A DNA stretch of 64,000 bases from an uncultured Acidobacteriota bacterium (GTDB lineage: Bacteria; Acidobacteriota; UBA6911): NCBI GenBank assembly GCA_963843575.1, contig CAWJKZ010000021.1:64001-128000 (forward strand). The letters are read 5' to 3'. Shown here piece by piece: positions 1 through 64,000 of this stretch. Each line of letters opens with the position of its first letter. Position 1 is the first letter of the stretch. The notes below the pieces were generated by a model. The model was not told where the DNA came from, ran no database searches, and saw only the letters and a list, made by a program, of their open reading frames with translations. The position numbers were made by a program, and so were the translations under genes.

Positions 1-82
1 CGAGTTCCCCTGGAAGACGTCTCCGGCGCTCCCGTTGAACCGATCGCTCTGAACCGCGACTTCCCGCGGGACTCCCGGTGCG

Positions 83-742
83 TCAGGAGGTCGTGACGAC
101 AAGCTTCCTGGGACGCGGCCGCCGTTTGACCCCGCTCCTCGGGACGTATCCGAACTGCGCCAAGGCCGCGGCCAGCTTCTTGCGCCCCCGGTGAAGCCGG
201 TTGACGACGTTCTGGTACGGCACCGGATGCAGCCGGGCGGCAATCTCCCCAGTTGGCATCCCCGCCAGGAGCAACTGCACCGCTTCGCGCTCACCGCAGG
301 TTAGACCGCCCAGGATGCCGGTGATCAGCGCTCGAAGTTCCGCGTGGTGCAGCCTCGACTCGGGCGTCTGTATTCCCGTCCCGAGGTTGGCGGCGCTCCG
401 CTCGTGGTGCGAGAAATCGTGCAGCGGGGCGGCGCGCCGCGCCTTTCGGTAGTAGTTGCCCACCTTGTTCCGAAGGATCCCCATGCTCCAGACCAGGAGC
501 CCCTTCTCGAGCTCGACACCCAGTCCTTTGGATGTCATGGTAAGAAAGGTCTCCTGGACGAGGTCCTCCGCATCTTCCGCGTTCGCCACCCTGAGCTCGC
601 TCAGCTTCTGCAGCACGACGCGGATGCGGCGCAGTTCGTCGTCCGGCCAATCCTGGAGTTTGGCACTCCTGCGGTAGCCCGCGGCAGCCGTTTCCCCGAT
701 GTGCAGCGCTTGTGATCCGACGACAATGTAGGAGTAATACAC
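83..742 (-). CDS. ECF-type RNA polymerase sigma-70 factor
   Basis: Region 2 motif DAEDLVQETFL...WSMGILRNKVGNYYR and region 4 HTH (EREAVQL...GMPTGEIAARL...VVNRLHRGRKKL). Start placed at GTG 742, 6-7 nt after GGAGG (ORF track starts at 757). Confidence 0.85.
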   Translation of the reverse strand: MYYSYIVVGSQALHIGETAAAGYRRSAKLQDWPDDELRRIRVVLQKLSELRVANAEDAEDLVQETFLTMTSKGLGVELEKGLLVWSMGILRNKVGNYYRKARRAAPLHDFSHHERSAANLGTGIQTPESRLHHAELRALITGILGGLTCGEREAVQLLLAGMPTGEIAARLHPVPYQNVVNRLHRGRKKLAAALAQFGYVPRSGVKRRPRPRKLVVTTS

Positions 743-1032
743 GTTCAGCCCCTCCAAACGAAGTTGTAGCGCGAGCCTTGGATGAGGGCTAACGTGGCGT
801 CCGAACAGGGCTCAATTGGTCAGCAGAGAGGAGCTGAGGGAGGGGTACCGTCAAGGTAGATCCGGACCGGCCGGGTGTCAAGAGCAATGTGGCTGCCTGC
901 CAGATCGGGGGGATCCGTTTACCTTCTACGGAGGGAGCCACACGGTGGACGGAGTCGCCGGAGAGGGAACGGAGGACGTGAGCAGCCTGCTGCACAAGCA
1001 GGGCCGCGGCGGGCCGCCGCGGCCCACTCCGG

Positions 1033-2662
1033 TTAGGCGTGCGTTTCATCCAACAGGCGGATGAGGGTCTGGTAGCGCGGGTTGCTGCGCACGGGGTCGA
1101 GGTTGCTGTCGTGCTCGAGCCAGCCCTTCTCGGTCAGGCCGCTGCGCACAGCCTTTTCGAGTGTCTCGATGGCCTCGCCGGTGGATCCCGCGAGCGCCTG
1201 GATGCAGGCCACGTTGTAGAGGACCATGGGCTCGTCGGGCTCCAGCGCGAGAGCCTGCCTGGCCCACTCGAGCCCCTTGTCGCATTCGCCGAGCGCGACA
1301 AGGCCGTTGGCCCCCATGTAGACGCGCGCGGACGTCGTCGGGATTCAGCCTGAGCCGGGCCTCGGCGAGCTCGACGCCGCGGCGGCGGGTGGCTTCGGCC
1401 TCCGCCGTGCGCCCAAGGTCGGCCAGGATCTGCGCCGACAGCAGGGGCGCCTGGTGGTCCTGGGGGCGGACCTCGCTCGCCTTGCGGTACAGGTCGATCG
1501 CCTTCTCCGGTTTCCCTTGTGCAAAGCTGAACCGGGCGTAGAAGTAGTAGGCTTCGAACAGGAGCGGGTCGAGCCGGATGGCGGTCTCGAAGAAACGCTC
1601 CGGCTCCTCGCGCAGCCCGTGCAGCGACAGGGCGAGCGCGCGCGACGCGTTGGCTTCCGCCGAGTCCGGGTCGCACTCGACGGCGCGCGCGCTGGCCTGC
1701 GCCGCCCGCTCGCGGTGCTCGTCGTGGCTCCCCGCGTACATGTAGAGGAACGAGCAGCAGTCCGCGATGCCGGCGTAGGCGCGGGCATACCCGGGGTCGA
1801 GCTCGATCGCCTGGGAGAACATGTGCAGCGCGAACTCCATCCCCCGGCTCGTGTATCTGTAGTAATACTGCCGGCCGCGCAGGTAGTAGTCGTAGGCCTC
1901 GACGTGGCTCGTCGGGATCCGCGCAATCGCGTCGCTCTCCTTCGGGCTGAGCGTCACCTTGAGCACGGCCGCGATGCTGAGCGAGATCTCGTTCTGGATC
2001 GCGAAAATGTCCTTGAGCTCGCGCGTGTAACGCTCCGACCAGAGGTGGCAGCCGTCCTCGACGCTGATCAGCTCGGCCGTGATGCGCAGCTGGCCGCCCG
2101 CCTTGCGCACGCTGCCGTCCAGGACCGCCGAGACCCCCAGCTTGCGGCCGACGGCGCGCACGTCCTCGGACTTCCCCTTGAAGGCGAACGAGGAGGTGCG
2201 GGCGGCCACCCGCAGGCCGCGGACGTGCGCCAGGTCGTTGATGATCTCCTCGGCGATGCCGTCGCAGAAGTACTCCTGGTCCTTCTCCACGCTCATGTCC
2301 GCGAAGGCCAGCACCGCCACGGACGGCCTGGCGCGGGGGCCGGGGTCGCGCTCCGCGACGGGCGCAATCAGCCGGTAGCCCTTGCGCGAGATCGTCTGGA
2401 TGAAACGCGGGTTCCGGGCGTCGTCGCCGAACGCCTTCCGGAGCTCCGCGATGGAATACGTCAGGATCCCGTCGCTGACGAACGTGTCGGGCCACACCGC
2501 GCGCAGGATCGTCTCCTTCGAGAGGACCTCGCCGGGAGAATCGGCCAGGCACTCAAGCACCTGGATGACCTTGGGCTCGACCGGGACCGCCACCCCCGCC
2601 CTGGAGATCCGGTTCAGGTCCGGCTCCACGCGCCACTCTCCGACCTGGAATGGTCTGCTCAT
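1033..2662 (-). pseudogene. Winged-helix (CadC/ToxR-type Trans_reg_C) regulator with TolB-N-like and TPR domains; +1 frameshift near 1325 (possibly a sequencing error)
   Basis: N-term EPKVIQVLECL...VWPDTFVSDGILTYSIAELRKAFGDD...IQTISRKGYRL; SVAVLAFADMS...QEYFCDGIAEEII; TPRs. The C-terminal TPR continues in the 1033..1317 frame (YMGANGL...VLYNVACIQAL). Reading cgc gcg c(g)tc tac atg restores DVRALYMG. Confidence 0.85.
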
Positions 2663-2820
2663 CGCTCCTCCTTCCGGATGCCGTGAACGACAATCCTGCC
2701 GCAGGCAAGCCGTATTGTGCGCCTCACAAATTCCTCGGGGAAACCTGCCCGCCGCCTCGCGGCGCCGTGCCGTCTAATAGAGCGAACGGCAACGATGTTC
2801 CCAGGAACCAGGAGGATGAT

Positions 2821-3249
2821 ATGAAACGGACTCTGATCGCAGCGCTGCTTCTGACCGGCCTCATTCTGGCCCCCGCGGCCGCCGCACCGGCCGCCTCCGC
2901 TGGCGGGATGCGCGTCGACGTCCCGTTCGCCTTTTACGCCGGCGGCTCGAAACTCCCCGCCGGGGAATACCTCATCGAGATGCGCTCGCTCGCCGGCCGC
3001 ACCACCGCCTCAACCATTGTTATACGTCAGCGGGACGGTTTGGGTTCGCGCATCCTGTTCGCGCTGCCCGGCGACCACGACGGGGCTGGCTCCCCCGATG
3101 GGCTCGTATTCCACCGGTATGCGGATTCCTATTTCCTGTCCGAAGTCCGTCACACCGGCCTGCAGTCGAGCCTGGCCGCGTCGAGCCTCGAAAAGGAAAT
3201 GGCCGTGGCGCAGGTGAATCGGCCAGTGTCGATCGCGGCGGTCCGGTGA
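2821..3249 (+). CDS. Small secreted protein of an acidobacterial family (VPFxF..G...LPAGEY motif)
   Basis: GGAGGA RBS before ATG 2821; signal peptide MKRTLIAALLLTGLILAPAAA; VDVPFAFYAGGSKLPAGEY...LVFHRYADSYFLSEV; paralog at 59047. Confidence 0.75.
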   Translation: MKRTLIAALLLTGLILAPAAAAPAASAGGMRVDVPFAFYAGGSKLPAGEYLIEMRSLAGRTTASTIVIRQRDGLGSRILFALPGDHDGAGSPDGLVFHRYADSYFLSEVRHTGLQSSLAASSLEKEMAVAQVNRPVSIAAVR

Positions 3250-3457
3250 ACCGGCCGCACCTCCTTCCCGGGAGCGCCTGAGGCAATCCTAGCAGAATCC
3301 TCGGCCAACCCTCGTGTTCGCGCGGGCGGCCGGCGGCGTCATAGGGATTGTACCGTCGTGGGCATTCTGTCCGCCGCCGCCCCGCAGCTCCGCGTCGCCG
3401 GGGGCGAGGGGCGCGGCCCCGATCCCGGGAGGACAACCGACAATCCGGAGACACGAG

Positions 3458-6400
3458 ATGAACTCAATGACGAAAGTAGGGACCGCGCTGGGGCTGATGA
3501 TGGTGCTGGTTGCCGCCGCCCCACTGGTCGCCCAGCGCCTGGACGGAACCATCGCCGGCACGGTCAAAGACCCGTCCGGCGCCGTGGTGCCGGGCGCTGC
3601 CGTGACCGTCACGAGCGACCAGACCGGGGCCACCCGCACAGTGGTGACTTCGGACGTAGGCAGCTATTCCGTCTCCAACCTGCTGGTGGGAACGTACACC
3701 GTCAGGATCGAGGCGGCGGGCTTCGCCGACTACAAGAGGACGTCGGTGCAGGTCCAGGCGGCGCAGGTGGTGGAGGTCAGCGCGGCCCTGGCGATGGCGC
3801 ACGCGTCGCAGACCATCCAGGTGCAGGCGGGCGCAGACCTCGTCCAGGCGCAGACGTCGCAGCTGACCAAGTCGTTCGACGACAAGATGGTGGCCGAGTT
3901 GCCGACGGTGAGCGGCCAGAACACGTCGGTGCTGAACCTCGCCATCTACCTTCCCAACACCACCACGGCGCTCGGCGGCACCTCCGGTTCCGGAGGGTCC
4001 GTCGGGGGGCTGCGCGGACGGCAGAACAGCTTCAGCGTCGACGGCGTGAACAACAACGACCCGTCGGTCACGACCGTCTCGCAGCAGGTGATCCCCGACG
4101 CCGTCCAGGAGTTCAGCCTGAGCACCAACCAATTCAGCGCGGAGTTCGGCACCGCCGCCGGCGGGCAGTTCAACGTCGTCACCAAGCGCGGCTCCAACGA
4201 GCTGCACGGCGGGGCCTGGCTCTACAACGTCAACCGTCACTACATGGCCAAGAGCAACCTGGCCGACCCCGCCGATCCGAGCCCGAGGTTCGACTTCAAC
4301 CGGGCCGGTGGGAGCCTCGGCGGCCCGCTCGTGCACAACCGCTGGTTCGTCTTCGGGGCCTTCGAGTATCAGACGCAGGGGCGGCAGGGGCTGGGCTCCA
4401 CGGCGACGCTGCCCACGCAGGCCGGCCTGCAGGCCATGAACAGCCTCGCGGCCAACGACGCCGTGCGCGGCATCCTCGCACAGTTCCCGACGGCGCCCTC
4501 CCAATCGGGAACCCTCGCGGCCGTCGTCGGCAGCACGACGGCCCAGATACCGATCGGGGAGGTCTCGCTCAGCGCCCCGGACTACGTCACCCAGTACGAC
4601 TACATCGTCAACACCGACCTCAACGCCGGCAGCCACTCGCTGCGCGGAGGGTACATCAACACCCGCCGCCGGCTGCCCCAGGCGCCGCCCGTTCCGCAGC
4701 TGCAGTTCTTCGGCTCGGTGGAGAACGACTACCAGAAGGTGACGCTCAGCGAGATCTGGGTCGCCAGCAGCACCGTGGTCAACGAGTTCCGCTCCTCCTA
4801 CTCCCGCTTCGTCAACGCCTCGCGCCTCGAGGGGACGGCGGCGGCCTTCCCGAACGTGGAGATCACCGGCGGCCTCGGTGTCCAGATCGGGGCCCCCAGC
4901 TACCTTCCCCAGGGCCGCACGATGAACCAGTACCAGGTCCAGGAGCAGGTCAGCAAGATGGCAGGCCGGCACTCCGTCAAGGCGGGAGCGGAGTACCGCT
5001 GGTATACCGGGACCAGCGATTTCCTGCAGAACTCCCGGGGCATTTATTATTACTCGAACCTCTCGAACCTGCTGATGGACCAGGTCCCCGCCAACGACCA
5101 GCTCCAGGGGATCGGGTCCGGGGCGGTGCCGCTCAACGCCGGCAACATCTCGCTGTTCGTCCAGGACGATTTCAAGGCGACGCCGCGCCTGACCGTCAAT
5201 GCCGGCCTCCGCTACGAGTTCTTCGGCAACCCGGCGGGCGCGCGCAACCAGGAGCGCAACGCCGTGGCCGACCTCCCCGGCTCCCCGCTCGTTTTCCACA
5301 CGCCCGCAACGGACCGGAACAACCTCGCGCCGCGCGCCGGTTTCGCCTGGGACATCTTCGGCACCGGCAAGTGGGCGCTGCGGGGTGGCGCCGGGATTGC
5401 CTACGACGTGGCCCCCTTCAACTTCCACATGAACGGCCAGCCGCCGCAGCAGCAGACCATCCTGAGGGCCTCGTCCGCCTGCGCCGGTCGATTCTCGGCG
5501 GCCCCGTCCTGGTGCGCCAGCTTTCTCGCCGACGGCGTGGGCGCGAATTTCCTCGCCGGCGGCGCCATGAAGCTCGCCTACCGTCCCCCGGCCGACCAGG
5601 CCACCGCACGGTCGATGACCAACCAGCTGATGGTCGACGCCCGCAACCCCAAGGTGTTCAGCTGGTCGCTCGGGCTGCAGCACGAACTCTTCAAGGACGC
5701 CACCCTCGAAGTCCTCTACCTGGGGACCCGCGGCCTGTTCCTGCCCGTGCAGATCCAGCTGAACTCGCAGACGGCGTTCGAGCGGGGCGCCCAGCCGCTT
5801 CCGACCTACTTCTCGACCTCGGAAATCCCTGCGACCGTTGCGGCGGGCTCCCCGACGCTGGCCCAGTTCCTGGCCGCGCGCGGGCGCCCATACGCTGCGC
5901 AGGGTTTTCCGAACGCGATCACGTCCATGCAGCCGGTCGGGGTGAGCGAATACCACGGCGGGGCCGTGGACCTGAACCGGCGGTTCGCCAGGGGACTGCT
6001 ATTCCGGGTCAACTACACGTGGGCGAAGGCGATGGACAACGGCACGAACGATTTGTTCACCTCCGTCGTCAACCCCCGGCGGCCCCAGAACCCGAACAAC
6101 CTGCGGGACGAGTGGTCGCGGTCCACTCTGGACATCCGGCACAAGGCGGCGCTGATGTGGACCTATGACCTGCCGCGACCGGAAACCGGCTCCCGCCTCG
6201 CCAGCGCCCTGCTGGGCGGCTGGCAGTGGAACGGCACCTACCTCTTCCAGTCCGGCCAGCCGATGACGATCCAGTCCGGCATCGATTCCAACGGCAACAG
6301 CGACAGCGCCGGCGACCGCGTCATCCTCAACCCCACCGGTTCCGGCCGGACGGGCACCGCCGTCCGGTTCGTCTGCCGCAACGCCGACGGCAGCAGCCGG

Positions 6401-6796
6401 GTCGCCGCGTCGGCCTCCGCCTGCGGCGGCAACGCCGCCGTCGTGGGCTACGTCGCGGCCAACCCGGGTGCGCGCTACGTCCAGGCCGGCCAGGGGGCCG
6501 TCGCCAACGTCGGCCGCAACACCGTCGACGCGGACCACTTCAACCTGTGGAACATGTCGCTGTTCCGCAAGGTCGGGCTCGGCGAGGGGCGCAGTCTCCA
6601 GTTCCGCTTCGAGGTCTTCAACGCCTTCAACGTGGGACAGTACTCGCTCGGCAATGCGGACGTCGCGCCCGTGCAGGTCAGCACCAACGCGACAAGCCCG
6701 TCCTACGCCAACGTCACCGCCGCGAATTTCCTCAACTCAAGGCAGTTCGACAGGCAGGGCCGTTCCTTGCAGCTCGGGCTCAGGCTCTCCTTCTAA
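3458..6796 (+). CDS. TonB-dependent receptor (Oar-like) with N-terminal carboxypeptidase regulatory-like domain
   Basis: Signal peptide; GTIAGTVKDPSGAVVPGAAVTV; plug NSFSVDGVNN...DAVQEFSLSTNQFSAEFG; FVQDDFKATPRLTVNAGLRYE; C-terminal LQLGLRLSF. Confidence 0.92.
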   Translation: MNSMTKVGTALGLMMVLVAAAPLVAQRLDGTIAGTVKDPSGAVVPGAAVTVTSDQTGATRTVVTSDVGSYSVSNLLVGTYTVRIEAAGFADYKRTSVQVQAAQVVEVSAALAMAHASQTIQVQAGADLVQAQTSQLTKSFDDKMVAELPTVSGQNTSVLNLAIYLPNTTTALGGTSGSGGSVGGLRGRQNSFSVDGVNNNDPSVTTVSQQVIPDAVQEFSLSTNQFSAEFGTAAGGQFNVVTKRGSNELHGGAWLYNVNRHYMAKSNLADPADPSPRFDFNRAGGSLGGPLVHNRWFVFGAFEYQTQGRQGLGSTATLPTQAGLQAMNSLAANDAVRGILAQFPTAPSQSGTLAAVVGSTTAQIPIGEVSLSAPDYVTQYDYIVNTDLNAGSHSLRGGYINTRRRLPQAPPVPQLQFFGSVENDYQKVTLSEIWVASSTVVNEFRSSYSRFVNASRLEGTAAAFPNVEITGGLGVQIGAPSYLPQGRTMNQYQVQEQVSKMAGRHSVKAGAEYRWYTGTSDFLQNSRGIYYYSNLSNLLMDQVPANDQLQGIGSGAVPLNAGNISLFVQDDFKATPRLTVNAGLRYEFFGNPAGARNQERNAVADLPGSPLVFHTPATDRNNLAPRAGFAWDIFGTGKWALRGGAGIAYDVAPFNFHMNGQPPQQQTILRASSACAGRFSAAPSWCASFLADGVGANFLAGGAMKLAYRPPADQATARSMTNQLMVDARNPKVFSWSLGLQHELFKDATLEVLYLGTRGLFLPVQIQLNSQTAFERGAQPLPTYFSTSEIPATVAAGSPTLAQFLAARGRPYAAQGFPNAITSMQPVGVSEYHGGAVDLNRRFARGLLFRVNYTWAKAMDNGTNDLFTSVVNPRRPQNPNNLRDEWSRSTLDIRHKAALMWTYDLPRPETGSRLASALLGGWQWNGTYLFQSGQPMTIQSGIDSNGNSDSAGDRVILNPTGSGRTGTAVRFVCRNADGSSRVAASASACGGNAAVVGYVAANPGARYVQAGQGAVANVGRNTVDADHFNLWNMSLFRKVGLGEGRSLQFRFEVFNAFNVGQYSLGNADVAPVQVSTNATSPSYANVTAANFLNSRQFDRQGRSLQLGLRLSF

Positions 6797-6807
6797 CCCT
6801 CCAGACT

Positions 6808-6848
6808 GCTTCGGGCGCCGGCCCTTTTCCGCCACCGGCGCCCGAAGC
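6808..6848 (+). terminator. GC-rich stem-loop after the TBDR stop (terminator or stability hairpin)
   Basis: 14-bp perfect stem gcttcgggcgccgg / ccggcgcccgaagc, 11 nt after TAA; no clear U-tract. Confidence 0.5.
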
Positions 6849-6855
6849 CCCTCCT

Positions 6856-6950
6856 CACCTTCTTCGAGGTCCTTCGAGAACCTGGAGTCTTCGAGGTGAG
6901 GCGTGAAACCCGCCTCGAAGACTCGAATGCCTCCAGGAATCTCGAAGGTG
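6856..6950. repeat. Imperfect long palindrome built from CTTCGAG/CTCGAAG units, between convergent genes
   Basis: cacctt...cttcgaga..cctggag tcttcgagg pairs with cctcgaagactc..ctccagg..tctcgaaggtg; related element at 59458-59538. Confidence 0.55.
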
Positions 6951-6955
6951 TGCCC

Positions 6956-7852
6956 TTATTTCCCCAACATCAATCCCGCACCAACCAGGACCGGTGTGAG
7001 CAGGTTGAGGACCACGTTCATGCCCATGAAGGGTATCAGGCGAGGGATGTCGGCGTTGAACTTCAGCGCCCCGCGCGCGGCCGCGGCGGCCAGCGGGAGG
7101 GTCGCCAGCCCCAGCAACGCGGGCGCGGGCAGGTAACCCGCCAGGACGCCCGCGGCGATCGAGACGTAGCACCCGGCCAGGAACAGCGCGTAGACGACCG
7201 CCCCGGTCTTCCTGCCGTAAACGATGATCAGGTGTTCCCGCCCGGAGACCCGGTCGGCCTCGACGTCGGGGAACTGGTTGAGCAGCAGCAGGTCGATCAC
7301 CAGGAAGAAAGGGACCAGCGAGGCGAAAACCCCGGTGAGAGAATACGACCCGGTCAACGCGAATTCCGTACCGGTGACCATGCAGGTGCCGAATCCGAGG
7401 CCCGGAGCCACGAGGCAGAACAGGGGAGTGCGGGTGAGCAGCGGCGTGTAGGCGACAACGACGGCAAGCCCGGCCAGGCCAGGCAGGAGCATCAGGGGCC
7501 CGCGCAGGACCAGGAAGTAGATCCCGATGGCGGCCACCGCCGCGGCCGATCCGATGCCGGCCGAGAGCGCCCACCACGCGAGGTCCGGCCGTGCCTGCAG
7601 GGTTCCCGACCCCCCGCTGAAGGGGGTGCGGTTCGTCCGCGCGTCCAGCCCGTTACGGAAATCGTGGTACTCGTTGAGCGAGTTCACCCCGATGTGGGCA
7701 AGGACGGCCCCGGCCAGGACGAACGCCGCCTGCAGGGTGTCGACCGCGCCCGTCTTCCAGTAGGCGACGCCCGCCCCCATAAACACGCAGCTGGGATTCA
7801 GCAGCAGGAACGGAACCCGCAGGGGCCCCGCCAGCGACTTGATCGAGGTCAT
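6956..7852 (-). CDS. menA: UbiA-family prenyltransferase, MenA-like (1,4-dihydroxy-2-naphthoate octaprenyltransferase)
   Basis: Asp-rich motifs NSLNEYHDFRNGLD and NQFPDVEADRVSGR; PFSGGSG; multiple TM helices; start at MTSIKS (7852). Confidence 0.8.
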   Translation of the reverse strand: MTSIKSLAGPLRVPFLLLNPSCVFMGAGVAYWKTGAVDTLQAAFVLAGAVLAHIGVNSLNEYHDFRNGLDARTNRTPFSGGSGTLQARPDLAWWALSAGIGSAAAVAAIGIYFLVLRGPLMLLPGLAGLAVVVAYTPLLTRTPLFCLVAPGLGFGTCMVTGTEFALTGSYSLTGVFASLVPFFLVIDLLLLNQFPDVEADRVSGREHLIIVYGRKTGAVVYALFLAGCYVSIAAGVLAGYLPAPALLGLATLPLAAAAARGALKFNADIPRLIPFMGMNVVLNLLTPVLVGAGLMLGK

Positions 7853-7898
7853 AGGGAAGCGATCATCGCACTTCGCAGGAACCGATGCAAAGGAAAGC

Positions 7899-7932
7899 CC
7901 TGGAGTGCGGCGCCTCGGCGCCACCCTCCAGG
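7899..7932. repeat. REP-like palindrome, TGGAGTGCGG family
   Basis: cctggagtgcggcgcctcggcgccaccctccagg; related copy on the - strand at 28911-28972. Confidence 0.5.
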
Positions 7933-8016
7933 ATCAACCGCACCGCAACCTCCATATCCCTAACCCCACTTGAAGGCTTTGGCCGGCGGCGCTTCCCGTG
8001 ATACGTTTCTCCTCTC

Positions 8017-10230
8017 ATGATTGATCCCTCACCCAGACTATTGCGGCGCATTTTCGCCTTCGCCTCGGCCTTGGCGCTCTTATCGAGTGTTTTGCGGGCC
8101 GCGGACGTCGCGGAGGTGGCCGCGCGCCGCACAGGCGAGAAGATCAACGTAGACGGGGTCCTGGACGAACCCGTCTGGCGGGAGAGTCCGGGCATCGGCG
8201 AGCTCGTCCAGGTCGATCCTCTTCCCGGGACGCCGGCGACCGATGGGACGCAGGTCTGGGTGGCCTACAGCCGGGACGCCCTGTATGTCGCCGTGCGGTG
8301 CCACGACCGGGACGCGGGCCGTATCGTGGCCACCGATATGGGCCGAGACGCCCGGCTGGAGGAGAAGGACAGGATCGAGATCGTGCTCGACACGCACCAC
8401 GACCACCGCAACGCCTACTACTTCGCCACGAACCCGGTGGGCGCGCTGGTCGACGGGCGCGTGAGCGAGAACCAGGAGCCCGCGCTGGAGTGGGACGGCG
8501 TGTGGCTGGTCCGTACCCTCGTCGACGCCGCCGGCTGGTCGGCGGAGTTCGAGATCCCCTTCAAGACCGTCGGGTTCAGCCGCGGGCTGCGAGAGTGGGG
8601 CTTCAACGTCTCGCGCTTTGTCGGCCGTAACCGGGAGACGTCCCGCTGGGCCTCGCCGTCGCTCGACGTGAAGCTGAACCACCTGTCCCGGGCCGGCCAG
8701 ATCTCCGGCCTTGAGGGGCTGTCCCAGGGTGTCGGCCTCGACGTGAAACCCTACGGCATCGCGGGTTTCACCCGCGACGTCTCCCGCGTGGACATGGTCG
8801 AGGGGACGGCCAAGGCGGGCGCCGACCTCTTCTACCGGATCACTTCCAATCTGGTTTCCAGCACCACCTTCAACACCGATTTCGCGGAGACGGAGGTCGA
8901 CACCCGCCAGGTGAACCTCACCCGCTTCCCGCTTTTCTTCCCGGAGAAGCGCGCCTTTTTCCTGGAGGACGCAGGCACGTTCGAGTTTGGCCTCCGGGGG
9001 GAGAACCACGGCGGCGTGCAGCAGGCGGGCGACCTGCTGCCGTTCTTCTCGCGCCGTGTCGGGCTCGTGGCCGGCGACGAGGTGCCGCTGCGCGCGGGGG
9101 AGAAGCTCACCGGCAAGGTCGGGCGCTTCGACGTGGGGCTACTGGACGTGCAGACCGGCAGCCTCGAGCGGGACGAAGCCGTGGTCGCCCCCGGCCGCAA
9201 CCTCGCGGTCGGCCGCGTGAAGGCGAATTTCCTGAGCCAGTCCTATGTCGGGGCGCTGTTCACCAACGGCGACCCGACCGGGGCGGGCAGCAACCGGGTC
9301 GGGGGACTCGACCTGAAGCTGGCGACCTCCAATTTCCTCAAAAGCGAAAAGAACCTGAGCCTGATCCTCTTCGGCTCGAAGAGCCGAACCGGCGGCGTCG
9401 CGGGGCGCGACGCCGCGTACGGCGGCGAAATCGGCTTCCCCAACGATTTCGTGGATGCCCGGTACAAGCTGCTGAAGATCGGCGAGAACTACAACCCGGC
9501 GCTCGGTTTCGTCCCGCGCCGCGGCGTCCGGATCTCTTCCCTGAGCATGGACGTGCGCCCGCGCCCAAGATTCTGGAACATCCGCCAGATGTCGTTCGAG
9601 CTCGAGTACAACGACTACTACAACCTGCAGGAGCACTCCACGGAGACGCGGGAGCTGAAGCTGACCCCCGTCCAGTGGAGGTTCAACACCGGGGAAATGA
9701 TCAACTACGAGTACTCGCGCAACATCGAGCGGCTCTACGAACCCTGGGAAATCCAGGACGGCGTGGTATTGCCCGCAGGCGAGTACTCCTTCGATGCGCA
9801 CGTGCTGGAGTTCAACACGTCCGAGGCACGGGCACTCTTCGCGGGCCTGCAGTTCGGCACGGGATCGTTCTTCGGCGGGGCGCGCCGGCAGGCCAAGCTC
9901 GAGGCGGCCTGGAGAAAGAACCGCCACCTGACCACCGCCCTGACGCTCGAACAGAACTGGCTGCGGCTCGAGCAGGGCGACTTCGACACGCGCCTGATGA
10001 TGGGCCGTCTGGACTACTCGTTCACACCCTTGGTCACGCTGGCGAACTTCGTGCAGTACGACACCGAAAGCCGCAACATCGGGCTGCAGAGCCGGCTGAG
10101 ATGGATCCTGACCCCAGGGAGGGAATTCTTCGTCGTGCTCAACCACGCCTGGCAGGAAAACGAACTCGACCGCTTCGAATCGGCGCAGACGCGCTTCAGG
10201 GTCAAGTTCAACTACACGTTCCGATTCTAA
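8017..10230 (+). CDS. CBM9-like / DUF5916 outer-membrane protein
   Basis: INVDGVLDEPVW...LYVAVRCHD...WSAEFEIPF (CBM9-like); NTDFAETEVDTRQVNLTRFPLFFPEKRAFFLE (DUF5916); C-terminal KFNYTFRF beta-barrel signature. Confidence 0.85.
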   Translation: MIDPSPRLLRRIFAFASALALLSSVLRAADVAEVAARRTGEKINVDGVLDEPVWRESPGIGELVQVDPLPGTPATDGTQVWVAYSRDALYVAVRCHDRDAGRIVATDMGRDARLEEKDRIEIVLDTHHDHRNAYYFATNPVGALVDGRVSENQEPALEWDGVWLVRTLVDAAGWSAEFEIPFKTVGFSRGLREWGFNVSRFVGRNRETSRWASPSLDVKLNHLSRAGQISGLEGLSQGVGLDVKPYGIAGFTRDVSRVDMVEGTAKAGADLFYRITSNLVSSTTFNTDFAETEVDTRQVNLTRFPLFFPEKRAFFLEDAGTFEFGLRGENHGGVQQAGDLLPFFSRRVGLVAGDEVPLRAGEKLTGKVGRFDVGLLDVQTGSLERDEAVVAPGRNLAVGRVKANFLSQSYVGALFTNGDPTGAGSNRVGGLDLKLATSNFLKSEKNLSLILFGSKSRTGGVAGRDAAYGGEIGFPNDFVDARYKLLKIGENYNPALGFVPRRGVRISSLSMDVRPRPRFWNIRQMSFELEYNDYYNLQEHSTETRELKLTPVQWRFNTGEMINYEYSRNIERLYEPWEIQDGVVLPAGEYSFDAHVLEFNTSEARALFAGLQFGTGSFFGGARRQAKLEAAWRKNRHLTTALTLEQNWLRLEQGDFDTRLMMGRLDYSFTPLVTLANFVQYDTESRNIGLQSRLRWILTPGREFFVVLNHAWQENELDRFESAQTRFRVKFNYTFRF

Positions 10231-10296
10231 AACCAGCCTCAAGCGGGTCCGGACTGAAGAGTCTGTCCAACGGTTGGCGCCCGACCCAAACACAAT

Positions 10297-10408
10297 TCAA
10301 GTGGGTCCGGGCTTCAGCCCGGACGTCTTTTGATCTGATCTATGTGGCGACGGGCGCGCGTTATAGCGACCGCAAACAGCGTCCGGGCTGAAGCCCGGAC
10401 CCACTTGA
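10297..10408. repeat. REPIN-like element: inverted pair of GTGG-type REP palindromes
   Basis: tcaagtgggtccgggcttcagcccggacg ... cgtccgggctgaagcccggacccacttga form a perfect 29-bp inverted repeat and each arm is itself a hairpin; second copy at 38246-38337. Confidence 0.8.
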
Positions 10409-10431
10409 CCCACTCGAGGATTGTCCAAGCT

Positions 10432-10908
10432 TCAGAACTCAGGAGGGGCCATCTGCTCCTTCATCATTTTCATCATTTCGCGCGGCGTGGGCTCGGCGAT
10501 GTGGCTGCCGATCGACCACGAGTAGCCTTCCGGGTCGATCAGGTTGCCGCAGCGGTCTCCCCAGAACATGTCGGTGACGGGCATCCTCTGGGTGGCGCCC
10601 AGCTTCAGGGCGCGGGCGAAGACCTTGTCGACGTCCTCGACGTACAGGTACAGGGTCGACGGGGAGCCCCCTAACGACTTGGCGCTCCGGTTCCACCCGG
10701 GCATCTCCGGTCCCAGCATCAGGACGGTGTCGCGCACGGTGAGTTCGGCGTGCATCGGCTTGCCGTCCGGCCCCTTCATGAGGCCGCGCTTCTTGAAGCC
10801 GAACGCTTTCTGGTAGAAGTTCATCGCCGCCTTCACGTCCGTCACGGTGAGGGCGACGGTCACGGCGCTGTAGTTTTTTTTGTTGAGCGGATCGATTTTC
10901 TTTGCCAT
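10432..10908 (-). CDS. VOC/glyoxalase family protein (PhnB-like)
   Basis: AAMNFYQKAFG...MHAELTVRDTVLML...LYLYVEDVD...DMFWGDRCGNLIDPEGYSW. Confidence 0.9.
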   Translation of the reverse strand: MAKKIDPLNKKNYSAVTVALTVTDVKAAMNFYQKAFGFKKRGLMKGPDGKPMHAELTVRDTVLMLGPEMPGWNRSAKSLGGSPSTLYLYVEDVDKVFARALKLGATQRMPVTDMFWGDRCGNLIDPEGYSWSIGSHIAEPTPREMMKMMKEQMAPPEF

Positions 10909-11063
10909 GCGAGACCTCCCTCAGAAATGTACAACCTGAGGCCCCCGATGGCAAAGGCGGCAGTCGCCGCGGCCGACGGTGCGCGTTGTCCAGGTACGGA
11001 GGAGCACCGCGTTTTTTGTCGATTTTCCCCACCCAAAAGCCGGATCCGACCGTCTAACACCTT

Positions 11064-13571
11064 ATGACCACTCTCCTGGCAGACCTTCGCTACTCGTTGC
11101 GGACCCTGCGGCGCAGTCCCCTGTTTGCCGTCGTCGCGATTTTTTCGCTGGCGCTGGGCATCGGGGCAAACACGGCGATCTTCACCCTGATCGACCAGGT
11201 CGTCCTGCGCCGGCTCCCGGTAAAAGACCCGGGAAGCCTCGTGATGCTGTACCAGCGGGGCACACACAACGGCAGCAACATGGGCACCCGGATGCACTCC
11301 TACCCGATCTATCAGGATTACCAGCAGAAGGCCGCCCCGCTCGCCGAGGTCTTGTGCCGCCGGCTCTTTACCGCCTCGCTCAGCGTCGACAACCAGACCG
11401 AGCGCGTCGACGCGGAAATGGTCTCGGGAAATTTCTTCACGATGCTGGGGGTCCGGGCGGCGGTCGGGCGCGTTTTCAGCTCGGAGGAAGACGACCGCGT
11501 CTACCAGGGTCATCCCGTGGTCGTGCTGAGCCACGATTACTGGACCACTCGTTTCGCCCTCGATCCGCAGGTCGTCGGCAAGAAGGTCCTGGTCAACAAT
11601 TACCCCATGACGGTCGTGGGCGTGTCCGCGGCGGGATTTGCTGGGCTGGATCCGGCGCAGTCGCCCCAGGTTCGCGTCCCCATCCTGATGAAGCCGCTTA
11701 TGCTGCCGGAGTGGTCCTGGCTGCAGGCGGACGATCGCCGGGCGCGCTGGGTGCAGGTGTTTGCGCGTCTGAAGCCGGGTTACACCCCGGAGTCGGCGCA
11801 GGCGGCGCTGCAGGTGCTGTTTCACCAGGTCCGCGAGTACGAGTCGACCCTGCCGGCGGCGGCGAAGTGGTCGGCCTACTCCCGCGAGCAGTTCCTGAAA
11901 GGCACGCTGCACGTCGAGAAAGCCGCCACCGGGTACTCCGAGCTGCGCAACGATTTTTCGAAGGCGCTCATGGTGCTGATGGGGATGGTGGGGCTGGTGC
12001 TGCTCATCGCCTGCGCCAACGTCGCCAACCTTTTGATCGCGAGGGCATTCGCGAGACAGAGGGAGATCTCCATCCGGTTGTCGCTCGGTGCATCCCGCGG
12101 GCGCCTCGTGCGCCAGTTGCTCGTCGAGAGCACCGTGCTGTCGCTGGCGGGCGGCGCCGCAGGCGTCGCCCTCGCCTTCGCCATGACGCGCGGGTTGCTG
12201 GCGCTCGTCCCGATGGAAGGGAATCCGCTGCTGATCCGCCCGGAACCGGATGGGCGCATCCTGCTGTTCACCCTTGGGGTCACTGTGCTCACAGGCCTGG
12301 TCTTCGGCCTGATCCCCGCGCTCCGTGCCAGCCGTCCGGATCTCTGGACCTCCCTGAAAGACACCGTGGGTTCGATCGCGGGATCGGCCGGCGGCTCGCT
12401 GTTCCTCCGCAAGGGCCTGATTGCCGCCCAGGTGGCGTTGAGCTTCCTGCTGCTGTTCGGCGCCGGGCTGTTTGTGCGGAGCCTGCAGAACCTGAAAACC
12501 ACCGACACGGGCTTCCGCGAAATGAGCAACCTGGTCACGTTTCAGTTGTCGCCGGCGTTGATCGGGTACGACGCGCCGCGCGTGATGAACTTCTATCAGC
12601 GTCTTCTGGGCAACATCCGCGCGCTTCCGGGCGTCAAGTCCGCAGCCTGGGCTACCGTGCCGCTGTTGCACGGCTGGGAGTGGGACAGCACCACGTCGGT
12701 CGAAGGGCATCAGTCAAAGGACGGCGAGGACATGCAGGCGTTCATGAACTCGATCTCCCCCGGCTATTTCCAGACCATGGGGATTCCCGTCCTGGAGGGG
12801 CGCGATTTCGACGCCCGCGACATAAAGGAGAACTCGAAGGTAGCCATCGTAAACCGCAATTTTGCTCGACATTTCTTCGGCCAGAAGAGCGCGGTCGGAC
12901 GCCATCTCGGGTCCGGGAGCGGACCGGACACCAAACTCGACATCACCATCGTGGGGGTGGCCGCGGACAGCCTGTACGAAGGCCCCCGCGAAGGGGTGCG
13001 CAGGCAGGTGTTCGTACCCAACTGGGGGAACAACTCGGCGGCGTTCTACGTGCGCACCTCCCTGGGCTCCACGTCGGCCTACGGCGCGCTGCGGAGCGAG
13101 GTGAAAAAGCTGGACGCGTCCCTGCCCGTGTACGAGCTGAAGACGCTTGAAGCGCAGCTGGACGAAATCCTGCTCACGGAACGGCTGATCGCGCTTCTCT
13201 CGGCGGGCTTTGGCTTCCTGGCCACGGTGCTTGCCGCCATCGGGCTCTACGGGGTCATGGCGTTTGTGGTCGCGAGACGCACCAAGGAGCTGGGCGTGCG
13301 GCTCGCCCTGGGAGCGCAGCGGCGCTCCGTCATCTGGCTGGTCATGAAGGAAGTCCTGCTGCTCCTGGCGGTCGGGATTGCGGTCGGGGTCCCTTCGGGG
13401 CTGATGCTGGGGCGCTTCGTGGCCGCCCAGCTCTATGGCATCCAGCCCAATGATCCTTCGATCGCCGGCACGACGATCGCGCTGCTCGCAGTCGTTTCCA
13501 CGGCCGCCGGGATAATCCCCGCGCACCGCGCCAGCCGCATCGACCCGCTCATGGCGCTCCGCTACGAGTGA
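11064..13571 (+). CDS. ADOP-family duplicated MacB/FtsX-type ABC permease
   Basis: DLRYSLRTLRRSPLF...LALGIGANTAIF; LVLLIACANVANLLIAR...REISIRLSLGASRGRL; second FtsX domain RTKELGVRLALGA; C-term IDPLMALRYE. Confidence 0.92.
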   Translation: MTTLLADLRYSLRTLRRSPLFAVVAIFSLALGIGANTAIFTLIDQVVLRRLPVKDPGSLVMLYQRGTHNGSNMGTRMHSYPIYQDYQQKAAPLAEVLCRRLFTASLSVDNQTERVDAEMVSGNFFTMLGVRAAVGRVFSSEEDDRVYQGHPVVVLSHDYWTTRFALDPQVVGKKVLVNNYPMTVVGVSAAGFAGLDPAQSPQVRVPILMKPLMLPEWSWLQADDRRARWVQVFARLKPGYTPESAQAALQVLFHQVREYESTLPAAAKWSAYSREQFLKGTLHVEKAATGYSELRNDFSKALMVLMGMVGLVLLIACANVANLLIARAFARQREISIRLSLGASRGRLVRQLLVESTVLSLAGGAAGVALAFAMTRGLLALVPMEGNPLLIRPEPDGRILLFTLGVTVLTGLVFGLIPALRASRPDLWTSLKDTVGSIAGSAGGSLFLRKGLIAAQVALSFLLLFGAGLFVRSLQNLKTTDTGFREMSNLVTFQLSPALIGYDAPRVMNFYQRLLGNIRALPGVKSAAWATVPLLHGWEWDSTTSVEGHQSKDGEDMQAFMNSISPGYFQTMGIPVLEGRDFDARDIKENSKVAIVNRNFARHFFGQKSAVGRHLGSGSGPDTKLDITIVGVAADSLYEGPREGVRRQVFVPNWGNNSAAFYVRTSLGSTSAYGALRSEVKKLDASLPVYELKTLEAQLDEILLTERLIALLSAGFGFLATVLAAIGLYGVMAFVVARRTKELGVRLALGAQRRSVIWLVMKEVLLLLAVGIAVGVPSGLMLGRFVAAQLYGIQPNDPSIAGTTIALLAVVSTAAGIIPAHRASRIDPLMALRYE

Positions 13572-13606
13572 ACCGGCACGGTCCCGCCCCGATGGGCAAG
13601 GGCGCA

Positions 13607-15280
13607 CTACTTGCCCAGCTTGGCGATCTGGGTCTCGATGACGTCGTCCTCGATCTTCTGGAAGAGGATCTCCCGGGCGCCGAGCGGGTGCCCGTCGGGG
13701 AGGCGCAGGCCGGGCACCTCGTGCCAGTGCCGGTCGCGGTGGCAGCCCGGGGCGCCGAGCATCTTCCAGAGCCTTTCGGCCGAAAACGGCAGGATCGGCT
13801 CCATCAGGACCGCCAGCGCGGCCTGGAGCTGAACCGTGGTGTTGAGGGTGGCGGCGCACCGCTGCCGGTCCGTCTTGAGGGAGGCCCACGGCGCCGTGTC
13901 GTTGAAGTACCGGTTGCCCGTGCGCGCCAGGTCCATAAGTTCGCCGACGGCGCGGCGGACCTGGAACTCGTCGAGCGACTTCCCGATACGTTCCGTGTAT
14001 TCCGCGACTGAGGCCAGGACGGCGCGGTCGGCGTCGCCGGGGACGCCGGCCGGGGGAACGCGCGCCTCGAAGTGCTTCTCAATGAAGCTGAGGCTGCGGT
14101 TGACGAGGTTGCCCAGGACGTCGGCCAGCTCTCCGTTGTTGCGGGCCTGGAAGTCCTTCCAGGCGAAGTCGGCGTCCTTGCTCTCGGGCGCGTTGGCGGC
14201 GAGGTAGTAGCGCAGGGGGTCGGGAGGGAACACGTCGAGGTAATCGTCCGCCCAGATCGCCCAGTTGCGGCTGGTCGACAGCTTCTCCCCCTCAATGTTC
14301 AGGAACTCGTTGGCCGGGATCTGGTCGGGGAGGACGTAGCCGCCGTGCGCCATCAGGACGGCGGGCCAGACGATCGCGTGGAAGACGATGTTGTCCTTGC
14401 CGATGAAGTGCACCAGGCGAGTCGCCGGGTCGAGCCAGTAGTCGCGCCAGCGCTCCGGCTTCCCCTGGTTGCGCGACCACTCTACGGTGGACGAGATGTA
14501 GCCGATCGGGGCGTCGAACCAGACGTAGAGCACCTTCCCCTCGGCCCCCGCGAGGGGGACGGGGATGCCCCAGTCGATGTCGCGGGTGATCGGTCGGTCG
14601 GTCAGCCCCTCCTTGAACCAGCCGGCGCAGAACTCGCGCACGTTGCTCTTCCAGTCGGGCTTGGAATCCTGCCACTGCTGCAGGCGCTCCTGGAATTCCG
14701 AGAGTCGGAAGTACCAGTGGCGCGTGGTGCGCATCTCCGGCTTGGAGCCGCAGATCTTGCACCGCGGCTCGATCAGCAGTTCCGGTTCAAGCCAGCGGCC
14801 GCATCCCTCGCACTGGTCGCCGCGCGCGCCGCCGCGGTGGCAGTGCGGGCACTCTCCCTCGATGTAGCGGTCGGGCAGGAAGCGCCGGCAGGTCGGGCAG
14901 TAGTACTGGTTGACGTCGTGCTCGACGATGTGCCCCTTGCGGTACAGGTCGAGGAAGAAGCCCTGCGCGATCTCGTAGTGCAGCGGCAGGGAAGTGCGCG
15001 AGTAGTTGTCGAACGAGATCCCGAGCCGCCGGAAGCTCTCCTTCATCATCAGGTGGTACCGGTCCACGATCTCCTGCGGCGTGGTCTGCTCGCGGTCCGC
15101 GCGGATCGTGATCGGGACCCCGTGTTCGTCGGAGCCGCAGATGTAGATGACGTCGGCCCCCTTGAGCCGCTGGTAGCGCACGTAGACGTCCGCCGGGAGA
15201 TAGGCGCCCGCGAGGTGCCCGAGGTGCAGCGGGCCGTTGGCGTAGGGGAGCGCGGATGTGACGAGCACTTTGTCGGCCAA
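13607..15280 (-). CDS. metG: Methionine--tRNA ligase (short form without the C-terminal OB-fold appended domain)
   Basis: VTSALPYANGPLHLGH; CGSDEHG; four CxxC pairs; YVWFDAPIGY; HFIGKDN; KLSTS (KMSKS equivalent); TTG start after AGGAGG. Confidence 0.96.
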   Translation of the reverse strand: MADKVLVTSALPYANGPLHLGHLAGAYLPADVYVRYQRLKGADVIYICGSDEHGVPITIRADREQTTPQEIVDRYHLMMKESFRRLGISFDNYSRTSLPLHYEIAQGFFLDLYRKGHIVEHDVNQYYCPTCRRFLPDRYIEGECPHCHRGGARGDQCEGCGRWLEPELLIEPRCKICGSKPEMRTTRHWYFRLSEFQERLQQWQDSKPDWKSNVREFCAGWFKEGLTDRPITRDIDWGIPVPLAGAEGKVLYVWFDAPIGYISSTVEWSRNQGKPERWRDYWLDPATRLVHFIGKDNIVFHAIVWPAVLMAHGGYVLPDQIPANEFLNIEGEKLSTSRNWAIWADDYLDVFPPDPLRYYLAANAPESKDADFAWKDFQARNNGELADVLGNLVNRSLSFIEKHFEARVPPAGVPGDADRAVLASVAEYTERIGKSLDEFQVRRAVGELMDLARTGNRYFNDTAPWASLKTDRQRCAATLNTTVQLQAALAVLMEPILPFSAERLWKMLGAPGCHRDRHWHEVPGLRLPDGHPLGAREILFQKIEDDVIETQIAKLGK

Positions 15281-15313
15281 GGAGATCCCTCCTGAAAGGA
15301 AGGAATACTATCA

Positions 15314-15379
15314 CAGAAGCCGGAAGCTGGAAGTCGCGGCGCCGGAAGCCACTAAGACAGAAGCCCGGGAGCCGGAAGC
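15314..15379. repeat. Degenerate heptamer array (YRGAAGY) upstream of metG
   Basis: cagaagc cggaagc tggaagt ... cggaagc ... cagaagc cgggagc cggaagc. Confidence 0.5.
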
Positions 15380-15489
15380 GATCGGATGGCGGTGGCGATC
15401 CCGGACGCTGAGGGCGAGCTCGAGAGGGGGCTGATGCCCGGCGACCGGCAGTGCCGGGACCGGGCATCAACCTCTCAATGGCCGTGTCG

Positions 15490-15969
15490 TCAGTTGCGCT
15501 GCTCTTCCTGGAGCAGGAGTTGGCCACGAATCTCCCCTCCCGGCGCGAGCGTAGTGTGAATGTTGATGTAGGTCCGGCCGCCCAGGATGGCGTTCTGGAC
15601 ATCCGCGAACGTCGTGACTCCCCTGTCCTGGACCGCAACGAAGTCGGTTTCGGTCAGGGTTCCGGTCAACCGCCCCGGAAACGCTCCGTTACCGCCCCCG
15701 AACAGTGGGACGATCACTGGCCCATTGACGCCGGGGAACCCGAGGTGGATGTGGGCTGCCTGGACCTCCGTCCCGAAGCCCTCCCCGGTGAAAGTGTAGT
15801 CGATCCTGTCTGGGTATATGACGAACACCGCCCGTCCGGAGGCGTTCGAAGGAACGGGCGGCACTTCGTGCTCACCCGTCATCGTCGCCCGAACCGCGGT
15901 TTGAGCCATGAGCGGCGAACCGCCCATCAGCAGGAAAAGCGTTCCAAAGACCACTCGGCTGTTTCTCAT
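15490..15969 (-). CDS. Secreted CHRD-domain protein
   Basis: Signal peptide; MTGEHEVPPVPSNASG...AAHIHLGFPGVNGPVIVPL...GRTYINIHT..PGGEIRGQL. Confidence 0.88.
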   Translation of the reverse strand: MRNSRVVFGTLFLLMGGSPLMAQTAVRATMTGEHEVPPVPSNASGRAVFVIYPDRIDYTFTGEGFGTEVQAAHIHLGFPGVNGPVIVPLFGGGNGAFPGRLTGTLTETDFVAVQDRGVTTFADVQNAILGGRTYINIHTTLAPGGEIRGQLLLQEEQRN

Positions 15970-16441
15970 GGTGCTCGCTCCCGATGCTGGTGTGTTCCGT
16001 GGCGCCAGGGTGAATAAAAGGATATGCGAATCAGAATAACTGTTCAATAGGATTAGTGTCCGTAATAGGACGCGTCCCGCCCCGCCATTGTGCCCGCCGG
16101 CATTCTCCAAGAACCGGACGGAGACCCCGGGTCCGCCGCGGGTGGGACGATGTATGGCGCTCGGCTCGTGAGGAGGCAGCCATGACAGAAGCGCAGCCCT
16201 CCGGAGTTCTGCGCTTGCCTTGCACAAGCCGAGGTGAGCAATTTTGTCCACAGGGGTGAGCAGTACTGTACTGACATTCGAATCGCGGCAGGGTACAAGC
16301 AATAGGTGTTCGGCATCTCGTGGGAGAAGTCATCGCGCGAAGTGCAGGAACCCGCACAGGGCCGAGCCAGCTCGCACAAGAACACCATTACGTTCCCAGC
16401 ACAACGCGGGGAGACCAGGCTCAGACCAGGAGGTGAGAGTT

Positions 16442-16776
16442 ATGGACATCAACACACGTAGAATCGGGGATGTCCATGTTCACTCAACGGCAAGATCGTC
16501 CTTGGCGAAGCCACCAGGACCATCCGACACACCGTCAACGACCTTCTGGTGAACGGTGGGCACAAGATCGTTCTCAACATGATGGAGGTCAGCTATGTCG
16601 ACAGCTCAGGAATCGGTGAGTTGGGGAAGACGTATACCACCGTCACCAACGAGGGAAGGCAACTGAGACTCCTGAACCTGACCAAGAGGGTCAGGGAAGT
16701 TCTGGTGATCACGAAGCTCTTGACGGTGTTCCAGGTATTCGAGAGCGAGCGGGATGCGGTGGCCAGCTTCGCGTGA
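16442..16776 (+). pseudogene. STAS-domain anti-sigma factor antagonist, frameshifted near 16481
   Basis: GGAGG RBS, then MDINTRRIGDVHV, which switches frame to LNGKIVLGEA...KIVLNMMEVSYVDSSGIGEL (phospho-Ser motif)...LLTVFQVFESERDAVASFA. Confidence 0.8.
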
Positions 16777-16789
16777 CCGGGAGGACACG

Positions 16790-18022
16790 TTGAATGTTGT
16801 CAAAGTTGTCAAAGACACCCTGACCATAATCCTGGCCGGAGGGCAGGGGGAACGGCTCTACCCATTGACCAGAGATCGAGCCAAGCCCGCAGTCCCTTTT
16901 GCCGGGCATTACCGGATCATCGACTTCACCCTGTCGAACTGCATCAACTCAGGGCTCAAGCGCATCTACGTTCTCACTCAGTACAAGAGCCAATCGCTCG
17001 ACGACCACCTCAGGTTGGGCTGGAACATTTTCGCCAGTGCTTTTGATGAGTTCTTGTTTTCGGTTCCTCCCCAACTCAGGACGGGAAGTTCGTGGTATCG
17101 GGGAACGGCGGATGCTGTGTTTCAGAATCTCTACATCCTGCGGGAACGGCTCCCGCGCCGAGTTCTCATCCTCTCCGGCGACCACATTTACAGGATGGAT
17201 TACAGCGAGATGATTGCAGCCCACGTGCGCACGGGCGCCGCGGTCACGGTTGCCGCGGTGGAGTGCGACACGAAATGCGCGAGCGGGATGGGCGTTCTGG
17301 AGATTGACGAACAGAATCGCGTCGTGTCCTTCGAAGAGAAACCGGACAATCCCAAACCCATCCCTCGTCGGTTCGGCCTTTCCCTGGTCAACATGGGCGT
17401 GTATCTGTTCGAAACCGATGCTTTGGTTGAGGGGACTTCCATAGACAGCCGCGGCGAGAGTGTGGAGGATTTCGGCCGGGACATCCTGCCTCGTTTCGTT
17501 CACAGCAAGCCGGTTTATGCCTATCCCTTCAGCGAGGCGAACGAAAACTACTGGCGGGACGTCGGCACTCTGGATTCCTATTACGAGGCCAGCATGGATT
17601 TGCTGAAGGCCGATCCGCCATTCAATCTCTACGACACCTCTTTCCCTATCCACTCTTCCACCCGCCCGCGTCCGCCCGCCAGGATGACCTTTGCCGGCGG
17701 AGGGACGGATCTCATGGGGGTTGCCTTGGATTCGCTCCTCTGCAATGGCTGCGTCATCAGAGGCGGGCGGGCGGAGCGCTCGATCCTGTCCCCGGACGTG
17801 CACGTGGATTCTGGCGCGCTGGTTGAGGATTCGATCCTTTTCGACCGGGTGGAAGTGGGGAGCCGGGCAAAGATCCGCCGGGCCATCATCGACAAGGCCG
17901 TGAGGATTCCTCCGGGATTCGAGGTCGGCTACAACCCCGAGCAGGATGCGAAGCGCTTCACCGTAAGCGAATCGGGTGTCGTGGTAATCCCCAAGGCGGC
18001 TCAGATCAGGGAGGGAAGCTGA
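16790..18022 (+). CDS. glgC: Glucose-1-phosphate adenylyltransferase
   Basis: ILAGGQGERLYPLTRDRAKPAVPFAG; VLTQYKSQSL; WYRGTADAV; LSGDHIYRMDY; FEEKP; YWRDVGTLDSY; TTG start after GGAGGA. Confidence 0.95.
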   Translation: MNVVKVVKDTLTIILAGGQGERLYPLTRDRAKPAVPFAGHYRIIDFTLSNCINSGLKRIYVLTQYKSQSLDDHLRLGWNIFASAFDEFLFSVPPQLRTGSSWYRGTADAVFQNLYILRERLPRRVLILSGDHIYRMDYSEMIAAHVRTGAAVTVAAVECDTKCASGMGVLEIDEQNRVVSFEEKPDNPKPIPRRFGLSLVNMGVYLFETDALVEGTSIDSRGESVEDFGRDILPRFVHSKPVYAYPFSEANENYWRDVGTLDSYYEASMDLLKADPPFNLYDTSFPIHSSTRPRPPARMTFAGGGTDLMGVALDSLLCNGCVIRGGRAERSILSPDVHVDSGALVEDSILFDRVEVGSRAKIRRAIIDKAVRIPPGFEVGYNPEQDAKRFTVSESGVVVIPKAAQIREGS

Positions 18023-18059
18023 TGCGCGCAAAACGACACCGGAGCCAAGAGGAGGCCTG

Positions 18060-18377
18060 ATGATGACCGCAAGGGTTAGCGTGGCGTGCCTTTGGGGAGC
18101 GAGCGCGCTCTTCGCGCTCTACCACGGCATTGCCCATGGTTCCGCGGCTGCTTGGTGGATCCTGGTCGATCTCGTTCCCCCGCTCGTCGTGTTCGTTTGG
18201 TGGATGGTTGACCGCTCCGCGCTCGAGCGAAGAATCAAGCGTCTCGAAGTGCGATATGAGATCGGGGATAAGAGACGCATCGATGCGCATGCGGATCTTT
18301 CGAGGGTAGAGCACCACATGCATGAGATGGAACGAGAGTCGCACAGATCGAGGGCAATCGGTTCGGTGACAGAATAA
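18060..18377 (+). CDS. Small hypothetical membrane protein
   Basis: GAGGAGG RBS; two hydrophobic segments followed by a charged, His-containing tail; follows glgC. Confidence 0.55.
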   Translation: MMTARVSVACLWGASALFALYHGIAHGSAAAWWILVDLVPPLVVFVWWMVDRSALERRIKRLEVRYEIGDKRRIDAHADLSRVEHHMHEMERESHRSRAIGSVTE

Positions 18378-18470
18378 TTCCCACAGGCAGGAGAACGTGG
18401 CGGTGTAGCGCGACGCCTCTCCCCTTGCTCGAATGCCCGGACATCTCGGGGTCTGGAGCGGACCCGGGGT

Positions 18471-19535
18471 CTACGGTCTGCCGGACGGCCTGGAAAGGGC
18501 AAATAGCGCGCGCAGTTCATCGAGGTAGCCAAGCTTGGAGTACCGGGGGGAAAAGAGGCTCTGGTAATTGAAGATGGCCACTCCCGCGGCTCCAGCTTCC
18601 AGGAGTTGCGGAACGATTCTTGTCAGATCCCCTTGGGGCATCCGGCATGCCTTCCAGGGTTCCTCGATAGTCAAGGCAATGCCGGGAACGATGGCCGTCT
18701 TCCCCCCCGCGTTCTTGACTGCCAGACGGGTCATCTCCACGATCCAATCGGAGTTTTGGCCCAACATGCACGCGTAGAGCATTGGCCGCAGAAAATCCAC
18801 GCGTTCCCGCAACTGGATGAAACTCTGACCCTGGCGCCAGCCATAGCCTTCCCCTTCGGGCGTCAGGTTGGTCTTGCGCTGGCCGGTTCCAACCGTCCAG
18901 GTCGAACAGGAAAACAGTATTCCGGGCCGGTCGCGCTTGACATTCTCCCGCACCTCGGTCGCCAGGGAGGTGATGACGCTGTCACGCCAGTCCTCCCAGC
19001 TCCCGCCGGGATTGTCCCGGAGCCAGCGCTGGGAATCGCGCCGGCAGTCCTCGCAATGGCACAGGGTCGGAGGGCCAAACCGGATGTAGTCGAGCTGCAG
19101 GCCGTCGACCCGCAGCCGGGACAATTGACGAGAAAAGGTCAGGACCTGCTGCCTGACCGCGGGCTTATTCGGGCAAAGCCACCCCGACGCCGGCTGTCCG
19201 GAGGAGTCCACGGCGTGCATGCCCGGAGCAGGCGTTGACGCCGGGGAAACTGCCCCCGCGACGATGGTGCTGAGCACCACGTGGACCGCGATTCCTTGCT
19301 CGTGTGCTGCCGTCAGCAATTCCGCAAACCGGCGGTCCTGGAGCACCGATGGATGGACCGTGCAAAGGATCGCATTGAGGTTGGCCGAGGCCACGTTGTC
19401 GACGATCTGGCGGGGAGTCGCCTCTTCAAACAGACCGGGCAGTTCCATTCGAACCCCGCGCATGTTCGTCAAGGCCTGCGACTCCGACACGGCGAGGACG
19501 ATCGCAATCAGAACCGATACGAAGCGGCAGGTCAT
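18471..19535 (-). CDS. Secreted glycoside hydrolase-like protein (GHL10/DUF187-like TIM barrel)
   Basis: Signal peptide; AHEQGIAVHV; WLCPNKPAVR; VDGLQLDYIRF; CHCEDC; VDFLRPMLY. Confidence 0.75.
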   Translation of the reverse strand: MTCRFVSVLIAIVLAVSESQALTNMRGVRMELPGLFEEATPRQIVDNVASANLNAILCTVHPSVLQDRRFAELLTAAHEQGIAVHVVLSTIVAGAVSPASTPAPGMHAVDSSGQPASGWLCPNKPAVRQQVLTFSRQLSRLRVDGLQLDYIRFGPPTLCHCEDCRRDSQRWLRDNPGGSWEDWRDSVITSLATEVRENVKRDRPGILFSCSTWTVGTGQRKTNLTPEGEGYGWRQGQSFIQLRERVDFLRPMLYACMLGQNSDWIVEMTRLAVKNAGGKTAIVPGIALTIEEPWKACRMPQGDLTRIVPQLLEAGAAGVAIFNYQSLFSPRYSKLGYLDELRALFALSRPSGRP

Positions 19536-19829
19536 GTGGTCCTCCAGGACGCGTGTTCGTGCAGGCGCCAGGATACTTCATCCGGTCGACAGACGAAACA
19601 TCGCGAGGGAGAAGCGGATTCTAACACGAGCGGATGAGGGCGGAACCAGTTGGGCGGCCAAACCGGGGGGGCACCCCGCCGGTTGCGGGCCCCGAGGACA
19701 GGGCTGTCCGCTGTCACGGTTTTATTCAACACATGAGTGCCGCGCATTCACCTATCCCGGGCTGCATCGGCCGATTATAATGGCGGCGAATCTTGGTGGC
19801 AGTGGTTGCAGCGCAGCGAGGCATGCCCC

Positions 19830-22145
19830 GTGATCGGCGACACCCTCTCACACTACCGTATCATCGAAAAGCTGGGCCAGGGCGGAATGGGTGAGGTGTA
19901 CCTTGCCCACGATGAACACCTGGACCGCAGGGTCGCCATCAAAGTCCTTCCTCCCGGTTCGCTTTCCGACGACTCCGCCCGCAAGAGGTTTCGAAGAGAA
20001 GCCCTGGCGCTCGCGAAACTGAATCACCCGAACATCGCCACCAGTCACGACTTTGATTCTGCCGGAGGCGTCGACTTCCTGGTGATGGAGTACGTGGCGG
20101 GCCCCACCCTAGGCAGCCGTCTCGCTGCCGGACCACTGCCGGAAAAACAGATCGCGCAGCTCGGGGAGCAGCTGGCCGAAGGACTGGCGGCCGCACACGC
20201 GGCAGGAGTCGTCCACACAGACCTCAAGCCGGACAACCTCAGGGTCACGGACGATGGCAGGCTGAAGATCCTGGATTTTGGGCTTGCCAGGCTGCTGAAG
20301 ACACCGGGCGTGGACGTGTCCACGATGACCGCTGCGTCCGGGACGGTCTGCGGTACCTTGCCCTACATGGCGCCGGAACAGTTGCGCGGAGACCGGCTGG
20401 ATGCGCGGACCGATATCTGGGCGGCCGGGGCGGTGCTCTATGAGCTTTCCACCGGTAAGCGCCCTTTCGAGGAGACGCTCGGTACGAAGCTGGTGGATGA
20501 CATTCTGCACTCGATGCCGCCGCTGCCGAGTGCATCCAACCGGCGCCTTTCCCCGGCGCTCGAGGCCATCATCGTCAAGTGCCTGGAGAAGAACCCGGAG
20601 AATCGGTACCAGTCCGCGAACGAACTCGCAGTTGACCTGCGTCGGCTGGCATCGCCGACCCAGCTGCCGACCGTCGCGAGGCGGCGGAAATGGCCCATCC
20701 CGGCTGCGGTCGCGGCCGCAGCCGCGGTCATCGCCGCCCTTTTCGCGTTCGATGCGGGACATCTGCGCAGCCGTGTTTGGGGCGGGGGTGTGATCGACTC
20801 GATCGCCGTGCTGCCTTTCCAGAACATCTCGCAGGATCCTCAACAGGAGTACTTTTCAGACGGGATGACGGAGGCCCTGATCGCCGAGCTTTCCCGCATC
20901 CACGCCCTGAAGGTGATTTCGAGCACCTCCGTGATGCGGCTCAGGAATACGAAGAAGACGATGCCGCAGGTCGCGCAGGAACTGGACGTCGAGGGAGTGG
21001 TGGAGGGTTCGGTGCTCCATGCGGGCGACAAGGTGCGGGTGACCGCTCAGCTCATCCGCGCACGGGAAGACCGCCCGCTTTGGACCGAGAGCTACGAGCG
21101 TGATTTGAAGGATATCATCAGTCTCCAGACGGAGTTGGCCCGCGCCATCGCCGGCGAGATCCGGATCACCGTCACGGCGCAGGAAGAGCGCTCCCTTGCC
21201 AGAAGCCACACGGTCCTTCCGGAGGCACACGAGGCGTACCTGAAGGGGCGCTACTACGCCAACCGGACGGCCAATGCACGTGCAATCGAGGCCTTTCAGC
21301 AAGCGATAAGCAAGGATCCTCAATATGCCGAGGCCTACGCGAGTCTCGCCCAGCAATACGCCTTCGCGCTGCCCGCCCATGAAGTCATGCCCAAGGCGAA
21401 GGCGATGGCTTTGAAGGCGGTCGAACTGGACGACTCGCTCGCGGAAGCGCACGCGGCGTTGGCCACGGTGGCCTACCTATACGAGTGGCAGTGGGCCGAA
21501 GCCGAGAAGGAACTCAAACGGGCGCTCGAGCTCGATCCCAATTCGACGTCGGTTCACACCCAGTACGCGTATTTTCTCATCGCACTGGGCCGGCTTGACG
21601 AAGCCTTGAAGCAGGCTGAAATCGCGCAGAGGCTGGACCCCCTCTCACTCTCGAATAACCTGAATTACGGGCGGGCCCTGTACTTCGCCAGGCGCTTCGA
21701 CGAAGCGATCGCCCAGTACAACAGGACGCTGGAACTCGACGGCAACTACGCGGCGGCTCACTTATTCCTCTGCTTCGCGCTGGAGCAAAAGGGGCGACTC
21801 GACGAGGCGATGGCCCACATGATCAAAGCACGAACGCTGGTCTCAGACAATGCCCTGGCCGGCCTCATCGCGGACACCTACGCTCGCATCGGCTACATAG
21901 GAACGTTGAAAGCGTGGGCGGCGTACTGGGAATCGGGGATTCGCGACGGGAGCGTACAACCGACCAGCGTGGCTATGCTCTACGCGCGTGCCGGAGATAA
22001 AGACAAAGCCATGCAGTACCTCGAACAGGGCTTTCGAGAGCACACGCGCGCCATCGTCACCCTGAAGGTGGAGCCGCAGCTGGACAACCTCCGGACCGAC
22101 CCGCGTTTCACAGGCCTGATCAAACGAATGGGCCTGCCCGAATAG
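19830..22145 (+). CDS. Ser/Thr protein kinase with TM helix, TolB-N-like and TPR domains
   Basis: LGQGGMGEVY; VAIK; HTDLKPDN; DFGLA; GTLPYMAPE; SIAVLPFQNIS...QEYFSDGMTE; TPRs. Confidence 0.93.
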   Translation: MIGDTLSHYRIIEKLGQGGMGEVYLAHDEHLDRRVAIKVLPPGSLSDDSARKRFRREALALAKLNHPNIATSHDFDSAGGVDFLVMEYVAGPTLGSRLAAGPLPEKQIAQLGEQLAEGLAAAHAAGVVHTDLKPDNLRVTDDGRLKILDFGLARLLKTPGVDVSTMTAASGTVCGTLPYMAPEQLRGDRLDARTDIWAAGAVLYELSTGKRPFEETLGTKLVDDILHSMPPLPSASNRRLSPALEAIIVKCLEKNPENRYQSANELAVDLRRLASPTQLPTVARRRKWPIPAAVAAAAAVIAALFAFDAGHLRSRVWGGGVIDSIAVLPFQNISQDPQQEYFSDGMTEALIAELSRIHALKVISSTSVMRLRNTKKTMPQVAQELDVEGVVEGSVLHAGDKVRVTAQLIRAREDRPLWTESYERDLKDIISLQTELARAIAGEIRITVTAQEERSLARSHTVLPEAHEAYLKGRYYANRTANARAIEAFQQAISKDPQYAEAYASLAQQYAFALPAHEVMPKAKAMALKAVELDDSLAEAHAALATVAYLYEWQWAEAEKELKRALELDPNSTSVHTQYAYFLIALGRLDEALKQAEIAQRLDPLSLSNNLNYGRALYFARRFDEAIAQYNRTLELDGNYAAAHLFLCFALEQKGRLDEAMAHMIKARTLVSDNALAGLIADTYARIGYIGTLKAWAAYWESGIRDGSVQPTSVAMLYARAGDKDKAMQYLEQGFREHTRAIVTLKVEPQLDNLRTDPRFTGLIKRMGLPE

Positions 22146-22156
22146 GCGTCAGGGCC

Positions 22157-23509
22157 TCACGTCAGCTTCGCCAACGCCGCGCTGTGGGTCCGAAGTTTGC
22201 GGACCGCAGCGATGATGTGGTCGATGTCGGTTCGATCAGCCAACAGCATGTTCTGGCCGATTCCCACAGTCGTGGCGCACACCTGCTTGTTGCCCTTCAG
22301 CTCCGCGAAGCTCTCCCGGTAGGCGCGCAACCTCTGAGCGCTCCAGAGGCGCTTGAAGCCGCGTGAGGCGATGGCTTCGTCCAGCAGACCGTCGTAGTAC
22401 TGCTCCCCGTACACGCTCGAGCAGGGGACCCCTTCGGCGGAAAGCGCCTGCAAAAACTTGCCGTGGGAGAGGCCGTTGAACTGCGCCGGGTCGTAGCGGA
22501 ATGCATAGAGATGCCACACCGCCCGGCTGTTCGCCGGCAGCCGAACGGGTGTAATGCCCGGGATCTGGGCCAGGTTGGCGCTGAGGTAGTCGGCGCTTTC
22601 GCGCCGCACGGCCGTTTCCTTCTGCAGCTTCTCGAACTGCTGCAGCAGCAGCACGGCCTGCGCCTGCGTCATGCGATAGTTGTTGCCGCGGGTGAAACTG
22701 CCGGTGCCTTTGAAGTTCCCGCTGGTGCGGCCGCAGTTGTGGAAGGCGTTGCAGCGATCGATCAGGTCCTCGCTCATGCTCGTGATCGCGCCGCCTTCGC
22801 CCGACGGGATGTGCTTGGATTCCTGGAAGCTGAAGCAGCCCAGGTCGCCAATGGTGCCGCACTTGCGGCCCTTGTACTCGGCCAGCCACGCCTGGCATGC
22901 GTCCTCGATGACGGCCAGCTTGTGTTTTTGGGCAATCGCGACGATCGGGTCCATATCGCACGGCATGCCGAAGATGTGCACCGGCATGATGGCGCGGGTG
23001 CGCTCGGTGATCCGGCTCTCGATGGACGCGGGATCCATCGTGAGCGTCGCCGGATCGGTGTCGGCGAACACGGGGAGCGCCTTCGTCGTGAGGATCGAGT
23101 TGTACGTGGCTATGAACGTGTAGGGCGAGGTGATGACCTCATCGCCCGCGTCCACGTTCATGACGTGCAAACTCACGATGAGGGCGGTGGTGCCGCTGGC
23201 GGTAGCTAGGCATTTGCCGGCGCCGAGCAGCTGCGCGTAAGCCTTTTCGAAATCGGTCACGTTGGTGCCGGATCCCCGGAACCACTTGCCGCTGCGGTAG
23301 ACTTCGAGAATCTTCGGTTCCCAGGCTTCGCGCCACTGCGGCCACGGCATCCATCCGCCCTTGTGGACGGGCGCGCCGCCCATCAGTGCCGGTTTGTCGC
23401 CGTCGGCGGCGAAGGTGATCGGACCCCGGCGGGCACTCAGCCACGAGAAAGCGGCGGCGCCCGCCGCACCGGTTCGGATGAAGCCACGTCGTGTCAGATC
23501 TTCTTTCAT
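22157..23509 (-). CDS. DegT/DnrJ/EryC1/StrS PLP aminotransferase with Tat signal
   Basis: LTRRGFI Tat motif; SGTTAL; PYTFIAT; IEDACQA; FSFQESKHIPSGEGG (PLP lysine). Confidence 0.9.
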   Translation of the reverse strand: MKEDLTRRGFIRTGAAGAAAFSWLSARRGPITFAADGDKPALMGGAPVHKGGWMPWPQWREAWEPKILEVYRSGKWFRGSGTNVTDFEKAYAQLLGAGKCLATASGTTALIVSLHVMNVDAGDEVITSPYTFIATYNSILTTKALPVFADTDPATLTMDPASIESRITERTRAIMPVHIFGMPCDMDPIVAIAQKHKLAVIEDACQAWLAEYKGRKCGTIGDLGCFSFQESKHIPSGEGGAITSMSEDLIDRCNAFHNCGRTSGNFKGTGSFTRGNNYRMTQAQAVLLLQQFEKLQKETAVRRESADYLSANLAQIPGITPVRLPANSRAVWHLYAFRYDPAQFNGLSHGKFLQALSAEGVPCSSVYGEQYYDGLLDEAIASRGFKRLWSAQRLRAYRESFAELKGNKQVCATTVGIGQNMLLADRTDIDHIIAAVRKLRTHSAALAKLT

Positions 23510-23946
23510 GGGATTACCCCCCTACAATCAGGCCATTGACGCGTTGCAGGTCATGAATCCACTGGGCCTCGTTGATGATGGGCCCACACTCTACGGCCGC
23601 CCCTCCTGCCAGACCGGAAGTTTGCAGGCACACGCATTATACCTTCAGATCCTTCGACGGGTGCTCGTCGAAATGGTCCGCGAGCCGGCCTGGAAGGGCA
23701 AAAGCAAAAACGGAACGTGGGTGTTCGCGGATTTGGCGGATTCACGAACCGTGAAACCTTCACGGAACGGGCTGGGGGGAGGGCTGAATCCTATAAGGGC
23801 TCGCATCAACCGACTCCACGTCTCTTTCATATGCCATGCTTGTTTCCTTTCACGGGGTCGCAGACCAAGGCAGCATGATCCGGTCCGGCGTGCAGAGTGC
23901 GAGCCTGACCCTCTGATGGGGTGGCCTGCTACCGCGGTTCCCCGGC

Positions 23947-24453
23947 CTATCGATTTGCGGCCTTGACAGCCCTGTCCGTGGCAACCGAGCCGTGCATCTG
24001 GACGATGAGCCACCTCCCGCCCCTTTTCTCGAGCACGCCCGTCCAGCGGATGTCTCTCGCGCCCGCAGGCTTGCCGTCCCACTCCCCGAGATCGTCGAGC
24101 GTAGCCGAGTACCATGCGACGTCGCCTGACCGGGAGAGGTGGACCTGTAGGTCACGGACCTCCGTCGCCGTAACCTTGAACCTCGAATCCATCCAAATAT
24201 CGAACAGCTTCACGTAGTTGCCCCACCCGGTCACGGCCGATTTCGAGTTGGTCCAAACAACGAACAAGTCGTCGTCGTGAGCCATGGTGCTTTCCTGAAG
24301 CGCCCGGTCCTTGGTCAAGGCCCAGCAGATCGAGTCGTTGATTATCCGTGCGATTGCAGCCTTGTCGGTTTCCCTGTCCCCGGCGGTCCCTCGAGCCTCC
24401 GGCCCGCTGATTGCGGATAAAATGAGCAATAGAACACTCGTCGTGACGGCCAC
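23947..24453 (-). CDS. Secreted SnoaL/NTF2-like protein
   Basis: Signal peptide; SGDVAWYS...RWTGVLEKRGGRWLIVQMHGS; GGAGG RBS before GTG. Confidence 0.8.
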   Translation of the reverse strand: MAVTTSVLLLILSAISGPEARGTAGDRETDKAAIARIINDSICWALTKDRALQESTMAHDDDLFVVWTNSKSAVTGWGNYVKLFDIWMDSRFKVTATEVRDLQVHLSRSGDVAWYSATLDDLGEWDGKPAGARDIRWTGVLEKRGGRWLIVQMHGSVATDRAVKAANR

Positions 24454-24816
24454 TTTGTCCTCCCTGAATTCTTAAGCCTTCGATCCCAGATTCTGAAAGC
24501 GAAGGTACGACGGGCAGATCGCAGGGAGTTGTTAGGTTTTTGCGAGGATTTGTTTTGTTCGGGCGAACGCCGGGTCGAATGGGCGTGTAGGGTGCGGCCC
24601 GAAGTCGGAATACCCGGCTTGAGCCTTACGATCCAGTGAGATGGACTGGATATTATGGTTAGTTACCTATGATTAACCCCCACCAATTATTAGCGGCGTT
24701 GGCCCCGCAGTGTTGCGAGATTCGAACCCGTGTGCTTGGCCATAGCATTCTGGCAGGGCGCGCGTATTCTATTAGGAGAGCCTGTGGCCGGGTGCGAGCG
24801 GGTGGCGGTGGACGGG

Positions 24817-25710
24817 ATGAAACGGTTGGGAATCGTTTTGGGTGTTGTGCTGGGAGCCGTGCCGGCGCTGCGCTGCTCCTGCCCGGTGCATGCGAGTCAC
24901 GCCGCGGTCCCGCGGTCGGAATGGCGAGGCTCCCTGACCCTCTATCGGCGGCCGCTGGAGATCCGTTGCTCCCGCGCGGGCGGGCCGGACCCTTCCTGCC
25001 TGGTTGTCTATGCGACGGGCGACGGCGGGTGGCGCGGGCTCGACGAGCAGCTCTACGAATGGTTCTCGGAGGAGGGGTACGCGGTCGCGGGTTTCAGCTC
25101 GCGCAGCTATCTGAAGAACCTCGGGTATGTCTCCGACACGACGACCCCCGAGCGCCTCGTCGAGGACTTCCGGCTGATCATCGACTTTGCCGAGGGGCGG
25201 CTCGGGTTGCCCGCTTCGACGCCGGTCATCCTGGCGGGCCTCTCGCGGGGTGCTGGGCTGTCGGTGGTCGCCGCGGGGGAGGGGGAGCTGAAGCCGCGGC
25301 TCGCGGGACTGCTGGCGGTCGCGCTGACGCGCGAGGAGGAGTACGTGCGCCACTACGGGTGGCGGGACCGCCGCGGATCGGCCGGCACGCCGAAGAGGGA
25401 GCTGGTCGAGATTAAGACCTACGACTATCTTTCCCGCCTGTCGGGCTTCCCAGTGATGGTGATCCAGTCCACCGGGGACAACTACGTTACCGCCGATGCG
25501 GCGCGCGAATTGTTCGGGCCCGACACCCCGCTGCGCAGGCTGAGGGCTGTCGACGCGCGCAACCATCGTTTCAGCGGCGGGTGCGAAGCCCTGCACAGCG
25601 AAGCGCTGGCCGGGCTGGCATGGATCCGGGAGACCGCTGACCGGACCGGCAAGGCTGGTCCCGGGCCGAGTCCGACCGTGTCCTCCGGCTTTTTTTCGTG
25701 TCCTCCGTGA
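24817..25710 (+). CDS. AcvB/VirJ-family aminoacyl-phosphatidylglycerol hydrolase-like alpha/beta hydrolase (copy 1)
   Basis: Signal peptide; YATGDGGWRGLD; nucleophile elbow LAGLSRGA; NHRFS catalytic His. Confidence 0.8.
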   Translation: MKRLGIVLGVVLGAVPALRCSCPVHASHAAVPRSEWRGSLTLYRRPLEIRCSRAGGPDPSCLVVYATGDGGWRGLDEQLYEWFSEEGYAVAGFSSRSYLKNLGYVSDTTTPERLVEDFRLIIDFAEGRLGLPASTPVILAGLSRGAGLSVVAAGEGELKPRLAGLLAVALTREEEYVRHYGWRDRRGSAGTPKRELVEIKTYDYLSRLSGFPVMVIQSTGDNYVTADAARELFGPDTPLRRLRAVDARNHRFSGGCEALHSEALAGLAWIRETADRTGKAGPGPSPTVSSGFFSCPP

Positions 25711-25722
25711 CGAGTTGTTTTG
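25676..25722. repeat. GGACACGG-type dispersed repeat
   Basis: The reverse complement caaaacaactcgtcacggaggacacgaaaaaaagccggaggacacgg aligns with 58637-58684 caaaaacaactcgacacgcaggacacggaaaaaagcagaaggacacgg. Confidence 0.7.
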
Positions 25723-25820
25723 ATTTTCGGGGCGCAGCAATCCTCTGTCGCATCCACGCCGAGGATGTAGGACTCGTTCAGGGCGTCGAGCTGGCGCACC
25801 CCGGATTGCGGCCGCGCCGC

Positions 25821-26576
25821 TCACCTGCCTTTGATCCAGTCCAGCGCTTCGAGTAGGCGACGGTCCAGCTCGTCGCGCCGGTCGCTGAAACGGTGGTTTG
25901 CGGCGTCGATCACCCACATCCTCTTCGGATCGCCCGCGCGCGCGAGCATGGACTTGGCGAGTTCGAGCGAGACAAACTCGTCGTGGGTGGAGTGGACTTC
26001 GGCGAGCGGGACCGGGCTGACCTTCCCGATGACGTCCTCGACCATGAAGCTCGGCTCGCTGGGGGCCTTCTTGGTGATCCAGATCGTGAAATCCTGCCAC
26101 TTCCATCCCAGTTCGTTCTGGTCCGGCAGGCCCAGCCCGAGTACGCCCTGGATCTGTGGTTTCAGTGCGGGGTCGGCCGCTGCCAGCACCGACAGGCCGG
26201 CGCCTTCGGAGATGCCGGCCAGGACAGGCCGCTCTGTGTTCCCGCGGCGGGCATAGTCGATGAGGGCCCTGAAGTCGCGCGGCACGTCGGCCGGGTCGAG
26301 CGCGGCGTCCTTCGAGGTGAAGCTGGCCAGGTATGCGCGGCTATTGAAGCCCACGACGCGGTAGCCCCGGGAGGAGAGAAACTCCGCGACGTGGACCGCC
26401 AGCCCCGCCCACCCGAGATCGCCGCTGGAGAGTATCACGGGCGGGCCGCCCGGGTTTCCGTACAGGTGGAGTTCCTGGCTCTTTCCGCGAAGGTCGATGC
26501 TCGCCGGCGCCTGCGCCGGCTCGAACGCCCAGGCGGCGAGCAGGGCGGGGAGGAGCAAAAGGGCGACCAGTCGCAC
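25821..26576 (-). CDS. AcvB/VirJ-family aminoacyl-phosphatidylglycerol hydrolase-like alpha/beta hydrolase (copy 2)
   Basis: Signal peptide; LSSGDLGWAGL; LAGISEGAG; NHRFS; start separated by 1 nt from the synthase stop. Confidence 0.82.
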   Translation of the reverse strand: MRLVALLLLPALLAAWAFEPAQAPASIDLRGKSQELHLYGNPGGPPVILSSGDLGWAGLAVHVAEFLSSRGYRVVGFNSRAYLASFTSKDAALDPADVPRDFRALIDYARRGNTERPVLAGISEGAGLSVLAAADPALKPQIQGVLGLGLPDQNELGWKWQDFTIWITKKAPSEPSFMVEDVIGKVSPVPLAEVHSTHDEFVSLELAKSMLARAGDPKRMWVIDAANHRFSDRRDELDRRLLEALDWIKGR

Positions 26577-26577
26577 G

Positions 26578-28779
26578 TTACCTCCTCAACAGCTGCAGCA
26601 GTCCGCCGGAGCTGTGGACGGCGGTGAGGGCATAGGCCACGCGCGGCAGGTCCGCCCCTTTCGGGTAGATCAGGAAGCGGCCTTCCCATGCGGGGGCGAA
26701 CTTTTTTTTGAACATGAAAAGGTTCTTGTACCCGTAAAAGGCGTTCATGTGCTCGAACAGGAGCGCCACGCCGCGCTCGAGCGTACCCCGGGGTTCGGCG
26801 GAGTTGGCGAGGGGTGCGTTGGCCAGGCTCGCGGTGGCGACGCCGTTCTCCTTCAGGGCGAGGAGCGAGTGGGCGATGAGGATGTCCATTGTCCCGGCCG
26901 GCGCGTCGCGACGCTTGCGCATGAGGTCGAGCACGCAGGCGTTCCCCTGACGGTAGGGGAGCCAGGAGCAGAAAGCCTCGATCCTGGTGCCGATCCGGGC
27001 GACGAACAGCGGCTTGCCGCGAAGGGAATCCAGGGAAAAGCGGCCCAGGGTGAAGCCCAGCTCCCCCATGTGCTTCTCGGAGAGCCACTCCTGGGAGATC
27101 TCCTCGAGCTGCTCGTCGGTCGCGGGCGCTGGCTTGGCCGCGCGATCGTATGGCTCCACTGTCATCCCGGTCTTGAGGGCTTTGTTGACCATCGCGCGCA
27201 CGTTCGCCCGCTTCCCGCCGGAGAGCGAGAACTCCTTCAGATCCAGGACGGCCTCTTCGGCGATCTTCAGGGAGCGGAGTCCCAACGCCTGATAGACGGG
27301 AAGCCGCTCTTCGGCCGCTTCGTAGATGCAGGGCGTCCAGCCGTTCCTGCCGCAATGCTCCAGGAAGTCGCGGACGCCCGTCTCGAAGTCCGCGTCGGGG
27401 ACGAGCGGGTCGCCGCAGGCCAGCGCCACGGCGCCGCGCACCGCGTAGGCCGCCAGTCCGCGGCCGCCGGCCACGAGGAGGTGGTGTTTGTCCTCCTGGA
27501 TCGCGAAGGCCGACAGCGCGTGCCGGCTGTGCTCCCGGAAGATCGTTTCGACGGTCTCGGGCGAGGCCTCGAGCCTGCGGCGCAGAACCACGGGCCGGAG
27601 GAACATCAGGAGAAGGTAGAAGCGCCCCAGCCACCCGGCGATCTGCAGCGATCCGAGGAAGCGGGCCGCCTGGGGCGTCAGAGGGTCGACTTGCGGCTCG
27701 ATCACGAGGATCCCGGAGCGCACGGCCTCGGTCGCCGGCGTCGCTCCGGCGAACCAGGTGAAGTGCTCCCGGCGATGGTTCAGCCCGGTGTGCCCATAGG
27801 TGAATATGGCGAGGGCGAGCAGCGGGGCCATGAACGCCGCGGTCCTCAGCGACGCCGGATCGCTGCGCGCATAGTAGCGGCGCCGATAGACGACGAGGTA
27901 GGCGAGCAGGAGGGATGCCACCAGCGAGTGGTGCAGATCCAGGGCCCTCGTGATGTGTGTCAGGAGGGAAACCGCCAGCGCCGTGACCGCCACGTACCAG
28001 GCCAGCTCCTTGCGCCGGGACAGGTTTCTCATCACCTGGAGCAGGGCGATGCCGGCGAACAGCATCAGGGGCCGGCTGCGCTGGGTGACCTCGAGGGGCA
28101 GCCAGGAATCGACGAAACGCAGCGAGGCGGCCGAACGCGGCCAGATCGCCGACACCAGGTTAATGGCGCCCATCGCCCCGATCAGGACGGGAACGAGCCT
28201 GTGGAGGTCGCCGACGCGCAGGTCCTCCACCCACTCCGCGTGCCGCAGGTGCCGCAGCAGCAGGATCAGCAGGCCCGCGACGAGCAGGCCGCCCACCACC
28301 CAAACCTCGTATTTCTTGATACCGGACAGGACCCTCTCGGCGGCGTGCCCCGAATAGTACCCGATCAGCGCCGTGGGCACGGCCCAGATGGCACCCGCGA
28401 CGAGGTTCAGGAGAAAGAAGCGCAGCGGCGGCATTCTCAGCGCGCCGCACGCGGCCGGTATGATGATCCTGAACCCGAAGGCGTAACGGCTGGCCAGCAG
28501 CAGCCAGTCGGCATAGCGGCCCATGTGAGCCATGAGCCGCTTGTAGCGCGGGTTGTCGCCGAAGCGTCTCTCGAGCCACGCGTAGCCGCGCGTGCGCGCC
28601 AGCCCGTAATAGATCTGGTCCGCGGCGCAGTTGGATGCCACGGCGACCAGGATCACGAGCGGCAAGTGCAGGATGCCGCGGTGGGCCAGGAAGGCGCCCG
28701 CCAGCAGGAAAGCCTCACCCTCGACCGCCACCCCCACAAACAGCAAGGCGTACCCGTACTTGACGAGCAATGCGTCCAT
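26578..28779 (-). CDS. DedA (VTT) domain fused to aminoacyl-phosphatidylglycerol synthase (LysX-type TM region + DUF2156/LPG_synthase_C)
   Basis: N-term YGYALLFVGVAVEGEAFLLAG...SRYAFGFRIIIP (YohD-like DedA); TM block NLSRRKELAW; C-term ACGDPLV, KIAEEAVLDL..FSLSG, ELGFTLG, LDLMR...GTMD, SLANAPLA, FYGYKNLFMFKKKFAPAWEGRFL. Confidence 0.88.
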   Translation of the reverse strand: MDALLVKYGYALLFVGVAVEGEAFLLAGAFLAHRGILHLPLVILVAVASNCAADQIYYGLARTRGYAWLERRFGDNPRYKRLMAHMGRYADWLLLASRYAFGFRIIIPAACGALRMPPLRFFLLNLVAGAIWAVPTALIGYYSGHAAERVLSGIKKYEVWVVGGLLVAGLLILLLRHLRHAEWVEDLRVGDLHRLVPVLIGAMGAINLVSAIWPRSAASLRFVDSWLPLEVTQRSRPLMLFAGIALLQVMRNLSRRKELAWYVAVTALAVSLLTHITRALDLHHSLVASLLLAYLVVYRRRYYARSDPASLRTAAFMAPLLALAIFTYGHTGLNHRREHFTWFAGATPATEAVRSGILVIEPQVDPLTPQAARFLGSLQIAGWLGRFYLLLMFLRPVVLRRRLEASPETVETIFREHSRHALSAFAIQEDKHHLLVAGGRGLAAYAVRGAVALACGDPLVPDADFETGVRDFLEHCGRNGWTPCIYEAAEERLPVYQALGLRSLKIAEEAVLDLKEFSLSGGKRANVRAMVNKALKTGMTVEPYDRAAKPAPATDEQLEEISQEWLSEKHMGELGFTLGRFSLDSLRGKPLFVARIGTRIEAFCSWLPYRQGNACVLDLMRKRRDAPAGTMDILIAHSLLALKENGVATASLANAPLANSAEPRGTLERGVALLFEHMNAFYGYKNLFMFKKKFAPAWEGRFLIYPKGADLPRVAYALTAVHSSGGLLQLLRR

Positions 28780-28910
28780 CGGCCCCTATTGTATTGCCGG
28801 GCGAGGCCGAGGACGCAGCTAAATTCTGCAAAGTGCTCCGGGTCTCCGTCTTCCGCGTCCGGCCGTCTGCCGATGAGGAGCGCGGGTACGAACAATCCCG
28901 GGAAACAGTG

Positions 28911-28972
28911 AATCTGGAAGTACCTCCGCTGCGGTATGGGCGGGGCGGCGTCGAGCCGCCGCACTCCAGATT
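28911..28972. repeat. REP-like palindrome, TGGAGTGCGG family
   Basis: The - strand reads aatctggagtgcggcggctcgacgccgc...ttccagatt, with terminal IR aatctgga/tccagatt. Confidence 0.55.
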
Positions 28973-30617
28973 AGACGCCGGGGAGGCACAGGCAGGGGGA
29001 TTTGATCCGGATGTCGGCTTGCTTCCAGGCCGCGTCGAATCTCTTTTCGACGGCGGACGCCTCCGGCTCCTTTTTCTGGACCTGCAGCGAGCGCATGAGC
29101 CCGTAGAGCCCCCATCCGTTCTCCGGCTGTCTGGCGAGGTCCTCGCGAAAGACGGCCTCCGCCTCGGCGGATCGGCCCGCCTGTAGGAGCGCGGCGCCGA
29201 GCGCATGACGCACCGGCTGAATCCACGACGGCGGCTCGTCGTATCGGAGCTTGTCCTCGCGTGCGGCCGCTTCGCGCAGGGCGGCGAGGCCTTTTTCCGT
29301 CTCGCCGGAACGGAAGAGGACCTCCCCTCGCATGAAGCTCTCGGCCACGTCGAGGACGTCGGAGCCCGAGTTGTTACCGAAGAACGCGTCCTCCGGCACC
29401 CGGGTGCGCGCCTCGAGGAACGCGGCCTGCTCGCGCAGGGCGGAGGGCAAGTCGTCCTTGGCCGCGTACGCCACGGACCGGGCGTAGTGCTGGAGCGCGC
29501 GTGAGATCGGCACGAAATCCGGGAAAGCGGGTTCGGCCAGGATGTCGTCCCACCTGCCGAAGCGCATCATCACCTCGAGCGGCATGGCCATGAAACCGTC
29601 CGCGAAGGGGTTTTCCCGGAAGAACTCCCGCGGGATGGCCGCGACCATCTCCCTCATCGTCGAGAGCGCGCGGGCGCCCTGGCCCGTCATCATGGCCGCG
29701 TAGGCCAGCATGTGGTGGTTGTGGGCCATGTAGAGGCGGTAGAAACCCTGTTCCGGCACCCGCGCGGTGTACCGGCGGTCGGCGTCGATGGCCTTGGTGT
29801 TTGCTGTGATCGCCTGCTGCCAGCGCCCGCGCCGCACGTCGATGTGAGACGGCATGTGGACCAGGTGCCCCAGGCCGGGTTGCAGGTCGCGCAGCGTGTC
29901 GGCTGCCCGGTCGGCCTTCCCGGGTTGAGGGGAAGCCTCCAGCGCATGGATCACCAGGTGATTGCCCAGCGGGTGCTTCGGATCGATGGCGAGGACGGAT
30001 TCGAGCACCCCGATGAGCTCCCCGGTGCCGGGCTGCGGCTTGCCGTCCGGCGTCCAGAGATCCCACGGTCGAAGATCCGCGAGCGATTCGGCGAAGAGCG
30101 CGCCGACGTCGGGGTCCCCAGGAAACGCTTTCCAGACCTGCCGCATCGCGTCGGCGTAAGCCTTGTCGAGCGCGGCCCTGTCCTTGGGCCGGGGATCCGC
30201 ATAGCGGTGCTCCAGTGCACCGATCAAGGCGCGTTCGATGGCGTTTGCCCGGGGAGCGAGACCCCGAGCCCGGGCGAGGGCCTCCCATGCCTCCCTGGCG
30301 CGGTCATCGGGAACCACCGGGTTGTTGATGTGCGGGCCGTTTGCGATTGAGATGCCCCAGAAAGCCATCGCACACTCCGGGTCGATCTCGCCCGCGTGCC
30401 GGAAAGCACGGATCGCCTCGTCGTGGTTGAAGGCGTACATTAAGGCGAGCCCCTGGTTGAAATAGCGCTGCGCTTCGGGCGAACTGCTGGTGACCTCGCG
30501 CCCGAAACCGCCCAGCCCCTCGAAAAGGGGCGGTGGGCCCACCTCGGCGGCGAACTCGACGCCAAGCGAAACGAGCGACAGAAGAAGAACGGGCAGGGCT
30601 GCGCGCAGTTTTCCCAT
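28971..30617 (-). CDS. Secreted TPR-repeat protein (conserved hypothetical)
   Basis: Signal peptide; AQRYFNQGL..YAFNHDEA; HLVIHALE; GHLVHMPSHI; YMAHNHHML; TPR helices. Confidence 0.8.
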   Translation of the reverse strand: MGKLRAALPVLLLSLVSLGVEFAAEVGPPPLFEGLGGFGREVTSSSPEAQRYFNQGLALMYAFNHDEAIRAFRHAGEIDPECAMAFWGISIANGPHINNPVVPDDRAREAWEALARARGLAPRANAIERALIGALEHRYADPRPKDRAALDKAYADAMRQVWKAFPGDPDVGALFAESLADLRPWDLWTPDGKPQPGTGELIGVLESVLAIDPKHPLGNHLVIHALEASPQPGKADRAADTLRDLQPGLGHLVHMPSHIDVRRGRWQQAITANTKAIDADRRYTARVPEQGFYRLYMAHNHHMLAYAAMMTGQGARALSTMREMVAAIPREFFRENPFADGFMAMPLEVMMRFGRWDDILAEPAFPDFVPISRALQHYARSVAYAAKDDLPSALREQAAFLEARTRVPEDAFFGNNSGSDVLDVAESFMRGEVLFRSGETEKGLAALREAAAREDKLRYDEPPSWIQPVRHALGAALLQAGRSAEAEAVFREDLARQPENGWGLYGLMRSLQVQKKEPEASAVEKRFDAAWKQADIRIKSPCLCLPGV

Positions 30618-30896
30618 GGATGCCTCCGGATTCGGTGATGTCTCACGGACGCCGCGCTCCCCGAGACCGCGGGCGTCTGCTTTCCCCTTCGCGGGATGTT
30701 GACTCCCATCAGGATAACCCGCCGGCCGCGCCGCGACCACCCCCTATCGACGACCGCGATTTCCCGCCGGGGGCGGTCGGCGGTCCCGGTGTGGCCCCCT
30801 TTTCGTTCGATTTTCGTGGTGTCGGCGCCTGCGGTTCTGATCTATGCTCGGCGTCGCGAGGGCGGTTCGACCGATCACCATGATGGGAGGCGGGTC

Positions 30897-32072
30897 ATGA
30901 TTTCCAGACGGGGGGTTCTGAAAGGTGCCGCGCTGACCGCGCTGTCGTACGGACGCGTGCTGGGCGCGAACGAAAAGGTCGGGTTGGGATTGATCGGCGC
31001 GGGCGGTCGCGGCAGGTCGGTCCTCGGCACGTTCCTGCGCAACCCCGAGGTGGACCTCCGGGCCGTATGCGACGTCTACGGCGCGCGCAACGAAGAGGTG
31101 CGGGCCAAGGTTCCCGCGGCAAGGCCTTTCCAACAGCACGAGAAACTGCTCGAGATGAAGGACGTCGACGCCGTGCTGATCGGATCGCCCGACCACTGGC
31201 ACAAAGTCCACGCGGTCGACGCGATGAGTTCCGGGAAGGACGTGTACGTCGAGAAGCCCCTCTGCCGCACGCTCGACGAGGCTCCGGAGATGGTCCGGGC
31301 CGCGCGTCGCCACAACCGGATCTGCCAGGTCGGCGTGCAGCAGCGCTCGGGACCGGTCTACATCGAAGCGCGCGACCGGTTCGTCAGATCGGGCCTCATC
31401 GGCACCGTCAGGTGGGTGGAGTGTGTCTGGAACGACGGTCCGTCGCGGCCATACGCGCCGCCCGCGGGTGGGAAGCCGGCGGACCTCGACTGGGTGCGCT
31501 TCCTCGGCCCTGCGCGCTACCGGGATTGGAACGCGAGGATGTACTTTAACTTTCGCGCCTACCTGGACCTCAACGGCGGGCGCATGACCGATTTCGGCCA
31601 CCACTGGCTCGACGTCGTCCACATGTACCTTGGGGAGAGGGCCCCGGATTCGGCCGTCGCCGCGGGGACGATCTTCGATACGCAGGATGGGAAGGATGCG
31701 CCGGACGTCGTATCGGCGTTGTTCGAGTACCCGGGGTGCACCGTCTCGTTCCAGTCCGCGATCGTGGGCAACCCCCTGCCTTACGGCGTCACCTTTTATG
31801 GCGACAGGGGCAAACTGTACGTCAACCGCAACCGCTACGTGTTCACGCCGGCGGAGAAGGGGGCGGAGCCGGTCCAGCAGGATTTCCCGGGCGACATCAC
31901 CGCCGATCACGTGCGCAATTTCCTCGACTGCTGCGGTTCACGGAAGTTGCCGAACGGCGACGTGGCGCTCGCGGCCGTCTCCATACAGCCGCCGCTGCTA
32001 GCCGTCAAATCGTATCTGGAAAAACGCCGCTTCCGCTTCGACGCCGATCACTCACTGATACTTCCCGAATAG
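30897..32072 (+). CDS. Gfo/Idh/MocA family oxidoreductase with Tat signal
   Basis: ISRRGVL Tat motif; GLIGAGGRG; IGSPDHWH; KDVYVEKP; GGRMTDFGHHWLD. Confidence 0.92.
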   Translation: MISRRGVLKGAALTALSYGRVLGANEKVGLGLIGAGGRGRSVLGTFLRNPEVDLRAVCDVYGARNEEVRAKVPAARPFQQHEKLLEMKDVDAVLIGSPDHWHKVHAVDAMSSGKDVYVEKPLCRTLDEAPEMVRAARRHNRICQVGVQQRSGPVYIEARDRFVRSGLIGTVRWVECVWNDGPSRPYAPPAGGKPADLDWVRFLGPARYRDWNARMYFNFRAYLDLNGGRMTDFGHHWLDVVHMYLGERAPDSAVAAGTIFDTQDGKDAPDVVSALFEYPGCTVSFQSAIVGNPLPYGVTFYGDRGKLYVNRNRYVFTPAEKGAEPVQQDFPGDITADHVRNFLDCCGSRKLPNGDVALAAVSIQPPLLAVKSYLEKRRFRFDADHSLILPE

Positions 32073-32123
32073 GCGCGAGTACGTCCGGGCGACAAAGGGG
32101 TCCGGCAAGAAAGGGAGGGGAGG

Positions 32124-33464
32124 ATGGACATCGAGACGATCCTGCGCGGAACGCTCAAGCCGGCGCTGGGCTGCACGGAGCCGGTGGCCGTGGCGCTGGC
32201 GGTCGCGGCGGCCGCACAGGCCACGGCGGGCTGGACACCGGAACGGCACGGGCTGCCGGTTCGAGGCCTGTCTGAGGACGACGTGGCGTCGGTGCGCCTT
32301 TCGGTCAACAACAACATCTTCAAGAACGCGTTCTCCATCTTCATCCCGAACGCCGGGGGGCACAAGGGGATCAAGATGGCGGCGGCCCTGGGGATCTGGT
32401 GCGACCCGAACGCCGGTCTCTCCCTGTTCCGGGACATCGGCGAGGCGGAAGTCGCGCGGGCGCGCCGCCTCATCCTCGGCGGCAAGGTGTCGATCGACAT
32501 CGTCCCCGCCGATCACACGACCCTGCTTGTCGAGGCCTCCGTCAGACTCGGGGGCGGTCCGGAGGGTCGCGAAGGCGGCGCCCTGATCCGGGACGAGCAC
32601 ACGAACCTGGTCCGGCTCACGCGCGACGGCCTCGAGATCTACCGGCGGATCGAAACGCCCCCTCCGGGGCCGGACTCCGGCGACGGTGCGGACGTGCTGG
32701 CCGGCCTGGGTTTCGCGGACTTGGTGCGCATGGCCGACGACCTCCCGGAATCGGCGCACCCGCTGCTGCTCAGGACGATCGAGTTGAACGTCAAGGCTGC
32801 CGAGACGGGCCTGGAGCAGCCGCTCGGCCTGGGGGTCGGGTACTTCGGTACCCGGCTGCCGCACGACGTCGCCCGCGATTTTTCGAGCAGCGCTGCCGCG
32901 GGAAGCGATGCGCGCATGTCCGGGTACCCGGTGGAGGTGATGAGTTCGGCTGGGTCGGGCAACCAGGGGATCATCGCAACCGTGCCCGTCGTGACGTACT
33001 GCAGGGCAAACGGCGTCGGGGAGCGGCCCATGCTGCAGGCGCTCGCCCTGTCGCACCTCGTGACGATGTACGTGACCTCGCATGTCGGGTACCTCTCGAC
33101 CCTCTGCGGGGTCGCCGTCAAGGCGGGCATCGGCGCGGCCTGCGGCATCACCTACGCCATGGGGGGCCGGGCCGCCGAAATCGGCCTTGCCGTCAAGATC
33201 ATGGCCGCGACGCTCTCCGGTGTCATCTGCGACGGGGCCAAGCTCGGGTGCGCGCTGAAGGTGAGCTCCACTTCCGACATGGCCGCGAAGGCCGCGTCGC
33301 TGGCCGTGAACGGGTTGGATGTTTCGGAAGAGAACGGCATCGTCGGGGACACGCCGGAGAAGACGATCCGCAACCTCGCCCGCCTGAACCAGTCGATGCG
33401 TGCGGTCGAGGACGGGATCGTCCAGATCATGAAAGAAAAGCTCACTTCCCCCGAGGTTCTTTGA
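32124..33464 (+). CDS. L-cysteine desulfidase / Fe-S L-serine dehydratase alpha-like protein (UPF0597, CyuA/YhaM family)
   Basis: KPALGCTEP; NIFKNA; AAAGSDARMSG; VMSSAGSGNQG; LSTLCG; ICDGAKLGCALK. Confidence 0.87.
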   Translation: MDIETILRGTLKPALGCTEPVAVALAVAAAAQATAGWTPERHGLPVRGLSEDDVASVRLSVNNNIFKNAFSIFIPNAGGHKGIKMAAALGIWCDPNAGLSLFRDIGEAEVARARRLILGGKVSIDIVPADHTTLLVEASVRLGGGPEGREGGALIRDEHTNLVRLTRDGLEIYRRIETPPPGPDSGDGADVLAGLGFADLVRMADDLPESAHPLLLRTIELNVKAAETGLEQPLGLGVGYFGTRLPHDVARDFSSSAAAGSDARMSGYPVEVMSSAGSGNQGIIATVPVVTYCRANGVGERPMLQALALSHLVTMYVTSHVGYLSTLCGVAVKAGIGAACGITYAMGGRAAEIGLAVKIMAATLSGVICDGAKLGCALKVSSTSDMAAKAASLAVNGLDVSEENGIVGDTPEKTIRNLARLNQSMRAVEDGIVQIMKEKLTSPEVL

Positions 33465-33600
33465 GCCCCTCACCCTCGCGAATTTCAACACCATGGGTTC
33501 GCCGGCTCACAGGTGTGAAGGGACGGCACAGGGAGCGATGCCGCAAAGAACTGAAGGTCAAAGAGATAGGATTGGCAGGGGAATTGCGGTAGCGCAGGGC

Positions 33601-34863
33601 ATGAAAAACAAAACCTTTCTCGCGATGCTGATCTGGTTTCTCCTCCTGGTGTGGCCGGTTCAGGTGGCGGCCGTGCCACAGGATCCCGATGACAACGTCA
33701 ATTCGCGCTATACGGTGGAGGATGTGCAGCTGCGGGGGGTGGCCGAATCGAAGATCGACCAGGCCCTGCGCGACGACATGCGGAAGCTGGTGGGCGAGAA
33801 ATTCAGCGAGGCGGCGGCCGACGAGATAGCCAGGCGCCTGCGCAAGGATCTGCCCGACTACTCGGTCGAGACCAGGGTCCGGCGCGGAGACCAGGCCGGC
33901 CAGGTCAGGGTGATCTACGAGCTGGAAAGGATCTGGTGGAAGAAGTTCGACGTCGAGGGTTCCCGCGTCGTCTACCACTCCAAGCAGGGGTGGAGCGGGG
34001 CGCTGAGTGCGACCGTCGACACGCACCACAACGCCTTCACCTTCAGCTTCGCGAACAGCGCCGACGAAATCCTGGAGCGGAACGCGGGCATCCGTCTCGG
34101 CTACGAGCACAGGAAGCCGGGCACGGACCGGTTGCGGTTCCGGATGGGTTTCGAAACCTACCACGAAAAGTGGAATCCCGCGACGGAGCTGGCGCTCGCG
34201 GGGGACGGGGACGTGCCCGGGGTCTACCGCGCCCGCCAGGGTTTCAGCCCGCAGATCGCGGTCCTCCCGTGGCGCGACCTGCAGTTGAGCGTGGGTGCCG
34301 ATTTCGAACGGCTTCAGATGCAATATCCCGCCGTCCACACGGACAGCGCCTATTCGGGGACGCTGGCCGCGAGTTACCGGCACCGGTGGGGGGACGCATC
34401 CGGCGTCCGGCAGCGCCTGGGTGCGGATTACTCAGTGCGCAGCGCCACCCGGGTCCTGGACAGCGACTTCGTCTACACGCGCCACGCGCTGACGGCCGAA
34501 TACCGGGTCCGGTACGCGCGCAGCCTCGTCGGCGTGCGTCTGCTCGCGGGCGCCGTCACGGGCCGCGCGCCGCTGTTCGAACGCTTCTCGCTGGGCAACG
34601 CCACGACGCTGCGCGGCTGGAACAAGTTCGACGTCGCGCCGCTCGGGGGGAACCGCGTCGCCCACGCCTCGATCGAGTACGGCTACTCCGGCTTCAGGAT
34701 CTTCTACGACGCCGGGGCGGTGTGGGACTCCGGGAAAGGAGGCCGGACCAGGCACGCGCTCGGTTTCGGCTTCGCGGAGCGTCGCGGCGCGTTCCTGTTC
34801 CTCGGGTTCCCATTGCGCTCGAACCACGTGGCCCCGGTTCTCACCTTCGGCATCGGGTTCTAG
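33601..34863 (+). CDS. Omp85/BamA-TamA-like outer-membrane protein (short N-terminal POTRA-like region)
   Basis: Signal peptide; YTVEDVQLRG (POTRA-like); APLFERFSLG..TLRGW (L6 motif); FYDAGAVW; C-terminal Phe (TFGIGF). Confidence 0.72.
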   Translation: MKNKTFLAMLIWFLLLVWPVQVAAVPQDPDDNVNSRYTVEDVQLRGVAESKIDQALRDDMRKLVGEKFSEAAADEIARRLRKDLPDYSVETRVRRGDQAGQVRVIYELERIWWKKFDVEGSRVVYHSKQGWSGALSATVDTHHNAFTFSFANSADEILERNAGIRLGYEHRKPGTDRLRFRMGFETYHEKWNPATELALAGDGDVPGVYRARQGFSPQIAVLPWRDLQLSVGADFERLQMQYPAVHTDSAYSGTLAASYRHRWGDASGVRQRLGADYSVRSATRVLDSDFVYTRHALTAEYRVRYARSLVGVRLLAGAVTGRAPLFERFSLGNATTLRGWNKFDVAPLGGNRVAHASIEYGYSGFRIFYDAGAVWDSGKGGRTRHALGFGFAERRGAFLFLGFPLRSNHVAPVLTFGIGF

Positions 34864-34873
34864 GGAGGCGCCA

Positions 34874-35500
34874 ATGCGATATCGACGACGACTCCCTGGC
34901 CTGATTTTCCTTCTGCTGGCGCCGTTGCCGCGGCTCGTCGCCCAGACGCTGCAGCCGTACCTGGAAGGGGACCGCGTGCAGGTGGCGGCGCCGCAACTGC
35001 GGTTTCTCTCCGGCCGGGCATTGGAGAGGCTGCGCGATGGCGCAGCGGTGCCGTTCACGCTGCAGCTGACGGCCACGTCCGGCGGGAGGGCCCTCGCGCA
35101 GGCGTCGGGGCGCGTGGTCCTGAGCTTCGACCTGTGGGAGGAGCGCTTCTCCGGCGTGCAGGACGCGCCGAGGCGCTCGGCTTCGCACCTGACTCTCGAC
35201 GCGGCAGAGGCGTGGAGCCTCCAGGCCGTGGCGCTGCCGCTTTCGGCCCTTGCGGGGCAAGAATCGTTCGTACTAAAGTTGGAGATCCGGGCAGAGGAAC
35301 AGGCGGAGCAGGTGGATGCGGAGGCCGGCAACCCGGGCCTCTCCATGGCCGGCCTGATCGAGGTTTTCAGTCGCAAGGCCAAAGAACAGCCGTCGCGCTG
35401 GTCCGCCATTTCGGCCACGGTGCGCGTGCATGACCTCGACCGGAAAAATCCCAGGAACGGAGCTCCTCTTCCACCCTTACTACGCGGCCCAATGATGTGA
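34874..35500 (+). CDS. DUF4390-like periplasmic protein
   Basis: Signal peptide; ALERLRDGAAVPFTLQL...LSFDLWEERF; overlaps the start of the ntrY-like kinase. Confidence 0.55.
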   Translation: MRYRRRLPGLIFLLLAPLPRLVAQTLQPYLEGDRVQVAAPQLRFLSGRALERLRDGAAVPFTLQLTATSGGRALAQASGRVVLSFDLWEERFSGVQDAPRRSASHLTLDAAEAWSLQAVALPLSALAGQESFVLKLEIRAEEQAEQVDAEAGNPGLSMAGLIEVFSRKAKEQPSRWSAISATVRVHDLDRKNPRNGAPLPPLLRGPMM

Positions 35501-36891
35501 ACCGGCTTCGCAACAGGCTCCTACTGGTCTTTCTCGCCGGCACCCTGGTGCCGCTCGGGGCGATGCTCTGGATCACGGCCGCGCTCTTGCAACAGAGCCT
35601 GCGCTACGCCGACACCGGCGCATTGGACAGGCTCTCCAGGCTGTTGGAACAGACCGGCCGCCAGCTCTACCAGGGGGCGCGCGACGATCTAAAGGAGGAG
35701 GTCGCCCGGGGCGCTGTCGCGCCGCAGCGTTTCCCGAGGTCGGCCTCCGCCTCCTGGCCCGAGGCGGTCCGGGAGTTCTGGGACAGCGGCGAGCCGGAGA
35801 GGTTTGCGCTCTCGGGCGCCAAGGGGGATCGCCTGGACTACCTGGTGCGTCGGGACGGGGAGGTGCTGCTCTACCCGCGCCCGCTGGGAAAGATCCGGAT
35901 GGGGCCGCTGTCGGACGAGTACCGGCAGGCGCGCCGGCAGGTGGAAGACCTCCAGCGGCGGGATTTGCGGAAGGGCTTCACCACCACGCTGCTCGTCCTG
36001 AGCGCGTCGGTCTGGGTCCTCTCGCTGGTCGCGCTGGCGTACGTCGCCCACCGGATCAGCCGCCCGATACAGGATCTCACGGAAGGTCTCTCGGAGCTGG
36101 CCGCAGGACGCTACGACACCCGGCTCCGCGCGCAGAGCACGGACGAGGTCGGCCAGGCGGTCCAGGCCTTCAACGATATGGCCGCGCGGCTGGAGCAGAA
36201 CCGGGACCGGTTGGTGTACCTGACTCAGGTCGCCAGCTGGCAGCTCCTCGCCCGGAAGATGGCGCACGAGCTGAAGAACTCCCTGACCCCAATAAGGCTC
36301 ACGGTCGAGGAGATCGTCGCCCGGCAGCCCCACTGCGACCCCGGTTTCCTCCAGCAGGCGGCGCAGGTCGTCATCGAGGAAATTGACACGCTGGAGCGGC
36401 GCGTGCGCGCGTTCTCCGAATTCTCCAGCGAGCCCGCTCCACGACCCGCCGCCATCGACCTCAACGAGGCCGTCGCCGAGCGGGTCGAGTTTCTCAGGGT
36501 GGCGCACCCCGGGGTCGAATACCGTATGGAACTCACGGCCGCGGCGCCGCGGGCCTTCGCAGATCCCGACCACGTCAAGGGCATACTGACGAACCTGCTG
36601 GAGAACGCGGCTGAGGCGCTGCCGCGCGCGGGCGGCGCCGTCCTGATCATAACAGAAGTCCGGGAGGGGAAGACCCGGGCGGAGGTGCACGACTCCGGCC
36701 CGGGGCTCAACGAAGAGGTCCGGCTCTCCCTTTTCGAGCCGACGATCTCGTTCAAGAAACAGGGCATGGGGCTCGGGCTGTCCATCTCGCGCAAGAACGC
36801 GCTGCTGGCCGGCGGCGATCTCGAGGTCATCGAAGGGCAGCTGGGCGGGGCGGCTTTCCGGTTGCTCCTCCCCCTCGCCCAGGACGCGTGA
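35497..36891 (+). CDS. NtrY-like HAMP sensor histidine kinase
   Basis: Two TM helices; HAMP (ISRPIQDL...DEVGQAVQAFNDM); H-box WQLLARKMAHELKNSLTPIRL; NLLENA; DSGPG; GMGLGL. Confidence 0.9.
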   Translation: MNRLRNRLLLVFLAGTLVPLGAMLWITAALLQQSLRYADTGALDRLSRLLEQTGRQLYQGARDDLKEEVARGAVAPQRFPRSASASWPEAVREFWDSGEPERFALSGAKGDRLDYLVRRDGEVLLYPRPLGKIRMGPLSDEYRQARRQVEDLQRRDLRKGFTTTLLVLSASVWVLSLVALAYVAHRISRPIQDLTEGLSELAAGRYDTRLRAQSTDEVGQAVQAFNDMAARLEQNRDRLVYLTQVASWQLLARKMAHELKNSLTPIRLTVEEIVARQPHCDPGFLQQAAQVVIEEIDTLERRVRAFSEFSSEPAPRPAAIDLNEAVAERVEFLRVAHPGVEYRMELTAAAPRAFADPDHVKGILTNLLENAAEALPRAGGAVLIITEVREGKTRAEVHDSGPGLNEEVRLSLFEPTISFKKQGMGLGLSISRKNALLAGGDLEVIEGQLGGAAFRLLLPLAQDA

Positions 36892-36894
36892 TAC

Positions 36895-38232
<1,338 letters not shown>

Positions 38233-38245
38233 GCGGCGCTGCAGA

Positions 38246-38337
38246 ACAAGTGGGCCGGGCTTCAGCCCGGACGCTGTTCTTGGTGGCGGTATAGCGCAGA
38301 TCGCAAGACGTCCGGGCTAGAGCCCGGGCCCACTTGT
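38246..38337. repeat. REPIN-like element (second copy, opposite orientation)
   Basis: acaagtgggccgggcttcagcccggacg ... cgtccgggctagagcccgggcccacttgt; the spacer is also homologous to the 10297 copy. Confidence 0.78.
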
Positions 38338-38408
38338 GTTGGGTACGGTTTGTTTTTTGTCGCTGTGTGGCGCACGGAACGATCGAGGTACAATGGGAGC
38401 TCACCGAA

Positions 38409-40709
38409 ATGAAGACCACAGTCCTTTGCTTGGTGGCGGCGTTGCTCGGTCCCCCGGCGCTCCCGGCGCAGTCGGGGTCGCTGCAGGAGATGAAGCCCGA
38501 CGCCGTGGTTGCGCTCCAGGGCGAAACCCATCACGTGCAGGGGCTGCTGGTTTCCGGTGACCGGGTGTACGTCACGGCCGTCGACCGAGCGGCGCGCAAG
38601 GCCTATCTCTTCGAGCACGATCTGAAGACGGGGACGAGGCTACGTGCGGTCGAGATCCAGCAGGGGGCGCGGTACCACCCGGGCGGCTTCGACGCGGACG
38701 ACGCCGCGCTCTGGATTCCCGTCGCGGAATACCGCGCCGGGAGCAGCACCGTCGTTCAGCGCCGCTCCAGGGAATCCCTCCAGCTGATCTCTTCGTTCGA
38801 GGTGGCCGACCACGTCGGCGCGCTGGCGGTCGGGCCGGACAGGCTGTATGCAGCAAACTGGGACGCGCGCAGCCTGATCGAACTCTCGCCGGATGGGAAA
38901 ATCCTGCGCGCCAGGGACAACCCGACACCGCTGGCGATCCAGGACTGGAAGTACCGTAACGGAATCCTCGTGGCCTCCGCGGTCACCCCGGCGGATCCCG
39001 CGGGCGCCGCCGTCGCCTGGATCGACCCGGAAACCCTGGGGGTGCTGAAGACCGTCCCCGCGGGAGTCACCGACCGCGGTGTCCCTTTCACGGCCGAGGG
39101 GCTGGATTCCCGGGACGGGACGCTTTATCTGCTTCCCGAGGACGCCCCGTTGCGTGTCTTCGTGTTCGACCAGCTGCGTCTCGCGAACCTCAATCGTCCG
39201 GAGCGGGAGCAGTGGCTTCGCGACCTGGGATTCGGCATGTTCATCCACTGGAACGTCGATGTGAACCTCGGTTCGGTGATCTCCCACTCGCTCGTCGGCG
39301 CGGATGCCGGCTACGTCGAGCGATACTTCGACCTGCTGCCGCGCTACCTTCACCCGCGCAAGTTCGATGCGCGGGAATGGGCGCGGCTCGCCCGGCTCGC
39401 GGGGATGAAGTACGGGGTGTTCACGGCCAAGCACCACGCGGGATTCTGCTGGTGGGACACGAAGACGACGCCGTTGAACGTGATGAACACGCCGCTCCGG
39501 CGGGACGTCGTGCGGGAATACGCCGATGCGTTCCGCGCCGAGGGGCTGGCCGTCGGGCTCTACATCTCACCGGACGACTTCTGGTGGTTCCACAATAATG
39601 GCTACCGCATCGCGCGGCCGCCCGCGCCGATGACCACCACCAGGGAAATTCCGGCGCTGAAGGTCTACGGGCAGGCGCAGCTGCGCGAGCTGCTGACGCA
39701 CTACGGGAAGATAGACGTTCTCTTCATCGACGGCCCGGCGCACGGGCTGCGCGAGCTCGCCTGGCAGATCGACCCGCAGATCGTCGTCACGCGGGGCGCG
39801 ATCGAAACGCCGGAGCAGCACGTCCCCGGGATTCCCATGGACCAGCTGTGGGAAGGCAACATGACGATCGGGGACGCGTGGCAGCACAAGCCCGCCGACA
39901 CACCGAAGAGCTCGCAGAAGCTGATCGAGACGCTGGTGGAGGTCCGCGCGAAGGGGGGCAACTTCCTGCTGAACGTCGGCCCCCGCCCCGACGGCGAGCT
40001 CTCGCAGGGCGAAGAGGCCCGTCTGCGCGACATCGCACTGTGGAGCTTCGTCAACGGCGAGGCCCTCGACGCCGTCCGGCCCTGGGTGATCACCAACGAA
40101 GGGAACATCTGGTTCACCCGGCACAAGCGCGGCGGCACCGTTTACGCCTTCGTCACCCGGAGCCCGTGGAAACTCGGGGAACGCCGCGAACTGACCCTGA
40201 AATCCGTCCGGGCGACCCCGCGCACGGACGTCGGGATTCTCGGGCAGTCGGACGAGGTCCTCGAGTACCGGCCGGACATCGGGCCGAAGACCGCGTGGCG
40301 CCAGACCGACGACGGGCTCGTGATCTCGGCAATGACCGCACAGCGCCTGTACGACGACCGGCGGTGGGACAAGCCGGTGGTCTTGCGCATCTCGAACGCC
40401 GAGCCGGCACTCGACCCGCCCCGGGTCGCCACGCTTGACGCCAGCGGCGGCACGCTGCGCGGACGCCTGGAGTCGATGGGCGATGCCCGCGCGCTCGAGG
40501 TCGGATTCGAGTACCGGCCGCGCAAGGGGCTGACGGACCTGTATGAAAAGACGGAACCGTGGCGCCCACTGCCGTTGCGGACCGTCTCGGCGCCGGGCGA
40601 GTTTACGGGCCGCGTCCCGGGCGGGCTGGCGCCGGCGGACCTGGAGTTCCGCGCCGTGGTCAGGCACCCGGTCATGACCCTGTACGGTGCCGAAAAACCG
40701 GTTCAGTAA
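38409..40709 (+). CDS. Secreted alpha-L-fucosidase (GH29) with an N-terminal DUF6454-like domain
   Basis: N-term THHVQG...YHPGGFD...WIPVAEYR...ANWD...QD...TAEG; GH29 FGMFIHW, FDAREWA..AGMKYGVFTAKHHAGF, LLTHYGKIDVLFIDG, GGNFLLNVGP. Confidence 0.85.
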   Translation: MKTTVLCLVAALLGPPALPAQSGSLQEMKPDAVVALQGETHHVQGLLVSGDRVYVTAVDRAARKAYLFEHDLKTGTRLRAVEIQQGARYHPGGFDADDAALWIPVAEYRAGSSTVVQRRSRESLQLISSFEVADHVGALAVGPDRLYAANWDARSLIELSPDGKILRARDNPTPLAIQDWKYRNGILVASAVTPADPAGAAVAWIDPETLGVLKTVPAGVTDRGVPFTAEGLDSRDGTLYLLPEDAPLRVFVFDQLRLANLNRPEREQWLRDLGFGMFIHWNVDVNLGSVISHSLVGADAGYVERYFDLLPRYLHPRKFDAREWARLARLAGMKYGVFTAKHHAGFCWWDTKTTPLNVMNTPLRRDVVREYADAFRAEGLAVGLYISPDDFWWFHNNGYRIARPPAPMTTTREIPALKVYGQAQLRELLTHYGKIDVLFIDGPAHGLRELAWQIDPQIVVTRGAIETPEQHVPGIPMDQLWEGNMTIGDAWQHKPADTPKSSQKLIETLVEVRAKGGNFLLNVGPRPDGELSQGEEARLRDIALWSFVNGEALDAVRPWVITNEGNIWFTRHKRGGTVYAFVTRSPWKLGERRELTLKSVRATPRTDVGILGQSDEVLEYRPDIGPKTAWRQTDDGLVISAMTAQRLYDDRRWDKPVVLRISNAEPALDPPRVATLDASGGTLRGRLESMGDARALEVGFEYRPRKGLTDLYEKTEPWRPLPLRTVSAPGEFTGRVPGGLAPADLEFRAVVRHPVMTLYGAEKPVQ

Positions 40710-40717
40710 ACCGGACC

Positions 40718-41128
40718 CTACTGCTTGACTGCAGCCGTCACGAGTTCAACGACCCGGCGCGCTCCTGCGCGCGCCTGTTCGGCATCCGGCCGTTGATAGA
40801 AGTCGGAGGGTGTCAGGTCCTCGCTTCCATAGAACGCCAATTCCCGGTCGCGCCTCAGCGACCTGGATGTGGCGACGAGGTCTTCGATGTATGGGCGGAT
40901 GTTCTCCGGAAGCCTGTCGCCTTCGGAACGCAGAATCTGGCCGACATCGTGGATGCGAGGGACCTCGACAGAAGAAGAACGCAGAAGAGACTTCAGCGCC
41001 AGCTCAACCGCTTCCTGGGACTCGCGCACAACATCGGCCCAGCTCTCGAGGTCGAAAAGGACATCGATCGCGGCAAGCCTGTGGGTTGCGCGGGTGAGGT
41101 AATCCGCCGCCAGTGTCCGGTTATGCAT
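40718..41128 (-). CDS. HEPN domain protein
   Basis: SQEAVELALKSLL...PRIHDV...LRRDRELAFYG; 8-nt overlap with the upstream MNT gene. Confidence 0.85.
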   Translation of the reverse strand: MHNRTLAADYLTRATHRLAAIDVLFDLESWADVVRESQEAVELALKSLLRSSSVEVPRIHDVGQILRSEGDRLPENIRPYIEDLVATSRSLRRDRELAFYGSEDLTPSDFYQRPDAEQARAGARRVVELVTAAVKQ

Positions 41129-41735
41129 CACTTTCCTTGAATTCCTTAATCCAGTAGGGGCTTCCATGGACAACCCGCCGCCGGATCCTCCCCTGTCCCA
41201 TGGCCTCGCGTACGGACCCGAGAAAGCGTGAGATCTGGTGATCGCATTCCCGAAGAACGATACCGTCAAGCGCCACCTCATACCACAAACCGCCGGCCTC
41301 CTGGACGCTCGCGGGCAGTTTGACAAAGTGAGGGGAGATCTCACCTTGGTCCGGAGTGCCGGCGTATTGCCGGCAGAACTCTTCCCAGCGGCGATACAGA
41401 TCCCGGGTGATTTTCACTCCCGGCCGCATGATCAGCAGCAGATCGATATCCGATCCGTCGGTAGCATCGCCGCGAGCGGCGGATCCGAAAAGGAGCAGGC
41501 CGACAAGATCCCCTTGCCACCATTGAACGGTTTTGTCGAGGAAGTCCGGTGAGATCAAGTTTGACTGCGCCGTTGCTGCGGCGGAACGCCCGGGCAACGC
41601 ATCGTTCCGCAGCAGCTTGGCGACACAAAACTGGTTCAGGGACTTTCCGGTGCGCAGGGCCTCCTGCTTCAGACGGCCATGCAAGCCCGCAGGCATTCTA
41701 ATGACGAACTTTCCCGAGCACTGCTTCATACCCAT
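41121..41735 (-). CDS. HicB-like RHH domain fused to a minimal nucleotidyltransferase (MNT)
   Basis: N-term SGKFVIRMPAGLHGRLKQEA...GKSLNQFC (HicB RHH); LLLFGSAARGDATDGSDIDLL (GS-x10-DxD). Confidence 0.85.
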   Translation of the reverse strand: MGMKQCSGKFVIRMPAGLHGRLKQEALRTGKSLNQFCVAKLLRNDALPGRSAAATAQSNLISPDFLDKTVQWWQGDLVGLLLFGSAARGDATDGSDIDLLLIMRPGVKITRDLYRRWEEFCRQYAGTPDQGEISPHFVKLPASVQEAGGLWYEVALDGIVLRECDHQISRFLGSVREAMGQGRIRRRVVHGSPYWIKEFKESDA

Positions 41736-41736
41736 A

Positions 41737-41752
41737 TAGTATCATAGTACTA
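41737..41752 (-). promoter_or_regulatory. Putative operator / -10 region of the MNT-HEPN operon
   Basis: Inverted repeat TAGTA-N6-TACTA overlapping -10-like TATGAT/TACTAT hexamers 5-8 nt before the ATG; no SD, so possibly leaderless. Confidence 0.55.
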
Positions 41753-41887
41753 AGCCAGAAAGTTGAGTGGGTCAAAAACCCCTGCGCTCTCCGGAGTTCA
41801 CGAGGAAGTTCCCGACTTCCAGGTATACAGGGATAGATGAGGGACATCCACTCTGCCGGCGAGGAGAACGCTTTCCATCGATCGTGA

Positions 41888-42331
41888 TCTGCGGTCGTCG
41901 CGGTACTTCTGATCGCCTGCGCGAGTACCGCAAACCTGATGCTCGCGCGGACCACCGCCCGCCGTCGAGAACTGGCTCTGCGGGACGTGCTGGGCGCCGG
42001 TCGCGGGCGCATGGTGAGTTGGCTCCTCACGGAAAGTGTGTTTCTGGCGCTCGTGGGAAGAGCTGCGGGGAGTGGACTGGCTTATCTCCTGATGCGTCTG
42101 TTTATTACGATCTCTCCGGGGAATCCTCCGCCGCCTGCGCGAGGCAACCCTCTGGCTCTTGGCCAGGGAACCGGGTGGGCAATTACCGGTGTGATCGCCG
42201 GCGTCGGGGGAGTCCTGATCCTCGTCGGGTTCGCTGCCTGCTACATTCCCGCGCGGCACGCAATGTGCATCGTCGGGCAGCAAATCAGGCAATTTAGTAC
42301 CGATGGGACTAAGCAGAGACTGCATGGATAA
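41888..42331 (+). pseudogene. Internally deleted remnant of an ADOP permease
   Basis: [41 protein letters not shown] joined to the C-terminal [14 protein letters not shown]; both match segments of 11064..13571. Confidence 0.75.
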
Positions 42332-42400
42332 GCCAGCATGCTCCGGGACATTCCTCTGGGCGCATCACCGGCAGGGGTGTCGCCCGCCGGACCGACAGAG

Positions 42401-42967
42401 TCAATCATACGGAGCGTAACTGTAGACCTTGTAGACACCATCCATTTCGATCAGAGTGCCGAAAAGGGGAACGTCTTCTTCCGCGCCGTTCTCGATGCGG
42501 ATGGTGAACCTGTAGTCCGGCCACGCGGTGTGTGAGGCGAAGCGCTCCTTGGTCTTCGCCGAACTCATGCTGACGATCTCGACCTTCCGCCCTCTGTACC
42601 GCTCATACAGCTTTGCCAGGCGGTTTAGGCTCCGGAAGTAGACGTCATTCCAGACGAAGTCGAATGGAATGTTCGTCCGGGGATTGCTGGCCGGAAGTTC
42701 AGGCCAGACGTAGGACTGGAACTCCTCCCTCGACAGCGTGAGGTTCTTGAGGGTCTGCAGGTCGCTGTCGGCCAGCGCCCGCACGACCGTGGCTGCCACG
42801 GCTTGGGGGGACGATTCTGCATGCGCCAGGCGAACCGGCCTGTTCCGCGCCGCATAGACTGCGAACAGGCAGAGCCCGGCGACGCAGGCGGCCGGCGCAA
42901 GAACAGCCGGCTTCCGGAGAAGCCGGCCGTATTTCGAGCGTCTGTTATGGGGCTTGCGTGAGGCCAT
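42401..42967 (-). CDS. Hypothetical exported protein, third gene of the TBDR operon
   Basis: N-terminal hydrophobic anchor; start 1 nt from the upstream stop; coding-like composition. Confidence 0.7.
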   Translation of the reverse strand: MASRKPHNRRSKYGRLLRKPAVLAPAACVAGLCLFAVYAARNRPVRLAHAESSPQAVAATVVRALADSDLQTLKNLTLSREEFQSYVWPELPASNPRTNIPFDFVWNDVYFRSLNRLAKLYERYRGRKVEIVSMSSAKTKERFASHTAWPDYRFTIRIENGAEEDVPLFGTLIEMDGVYKVYSYAPYD

Positions 42968-42968
42968 C

Positions 42969-44717
42969 TCAGTTCACGCTGATGGAAACCCAGCCGCCCT
43001 GCAGCCAGTTGTTATTCGGGCCGATCCCGCCGATGAAATCGACTCTCTCGAAGAAACCGTCGTCCGGAGGGGATTTGACGACATCGATGCGCAGCGCGGG
43101 TGAATAAACCCCCGGCATGTAATCGGCCGTAAGGCGGTGGTACGGATCCACGAGCTTCGGGTCGATCTGGAGAACCATTCTGCTCTTGGACTGGATCCAG
43201 TTCTGCGTATCTGCGTTGCCGAAGGTCCCCGCCCCGTCGGCGCCGAAGACGCCGTTGTTGAACAGGATGGCGTTGTCGAACACAAGGTTCCCGTTCCCAG
43301 CCTGGGTGATGGTCGCCGCGTCCCGCATGTTGATGGCATCACGGCCGTAGCCCACGACGATGAAGTTGTACAGCTTTCCTGCGGTGCCGCGGCGCAGCAT
43401 CAGTCCGTGGTCGGCCTTGCCTTCGCCTTCCGCATAGTTCTGCTGTGGCCCGACGATGGTCATGTTGTAGATCGTGGGAGACGAACGGGGTTCGTTGTCG
43501 TTGCCGTTCTCCCAGTTGTCCGCCTCGATTCCGCGGTTTCCTTCCGTATTGGGATACACGTGCGTGATGACGAACTGAGCCTTCCCCTGCCAGCCTTCGG
43601 TCCAGTCGAACTGGTCATCGCCGCCGCCGGTGCAGAAGACGTACTTCACGCCGGCGCGTCCGCCGAAGAACTCGATGTTGTCGTCGTTGCCGTTGTTGAA
43701 GTGCAGGTGATCCAGGACGGTCTGGCTACCCACGCCATTGAGGTAAAGACTGTTGGCTTCGCGGGTGGGAGTGAACTTGATGCCCGCGTACTCGACCCGG
43801 ACATAGCGCATGATGCCGCTGTCGTCGTCGGGGACGGTGCCGCCGTACGGCACGCTCTCGATCCCTTCCACCACTCCGGCGCCGCCCGTCACGTTGATCG
43901 GGGCGCGTCCGGCGATGGCGACGCCGAACCAGTCACCGGGCCGGCGCGTCCCGACCGAGTTGACCGACGTGAAGACGATCGGGCGCTGGGCGGTGCCCAC
44001 CGCGTTGATTTTCGCTCCCTGCACGATGCAAAGGCCGCCGAGCGTGGCCGTATCGCCGAAGAGGATGGTCCCGGGCTCGATGGTCAGGGTAGCCCCGGAG
44101 CGGACGAACACCATCCCGGAAAGGACGTACGCGCGCTTGTTCGAAAGGGTGCGGCTCTGGGTGATGTCGCCCGACAGGGTGTCGATTCCTTCCACCACGG
44201 TGAAAGGAGCAAAGCCCTGCGACTGGATATACGTTCCGGTGGCATCACGTAACTCCATTACATACCTGTATGTGCCCGCAGTGGCAGGCGCATTCCTGGC
44301 GGCGCCGAGGAGGCCGCCGCCGCCGAAGAGAGTGAAGGCGTTCAGTTCGGGCACCAGATAGATGGGGTAGCGGCCCGTGGTGGCGTCTGCAGTGTTGCCG
44401 AACATATCCGTGACGGTGCCGGACTGGTAGCCCGGGTGATAGAGTTTTTCCCCAGTCTGCAGATTTTCGAGATATACGAAGTAGCTGGAGTAGGGGGTAG
44501 GACTACCGTTCGGCGACTGGTGGAGCCTTATCGTGACGCTTTCATTGGCGCTATAGACCACCTTGTCGGCATAGAGGTAGGTGGAAGGCGCTTTCACATC
44601 CTGGAGACTCGGGGCGACGATGTTTTGCCGCCCGGTGTCGGCATCGCCGGCAAACGCAGCGTACGCGGTAACACCCAGCAACGCCAGGACCGCGCCCAAA
44701 ATGAACGGCTTTCGCAT
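42969..44717 (-). CDS. Secreted parallel beta-helix protein of the type encoded next to TBDRs
   Basis: Signal peptide; VFVRSGATLTIEPGT...GTAQRPIVFTS...GDWFG...DDDSGIMRYVRVEYAG...DDNIEFFGG...DDQFDWTEGWQGKAQF...GIEADN...PTIYNMT. Confidence 0.8.
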   Translation of the reverse strand: MRKPFILGAVLALLGVTAYAAFAGDADTGRQNIVAPSLQDVKAPSTYLYADKVVYSANESVTIRLHQSPNGSPTPYSSYFVYLENLQTGEKLYHPGYQSGTVTDMFGNTADATTGRYPIYLVPELNAFTLFGGGGLLGAARNAPATAGTYRYVMELRDATGTYIQSQGFAPFTVVEGIDTLSGDITQSRTLSNKRAYVLSGMVFVRSGATLTIEPGTILFGDTATLGGLCIVQGAKINAVGTAQRPIVFTSVNSVGTRRPGDWFGVAIAGRAPINVTGGAGVVEGIESVPYGGTVPDDDSGIMRYVRVEYAGIKFTPTREANSLYLNGVGSQTVLDHLHFNNGNDDNIEFFGGRAGVKYVFCTGGGDDQFDWTEGWQGKAQFVITHVYPNTEGNRGIEADNWENGNDNEPRSSPTIYNMTIVGPQQNYAEGEGKADHGLMLRRGTAGKLYNFIVVGYGRDAINMRDAATITQAGNGNLVFDNAILFNNGVFGADGAGTFGNADTQNWIQSKSRMVLQIDPKLVDPYHRLTADYMPGVYSPALRIDVVKSPPDDGFFERVDFIGGIGPNNNWLQGGWVSISVN

Positions 44718-44772
44718 GGTACTCTCCTTTAGGGTAGGTGGATGCTAACAGTCTGATTCCGGTGGAGCCTCT

Positions 44773-47583
44773 TCAATATATGTCGTAGCCGATTCCGACG
44801 CTGATCTGCCGGCCCAGTTTGTAGCGATAAAAGACCTGGTCTCCCTGGTAATGGGTTACTGCCCGGTTAAGAAGGTTCTGGCCGCCCAGCTTGAACTGCA
44901 TCCTGGGGAGAGCCCTGAAGCGCTTGGAAACGGTGAGGTCCAGAAAGTGGTTCGATCTCTCGTACACGTCGGGCAGGAGTGTCGCGCCGACATCGCTGAT
45001 CCGCGGCCCGACAAGGTTGTACAGCACTCTCAGGTCCACGCCGTGCTTCTCGTCGGCATACTCGAGGACGCTGTTGAAAAGGTACTTGGACTGTCCCTGC
45101 ATCGGCCGCCTCAGCGACGTCAGCACGATTCCGGGGATGTTCCCGATTTCGACATCCGAGAAGATGCGAGAGTAATTCGAATACAGCGACCAGCCGGACA
45201 GGGGCCCGCCGATGAACCCGAGGTCTTTCCTCATCTCGACTTCAATGCCGCGGTTGCTGGCGTGATCGGAGTTCCGGAACGATGTCAGGATGTCGGCCGA
45301 ATAAAACATCACCCGCTCGATGGGGTCTTCGAAGCGCTTCCAGAACACGCTGGCGGCGTAAAGCTCGCTCGGGCTGCGGAACCATTCCCAGCGGGCGTCA
45401 ACATTCTGAATGCGGGATTGCCTGAGGTCCGGGTTGCCGTAGAGCGTCGAGCGGCCGCTGATGTCCGTGAACTGGAACGGCGCCAGTTCGCGAAACTCGG
45501 GCCGGTTGAGAGTCCTGCTGTAGCCGGCGCGCAGGTTCATGCCGGGATTTATCAGATAGACGACCGAGACGGCCGGAAGGAAGTCCCGGTTGTTGAGATC
45601 GGTGACGATCGAAGTGAGACCGGGTGCAAAAGGATCGAAGGTGATCAGGTGCTGAGCGGAGTCCTCGAAACGGACACCCCCTGTCACGCGCCACCTTTTA
45701 GCGAATGCGACATCCGCGAGGCCATACCCTGCGTTAATCACGTGCTCGGCATCGTATGAGTCCGTGGAGCGCGTGATTTCGCGCAGCTCGATCGAGTCCG
45801 GTCCGATGTTGCCGTAGTCGAAGATTTGTTCGGGGGTGAGCCGGAAGTCCACGGGCCGTCCGAACGGAACAAATACGAACCGGCGGGAGGAGAAATCACG
45901 CCTGCGATCGTGGCGCAGCCAGCCTCCCTTCAGGGTTGCGATCGTATGCCCGAAGACCCAGCTGCGGCTGACGTCAACCGCCGGCTCGTAGATAACGTCC
46001 GCCTGTCCCGTAAACTGGCGGAATCCGCTCTGGCCCTGGGAACTGAAGCTGAAGTCGTCTTTGCCTCTTTCGGACCGGTAGATGACTTCCCGCATGTCCG
46101 GTTCGTCGCGCTCCGCCCGGGAGTAGGCGAGCCGCCACTCCAGCAGGGTGCCGAAAAGACGCTTCATGAAGTGTTCCCCGGAGACCTGGCTGGTGAAGAT
46201 GGTTTCCTCCGAGTAGCGCAGACGGGTGTCTTGTTCATCGGCGCTGTTCCCTTCACTGTAGCCGCTAAGGTACCGGACCTCGTCGCTGGCGTCGCGGCTG
46301 AAGAAATTCTTCACCTGGAGCTTGTGGTTGGTACCGAGCTTGTAGGCGACGTTGCCGACGAATCCGAGCTTGACGTTCTTGGTGTTCTTGTCATTTGTGA
46401 ACAGGTTCCAGGGGATCAACGTATTCCCCAGGGCCTGGTAGGAATTCACCTCTTCGAGCTGGTGCGAATACTTGTGGCCGTAGGTGAGTGAAAACACCGT
46501 GCCGAGATTCTTGTAGCTCCCGCCCCCCATGATCGTCTGGGAGAAGTTCGGGGCTGCGTCGGTCGCGCCGGGCGTCCACTGGTTCTTGAGGGACCGACCA
46601 AGCTCCTGTAGCTGTTCCGAGGTGAATCCCTTGCCGGTCACGGGGCTGAGCCGTGTGACACGTCCACTGGGGAAGGCCGCCGGGAGCTGGCGCGCTCCGC
46701 CCCCGAATCCCAGCCAGTCCAGGTGGCTTCCGTGATACGAGAGGAATTTGTTCCCGAGCACGTTCGAGTCCCAGCTGAGTCCCGCCGAGTATTTCAGGGT
46801 CAGTTCCGCGGGGAACTCGATGGTTTCGATATTGACGACCCCCCCGGAAAAGTCGCCGGGCTGGTCGGGTGAGTAGCTCTTGAGAGTGGAGATCTTGTTG
46901 ATCAGGCTTGACGGGAAAAGATCGAACGGGACGACCTTCCTCTCCGGCTCGGTAGAGGGCAGCAGGGAACCGTTGAGCATCGCCGAGCTGTAGCGTTCAC
47001 CCAGACCCCGAACGAACACGTACTTGTCCTGCACCACCGAGATCCCAGTCACCCGCTCGAGAATGCCGGCCGCATCGGAGTCGGGGTTCCGGCTGATATC
47101 CTCGGCGGAAACGGTGTCACTGATCGTGCGAGCCGTCTGTCGCTCCAGGAGCACGGAGTTGACCGTGGCAGCCTTCATCGAGTCAGCCGTGACGGTGACC
47201 TTTTCTGAAATCACATTTGTCGGCACGAGTACCGGATCGATGAAGACCGTCTTGCCAATCTCCACCCCGATGTTGTCGACCGGTTGATCGAAGTAACCCT
47301 CCATGCTCACTCGAAGTGTGTGTTTGCCGACGGGCAGCTTCAGAACGTATCGGCCATCGATGTCGGTGAGGACCTTCTGGCCGGACCCGACAGCCTCAAT
47401 CGATGCGCCGCGCAGGTTGTTTCCCGTCTGGCTGTCATAAACCGTGCCGCTCACGGATCCGATTTCGACTCCAGGCCTCCGGTCCGACGGCCGCTTCGGC
47501 TCCTGGCCGAAGGCGGGGGCCAGCAGCAGGACCACATTCAATGCGATAGTCAGCAGGCACCCGAACCGATTTTTGTCGAACAC
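44773..47583 (-). CDS. TonB-dependent receptor with N-terminal carboxypeptidase regulatory-like domain
   Basis: SVSGTVYDSQTG; plug DSDAAGILERVTGIS...VFVRGLGERY...VPFDLFPS; RTLNRPEFRELAPF; GNPDL; C-term VGIGYDIY; GTG start after GGAGG. Confidence 0.92.
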   Translation of the reverse strand: MFDKNRFGCLLTIALNVVLLLAPAFGQEPKRPSDRRPGVEIGSVSGTVYDSQTGNNLRGASIEAVGSGQKVLTDIDGRYVLKLPVGKHTLRVSMEGYFDQPVDNIGVEIGKTVFIDPVLVPTNVISEKVTVTADSMKAATVNSVLLERQTARTISDTVSAEDISRNPDSDAAGILERVTGISVVQDKYVFVRGLGERYSSAMLNGSLLPSTEPERKVVPFDLFPSSLINKISTLKSYSPDQPGDFSGGVVNIETIEFPAELTLKYSAGLSWDSNVLGNKFLSYHGSHLDWLGFGGGARQLPAAFPSGRVTRLSPVTGKGFTSEQLQELGRSLKNQWTPGATDAAPNFSQTIMGGGSYKNLGTVFSLTYGHKYSHQLEEVNSYQALGNTLIPWNLFTNDKNTKNVKLGFVGNVAYKLGTNHKLQVKNFFSRDASDEVRYLSGYSEGNSADEQDTRLRYSEETIFTSQVSGEHFMKRLFGTLLEWRLAYSRAERDEPDMREVIYRSERGKDDFSFSSQGQSGFRQFTGQADVIYEPAVDVSRSWVFGHTIATLKGGWLRHDRRRDFSSRRFVFVPFGRPVDFRLTPEQIFDYGNIGPDSIELREITRSTDSYDAEHVINAGYGLADVAFAKRWRVTGGVRFEDSAQHLITFDPFAPGLTSIVTDLNNRDFLPAVSVVYLINPGMNLRAGYSRTLNRPEFRELAPFQFTDISGRSTLYGNPDLRQSRIQNVDARWEWFRSPSELYAASVFWKRFEDPIERVMFYSADILTSFRNSDHASNRGIEVEMRKDLGFIGGPLSGWSLYSNYSRIFSDVEIGNIPGIVLTSLRRPMQGQSKYLFNSVLEYADEKHGVDLRVLYNLVGPRISDVGATLLPDVYERSNHFLDLTVSKRFRALPRMQFKLGGQNLLNRAVTHYQGDQVFYRYKLGRQISVGIGYDIY

Positions 47584-47616
47584 GGCATCCTCCCCAGTCC
47601 TTGCTTAGAAAATGAG

Positions 47617-47672
47617 ATACTAGATCCCGTGTGTTATGCGGGCGTGACGGGACAGTGAAGATCCCGTGAAAT
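47617..47672 (-). promoter_or_regulatory. PHO-box-like promoter: four 11-bp-periodic direct repeats plus a -10 element
   Basis: On the - strand the cores TCAC (47669-66), TCAC (47658-55), TCAC (47647-44) and TAAC (47636-33) are exactly 11 bp apart, followed by 10 nt and TAGTAT (47622-17). Confidence 0.72.
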
Positions 47673-48234
47673 CAGATTACCCGGACAGCTCGCTTGAGGT
47701 TCGCCAGCCTCCGGATATAGGACAGGAACCGCCAGTGCTCTTTATTCAGGCGTCTGAAGTGAGACCACAAAAGATATCGCCCAGAAGTACCCTTGTTGAA
47801 GCTGGTGGAGCGCAGGAGACGGAGTGCCTCTTAGCAAAACTTGAAGATCAAGACGTTGCGGCCTTGCTCCGGCATCAGTTGTTCGTCTACCGCGAACTGT
47901 TTGGGTGGCTGAACGCACCGTTCGAAGGCCCGCCGCAGCTAAAGCCCAGCTGTCGTTCGGGATCGCGTCGTAGTTCAGAATGCGAGAACCCACAGAGGAG
48001 CGGGTGCAACTCGATTGCTGGCCCAAAGAACCGCCGTGCGGAAACTCCCGGCGCGGCTCTCCGGGTAGGACATGCCGAGTCCGAATCCGAATGCGGTCAG
48101 GAGGGTCAATCTCAGCAGGAAGAAGCGGCAGGTCCGCAGCCGGGAGGTGTGCCGGAGCGTGCGGATTTCGGTGCTCATGCTTCCCCCCGGATTCCCGATG
48201 AAGGATCGTCTCACGCCGACCGGCGGTACCGCCG

Positions 48235-51200
48235 TCAGCGCAGGGTGAACGGGACCGCGGCGCGCTTGCCGCTGACCACCTCCGTCACGACGACGCGCCA
48301 GTCGCCCCTCGCGTCGTTGAGCGCCGTCCGGAAGCGGGTGTTCCCCTTGCCGTCCCTGATGTCCTCGTTGCCGGAGTAATACCGGACGATCTTGCCGGAG
48401 GGGTCGAAAACCTCGACCTTCGCGACCGAGCGGAGCCCCGGCGCGCCCGTGACCTGGAACTCGACGCGGATCTCCTCCCCGGCGGCGATCGCGGAGGGCG
48501 AGGCGGCCAGCACGGCCGACACCGGCGCCTCGACGATCGCGAACAGACGCGGGACCGCCGGCTCGATCTCGGTAACGAATTCCTGTCCGGCCGCGACGTA
48601 AGCCTTGTTCCTGACGTCGTACACGGTTCCAGGGGTGTCCAGCCGGATCCGGATCCTCTCCACGCCCGTGCCATCCCGGTCGGGGATCAACCCGAGGAGG
48701 CGCGTGCTCCCGAGGTTGAACAGATAGGCGGCGCAGCCGGCGACGGGGGCGCCGGAAGCCTGCGTGATGCGCGCCTTGGGGGCAAGCCCTGCATCCTCGA
48801 GCACCAGAGCCATGTCCTGCAGCGCCGGCCCTGCTCGTCCCTCGAGCCGGTCTTTCGGGTACGTGGACAGAAAGTGATTCAGCAGGTAGGTGCGCCCGCT
48901 GCCAAACCGGTTGGCGACGGCCGCGGGGGAGGCCCCTGCCCGGGCGAGGTTGCGGCCCGTGGTCAGCTGCACTCCCCGGTCCTGGGCCTCCGACAGGAGG
49001 GCTTCCCTGGACCCGGGCGCGGCGCTGATGCCGAGGACGTCCAGGAGTGGGCGTGAGGCGCGGAACGTGCAATGTTCGTCCATGACGCCGGACAGCGCGT
49101 CGGCCAGAAGAGTCCCTCCGCCGCGCACGAATTCCCGGATGGCCTCGACTTCGCGGTCGCTCAGCGCGATGCTCATCGGCAGCACGAGGGTCTGATAACC
49201 CCTGGAGAGGAGCTCGCCGTTTTCCACCGCGCCGTAGGCGATGAAGTCGAACTGGAGGCCGGAGTCCTTGAGTAACTTCACCCAGCCGTCGCGGTTGTCG
49301 TTGAAGCGGTCGAGGGCCTCGCTGGTGTGTTCGCTCGCTTCCTCTTTCACCTTCCCGTCGAGGATCCAGGCGCCGTGGATGCTCGGGTAGGAGTAGTGGA
49401 TCGCGATGCCGTGGTTGTCGGGGACCGCCAGGCCGACGAGCTTGCCGATCCCCTCGCCGCGCATCTCCTGGAATCCCTGCTCCATGTCCTTGCCGCTCTG
49501 GCTCATGGTGAGGTCGGGGTCGAGCGTGGAGTACTGCCAGAAGACGTAGGCCCCGCCGTTTGAACCTTTGAAGAGGTTGTCGTAGAAGTTGTAGAAGACG
49601 TCCCGGCCGAGCACGCCGTATCCTGCCCCGCCCGATATCTTCAGGTCGGTGCCGAAGCAGCGGTGGAACTCGAGCTGGTTGCCGCCATCGTACGCGTTCA
49701 AGTGCCGGGTATAGCGGTTGATGCGGCTGTAGTCGCAGCCGTTGTGCGATCCGGACTCCTGGGTGCCCGAATTCAGCAGGATCCCTTCGGGGTCGATCTT
49801 GCGTAGCTCGTCGAGGACGAAGGCGAAGGAGTCCGCGTAGGTTTTCTCCATGTACGTCCGGTGGTCGGCCCAGGAGGCGTAGTTCCCGCGCCGTTGTGCC
49901 CCGGGAGCGTCGTCGGGCTCGACGGCGTCCCATGTCGTGAAATCCGTACCCCACTGCCGGTTCAGCCGTTCGAGGGAGCCGTAGGACTCGCGCAGCCAGC
50001 GGCGCATCGCGTCCAGCGTGTGCGGCGAGAAACAGATGTCCACGGCGTCGGTGTAGCAGGTCAGCGACGGTTCCTCGTAGACGTAGTACGACATCGGGGA
50101 GAAGGGGACCCAGGGGTCGGTGAGCCGACTGAGTTCTTTCGAGACGAGCGCGCGGTAGTCGGGATCGTCCAGGCAGTACTGCCGCCGCAGGACGTGCTTG
50201 TCGCCCGTGGCGAGGTATTTCTTCTTCATGGCGGTGTAGTAGTCGCGCGCGGGTCCGTCGGGGGACTCCTGGCCGGGGATACGCGTCTGGGCCTGGACGT
50301 TGTAGTTGGCGTGCTTGCTGTGATTCACGGAATAGGACGAGAGGGTCGTCACGTTCAGGCGCCGCATCTGCTCGTCTATTTTCGGCCATATCCCGGGGAT
50401 CGGGTCGGGGCCGAAGCGATACATGACGATGTCGTAGTCATCCCAGCGCCGCGGCTGCAGGACGAAGACGTCGGCGGTGCGCCGGTCCGCGCGGACCTTG
50501 TCGACCACCACTTCGCAGTCGACCCGCGCGAGGTGGGTCAGGGCGCCGCGGGTCGCAAGCGCGAAGGAGTGTTCGGCCGCGGCGGGGAGGGTTGCGGTGG
50601 CGTACCGCTCGTCGAGCAGGCGGTCGTAGTTGTCGTAGAGCCGCATGCGGATTTCCGCGGTCGCGGGGGCGGTGGCCTCCAGGGTCAGGCGGACCGCGAC
50701 CTCGTCCCCGGAGCGCACGCGGTCGGTCACGGGTTTGAGCGAGCGGATCGTCACCCCCGCGGGGACGTCGAGCGTCGTGACCGACCAGTCGAGGGCGCGG
50801 TCGCCCTGCAGCAGCCTGGCCTCGATCGTGTGGCGGCCGCCCTGCAGTCGCGGCAGGCCGAAGCGGAGACGGCGCGCGCCGTCGCGCGCGGCGGCGAAGC
50901 CGGTGGTCTCGACCTCACCGAAGCTGTTGCGGACAGTGACGGCGAGGCGCGAGCCGGCGGGCGCCCCGTCGACCCGGGCCTCGACCGCCGCGGCCGTACA
51001 CGTTACCTCGCGTATGGCGGCCGCGGGCTCGCGCCCCGCGGCCCAGACAACGGCCCGGGCGACGAGCGACCAGAGGTAGTCGTGGTAGGGATAGTGCAGC
51101 CCCGTTTCAAAGACGTCGTGGATTTCCGGGATCATCCCCTTTTCGGTGTAGGCAAAGGCCACCACGCGCCCCTTGCCCAGGGTTTGAACCGCGAGCACGG

Positions 51201-52392
51201 GATTTCCGGAGGCGGTGCGCAGCAGCACCTGTCCCGCGGCGCTCGATGGGGGAACCGCCATCTGCTCCCAAGGGAAGAGTGGCAGCGGGACGCCGCGAGT
51301 GATGTAGTGCTCCCCGACCGGCTGCCAGGGCGAGTGGTCCAGGTTCTCGAAACGGTTCCGGAAGAAATTGTTGGAGTCTTCGTTTTTGATGTCTGGGGCG
51401 CGTACGAGCGGCGAAGGCGTCCAGGCAGCGTCGGACTTGCCGTCGCGGCTGAAGGGGTAAAACAGGACGAGGCCCGTGCCCTGTTCCACGCGCCGGCGCA
51501 GGGCGTCACGGATTTCCTGCGGGTAACTGTCCCAGGGGCGCAGGCCGGGCCAGAGGATCACGTCGTAGCTCGGCCCATGGATCAGGTCGTCGGCGATGTA
51601 AGCGTGGGCCAGGCTGTAGGCGTGGGCCCAGAACTCCCCGCCGGAACTGCGCTGGGTGTAGAAGTCGCCGAAACCCCACTTGTTCGTTCCCGGGCTGCTC
51701 CCGATGGTCGTCGCCCTCAACTGCATGTCGAGGCGCTGGGCGAGCTCGATCACGCCGCGGCCGTCCGCGACGTCGGCGAGCGCAAACACCCTGATCGGTC
51801 CGCCCCCGAGCGGACGCGCCCAGGGGATGTGCGGAGTCTCGACCTCCGTCGAGTAGTCAATGTCCCACCGGCCGCGCGCCTTCAGGACGGGGTGATAGCG
51901 ATCCAGCGCGACGTAGTCCAGGTACCATGTGCCGCCCTGCTTCGTCTCGAGCGACAGCCGCCGGACGGCCGAGCGGTCCAGCCCCGGCATCTCGGCGAGC
52001 GGCCATTGCAGGTGATTGACCCCGGCACGCAGGGCAAAGACGCGGGAAGCGACCGAGCCGGCGGCGTCGGTGAGGGCAACCCGGGCCTCGCCCGGCTGCA
52101 TGCTCCAGACGAAGGCGAGCAGTGATTCCTGCCGCCGCCAGTCGGCGGGAACCCGGGCGGTCTCGACCGCACCCCCGTCTTCGGGGAAAACGATTTCCAG
52201 CGAGTTCCGCTCCCAGGCGGGGAAACGCTCGGACTGGCTTACCCGGACGCGCGCCGACGCACGCACGGCGGCGACTTCGTCCGAGCTTTCGAACGAGGCG
52301 AAGACCTGCTGCTCGGCGCGGAGCGCCGGTGCGGCGGAAAGGGCGACCAGCAGTAACGCGAGGGTGCGCGGCACCAGTGTGCGGTCGGACAT
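48235..52392 (-). CDS. Large secreted glycoside hydrolase with GH42-like catalytic and beta-galactosidase trimerisation-like domains
   Basis: Signal peptide; YYVYEEP; MRRWLRESYGSLERLNRQWGTDFTTWD; WADHRTYM; IAIHYS; LVLPMSIALS..EVEAIREFVRGGGTLLAD; C-term ALNDARGDWRV. Confidence 0.78.
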   Translation of the reverse strand: MSDRTLVPRTLALLLVALSAAPALRAEQQVFASFESSDEVAAVRASARVRVSQSERFPAWERNSLEIVFPEDGGAVETARVPADWRRQESLLAFVWSMQPGEARVALTDAAGSVASRVFALRAGVNHLQWPLAEMPGLDRSAVRRLSLETKQGGTWYLDYVALDRYHPVLKARGRWDIDYSTEVETPHIPWARPLGGGPIRVFALADVADGRGVIELAQRLDMQLRATTIGSSPGTNKWGFGDFYTQRSSGGEFWAHAYSLAHAYIADDLIHGPSYDVILWPGLRPWDSYPQEIRDALRRRVEQGTGLVLFYPFSRDGKSDAAWTPSPLVRAPDIKNEDSNNFFRNRFENLDHSPWQPVGEHYITRGVPLPLFPWEQMAVPPSSAAGQVLLRTASGNPVLAVQTLGKGRVVAFAYTEKGMIPEIHDVFETGLHYPYHDYLWSLVARAVVWAAGREPAAAIREVTCTAAAVEARVDGAPAGSRLAVTVRNSFGEVETTGFAAARDGARRLRFGLPRLQGGRHTIEARLLQGDRALDWSVTTLDVPAGVTIRSLKPVTDRVRSGDEVAVRLTLEATAPATAEIRMRLYDNYDRLLDERYATATLPAAAEHSFALATRGALTHLARVDCEVVVDKVRADRRTADVFVLQPRRWDDYDIVMYRFGPDPIPGIWPKIDEQMRRLNVTTLSSYSVNHSKHANYNVQAQTRIPGQESPDGPARDYYTAMKKKYLATGDKHVLRRQYCLDDPDYRALVSKELSRLTDPWVPFSPMSYYVYEEPSLTCYTDAVDICFSPHTLDAMRRWLRESYGSLERLNRQWGTDFTTWDAVEPDDAPGAQRRGNYASWADHRTYMEKTYADSFAFVLDELRKIDPEGILLNSGTQESGSHNGCDYSRINRYTRHLNAYDGGNQLEFHRCFGTDLKISGGAGYGVLGRDVFYNFYDNLFKGSNGGAYVFWQYSTLDPDLTMSQSGKDMEQGFQEMRGEGIGKLVGLAVPDNHGIAIHYSYPSIHGAWILDGKVKEEASEHTSEALDRFNDNRDGWVKLLKDSGLQFDFIAYGAVENGELLSRGYQTLVLPMSIALSDREVEAIREFVRGGGTLLADALSGVMDEHCTFRASRPLLDVLGISAAPGSREALLSEAQDRGVQLTTGRNLARAGASPAAVANRFGSGRTYLLNHFLSTYPKDRLEGRAGPALQDMALVLEDAGLAPKARITQASGAPVAGCAAYLFNLGSTRLLGLIPDRDGTGVERIRIRLDTPGTVYDVRNKAYVAAGQEFVTEIEPAVPRLFAIVEAPVSAVLAASPSAIAAGEEIRVEFQVTGAPGLRSVAKVEVFDPSGKIVRYYSGNEDIRDGKGNTRFRTALNDARGDWRVVVTEVVSGKRAAVPFTLR

Positions 52393-52470
52393 CGGATCAC
52401 CTCCGGGGTTTCTCCGTTTTGGGCTGGCTATAACCTCGCACAGGGGTTCGCCCGAAAGCAACGAGTCTGA

Positions 52471-52500
52471 GTGGGCCGCGTCGGCCCGACGCGGTCCCTG
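52471..52500 (+). repeat. GTGG-type REP hairpin (family 2, copy 1)
   Basis: gtgggccgcgtcggcccgacgcggtccctg; near-identical to 58560-58589. Confidence 0.75.
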
Positions 52501-52551
52501 GTCGTGAGATTCCAGAAGACAGACGGCCCCGTCGAGCCGCCGTGCTCCATA

Positions 52552-55500
52552 TCATTCGTTCGGGGCAGCCCGCTTCGCGAGGCAACAGAGCGCGGGCAGT
52601 GCGACGAGCGAAATCACGAGCGTGGAGATCAAGCCGCCAAGGATGACGGTTGCGAGCGGTCTCTGGATATCCGAGCCGATACCGGTCGCGAACGCGGCCG
52701 GCGTGATCCCCAGGGCTGCGATGACTATGAGCATGAGGAGCGGGCGGAACTGCGCGCAGGCCCCGACGAGCACAGCCTGTTTCACGGGTTGGTCGTAGTC
52801 GTGCAGCTGCCGGTTGATCTCCGTCAGGTAGAGCACCCCCCCCATGACCGCCACGCCGAAAAGCGAAACGAAGCCCACGGCGGCCGACACGCTGAAATGG
52901 ATGCCGCGCAGATAAAGCGCGAGGATGCCGCCGGCGATGGAAAAGGGCACGTTGGCGAGCACCAGCGCGGCATCCCGTGTCGAGCCGAAGGTCCAGTAGA
53001 GGAGCACGAAGATCACGCCGATGGTGACCGGAAGGATCCATGCCAGCCGCTTGCGGGCACGTTCCAGGTTTTCGAACTGGCCGCCCCATTCCACGCGGTA
53101 CCCTGGGCCGAGGCTAACCTGCTCGGCACAAAGACTCTGCGCTTCGGCGACGAAGCTTCCCTGGTCTCGCCCGCGGATGTTGGTGCGGACGCTGATCTGG
53201 CGGCGGTTCTCCCGGCGCGCGATGATGCTGGAGCCGTCGGCCACGGTGATCGCTGCCAGCCGCCCCAGCGGGATACGGCTGCCGTCCACCGACGGCACCA
53301 GGATGTTGCCGATATCCGAGACCGTGCTCCGTGCATCCGGTGCGTAGCGCACGACGATGTCGAAGGACCGCTCGCCCTCGTACATTTGACTGACCGGCCG
53401 CCCTCCGACCGCCAGCTCGATGACCTCCTGCACGTCCTGCACGTTGATGCCGTAGCGCGCCACCTCCTGGCGGTTGACCTCGATCCGGAGTTGGGCCTGA
53501 TCGGCCTCCTGCTCGATGGCCGTGTCGCGGACCCCGGTACCTGGCGCAGTATGCCCAGCACCCGCGTCGCCTTGGCGCGGAGTTCGCGCAGATCGTCCCG
53601 CTGAGGATGACGGCCAGATCGGCGGAGGAGCCGGTGACCGCCTCGGTCACCATGTCGATGATGGGCTGTGTGAAGCTGAAGGCGGCGCCTGGGATGTTCT
53701 CGCGCAACCGCAGGGCGATTCCCTCGGTCAGGTCCGTCTTGTGTTTCCCCTTCGGCCAGGTCGAGTAGGGCTCGAGGGCGACCAGGAACTCGTTCCGGTT
53801 CGGCCCGAACGGCTCGGTGTTGGATTCCTGCCGCCCGGTCTGGGAAGTGACAAGCCTGACCTCATCGGACAGGGCGATCAGCCCGCGGACCTTGCCGGCG
53901 ACCTCGGCCGATTTTTCCAGCGAGATGCCGGGCGGGAGTATGCACCGCACCCAGAGTACGCCTTCGTCAAGTTGCGGGAGGAACTCGGTCCCGAGCCGGC
54001 CCCCCAGCGAGAAGCAGCCGGCGAGGAGGAGGGCGATGCCGGCGGTGACTCGCCACGGTCGGGTCAGGAGGAATCGGAGCAGGGCCTCGTAGCGGCGCGT
54101 GAGCCAGGGGATGAAGGGATTGCGCCAGCCGCGGAATCCCCTTCCGAACAGAAACGTCGCCAGGACCGGCACGACCAGCAGCGCGATCACCAGCGCGCCG
54201 GCTAGCGCGGCGCAGATGGTGAAGGCCATCGGGGTGAAGAGCCGGCGCTCTACCCGTTCCAGCGTGAACAGCGGCAGGTAGGCGGCCACCAGGATAAGCA
54301 GGGAGAAGAAGACGGGTCGCTGCATCTCTGTGGCGGCCTGCCTGACCATGTCCTGCGTGCGGTGGCGCGACTCGGGATGGGGATCGTGGCGCAAGCGTCG
54401 CACGATGTACTCCACCATGACCAGGGTTCCGTCCACGATGATGCCGAAGTCGAGCGCGCCGAGGCTGAGCAGGTTGGCCGGGATGCCGTACAGGTGCATG
54501 CACCCGAACGCCAGCAGGAGCGACATCGGGACGGTGACGGCCGTGAGCAGGGCGGCCTGGAAGCTCCCCAGGAAGAACACGAGCACCAGGAACACGATCG
54601 CGAGCCCCTCGGCGAGCGTGCGGGAGACGGTCCGGAGCGTGTTTTGAATCAGTTCAGAACGGTCGTAGATCGGGACGATTCGGACCGACGGGGGGAGACC
54701 CCTCTCATTCAGTTCGTCCACCGCATCCCGCACGCCGGCCAGCACCTCGCTCGGGTTCTCGCCTCGACGCATGGCGACCACGCCTTCGACCCGGCCCGAT
54801 TCGCCGTCGATGCCGAAGATGCCGGCCGGCGGTTCCGCCCCGATGTTGACGCGCGCAACATCGCGCACGAAGATCGGGGTGCCTCGGTTGGACGCCACGA
54901 CAATGTTTTCGATGTCGCCAACGGACCGGACCGCTCCGACACCCCGGACGACCATGGCCTGCTGCCCGTGGGGGAGCAGGGAGCCGCCGGCGTTCTGATT
55001 GTTCGCACTGACCGAATCGGCGATGCTGTCGATGGTCAGGTCGTATTTGTAGAGGGCCAGCGGATCGATTTCGATCTGGTACTGCTTTATCAGGCCGCCG
55101 AACGGGAATACGTCGCCCACGCCGGGGACCTGCAGGAGGCGGGGCGCGATCACCCAATCCTGCAGTTCCCGCAATGCCATCGGGCCGGACTCGGGGCCCG
55201 TGATGGTGTAGCGGTAGAGTTCGCCCGCCGGGGACGTCGGCGGGGCCAGCGTGGGGTTGACCTGGTCGGGGAGGTCGGCGTCGCGCAGTCTCTCGAGCAC
55301 CACCTGCCGGGCGAAGTAGTCGTCGGTGCCGTACGCGAAAGTCAGGTCCACGACGGAAAGCCCGAAAATGGTGCGCGACCTGCGCGCCAGGACCCGGGGC
55401 ACGCTGTTCAGTGCTCGTTCGACGGGCACGGTGACCTGTTGCTCCACCTCCTCCACGGCGTGTCCGGGGTACAGCGTGATGACGATGACCTGTGTTTCGG

Positions 55501-55627
55501 ACAGGTCGGGATAGGCTTCCACCTTCAACCGGGCGAACGCCCACAGCCCCAGCCCGGCGGCTCCGAGGGTCACCAGGAGCGTGATCACACGGTGGCGAAA
55601 GGCCAGGGGCAGGAGGTTGGCAATCAA
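52552..55627 (-). pseudogene. czcA: CzcA/CusA-family heavy-metal RND transporter with two -1 frameshifts in G runs (probably assembly errors)
   Basis: EAYPDLS...PGHAVEEVEQQVT; TM4 ANLLSLGALDFGIIVDG; EFLPQLDEG; WGGQFEN; IGSDIQRPLATVILGG. Adding one G at 53597-99 and one at 53532-35 restores the frame. Confidence 0.88.
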
Positions 55628-56793
55628 CTCGCGCCTCCCGCGCTGCCGTGCAGCAGGATCGCGGCGTCGACCACCACCCGCTCGCCTGCGCGGATGCCGG
55701 AGAGTATTGCCACTCCCTGCCCGACAGACGCTCCCGTCTCGACCTTGACGCGCTGAAACTTCCCGGGGCGCTCTTCGACGAAGACCCACGAACTCCCTTC
55801 GGCCTGGACGACCGCCGCCCGCGGCACAACTGGCAGGGTGCGGGTGCCGTGGGAATGCCGGATTCTTGCGAACATTTCGGGAAGGAAGCGGCCGGCGCGG
55901 TTCCCAAGCTCGGTGCAGACCTGGACGCACCGGGTCTGAGGGTCCACCGTATCTGCGACGCGCAGGACGCGGCCGCCGAAGACCTCCCCGGGGTAGGCGG
56001 CCAGCTCGATCCTGACAAGCTCGCCTTGCTTGATCAACCGTATCGAGCTCTCCGGAACCGCCGATGTGACCCAGAGGGTGCTGAGGTCTGCGACGGTGAT
56101 GAGTGGCTCGGTCGTGTCGTTGCGATACTCGCCGTGGACCACCTTGAGCTCGAGCACCTTGCCGGCGATCGGCGAGCGCACGACGACCTGTTGGCCGAAG
56201 ACGCCGGGCTGCAGTCCGAGGATCGCGATCCGGCGGCGGCATTGCTCGCCGGCGGCGAGCGCCTCCTTCAGCGCCGCCTCGGCCGTGGTGAGGTCGCTTT
56301 CGGCGTGGAGCACGTCTTTCTGGGCCATGGCCCCGTGGCCGAACAGGTCCTGGGCGCGCTCGAGGTCGGCCCGCGCCTTGGAGAGGGTCGCGCGCACCTG
56401 CAGCTGGCTGGCTTCGGCGCGAAGGTAGTCCGACATGGCCGCTTCGGCCTCGGGGCTCTCCACGCGCAGCAGCTCCTGCCCCTGAGCCACCGCGTCCCCG
56501 AGTCGCACTTCCACCGCCGCGATGCGGCCGGCGACGGGGAGCACGATCCGGGAGATCCGATTGGGGTTGATCTCAAGTTTACCGGGGGCGACAACTTCGT
56601 CCTGTGGTATGGGGGCCGATTTCGCGGGACCGGTCCGAATCTGGGCGAGCTTCGGGGAGTTGGGGGCGAAGACTACGCGTCCGTCCGTCGGGCTCCCCGC
56701 CGCGGCTCCGGCCGCCACGCTCCGGGCAGGATTCCCGGGATGGCAACCTGAACCAAAGAGTGCGACCAGCAGTATGATCTGACAAGTTCTCAT
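55624..56793 (-). CDS. czcB: RND efflux periplasmic adaptor (CzcB/CusB-like), lipoprotein
   Basis: Lipobox-like FGSGC; VRSPIAGKV; VADLSTLWV; DTVDPQTR; FLPEMFAR; VVPRAAV. Confidence 0.88.
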   Translation of the reverse strand: MRTCQIILLVALFGSGCHPGNPARSVAAGAAAGSPTDGRVVFAPNSPKLAQIRTGPAKSAPIPQDEVVAPGKLEINPNRISRIVLPVAGRIAAVEVRLGDAVAQGQELLRVESPEAEAAMSDYLRAEASQLQVRATLSKARADLERAQDLFGHGAMAQKDVLHAESDLTTAEAALKEALAAGEQCRRRIAILGLQPGVFGQQVVVRSPIAGKVLELKVVHGEYRNDTTEPLITVADLSTLWVTSAVPESSIRLIKQGELVRIELAAYPGEVFGGRVLRVADTVDPQTRCVQVCTELGNRAGRFLPEMFARIRHSHGTRTLPVVPRAAVVQAEGSSWVFVEERPGKFQRVKVETGASVGQGVAILSGIRAGERVVVDAAILLHGSAGGAS

Positions 56794-58085
56794 GGTTTCA
56801 CCTCTTTCCCGGACACCGAGTCGAGGATGTAAAGGGCGCGGGCGTACTCCGCGCGGGCTTCGTGGTAACTCTGCATCGTTTCGTTGAATGCGCGCTCGGC
56901 GTCGAGCAGCTCGAGCAAGGTCGCATCACCACGACGGTAGGAATAGACGGTGATTTCGCGGACGTCGCGCGCCTGGCCGACCATCGCGGCGTCGATGTCG
57001 TGCAGGAGGTCGCGAGCTGTGGCGTATTGCTGGTAGGCGGCGTCGATTTCCGCGGAGAGCCGCTGTTCGAGCGCGCGCCCCCGCAATTCCAGCTGACGCT
57101 GTTCCCGGCGAGCGCGCTCGATTTCGCCCTGGTTCCGGTCGAAGAGGGGCAGCGGGATCTCGAGGAAGAAGCCGAGCGAATTGCTTTTTCCGTTGGCTCC
57201 CTGCTGCCGGCGATACTCCGCCCCCACCATATAGTCTTGGCTGGCCTGCGCCTGCTGCAACCGCACCTCGGCACCGGCGCGCTCGATATCACCGCGGAGG
57301 GCGAGTAGGTCGGGGCGCAGCCGCAAGGCACGCTCCTTCAGCACCTCGAGGGGCGATACGGCGGGGTCGCGCCTCAGGTCCCCCTCGACGTCTCGCACGG
57401 ACTCGGGCTGAGTCCTGCCCATCAGGGTCGCCAGCCGGGTCAATGCCTGGTTCAGGCGCAGCTCGCTCCGCCGGACTGAATTTCGAAACTGAAGCGCCGC
57501 CAGCCTTGAGCGGATCAGTTCCACTCTGGAAAGGTCGCCTGCCCGGGCGCGTGCCTCGTTGATCTCCACGATCCGGTCGAGCGATTCGAGGCTGAGCCGG
57601 GCTACCGAGAGGCTGTCGCGCGCGAGCTGGGCGTCGACAAAGGCACTCTGCGTGTCGAGCACCAGGATGCGTGCGGCATCCAGAAACGCGAGCTCCGTCA
57701 CCGTGCGCGCCAAGCGCGCCGATTGCACGCGCCAGCGGCGCTTCGCGCCGCGCTCGAGCAGGAGATCCGAGCGCAGGTTCAGTTCGGACGGCCCGGCGCC
57801 GTTGGCCTCGCTGAATCCCGTGCCGGCCAGATCCAGGTGGTCGCCTCCGGCGCTGAGCACCGGGTTGGGTCGCAGCCTGGCGGTGATGACGCGCGCTTCG
57901 GCGATGCCGACGTTGGCCTTTTCCGCCAGGAGCGACAGGTTGTTGCGGAGCGCCTCGTCGACCGCCTGTTCTATGCTGATCCTGGCCGGATCCGCCGCGG
58001 GCTGGTCGTTCTGAGCCGGGGCCCGCCGCGCCGCGGCCGTCCAGACCAGCGCCGCGATGCACAAACCGATTGCAGTGTGCTGCAC
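56790..58085 (-). CDS. czcC: TolC-family outer-membrane efflux protein (CzcC-like)
   Basis: ARLRPNP; LERGAKRRWR; IPLPLFDRNQGEI; YRRGDATLLELLDAER; GTG start after GAGAGG. Confidence 0.87.
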   Translation of the reverse strand: MQHTAIGLCIAALVWTAAARRAPAQNDQPAADPARISIEQAVDEALRNNLSLLAEKANVGIAEARVITARLRPNPVLSAGGDHLDLAGTGFSEANGAGPSELNLRSDLLLERGAKRRWRVQSARLARTVTELAFLDAARILVLDTQSAFVDAQLARDSLSVARLSLESLDRIVEINEARARAGDLSRVELIRSRLAALQFRNSVRRSELRLNQALTRLATLMGRTQPESVRDVEGDLRRDPAVSPLEVLKERALRLRPDLLALRGDIERAGAEVRLQQAQASQDYMVGAEYRRQQGANGKSNSLGFFLEIPLPLFDRNQGEIERARREQRQLELRGRALEQRLSAEIDAAYQQYATARDLLHDIDAAMVGQARDVREITVYSYRRGDATLLELLDAERAFNETMQSYHEARAEYARALYILDSVSGKEVKP

Positions 58086-58150
58086 GATGGCTGTTCCTCT
58101 CTTACGTGGGGATGGAAGCACCCGGACGTCGAGTCAGGGCAGGACAAGGG

Positions 58151-58450
58151 TCAGACGGCGGGGTGGAGAGGTGGAGCCCGGACCGGAGTTTCCCGGAGGA
58201 CGGTGGTGGGGGTGAAGCCGATCTTGCTCAGGCAATTGGAAATGACGAAGGTCGGGGTCGGCGGTTCGATGCCTATTGGATGGGCGAGGTCTTCGGACCA
58301 CGATCCGTGTTCGAGGTTGGTGAATGCGCAGGGTTGCGCCGAAAGCCTGTTGTGCCGGTGCCACGGGCTGAAGAGAAAGAGGCTCAGGCCGGTGATGCTG
58401 AAGAGAACAGTGAGACTGACCAGCCTTCTCGATCGAGCGTATCTGCCCAT
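58151..58450 (-). CDS. DUF2946/CzcI-like leader protein with His/Cys cluster and C-terminal RAPP motif
   Basis: 99 aa: MGRYARSRR, a hydrophobic helix, WHRH..PCAFTNLEH, then PVRAPPLHPAV; stop codon 65 nt before czcC. Confidence 0.7.
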   Translation of the reverse strand: MGRYARSRRLVSLTVLFSITGLSLFLFSPWHRHNRLSAQPCAFTNLEHGSWSEDLAHPIGIEPPTPTFVISNCLSKIGFTPTTVLRETPVRAPPLHPAV

Positions 58451-58559
58451 GCGACGTCCCACAGTTAACGTGCCTACATTAACACAGTCGAATCTGGAGT
58501 CGTGTCTTGAAAATCCATTGGGAACCCAGAACGAGGGAAGGACCGGTGGCCCGGCCAAG

Positions 58560-58589
58560 GTGGGCCGCGTCGGCCCGACGCGGCCCCTG
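58560..58589 (+). repeat. GTGG-type REP hairpin (family 2, copy 2)
   Basis: gtgggccgcgtcggcccgacgcggcccctg. Confidence 0.75.
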
Positions 58590-58636
58590 ACTCGGGGTAC
58601 ACCTCTTACGAAGCTTGAACCGCAGGGCGAGGACGG

Positions 58637-58684
58637 CAAAAACAACTCGACACGCAGGACACGGAAAAAAGCAGAAGGACACGG
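58637..58684. repeat. GGACACGG-type dispersed repeat (second copy)
   Basis: Homologous to the reverse complement of 25676-25722. Confidence 0.7.
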
Positions 58685-59046
58685 AAGGCCGAGTCCTGTG
58701 TGGCGGGTTTGCCGTCGCGTACGGCCGAAACTGCAAATCCGCCACACGGCCGCTTCCCGGCGTCCTGCGCCTGGCGCGACCGTATCGCGAACAGGGACTT
58801 CCACTTGCGCCCGGGAAACCGCGCGGCTCGCGGCTGGCACGGGAGGTGCAACTCAAGGGGTGACCGAAGAGAGGGGATCGGCGGGACCGGTCCCCGGCCA
58901 GTGCAAGCGACCTGATGAGGGCCCCCGCGGGTTTCCACACCGGTGGGCGGCCCTCCAGGCCGAACCGGTGACGAAGCAGTCATTCACCGGAGCGAACTCG
59001 ACGCGCGATTGGCTTCAACCGCGCGTCCAATTGTCGGAGGCGAAAC

Positions 59047-59448
59047 ATGAAGCACAAAACGGTTGTAACCCTGTTTGCGTTTAGCTCCCTCGTGGCGCTG
59101 AGCGGTGTGTCGGCTTTTGGCATGGCCCCGGATGGCATCAGAGCCAAAGTCCCGTTCGAATTCAGGGTCGGAAGCGTGACGCTGCCCGCCGGGGAATACC
59201 TGATCACCAGCGAATCCGCCAACGATCCGGAGCTTCTCGAACTGCGCAACGAGAACGGCTCGCCCTCGGTGCTGATCATGGCGCAGCCGCTCTATCCGAA
59301 TTCCGGCGTCTCGGTCAAACCGGAACTCGTGTTCAAGCGCGTCGGCAACCTGGAATACCTGACCCAGATCTGGGACAGTGCAGGCGAAGCGGGCGAGCGG
59401 GTGCTCGAGCCGGCGTTGGTGAACAAGTCGGGCCACCACAAGAGCTGA
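59047..59448 (+). CDS. Small secreted protein, paralog of 2821..3249
   Basis: GGAGG RBS; signal peptide; AKVPFEFRVGSVTLPAGEY...LVFKRVGNLEYLTQIW. Confidence 0.78.
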   Translation: MKHKTVVTLFAFSSLVALSGVSAFGMAPDGIRAKVPFEFRVGSVTLPAGEYLITSESANDPELLELRNENGSPSVLIMAQPLYPNSGVSVKPELVFKRVGNLEYLTQIWDSAGEAGERVLEPALVNKSGHHKS

Positions 59449-59457
59449 GCGCCGCGG

Positions 59458-59538
59458 CCTTGGAGATCCTTTGAGCTCTTCGAGAAACCTTGGAGGTGGT
59501 TTTCAGAGCTCGCCTCCTGGGCTCGAAGAGCTCGAAGA
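59458..59538. repeat. CTTCGAG/CTCGAAG-type imperfect palindrome
   Basis: gagctcttcgag pairs with ctcgaagagctc; roughly 9-nt periodicity as at 6856-6950. Confidence 0.5.
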
Positions 59539-59546
59539 GTAACGAC

Positions 59547-59573
59547 GGGCGGGGGCGGGCCGACCCCGCCCAC
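59547..59573 (-). repeat. GTGG-type REP hairpin (family 2, diverged copy 3)
   Basis: - strand gtgggcggggtcggcccgcccccgccc, with two compensatory C-G to G-C swaps relative to copies 1 and 2. Confidence 0.62.
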
Positions 59574-59654
59574 ATGGGCCCGGGGAAAAAACCGGTATCG
59601 GGTCCACCCGCGTTGACTTACAATCGCGCCGGGGCGCACAGGAGGGGTCCCGGC

Positions 59655-62282
59655 ATGATCGGCCGAACCGTCCTGCATTACCGGATCGTCGAGAAGGTCG
59701 GCGAGGGCGGGATGGGTGGGGTCTACAAGGCGCGGGACCTGCACCTGGACCGCTTCGTCGCCCTGAAGGTCCTTCCGCCGGAGCGGACTTCCGATCCGGA
59801 CCGCAGGCTGCGCTTCATCCAGGAGGCCAGGACGGCCTCCGCACTCAACCACGCCAACATCGTCACCATTCACGACATCGCCGAAGTGGACGGGACGCAC
59901 TTCATCGTGATGGAGTACGTTTCGGGCAAGACGATCGACCAGCGGATCGGGCGTTCGGGGCTGCGGGTGGGCGAGACCCTGAAGTACGCGGTCCAGATTG
60001 CCGAGGCGCTGGCCAAGGCGCACGCCGCCGGAGTGGTCCACAGGGACCTGAAGCCCTCCAACGTCATAGTCACGGACGACGGCGTGGTGAAGATCCTGGA
60101 CTTCGGTCTTGCCAAACTCCGGGAACCCGCGCAGGAGGGCGAGGTCGGCACCACCGCGACGGCGGAGAGCGGGATCAAGCCCATCACGGAAGACGGGGCC
60201 ATCGTGGGGACGGTGGCCTACATGTCCCCGGAACAGGCGGAGGGCAAGGCGGTCGACGCGCGGTCCGACATTTTTTCCTTCGGCGCGATGCTCTACGAGA
60301 TGCTGACCGGGCGGAAGGCGTTCCAGGGCGACAGCAAGATATCCACCCTCTCGGCCATCCTGTACAGGGAGCCCGCCCCGCTGGGCCCTGAAGTTCCCCG
60401 CGATCTGGAAAAGGTCGTCACGCGGTGCCTGCGCAAGGATCCCGAGCGCCGTTTCCAGCACATGGAGGATCTGAAGGTCGCGCTGAACGAGTTGAAGGAG
60501 GAGTCGGATTCCGGGAGGCTGGCCTCCGGCGTTTTCGCGCCGGGCGTGGGCGGCGGCCCCGGCCGCCGACGCGCGGCGTGGGCGGCGGGAGTAGTCCTGG
60601 CCGTGCTGGCGCTGACGGCGTGGTATTTCCTCCGGCCGGCAGCGCGGGTCGGCAACCGGGCCCCCGAGCCGGAGACGGCGCGCACCGGACACCTGACGCT
60701 ACTGTTTTCTTCGGATGGCCGGGCATCCGACCCGGCCGTTTCCCCCGACGGCAAGATGATCGCCTATGTGGCGGAGGACAAGGGGCGGGAGGACCTTTTC
60801 GTCAGCCGCGTGGCGGGTGGCGGGCGGGTGCGGCTGACCGACGACGAGGCCCTGGAATCGACCCCCGAGTTCTCCCCCGACGGCGAGCGCATCGTCTTCA
60901 CCCGCGCGGGGTCGGATTCCAGGAGGCCCGAGGTCTGGACTGTCCCGACTCTCGGCGGACAGGCCGCGCGGGTGCTCCCAGACGCGCTGGAGGCGGCGTG
61001 GTCGGCCGACGGGACCCGGCTTGCGCTGGTCCTGCGACGGCCGGGAGAGGGGGACACGCTCGCCACCTGCGCGTCGGACGGCACGAACCTGGCGCCGGTG
61101 TTGCGCAGCGACGGCAACTACCCGTTCTTCCGCCACCCCGCCTGGTCGCCCGACGGCACGCAGCTCGTCGCGGTGAGAAGCACGGGGGGTGTGGCGGGCG
61201 AGCTCTGGCTGGTGCCGATGCAGGGAGTCCCGCGCCGACTGTGGGTCGATGCGCCGAACGTTTCCAGCAACGAACCGGTTTTCACCGCCGATGGGCGCGG
61301 CATACTGCACGAGTCGAACCGTGCCGGCGCCACGAACCTCTGGATCCTGCCGCTGGGCGGCGGCCCGCCCACTCGGCTCACCACGGGCCCCGGTCCCGAC
61401 CAGTCGCCGAGCGCCGCGCGCAGCGGCGTGATCACGTTCCTGAATGCGCGCTCGCGCTGCGGCCTCATCGTCTGCGACCTCGCTGGCGGGGAGAAGCGCG
61501 AGATCATGTCGCACTCTGCCTACATGTGGAGCCCGGCCTTCTCGCCGAAAGGGGACGATCTGACCATCAGCCTGTCCGGCAAGGACGGCTCGTGGCACGT
61601 CTGGATCGTGCCGGTCCGGGGCGGGTCCGCGCGGCAGCTGACCTCGAGCCCGCTCCCCGAGGTGTACGCCCGCTTCACCCCGGACGGAGCCTCGGTCCTC
61701 TATCACACGTGGAGCTCCGCGCCGGATCGCATCTGGCGCGTGCCGCTGGCCGGAGGGGCTCCCGTCGCCGTCACGCCGGCCCGCGACGAGGACGATGCCT
61801 ACGCCGACGTCTCGCCCGACGGCCGGTGGATCGCCTTCGCGCGCACCGAACAGGAAATCACGCGCGTTTATGTCGCCCCTTTAGCCGGCGGCGCGGCACG
61901 GCGCCTGACGGACTTGCCCTCGACCCTGCCGCGCTGGTCGCCGGACGGGCGCACCATCGCCTTCAGCGCCAACCGCGGCTATGCCGGCGGAGTGTTCGTG
62001 ATCGGCGCAGACGGCACGGGAATGCGCCGCCTTTCCGAGACCGGCGGCTGGCCGGTCTGGTGGCCCGACGGCAGACGGATCGCGTTTCAGGGTATGGGCC
62101 CCGACGGCCACGAGGAGATTTTCGAGATCCCGCTCGGCGGCGGGGCGCCGAAGCCGCTCGACGTCTTGCGGTTCAGAGGGACCAACAATCCCTTCGACAT
62201 CTCCTCGGACGGCAGGCTGCTCGCCACCACCAACTGCCTCGACATCTCGTCAGAAATCTGGCTACTGGAGCCTGCCCGCTAG
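59655..62282 (+). CDS. Ser/Thr protein kinase with TM helix and PD40/TolB-like beta-propeller
   Basis: VGEGGMGGVY; VALK; HRDLKPSN; DFGLAK; GTVAYMSPE; repeated SPDG motifs. Confidence 0.93.
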   Translation: MIGRTVLHYRIVEKVGEGGMGGVYKARDLHLDRFVALKVLPPERTSDPDRRLRFIQEARTASALNHANIVTIHDIAEVDGTHFIVMEYVSGKTIDQRIGRSGLRVGETLKYAVQIAEALAKAHAAGVVHRDLKPSNVIVTDDGVVKILDFGLAKLREPAQEGEVGTTATAESGIKPITEDGAIVGTVAYMSPEQAEGKAVDARSDIFSFGAMLYEMLTGRKAFQGDSKISTLSAILYREPAPLGPEVPRDLEKVVTRCLRKDPERRFQHMEDLKVALNELKEESDSGRLASGVFAPGVGGGPGRRRAAWAAGVVLAVLALTAWYFLRPAARVGNRAPEPETARTGHLTLLFSSDGRASDPAVSPDGKMIAYVAEDKGREDLFVSRVAGGGRVRLTDDEALESTPEFSPDGERIVFTRAGSDSRRPEVWTVPTLGGQAARVLPDALEAAWSADGTRLALVLRRPGEGDTLATCASDGTNLAPVLRSDGNYPFFRHPAWSPDGTQLVAVRSTGGVAGELWLVPMQGVPRRLWVDAPNVSSNEPVFTADGRGILHESNRAGATNLWILPLGGGPPTRLTTGPGPDQSPSAARSGVITFLNARSRCGLIVCDLAGGEKREIMSHSAYMWSPAFSPKGDDLTISLSGKDGSWHVWIVPVRGGSARQLTSSPLPEVYARFTPDGASVLYHTWSSAPDRIWRVPLAGGAPVAVTPARDEDDAYADVSPDGRWIAFARTEQEITRVYVAPLAGGAARRLTDLPSTLPRWSPDGRTIAFSANRGYAGGVFVIGADGTGMRRLSETGGWPVWWPDGRRIAFQGMGPDGHEEIFEIPLGGGAPKPLDVLRFRGTNNPFDISSDGRLLATTNCLDISSEIWLLEPAR

Positions 62283-62644
62283 CGTGCGCCCCCTGGTTAA
62301 GAAAGCTCTCATCGATGAGTCCTCGCAGTCGCGATTTGCCGCTTGACTCCCGGCAGGCAAAAGCGACAGCATCGGTACTCGAGAAACCCCGAAAGTTCGG
62401 ATGGACCGCCCTGAATCCAGTGGTTTGAGCGGTCGTGGGCACCGCGGGCAGGATGCCGGTGCACCGGACCCTCCACGCGCTGCATCCCCTCGCAGTGGCG
62501 GTGGTTCTTGGTATGAGGAAGCCCTGCGTTCCGTGCAGAACAACCGCAGGTGTGCCGGCCCGGCAGATCCGCTGCCGGCCGGATTCGAACAGGCAATCTC
62601 AACCGTCCGGGGCGCTCACGCCCCGGACGCCCGGAGGAACATTC

Positions 62645-64000
62645 ATGCTGAGACGAATAGCCATTCCCACAATGCTGGTTTTTGGACTCGTCTGCCTGGC
62701 CCCCGCCGTCACGGCCCAGGTCAGCCAGGTCATACCGCTCCATCCGGCCCCCTCGGCCGAAACGGGCGTCGCGACGGACGAGACGCCCTCGCTTTGGTTT
62801 GTCGAGCTCTCCGGCCCACCCACCGCGGACGGCGCCAGCCTGACAAGTGTCAGGAATGAGAAGAACGCTTTCCGGAACGCGGCGCGGCAGGAGCGCCTGC
62901 AGTACAAGGAGCGCTATGCCTTCGACACGCTCTTCAATGGGTTCTCCATCTCGGTGAATCCGTCGGAGCTGGGCAAGCTGCGGCGCATCGCCGGCGTCAA
63001 GGCGATCTACCCGGTCGACGTCATCCGTGTCCCGGAAACCACGCCTTCCGACCCGGATTTGTTTACCGCCCTGGCGATGACGGGCGCAGACATCGCGCAG
63101 TCGGAGCTCGGCTTCACGGGCAAGGGTATCAAGGTGGCGGTGGTGGACACCGGCATCGACGTGGATCACCCCGCATTCGGCGGTAGTGGCGTGGCCCGCA
63201 GCAATAGCCCGCTCGGCGGCCGCGTCGTTAAGGGCTACGACTTCGTCGGCGACGCCTTCAACGCGGACTCTACCTCCGCGACCTACAATCCGGTTCCCAC
63301 TCCTGATCCGAATCCCGACGACTGCGCCGGTCACGGCACCCACGTCGCGGGCATCATCGGCGCCAACGACCCCACGAATGAACTGAAGGGTGTAGCCCCG
63401 GGAGTGACCTTCGGCGCTTACCGGGTCTTTGGATGCGGCGGCTCGACCTTCAGCGACATCATGATCGCCGCCATGGAGCGTGCCCTGACCGACAAGATGC
63501 AGGTGCTCAACATGAGCATCGGCTCCGCCTTCCAGTGGCCGCAATACCCGACCGCCATGGCTGCTACCCGACTGGTCAACAAGGGCGTGGTCGTGGTGGC
63601 CTCGATCGGCAACGAAGGTGCAAACGGCCTCTATTCGGCAGGCGCCCCCGGTCTGGGCGAGAAGGTGATCGGTGTGGCCTCGTACGACAACAGCGACGTG
63701 TATCTGCCATACATCACTGTTAACGGGCGCAATGTAGGCTATATCACGATGACCTTCTCCCCCAACCCGCCGACCTCCGGAACGGGTGAGGTTGTCAATG
63801 TCGGGCTGGCCTGCTCGGCACTTCCGGCCGGGTCGCTTACCGGCAAGGTCGCGCTGGCCGCCCGGGGCACTTGCTCGTTCGCAATAAAGGCCACCAACGC
63901 CATCGCCGCCGGCGCAGACGCGGTCCTAATCTCGAATAACGTGGCCGGTGTTTTCAGCGGCACGCTGGGTGCGCCACTGTCAAACCCGAAACCGGTTGTC
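62645..64000 (+). CDS. S8 subtilisin-family serine peptidase with I9-like propeptide and PA domain (runs off the window end)
   Basis: Translated by hand, not in the ORF track: GGAGG RBS, signal peptide, LFNGFS, GKGIKVAVVDTGID (Asp), GHGTHVAGII (His), VLNMSIG, VVASIGN, GKVALAARGTCSF (PA domain). Confidence 0.92.
   Translation, partial: MLRRIAIPTMLVFGLVCLAPAVTAQVSQVIPLHPAPSAETGVATDETPSLWFVELSGPPTADGASLTSVRNEKNAFRNAARQERLQYKERYAFDTLFNGFSISVNPSELGKLRRIAGVKAIYPVDVIRVPETTPSDPDLFTALAMTGADIAQSELGFTGKGIKVAVVDTGIDVDHPAFGGSGVARSNSPLGGRVVKGYDFVGDAFNADSTSATYNPVPTPDPNPDDCAGHGTHVAGIIGANDPTNELKGVAPGVTFGAYRVFGCGGSTFSDIMIAAMERALTDKMQVLNMSIGSAFQWPQYPTAMAATRLVNKGVVVVASIGNEGANGLYSAGAPGLGEKVIGVASYDNSDVYLPYITVNGRNVGYITMTFSPNPPTSGTGEVVNVGLACSALPAGSLTGKVALAARGTCSFAIKATNAIAAGADAVLISNNVAGVFSGTLGAPLSNPKPVV

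Follow-up and report, generated by a model that had tools for sequence, protein, structure and literature searches.

Described systems close to the locus reported here include bifunctional MprF and LpiA (PF03706 plus PF09924; structures 7duw, 7f47 and 9goe), and MprF has lately been described as a promiscuous scramblase (PMC11980842). Roney and Rudner pointed out a variant of this plan in 2023 (PNAS, PMC10193950; legend of Fig. 5 and Discussion). In a bioinformatic note without experiments, they reported DedA-MprF fusions from an InterPro architecture census and suggested that such a protein combines synthesis of the lipid with its transport, an idea restated in PMC11980842. DedA members PetA, UptA and TMEM41B/VMP1 are implicated in lipid transport according to PMC10193950, and DedA proteins were proposed elsewhere as ion/proton exchangers (bioRxiv 10.1101/2021.10.18.464800). 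[quoted passage not shown]

We analyzed a stretch of 64,000 nucleotides (the window) from a soil bacterium, in which a DedA domain is joined to an aminoacyl-lipid synthase and two VirJ-like genes lie beside the fusion. This fusion is a further case of the already noted but uncharacterised architecture. The original prediction, made from the DNA sequence alone, knew of no characterised example, and our literature search likewise found neither such an example nor an experimental test of a DedA-synthase fusion; its implied novelty was nevertheless overstated, because architecture and inference had both been published by Roney and Rudner. The reading that we prefer, with a probability of about 0.6, is an MprF-like synthase in which DedA would serve as the translocation module, its product being trimmed, on this view, by single-domain hydrolases of the VirJ/AcvB type in the periplasm.

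Domain plan and conservation of the fusion

Open reading frames, strands, the 1-nt spacing and the convergent second gene were as originally described (Table 1). Upstream of the fusion gene, the spacer is probably its promoter region; a scan of 24400-29100 for sigma-70-like sites and one of 22000-32000 for Rfam families both came back empty.

Table 1. Features of the locus, in window coordinates
Feature	Coordinates	Strand	Basis
VirJ-like hydrolase 2, 297 aa, paralogue of hydrolase 1, GLSRG serine motif	24817..25710	(+)	PF06057
VirJ-like hydrolase 1, 251 aa, hydrophobic N-terminal leader, GISEG serine motif	25821..26576	(-)	PF06057, AF2
Fusion gene, 733 aa: DedA domain, six-helix membrane block and DUF2156 aminoacyl-lipid synthase domain	26578..28779	(-)	ORF, Pfam, NCBIfam
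DUF2156 / LPG_synthase_C catalytic domain, aa 415-705	26665..27537	(-)	PF09924, phmmer, Foldseek
Synthase-proximal membrane block, six long helices, aa 189-398	27586..28215	(-)	AF2 model, NCBIfam alignment
DedA (VTT) domain, YohD type, aa 1-185 (approx.)	28225..28779	(-)	PF09335, YohD identity
Spacer upstream of fusion gene, 191 nt	28780..28970	(-)	Probable promoter region, none detected

The fusion is conserved. PF09335 and PF09924 were both present in all 120 fusion homologues listed (60-100% identity, ~734 aa, from several sources), and when 50 loci were taken from genomes representing species, 34 had near-full-length matches, corresponding to 34 species-level genomes, mostly Acidobacteriota. 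The fusion is therefore genuine. That an assembly or gene-calling artefact joined a DedA gene to a short aminoacyl-PG synthase (aaPGS) gene has a practically negligible probability, and this reading was rejected: nothing was found in its favour, and it is contradicted by the single uninterrupted ORF, by the shared architecture and length of the listed homologues, and by the independence of the 34 genomes.

At the N-terminus, a YohD-like DedA domain was recovered, as predicted (PF09335 at aa 21-141, 54.8 bits, Pfam cut-off 33.9). Over 145 aa it is 33% identical to YohD of E. coli K-12 (E 1e-26), and it matches YqjA more weakly (23%, E 2e-4). To our knowledge, E. coli YohD has no known substrate of its own. 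The only named NCBIfam neighbours of the domain were UptA models, at 25.9 bits against a cut-off of 300. Among 35 fusions (alignment A2), E20, R98 and R104 were invariant and E22 was nearly so, as was M1, indicating a start codon common to the homologues. Pairwise alignment placed R98 and R104 on YqjA R130 and R136, and E22 on D51, with the YqjA E39 position outside the aligned stretch; the YqjA residues aligned here are reported to be essential for function and to lie at hairpin tips (bioRxiv 10.1101/2021.10.18.464800). In the AF2 model, the helix pattern of the domain, judged from the helix boundaries, would be compatible with two re-entrant hairpins, and a low-confidence linker (aa 180-187) follows. 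The ion/proton-exchanger view of DedA proteins counts against the proposed role.

Neither PF03706 nor PF16995 matched the 733-aa protein at E ≤ 0.01. The Pfam expectation of the original prediction (PF09335, PF16995 and PF09924 without PF03706, and PF06057 in the neighbours) thus held except for PF16995; by our own count, the precomputed Pfam column does show that domain in 24 of the 120 homologues. The NCBIfam model bifunc_MprF (NF033480) aligned with aa 184-723 over model positions 314-840 of 841, scoring 344.6 bits, below the equivalog cut-off of 600; positions 1-313 were left unmatched. Because the match is confined to this range, the flippase part of MprF is missing from the fusion and the membrane block of the synthase is kept. 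The DedA domain sits where the PF03706 flippase domain would be, ahead of the membrane block and DUF2156.

The membrane block also aligned with the LysX model, from position 24 on, and is hence of the MprF/LysX type that had been claimed. Its helices in the AF2 model of the fusion (mean pLDDT 81) span aa 189-212, 236-254, 258-279, 282-297, 308-335 and 369-398, and the charge distribution suggests that all six are transmembrane and how they would be oriented. The DUF2156 domain was again recovered as predicted (PF09924, 241.1 bits, Pfam cut-off 27.5). Solved aaPGS domains were matched by phmmer (4v36, E 1.7e-42; 5vrv, E 2e-41) and by Foldseek (TM-score by target length 0.89 for 5vrv, rmsd 2.5, and 0.86 for 4v36). 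By domain, fold and membrane block, the C-terminal part is of the aminoacyl-PG synthase type, and its activity is predicted accordingly from these features.

Lysine and alanine enzymes were not separated by phmmer (148.8 bits for the Lys-PG synthase 4v36 vs 137.3 for the Ala-PG synthase 4v34). This leaves room for an acceptor lipid that is not phosphatidylglycerol, or for transfer of some amino acid besides lysine (e.g. Ala-PG, aminoacyl-diacylglycerol or a glycolipid), with DedA and the diverged VirJ-like proteins adapted to the head group, a minority possibility that we nonetheless take seriously. The restriction of named DedA neighbours to UptA models would fit it, but the alignment of the membrane block with those of MprF and LysX argues against it; residues of the hydrolases, described below, bear on it in both directions.

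VirJ-like hydrolases beside the fusion

Hydrolase 1 opens with a GTG 1 nt past the TAA stop of the fusion gene, with GAGGAGG upstream of that GTG. The ORF of hydrolase 2, convergent with hydrolase 1, opens at GTG 24730, its length of 297 aa being counted from the ATG chosen in the original prediction. The two proteins share 34% identity (E 2e-34). Both matched PF06057 (VirJ) above the Pfam cut-off of 22 (37.7 bits for hydrolase 1 and 38.0 for hydrolase 2), though over model positions 3-100 of 191, the N-terminal half only. In a hydropathy scan, hydrophobic N-terminal stretches were found at aa 1-22 (hydrolase 1) and aa 3-25 (hydrolase 2), and export of the proteins is predicted on this basis. 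The AF2 model of hydrolase 1 (pLDDT 85.6) has an alpha/beta hydrolase fold.

In a search with a profile of the VirJ-like family, AcvB (9xhm) came first among PDB sequences (E 1.9e-18), and a single-sequence phmmer search reached AcvB/VirJ distantly (E 5e-6). Hydrolase 2 aligned with positions 243-358 of the 9xhm chain. The equivalents of AcvB Asp271 and Ser336 (D53 and S123) were invariant in 31 sequences (alignment A3), as were one further Asp and the His of an NHRF motif. The nucleophile motifs GLSRG and GISEG align with GYSFG of AcvB, the GDGGW motif containing Asp271 aligns with GDGGW and GDLGW in the window proteins, and a Trp of the VirJ-like proteins aligns with the membrane-loop Trp378. 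The NHRF His falls on the His at position 189 of the 9xhn chain in a sub-threshold stretch only, corresponding to AcvB His433 by offset count. At the position of AcvB Asp340, which binds substrate and is reported to be conserved in AcvB homologues and needed for activity (PMC13197417), both window hydrolases and all sequences of alignment A3 have Gly (GAG motif). This replacement, the half-model Pfam match and the sub-threshold His433 equivalence count against the proposed hydrolase activity.

The Gly at the Asp340 position would also suit a product different from Lys-PG. On the other hand, the nearly invariant E155 of hydrolase 1 (alignment A3) aligns, by our own reading of the alignments, with AcvB Asp370, a residue that is linked to the side chain of lysine and gives way to Thr/Ser in organisms with Ala-PG (PMC13197417).

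The original prediction had called the neighbours AcvB/VirJ hydrolases. Genes of the VirJ type do adjoin the fusion, but they are single-domain proteins and not two-domain AcvB, and the linkage is not universal. In the 38 surveyed loci usable for neighbourhood analysis, a VirJ-like gene (the hydrolase 1 orthologue) lay directly downstream of the fusion in 16, and none was present within 4 kb in 18, which counts against the trimming step of the proposal. PF06057 was absent genome-wide in two of five genomes checked from loci with no linked VirJ. Since so many loci are unlinked and such genomes can be devoid of the family, a VirJ-like hydrolase is not an obligate partner. A convergent second copy as in the window occurred only in L048; second copies were in tandem in L060 and L079 and ~3 kb away in L065 and L091.

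Nothing supported the aminoacyl-donor role that had also been suggested for the hydrolases, whose Ser, Asp and His positions are conserved, though Asp340 is exchanged for Gly. Under that reading the VirJ-like proteins would be periplasmic aminoacyl transferases using the exported lipid as donor to another envelope component. The divergence of the two paralogues, the Gly, and the changes beside the nucleophile (SEG and SRG vs SFG in AcvB) would fit it. However, no acceptor-related neighbour recurs across the 50 loci (the TPR, SnoaL, DegT and GFO neighbours of the window were looked for), and the characterised members AcvB (PMC13197417) and VirJ (PMC13135905) are hydrolases, making transfer very improbable.

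Partner modules of the synthase and the proposed mechanism

The genome that carries the fusion contained two PF09924 matches, the fusion itself and a soluble 300-aa protein; this search found no canonical MprF. Its only two PF06057 genes are those beside the fusion. Four stand-alone PF03706 genes were present, all on contigs other than that of the window, and their products could flip the lipid instead of DedA, which counts against the proposal.

Six loci from elsewhere in the phylum, whose aaPGS ORFs measure 553-730 aa (551-664 aa from the first start codon), were picked for inspection. The aaPGS gene was followed by (i) a separate PF03706 gene in four of them (L020-L023); (ii) a VirJ gene and then a PF03706 gene in L019; and (iii) a VirJ gene alone in L026. 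Representatives also showed PF03706 at the C-terminus of aaPGS, and VirJ fused at either end. Given these separate genes and fusion variants, the synthase module has interchangeable partners, and DedA takes the partner's place here.

It is conceivable that the synthase works as proposed while DedA does not translocate its product. The role of DedA could then be bulk phospholipid supply or scrambling, proton-gradient coupling, or solely that of a scaffold in the membrane or for oligomerisation, and the product would get to the outer leaflet via a stand-alone PF03706 protein or unaided. We consider this rather unlikely. The four stand-alone genes would agree with it, as would short aaPGS genes with no fused partner, which are common among representatives (Pfam of P0135 and P0143). 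Yet the window's contig has no PF03706 gene, the charged DedA residues are invariant across fusions, and a part in lipid transport has been ascribed to further members of the DedA family (PMC10193950). Moreover, the PF03706 gene directly behind aaPGS in four of the six picked loci suggests that the synthase is usually accompanied by a translocator of its own, whose place would be held here by DedA.

We return to DedA as the probable translocation module. That it would stand in for the MprF flippase agrees with all tests made here. The fusion would be an MprF-like bifunctional enzyme with a different set of modules. On the cytoplasmic side, the DUF2156 domain, with the six-helix block as its anchor, would take an amino acid from aminoacyl-tRNA and attach it to a membrane lipid, phosphatidylglycerol being the most likely one, and the YohD-type DedA domain, replacing the PF03706 flippase/scramblase, would bring the product to the outer leaflet. 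Hydrolase 1, presumably translationally coupled, and its convergent paralogue would leave the cytoplasm and hydrolyse the aminoacyl ester on the periplasmic side; by analogy with LpiA-AcvB/VirJ in Agrobacterium, hydrolysis may set the level of the modified lipid. Since MprF is described as a promiscuous scramblase (PMC11980842), calling either module a 'dedicated exporter' may go too far. The original interpretation is thus partly supported overall, and its anatomy was right.

Comparison with described systems

With VirJ/AcvB, the window hydrolases share one alpha/beta-hydrolase domain of ~250 aa behind an N-terminal leader, a position adjoining an aaPGS gene, and the aligned GDxGW motif, nucleophile Ser and loop Trp. 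They differ in the distance of the match, the half-model Pfam coverage, the loss of Asp340, and the presence of two paralogues, one of them convergent; from two-domain AcvB they also differ in being single-domain proteins of the VirJ type.

The DedA domain shares the VTT Pfam domain with E. coli YohD, YqjA, UptA and PetA, is 33% identical to YohD, and retains the arginines equivalent to YqjA R130/R136; unlike YohD and other DedA proteins, it is joined to an enzyme. Split MprF systems (L020-L023) have the same synthase module with the translocator as a separate module, but there the translocator is PF03706, downstream and unfused, whereas in the window it would be DedA, upstream and fused. Bifunctional MprF and LpiA have the six-helix block, DUF2156 and an lpiA-acvB-like gene pairing in common with the window; in contrast to them, the fusion has no N-terminal PF03706 and stays below the bifunc_MprF cut-off.

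The fusions of Roney and Rudner (PMC10193950) are alike in that DedA replaces the MprF flippase domain ahead of the Lys-PG synthase part, and the same inference was drawn there. The main text of that paper, to which this comparison refers, mentions neither taxa nor a subtype of DedA nor neighbouring hydrolase genes. Relative to it, the present analysis adds the YohD type of the DedA domain, the retained YqjA-equivalent arginines, the distribution in Acidobacteriota, the linkage to a VirJ-like gene (16 of 38 loci), and genomes of the same phylum in which a short synthase gene is followed by a separate PF03706 gene.

Domain composition and genomic context of the fusion

Open reading frames and Pfam matches confirmed the layout proposed in the original prediction, i.e. 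a DedA-aminoacyl-phosphatidylglycerol synthase (aaPGS) fusion with two VirJ-type neighbours, one starting 1 nt away and the other convergent. The GTG start codon of the first hydrolase gene (VirJ-like 1) lies one nt past the TAA stop codon of the fusion gene and is preceded by GAGGAGG; on account of this spacing and motif, both genes probably form one translation unit. The two hydrolase genes converge with a gap of 110 nt between them. A scan for promoters and terminators detected no promoter-like sites in 24400-29100, and all terminator-like sites in this region lay within genes. No Rfam families were found in 22000-32000.

Coordinates of the fusion gene and its neighbours
Feature	Position	Strand	Remarks
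DegT-type (DegT/DnrJ/EryC1) aminotransferase	22157-23509	-	
SnoaL-like	23947-24453		
VirJ-like 2	24817-25710	+	297 aa with the ATG taken as start in the original prediction; ORF opens at GTG 24730
VirJ-like 1	25821-26576	-	251 aa; GTG start
Fusion gene	26578-28779	-	733 aa ORF
TPR protein	28971-30740	-	589 aa; 191 nt upstream of the fusion gene
GFO/IDH/MocA oxidoreductase	30696-32072		

An antisense ORF of 444 aa (24772-26106, minus strand) overlaps both VirJ-like genes. It was not counted as a gene, since its Arg/Pro/Gly-rich translation was judged to be a wrong frame of G+C-rich DNA. The DegT-type aminotransferase starts with RRGFIRTGAAGAAAF, which we take to resemble a twin-arginine signal.

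In the fusion protein, residues 21-141 matched PF09335 (VTT/DedA; 54.8 bits, cut-off 33.9) and residues 415-705 matched PF09924 (LPG_synthase_C, DUF2156; 241.1 bits, cut-off 27.5). Both families had been expected, together with PF16995 and without PF03706, the flippase domain of MprF. Neither PF16995 nor PF03706 was matched at E<=0.01, so this expectation held except for PF16995. The NCBIfam model for bifunctional MprF aligned with residues 184-723 through its positions 314-840 of 841 only (344.6 bits, cut-off 600), and the LysX model aligned from its position 24 onward. As the MprF model is unmatched before position 314, the fusion contains the aaPGS membrane block and catalytic domain but not the flippase part of MprF. 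The DedA part (N-terminal 190 aa) proved to be YohD-like, as proposed, with 33% identity to YohD of E. coli K-12 (E 1e-26) and 23% identity to YqjA (E 2e-4). UptA models were the sole named NCBIfam neighbours of the DedA domain, far under their cut-offs.

An AlphaFold2 model of the fusion based on a 50-sequence alignment (mean pLDDT 81, pTM 0.65) displayed a low-confidence linker at residues 180-187, followed by six long helices at residues 189-398. The C-terminal domain superposed on the solved aaPGS structures 5vrv (TM-score 0.89) and 4v36 (TM-score 0.86); at the sequence level, the E-values were 1.7e-42 for 4v36 and 2e-41 for 5vrv. The arrangement of helices and of positively charged loops suggests that the DedA domain starts and ends inside, with four spanning helices and two hairpins in between. 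The six-helix block would likewise run from inside to inside, with a cytoplasmic catalytic domain.

In an alignment of 35 fusion proteins, E20, G21, R98, G102, R104, A109, C111, and G112 of the DedA domain were invariant, and E22 and P108 nearly so. In a pairwise alignment, R98 and R104 fell on R130 and R136 of YqjA and E22 on D51, while the position of YqjA E39 lay outside the aligned region. These four YqjA residues (E39, D51, R130, and R136) are named as functionally essential, at the tips of two re-entrant hairpins, in a preprint on the topology of YqjA (bioRxiv 10.1101/2021.10.18.464800).

Putative VirJ-type hydrolases

As expected, both neighbours matched PF06057 (VirJ), although only the N-terminal half of this model was covered (37.7 bits for VirJ-like 1 and 38.0 bits for VirJ-like 2, cut-off 22). 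They share 34% identity (E 2e-34), and no further PF06057 gene was found in the genome (6.7 Mb). [quoted passage not shown] In a structural study of AcvB, this domain alone is described as sufficient for activity, Ser336 and His433 as the catalytic pair, Asp271, Asp340, and Asp370 as required, and the Trp378/Leu379 loop as membrane binding (PMC13197417).

AcvB residues were assigned by counting chain positions in the printed alignments (offset +20 for 9xhm). Counted in this way, (i) Asp271 is equivalent to D53, part of a GDxGW motif in the VirJ-like proteins; (ii) Ser336 to S123, found within GISEG in hydrolase 1 and GLSRG in hydrolase 2, so that the residue beside the nucleophile is Glu or Arg; (iii) Trp378 of the membrane-binding loop to a conserved GW; (iv) Asp370 to a nearly invariant Glu; and (v) Asp340 to Gly in both proteins. 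D53, S123, D199, and H228 were invariant among the 31 aligned VirJ-like sequences, and the invariant His aligns with AcvB His433 in a sub-threshold stretch only. Another study shows that VirJ, with one domain and about 250 aa, hydrolyses Lys-PG in the periplasm on its own (PMC13135905). Therefore, the two proteins of the window are of the VirJ form and not of the two-domain AcvB form. The hydrophobic N-terminal stretch present in both proteins is read as a putative export signal.

The AlphaFold2 model of hydrolase 1 (pLDDT 85.6) showed an alpha/beta hydrolase fold. A Foldseek search of this model against the PDB returned generic alpha/beta hydrolases only; the AcvB entries 9xhm and 9xhn were absent from the matches, perhaps because the searched PDB copy ends on 8 April 2026. 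The fold search is thus no test of AcvB likeness, which was tested by the sequence profile. A complex prediction for the fusion and mature VirJ-like 1 (score 0.00, mark 0.32) bears neither way.

Distribution of the fusion and linkage of the hydrolase genes

All 120 homologues listed from NCBI, JGI, ENA, and Logan (60-100% identity, about 734 aa) combined PF09335 with PF09924; their sources, where named, were Acidobacteriota and Vicinamibacteria. While a first locus scan with a single protein detected three loci only, a pattern scan of 185,579 species (one genome per species) gave 50. Of these, 34 contained a near-full-length fusion, extending from residue 16 or earlier through residue 722 or later, 13 were pieces cut at contig ends or otherwise partial, and three (L088-L090) were short DedA-less aaPGS genes from Verrucomicrobia-type records. 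The names attached to the 50 loci were mostly Acidobacteriota, Terriglobia, Vicinamibacteria, and Solibacteraceae, with Acidimicrobiia in three and Deltaproteobacteria in one. Both domains in 120 of 120 homologues and near-full length in 34 loci rule out that the fusion is an assembly chimera. It is rare in an even sample of the phylum (401 genomes), where residues 1-733 were matched in the window's own genome only and which gave no fusion loci.

Clustering at 50% reduced the fusion family to a handful of representatives (P0033 and P0121-P0124), and P0126, P0127, and P0150 represented more distant DedA fusions. For the synthase part, a tree of 39 sequences was sketched with FastTree. It comprised 25 of 26 architecture-checked proteins and a further 14 selected from the list, with P0127 and P0150 excluded as partial. 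In this midpoint-rooted tree, for which support values are not shown, the DedA fusions grouped together, and a single 610-aa protein fell among them.

Two pairs of loci (L052/L053 and L061/L065) each came from one MAG with two fusion loci on different contigs. In tblastn, the fusion was split into pieces in different frames in L078 and L079, as was the VirJ-like gene of L095. MAG sequencing indels seem the most probable cause, with real breaks as a further possibility.

Linkage was assessed in 38 usable loci, i.e. loci of the fusion family with the 3′ end of the gene present and 1 kb or more of sequence beyond it. Those dropped were L088-L090 (not fusions), L096 (gene fragment only), L059, L070, and L072 (downstream sequence too short), as well as L071, L081, L084, L087, and L094 (missing 3′ end). 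An orthologue of VirJ-like 1 (49-81% identity) directly followed the fusion on the same strand in 16 of the 38 loci, in L095 as two pieces. Other arrangements included (i) L058, with a VirJ-like 1 orthologue just upstream on the opposite strand; (ii) L065 and L091, with a relative of VirJ-like 2 about 3 kb from the fusion; and (iii) L063, with a weak VirJ match past a second DUF2156 gene. In the remaining 18 loci, no VirJ-like gene was found within 4 kb of the fusion. Five genomes lacking an adjacent VirJ gene were searched whole; three contained weak PF06057 matches elsewhere and two none anywhere. The window's own layout, with one hydrolase gene coupled and one convergent, recurred only in L048, its closest relative (87% identity).

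In L063, the second DUF2156-like stretch (7994-8803) lies about 1.8 kb downstream of the fusion and shows 36% identity to residues 456-725; the weak VirJ-like match follows at 8923-9294.

Across the 50 loci, tblastn gave no match at E<=1e-8 for the TPR, SnoaL, DegT, and GFO neighbours, which were rejected as parts of the system for this reason.

Alternative architectures and relation to known systems

Among the phylum sample's 30 loci, six with an aaPGS ORF of 553-730 aa were chosen (L019-L023 and L026); from the first start codon, their aaPGS genes encode 551-664 aa. A separate PF03706 gene directly followed the aaPGS gene in four of them (L020-L023), whereas L019 had the order aaPGS, VirJ, PF03706, and L026 had VirJ alone. 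L020 belongs to the window's own family, other members of which were unmatched in the 401-genome sample. Fused forms among the representatives comprised PF03706 C-terminal to the synthase (P0172, P0242), VirJ N-terminal (P0137, P0158) or C-terminal to it (P0189, P0209), and an N-terminal rhomboid domain (P0250). Because such split and alternative fused architectures occur, the synthase module combines freely with translocator and hydrolase, and DedA holds the translocator's place in the fusion. These architectures support the reading of DedA as a swapped module.

A canonical MprF is absent from the window's own genome. Export of the product by a stand-alone PF03706 protein, or unaided, instead of by the DedA domain is an alternative kept alive by four PF03706 genes that stand alone on contigs other than the window's (L003-L006 on C14, C4, C13, and C17), none of which lies near an aaPGS gene. 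One of these genes lies inside a 564-aa ORF, and an in-frame TGA occurs within one match. Apart from the fusion, PF09924 was matched in this genome by one soluble protein of 300 aa, encoded outside the window on contig C24 (L002, 1477-2379, minus strand), composed of DUF2156 only and devoid of hydrophobic helices. This protein might transfer aminoacyl groups from tRNA to an acceptor other than a lipid. The ORF next to it (2366-3262, minus strand) is GNAT-like in appearance, by eye on the sequence.

Within the limits of sequence evidence, the proposed swap of the MprF flippase for DedA is sound. A reading that goes further, and is very unlikely as a whole in our estimate, combines the YohD-type DedA domain as a dedicated aminoacyl-lipid exporter with a role of the two diverged VirJ-like enzymes (Gly at AcvB Asp340, Glu or Arg next to the nucleophile) beyond recycling, in which one of them would transfer the aminoacyl group to a different component of the envelope. 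If true, the locus would aminoacylate periplasmic targets by way of a lipid carrier, and the YohD branch of the DedA family would obtain its first assigned substrate. To our knowledge, little is understood so far of how phospholipids cross the bacterial inner membrane, and we know of only thin direct evidence for glycerophospholipid carriage by bacterial DedA proteins.

The idea of a DedA-MprF fusion is not new. Architecture and inference both appear in the Discussion and the legend to Fig. 5 of Roney and Rudner (PNAS 2023, PMC10193950), and the point is made again in a paper of 2025 about MprF of P. aeruginosa, which describes the two transport domains as somewhat interchangeable (PMC11980842). 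No experimental study of a DedA-aaPGS fusion was found among the openly accessible full texts searched, and the locus is an uncharacterised example of a kind described by architecture only. Given the 2023 publication, its value is that of an experimental handle and not of a new idea. What the present analysis adds is the YohD-type assignment, together with the conserved arginines, the natural partner hydrolases (in about four of ten fusion loci), and the split aaPGS and PF03706 systems in related genomes. The arginines offer targets for mutation and the split systems possible swap controls. The fusion is a convenient test case for DedA function, because DedA sits at the place of a known translocator, beside an enzyme whose product is easily detected and easily labelled in the outer leaflet.

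Follow-up and report, generated by a model that had tools for sequence, protein, structure and literature searches.

CruR (Bp2923), a DUF2946 (PF11162) leader peptide of Bordetella pertussis, is described as working through Rho termination, with copper as the ligand that frees its stalled ribosome; in DUF2946 leaders, 45 ± 1–2 residues are reported between the Cys motif and RAPP, and adding 5 residues is reported to have strongly cut copper control. CutF, the DUF2946-like leader of the cutFOG operon of Rhodobacter capsulatus, is reported to undergo a Cu-induced stall that melts a stem-loop hiding the cutO ribosome-binding site (RBS). ApdA, ApdP and SecM are described as monitors of Sec/YidC activity that precede Sec/YidC genes. 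Small proteins with a C-terminal RAPP or RGPP have been surveyed by downstream gene, and those bearing His/Cys were proposed as metal sensors (Fujiwara 2025, EMBO J, PMC12992588). In the source data of that survey, RAPP uORFs are enriched upstream of TolC/RND genes, which the text searched does not discuss (efflux, TolC, RND and transporter each have 0 occurrences in the main text as searched). The leader of one of the loci analyzed below (L005) appears as row 2610 of its uORF list, so that at least one member of the family we describe is catalogued there; the text searched does not describe the family as such, nor the motif, the spacing rule or the synteny that go with it. Similarly, Acidobacteriota, the host phylum of this family, has 0 occurrences in the text searched of the CruR paper.

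We identified a leader of this kind in a stretch of 64,000 nucleotides from an uncultured Acidobacteriota bacterium (the whole stretch is referred to as the window). The ORF (P0003) has 99 codons plus a stop and is located at 58151..58450 (reverse strand; ATG at 58450, TGA at 58153-58151), nested inside a 229-aa GTG ORF of the ORF listing (58151..58840, reverse strand), and its product ends in VRAPPLHPAV. The first-pass annotation had proposed this hidden ORF, with a signal/TM helix, a WHRH-x7-C-x6-H pattern and RAPP five residues before the stop; each of these elements is present, and the ORF has homologues. Judged from sequence comparison, conservation and synteny (see below) confirm that it is a real, conserved gene and rule out a spurious ORF. 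A family profile searched against the six-frame translation of the window had the leader as its sole match (E = 7.3e-29); the other RAPP-ending frames are off-frame noise, the profile matching only 58154-58852.

The leader can be divided into four parts. It starts with MGRYARSRR, containing four Arg, followed by a hydrophobic stretch that is predicted to form an N-in membrane anchor or signal helix (residues 3-27; 58370..58444, reverse strand). The AF2 model has a helix at residues 3-27 (block pLDDT 86-97) and coil elsewhere; since no fold is predicted beyond the anchor, no ligand geometry can be read for the motif that follows, S28-P-W-H31-x-H33-x7-C41-x-F43-x3-E47-H48 (58307..58369, reverse strand), which by its conservation is a candidate metal-ligand motif and which in the window leader reads W30-H31-R32-H33-x7-C41-x6-H48. 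Next is a spacer (residues 49-90; 58181..58306, reverse strand), coil in the AF2 model and conserved in length, not in sequence; and then the putative arrest motif RAPP (R91-P94 of 99 residues; 58169..58180, reverse strand; codons CGG GCT CCA CCT), whose R, P and P are invariant. The expected stall would place P93 at the P site and P94 at the A site, a register borrowed from the ApdA/ApdP structures and from the CruR toeprint, for which the same register is reported.

We collected 73 homologues of the leader, roughly 60 of them metagenomic, all having H31, C41 and a C-terminal R-x-P-P (RAPP in 67, RGPP in 4, and RPPP in 2), so the conservation of RAPP and of the His/Cys residues suggested as a check by the first-pass annotation is borne out. 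RAPP is strongly depleted in Acidobacteriota proteomes (mean frequency bias 0.117 in the source data of PMC12992588); given this depletion and the presence of R-x-P-P in all 73 sequences, the RAPP-type ending of the leader is beyond chance. S28, P29, W30 and H33 are at least 90% conserved among the 73 sequences. Other features were counted in 69 members: the H.H-to-C spacing is seven residues in 64, 65 have a hydrophobic segment (a 17-mer with a score above 1.6) upstream of the motif, and the tail after the RAPP-type motif is a single residue in 41; the E47-H48 pair of the window reads EH in only 30. The position three residues after the invariant Cys (C+3) is most often S or T (C41-A-F-T44 in the window) and is Cys in 5 of the 69 members; three RGPP members have it as well, and thus CxxC is kept in 8 of the 73. 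One CxxC member, P0078, recovered only its own three sequences when used as a query. An 834-aa tandem-repeat protein (P0031) was left out of the alignments as a spurious match, and a PDB sequence search with the family profile gave chance-level matches only (E ≥ 0.49).

The length of the spacer is nearly fixed in the family. From CxF to the Arg of the arrest motif there are 44-47 residues in 68 of 69 leaders (45 in 49 sequences, 46 in 14, 44 in 2, 47 in 3 including the window, and 22 in the remaining one), and the linker sequence is unconserved. When counted from C+3, the second position of CxxC, the distance to RAPP is 44 residues in 49 of the 69, 45 in 14, 43 in 2, 46 in 3 (again including the window) and 21 in one; these 43-46 residues agree with the DUF2946 ruler. 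As far as sequence can tell, the leader is built like CruR and CutF, with an N-in anchor followed by a Cys motif, about 45 residues of spacer and then RAPP. In common with CruR, the leader is small, opens its operon and carries an export signal and a Cys-containing motif, its spacer is fixed at about 45 residues, RAPP lies a few residues before the stop, and a long untranslated spacer follows; the two differ in the motif itself (CxxC in CruR, HxH-x7-CxF-x3-EH in the window leader) and in the cargo, copper uptake/assembly for CruR and a Zn-type RND efflux operon here. The DUF2946 model, the first database check proposed for this ORF, does not recognize the family: PF11162 (gathering score 23.7 bits) had no match to the window leader at E ≤ 1 and a single match (E = 5.7) in a search of 34 members, and the best score in the family is a sub-threshold 15.4 bits (E = 0.032) for the CxxC member P0078, aligned from CxxC to the profile end. 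Similarly, no precomputed Pfam domain is attached to any of the 54 clusters. A link to DUF2946 is nevertheless indicated by the CxxC of eight members, by the sub-threshold match of P0078, and by the best ESM-Atlas cluster with a name, which is 54% PF11162.

The leader precedes an efflux operon. In the window it is followed by a gene for an outer-membrane factor (CzcC-like; 56790..58085, reverse strand, GTG start at 58085; PF02321 OEP, E = 5.4e-39), a gene for a membrane-fusion protein (CzcB-like; 55624..56793, reverse strand; PF16576 HlyD_D23, E = 3.9e-41; 142 bits against TIGR00999 CzcB/NccB, below the cut-off of that model), and an HME-RND pump gene (CzcA/ZneA-like; 52552..55627, reverse strand; PF00873), whose TTG start overlaps the stop of the membrane-fusion protein (MFP) gene. 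The reading frame of the RND gene changes twice, near 53595 and near 53535: its ACR_tran matches fall in two frames, a tblastn search with the intact RND protein of locus L003 spreads over three, and the first, truncated frame scores 561 bits against TIGR00914 (cut-off 701 bits); either the operon is decaying in the window or the assembly is imperfect. The best solved relative of the pump is ZneA (626 bits, vs 373 bits for CusA). From these matches we assign the genes to an HME-RND tripartite efflux operon of the CzcCBA/ZneCAB type with an interrupted RND gene, in agreement with the heavy-metal efflux operon named in the first-pass annotation.

We found nine genome loci of the leader, all in Acidobacteriota (Bryobacteraceae, Solibacteraceae, and Paludibaculum), using a degenerate DNA pattern for W-H-x-H, a gap of 7 residues, CxF, E/D, and a RAPP whose Arg codon is CGN; since the pattern itself demands these features, it misses variants, and the loci it finds are no argument for RAPP conservation. 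The leader is the first gene in nine of nine operons, and OEP-MFP-RND follows directly in all eight loci with enough downstream DNA as well as in the window. These are not copper-homeostasis genes: OEP, MFP and RND lie downstream in eight of eight loci, and the RND of the window is ZneA-like. The upstream neighbors vary among the loci and include a metal regulator at none; the neighboring ORFs tested yielded no gene of the two-component, MerR or ArsR type, as the first-pass annotation had noted for czcRS-like regulators. Such synteny also bears on the idea that the leader monitors membrane insertion, secretion capacity or envelope stress, like SecM, ApdA and ApdP, and does not respond to metal. 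Its N-terminal anchor and RAPP are what a monitoring substrate would have, and it would have in common with those peptides an arrest module, R-A-P-P (or RAGP), that acts at the peptidyl-transferase centre, a localization signal at the N-terminus, and control over the gene that follows. We nevertheless consider a secretion monitor highly improbable, with Sec or YidC components downstream in none of eight loci, a metal pump as the cargo, and conserved residues that are candidate metal ligands, unlike those of ApdA, ApdP and SecM: the invariant ones are His and Cys, just outside the anchor.

The position of the leader recalls that of czcI in Cupriavidus metallidurans pMOL30. Both encode a small, exported protein directly upstream of czcC or its counterpart; czcI is reported to be co-transcribed with czcCBA, and CzcI, which is described as quenching the activity of the pump from the periplasm, carries a signal peptide, a stretch rich in His and CGVC, with RAPD close to the end. 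The leader could accordingly be a stable small membrane protein acting on the pump or on metal, a quencher or chaperone like CzcI, in which RAPP only slows its own translation; the reported quenching of CzcCBA activity by CzcI fits such a role. CzcI differs in ending with RAPD instead of RAPP and in having 37 residues after CGVC (vs about 45), and a relation to CzcI, which the first-pass annotation had listed for checking, was not detectable: the NCBIfam CzcI models NF045614 and NF045615 had no match to the leader at E ≤ 1 (172.5 bits for the CzcI positive control), and hhalign of the family alignment against pMOL30 CzcI gave a probability of 0.2%. In addition, half of the leader protein is conserved in length only, with no predicted fold beyond the anchor, and ordinary proteins are reported to avoid RAPP-like motifs strongly (PMC12992588). 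We consider a CzcI-like protein role very unlikely; it would be compatible with a regulatory one.

We think that the chances lie slightly on the side of the ORF encoding a nascent peptide whose main role is regulatory and not that of a working protein, and whose metal-tuned RAPP stall controls translation of the pump; it probably senses metal during its own synthesis and switches the pump on. The gene, its motifs, their spacing, the synteny and the potential for pairing are observed; that the ribosome stalls, how the peptide sits in the membrane, that metal binds and which sign the control has, we infer as follows. The N-terminal anchor would carry the ribosome to the membrane and insert N-in, so that the His/His/Cys/Glu/His motif, which comes after it, would be exposed at the periplasmic face at about the time of the ribosome's arrival at RAPP, which lies 45-62 residues beyond it in the chain. 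RAPP would then stop peptide bonds from forming, Pro93 being at the P site and Pro94 at the A site. The arrested ribosome would cover a CCUCUC that otherwise pairs with the GAGAGG Shine-Dalgarno (SD) of the OEP gene; the OEP-MFP-RND operon would be translatable for the duration of the stall. A divalent metal bound to the exposed motif would alter the force on the chain and hence the length of the stall. The metal is proposed to be of the Zn/Co/Cd/Ni type because the pump is ZneA-like, and because the cargo is an efflux pump, prolongation of the stall by metal, as by copper in CutF, is the sensible sign.

Folding driven by metal in a nascent chain would, as in the CruR model and as reported for zinc-finger force-profile experiments, be expected to end an arrest, and at the leader it would turn the pump off. 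Control could accordingly have the sign of CruR: metal folds the motif, pulls the chain and frees the stall, so that the ligand lowers pump synthesis or is not a pump substrate. The release-by-ligand model for CruR is reported with the same 45-residue spacing, and a compact His/Cys site beside the translocon would be expected to pull on the chain, release of arrest by force being a general principle cited in the literature. This sign would be physiologically odd for an efflux pump, however, and CutF, as reported, shows that an identical architecture can work with the reverse sign; we regard the CruR sign as distinctly unlikely. The first-pass annotation had noted that an efflux pump would need the opposite logic; this logic is not new, as a Cu-induced stall that switches on a detoxifying gene is already described for CutF. 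As proposed for the leader, periplasmic metal acting on the nascent exported CutF peptide is reported to prolong a C-terminal proline stall and free the RBS of the downstream detoxifying gene; CutF differs in its CxxxC with further Cys residues, its EF-P-sensitive PPP motif, its metal (copper) and its target, a multicopper oxidase. The disulfide explanation given for CutF is not transferable to the leader family, in which a single Cys is invariant.

Control of heavy-metal RND pumps is commonly attributed to two-component systems or ECF sigma factors. Even in the classical czc system, CzcRS is described as not yet explaining the control of the core czcICBA unit. The more specific reading, that this is the first divalent-metal (Zn/Co/Cd/Ni) arrest-peptide sensor, in which His-His-Cys(-Glu-His) prolongs the RAPP stall and turns the RND pump on with no regulatory protein, is one to which we give somewhat less than even chances. 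If true, a nascent chain held between ribosome and translocon would sense metal at the periplasmic face, heavy-metal RND pumps would have a regulator-free control circuit, and nascent-chain metal sensing would reach beyond copper, to divalent metals and Acidobacteria. The 45-residue ruler, common to CruR and CutF, would be a general design rule for transmembrane nascent-chain sensing, covering the hundreds of RAPP uORFs that public data show, without an explanation, upstream of TolC/RND genes, and for which the fixed spacer, the defined ligands and the A-site anti-SD would serve as a model; and a leader of this sort might have decayed into the CzcI of the classical czc operon.

The proposed output was examined at the RNA level in ten loci, including the window. 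The window's anti-SD, CCUCUC, lies in the Pro94-Leu95 codons (58166..58171, reverse strand), which for a ribosome stalled at RAPP in the assumed register are the A-site codon and the one following it, and in the minimum free energy (MFE) structure it pairs with the SD-like GAGAGG (58096..58101, reverse strand) located 10 nt before the GTG at 58085. The probability of the SD being paired to the stall window is 0.98 with the native codons; over 150 synonymous recodings it is 0.06, and no recoding attains the native value. Native codons favor SD pairing in L006 too (0 of 150) and in L003 (p = 0.033), with L001 borderline (p = 0.053); Fisher's combined p over the ten loci is 8.6e-4, and six of them are not significant. 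The rare codon CCT encodes the first Pro of RAPP in 7 of 10 loci, vs 10 of 105 Pro codons in the neighboring OEP genes (binomial 6.6e-6), and since the leaders share only 30-61% identity with each other, this bias does not come from recent shared ancestry. MFE structures of the segment from the R codon to the start codon pair the RAPP codons with the SD region in six of ten loci, and partly in one more.

Other tests gave no such signal, and overall the RNA evidence for SD masking is weak. Folding, another check suggested by the first-pass annotation, did not single out the leader-OEP segment: the fold of 58060-58260 does not exceed shuffles in stability (z = 0.12, with folds at least as good in 109 of 200 shuffles), and the probability of an unpaired SD does not differ from dinucleotide shuffles in any of the ten loci. 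When sliding windows are ordered by the energy of their duplex with the RBS, the stall window comes only 10th-88th of 99-111 windows (not significant over the loci; Fisher's p ~0.1), and with 45 nt of extra upstream sequence L004, L009, L003 and L008 favor other C-rich partners. The complementarity between CCTCTC and GAGAGG pointed out in the first-pass annotation is real in the window, where native codon choice favors it, yet not general across the loci. The same is true of the C-rich tract reported after the stop: the spacer between leader stop and OEP gene (65 nt in the window, 58086..58150, reverse strand; 49-88 nt across the loci) is C-rich and G-poor in the window (C 25, G 15) and in L009 (18 vs 11), that is, in only two of ten loci.

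Such a tract would suit a CruR-type output, in which the stalled ribosome keeps Rho off the spacer RNA and controls transcription read-through, not SD access; this is the mechanism reported as demonstrated for CruR, the closest characterized relative, and no intrinsic terminator was found at the locus (promoter and terminator consensus scans found nothing, with no terminator-like site in the spacer, and Rfam had no match at E ≤ 1 over 57500-59600). G equals or exceeds C in the other eight spacers, however, several of which contain GC-rich hairpins; the spacers, at 49-88 nt, are short beside the 162 bp of CruR; and the CCUCC-creating codon bias and the recoding result favor base pairing with the SD, so we consider read-through control by Rho unlikely. 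Control of SD access by the stalled ribosome is the output we prefer. In L005 the MFE structure pairs the RAPP codons with a CCCUCCCUC starting 2 nt after the leader stop, and L001 is the only locus with a significantly stable segment between the R codon and the start (z = -3.3).

The leader lies within a longer ORF call: a 229-aa ORF with a GTG start is called at 58151..58840 (minus strand), and an ATG at 58450 inside it starts a 99-aa ORF, MGRYARSRRLVSLTVLFSITGLSLFLFSPWHRHNRLSAQPCAFTNLEHGSW...VRAPPLHPAV*. Read codon by codon on this strand, the RAPP codons (CGG GCT CCA CCT) are located at 58180-58169, CCTCTC (codons Pro94-Leu95) at 58171-58166, and the stop codon at 58153-58151; the Shine-Dalgarno sequence (SD) of the next gene, GAGAGG, is at 58101-58096, and its GTG start is at 58085. 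The first-pass annotation was right in every point it made on the sequence. Three genes follow on the same strand, encoding an outer-membrane factor (OEP; PF02321, 5.4e-39), a membrane-fusion protein (MFP; PF16576, 3.9e-41), and an RND pump (52552-55627; PF00873, 4.4e-148; TIGR00914, CusA/CzcA family) whose TTG start codon overlaps the MFP stop. The pump scored 626 bits against the zinc pump ZneA, versus 373 against CusA and about 160 bits against AcrB/MexB. No single ORF spans this CzcA/ZneA-like gene in the window, owing to two reading-frame changes about 60 nt apart (near 53595 and near 53535; region 53463-53600, minus strand), which reflect either gene decay or local assembly errors.

Long ORFs nearby encode a Ser/Thr kinase with PD40 repeats, a subtilase, and a GH42-like protein. 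No Pfam family was matched by the small ORFs in 58451-59490, and the ∼1 kb between the leader and the divergent Ser/Thr kinase gene (58451-59489) contains only Pfam-less ORFs. As noted earlier for czcRS-like regulators, no two-component, MerR, or ArsR gene was found among the neighbouring ORFs tested in the window; nor was any Rfam match, consensus promoter, or consensus terminator found around the leader.

A word-indexed search returned two relatives of the leader (62-64% identity), and an exhaustive phmmer search returned 33 proteins at E <= 0.001, including P0031, an 834-aa protein with nine near-identical repeats of ∼83 residues that matched weakly over nine stretches; it was judged spurious and later dropped. 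A profile search gave 54 clusters at E <= 0.01, all 74-117 aa long, none with a Pfam domain or a name beyond "hypothetical protein". In an alignment of 73 homologues, H31, C41, R91, P93, and P94 are invariant, and conservation reaches 90% or more at S28, P29, W30, H33, and A92. RAPP conservation was judged from these protein searches and this alignment, with the N-terminal half driving most alignments. At the C-terminus, 67 homologues carry RAPP, four RGPP, and two RPPP. The distance from CxF to the Arg (n = 69) is 45 residues in 49 members, 46 in 14, 44 in two, 47 in three, and 22 in one; the sequence of the 42 residues from the ligand motif to RAPP is not conserved. Ahead of the ligand motif, 65 of 69 members have a hydrophobic segment, and in 41 of 69 just one residue follows the C-terminal motif. 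From the same alignment, AF2 modelled residues 3-27 confidently as a helix and the rest as coil (mean pLDDT 75.9, pTM 0.39). Together, the conservation and this predicted structure form the pattern of a regulatory nascent peptide rather than of a folded protein. Of the four RGPP members (P0046, P0076, P0077, and P0078), three still have the whole CxxC, as CPFC or CPYC with His after it, and so form a bridge toward CxxC-type leaders.

We used a degenerate DNA pattern of the motif to find loci in species-representative genomes. Nine matched, all in Acidobacteriota MAGs (Bryobacteraceae, Solibacteraceae, Paludibaculum, or Acidobacteria), and the pattern sits in a like-designed small ORF in all nine; since the pattern required RAPP, these loci are uninformative on RAPP conservation. 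The OEP, MFP, and RND genes are the next three genes in 8/8 loci with enough downstream DNA (L009, whose DNA stops 160 nt past the leader, was left out of this count). Pairwise identity among the ten leaders, the window's included, is 30-61%. The genes 5′ of the leader vary (amidohydrolase in four loci, prepilin peptidase, asparagine synthase, metallopeptidase), with no metal regulator among these upstream neighbours. In L004 (1445-2353, minus strand) and L005 (1423-2331, minus strand), a gene for a tyrosine recombinase, with Phage_integrase and SAM-like domains, comes directly 3′ of the RND gene, which hints that the leader-pump cassette may adjoin mobile DNA.

According to PMC9426467, what defines DUF2946 proteins is CxxC and RAPP at a distance of 45 residues, give or take one or two; an export signal is present in more than 95% of them, and their genes head copper-related operons (TonB receptors, PepSY, ScoC, PCuAC, YcnI, CopC). 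The text contains none of the terms RND, czc, zinc, histidine, or Acidobacteria, and "efflux" only in a reference title. The leader family has a similar spacing from Cys motif to RAPP (counted from C+3, 44 residues in 49/69 and 46 in the window, within the 45 +/- 1-2 rule). By the PF11162 model it falls outside that family: the window protein and 33 of 34 relatives gave no match, and the remaining relative gave E = 5.7. The CxxC member P0078 matched from CxxC to the model end below the cut-off of 23.7 bits (E = 0.032, 15.4 bits), and the best named ESM-Atlas cluster, of 95-aa Acidobacteriota proteins, has PF11162 in 54% of its members (score 0.94, 180 shared features). From this sub-threshold match, the cluster, and the spacing rule, we read the leader family as a remote offshoot of CruR/CutF-type leaders that would have lost the second Cys and acquired an HxH...EH set.

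The search with PF11162 and CzcI models suggested in the first-pass annotation matched the window protein to neither. As a CzcI relative the leader was rejected (hhalign probability of 0.2% against pMOL30 CzcI; NCBIfam CzcI models not matched). The pMOL30 czcI gene (15177-15524 of its locus), located upstream of czcC, encodes a signal peptide, a His-rich WHLGHHEHRH, CGVC, and RAPD twelve residues from the end, and its product matches PF11162 below threshold (E = 0.026, 15.7 bits); CzcI is possibly a decayed relative of DUF2946-type leaders in an equivalent position 5′ of czcC.

Fujiwara et al. (2025; PMC12992588) report that RAPP and RGPP are depleted from proteomes and that RAPP/RGPP arrest peptides precede genes of many kinds, among them metal-related cases with conserved Cys/His. 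Row 2610 of their uORF list is the L005 leader. Also listed, ahead of a TolC gene, is a 94-aa Acidobacteria-like uORF in which W30-H-H-H33 is followed, after seven residues, by C41-P-I-C44 and, 44 residues further on, by RAPP; the numbering is identical to that of the window leader, but the CxxC of this uORF is intact. The words efflux, TolC, RND, and transporter are absent from the main text (0 occurrences each), and a full-text literature search returned no paper joining "arrest peptide" with "heavy metal efflux", or RAPP, RND, stalling, and metal.

At the DNA level, we compared the ten loci for pairing of the stall site with the SD. In the published register (P site, Pro93; A site, Pro94), CCUCUC would take up the A-site codon and the next one, inside the arrested ribosome. 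The unusual GAGAGG of the window is matched by CCUCUC, and the other loci have GGAGG and CCUCC. In 7/10 loci RAPP has CCT as its first Pro codon, giving CCUCC; in the neighbouring OEP genes, CCT accounts for 10/105 Pro codons (binomial 6.6e-6 for the RAPP bias). In minimum free energy (MFE) folds of the segment bounded by the Arg and start codons, the RAPP codons pair with the SD region in L001, L004, L006, L007, L009, and the window, and partially in L008; in L005 the partner is CCCUCCCUC, beginning 2 nt past the stop. When the RAPP and tail codons were swapped synonymously at local codon usage (150 recodings), SD pairing to the stall window in our stretch was 0.98 for the native sequence versus 0.06 recoded, with 0/150 recodings reaching native; the native L006 also exceeds all 150, L003 gave p = 0.033, L001 was borderline (p = 0.053), and six loci were not significant (Fisher's combined p = 8.6e-4). 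The CCUCUC:GAGAGG pairing proposed earlier is thus favoured by codon choice in the window, but masking of the SD equals that with shuffled upstream sequence in 10/10 loci. When 99-111 windows are ordered by duplex energy with the RBS, the stall window comes 10th to 88th. The fold of 58060-58260 is no stabler than shuffles (z = 0.12), and among the segments that of L001 alone is significantly stable (z = -3.3). Immediately 5′ of the SD, L001 (8193-8262) and the spacers of L002, L003, L005, L006, and L008 carry GC-rich hairpins that lack a U-tract. The C-rich tract after the stop, also reported earlier, is present in the window and L009 but absent from the other eight spacers, where G equals or exceeds C; Rho/rut control through C-rich spacer RNA is therefore weakened as a family-wide mechanism.

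The best-supported reading of these sequences is that RAPP would arrest the ribosome in the leader and that the stall would unmask the SD of the OEP gene; metal bound at the motif immediately beyond the anchor would tune that stall. By the likely geometry, residues 31-48 would at the stall sit 45-62 residues from the peptidyl-transferase centre and, with a translocon-docked ribosome and an N-in anchor in the membrane, at or just past the periplasmic channel mouth. The candidate His/Cys/Glu ligands and the ZneA-like pump (by its ZneA versus CusA scores) suggest that the metal is divalent and not Cu(I). On the sign of control, the arguments point both ways. In CruR of Bordetella pertussis, arrest is relieved by copper, with Rho termination following (PMC9426467); on this model metal would shorten the stall, as it would under the general principle that arrests are released when a chain folds near the exit. 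Physiology and CutF of Rhodobacter capsulatus argue that metal would prolong it: in CutF, periplasmic copper lengthens the stall of the nascent exported peptide at C-terminal proline, and the stalled ribosome melts a stem-loop hiding the cutO RBS (bioRxiv 10.1101/2025.02.05.636593). The "opposite logic" that the first-pass annotation held necessary for efflux is hence not new. Overall, the leader is probably a CruR/CutF-like nascent-chain metal sensor with His-rich ligands, for a divalent-metal RND efflux operon in Acidobacteria, an interpretation supported in its comparative parts and putative in its mechanistic ones.

The supplementary list of PMC12992588 also contains at least dozens of His-rich (PHHHH-type) uORFs that have an anchor and end in LRAPP, before CusA/CzcA-family genes of other, apparently Bacteroidota-like, genomes, one of these uORFs being named DUF6769; as listed there, they are a separate, undescribed class that apparently shares its design with the leader family.
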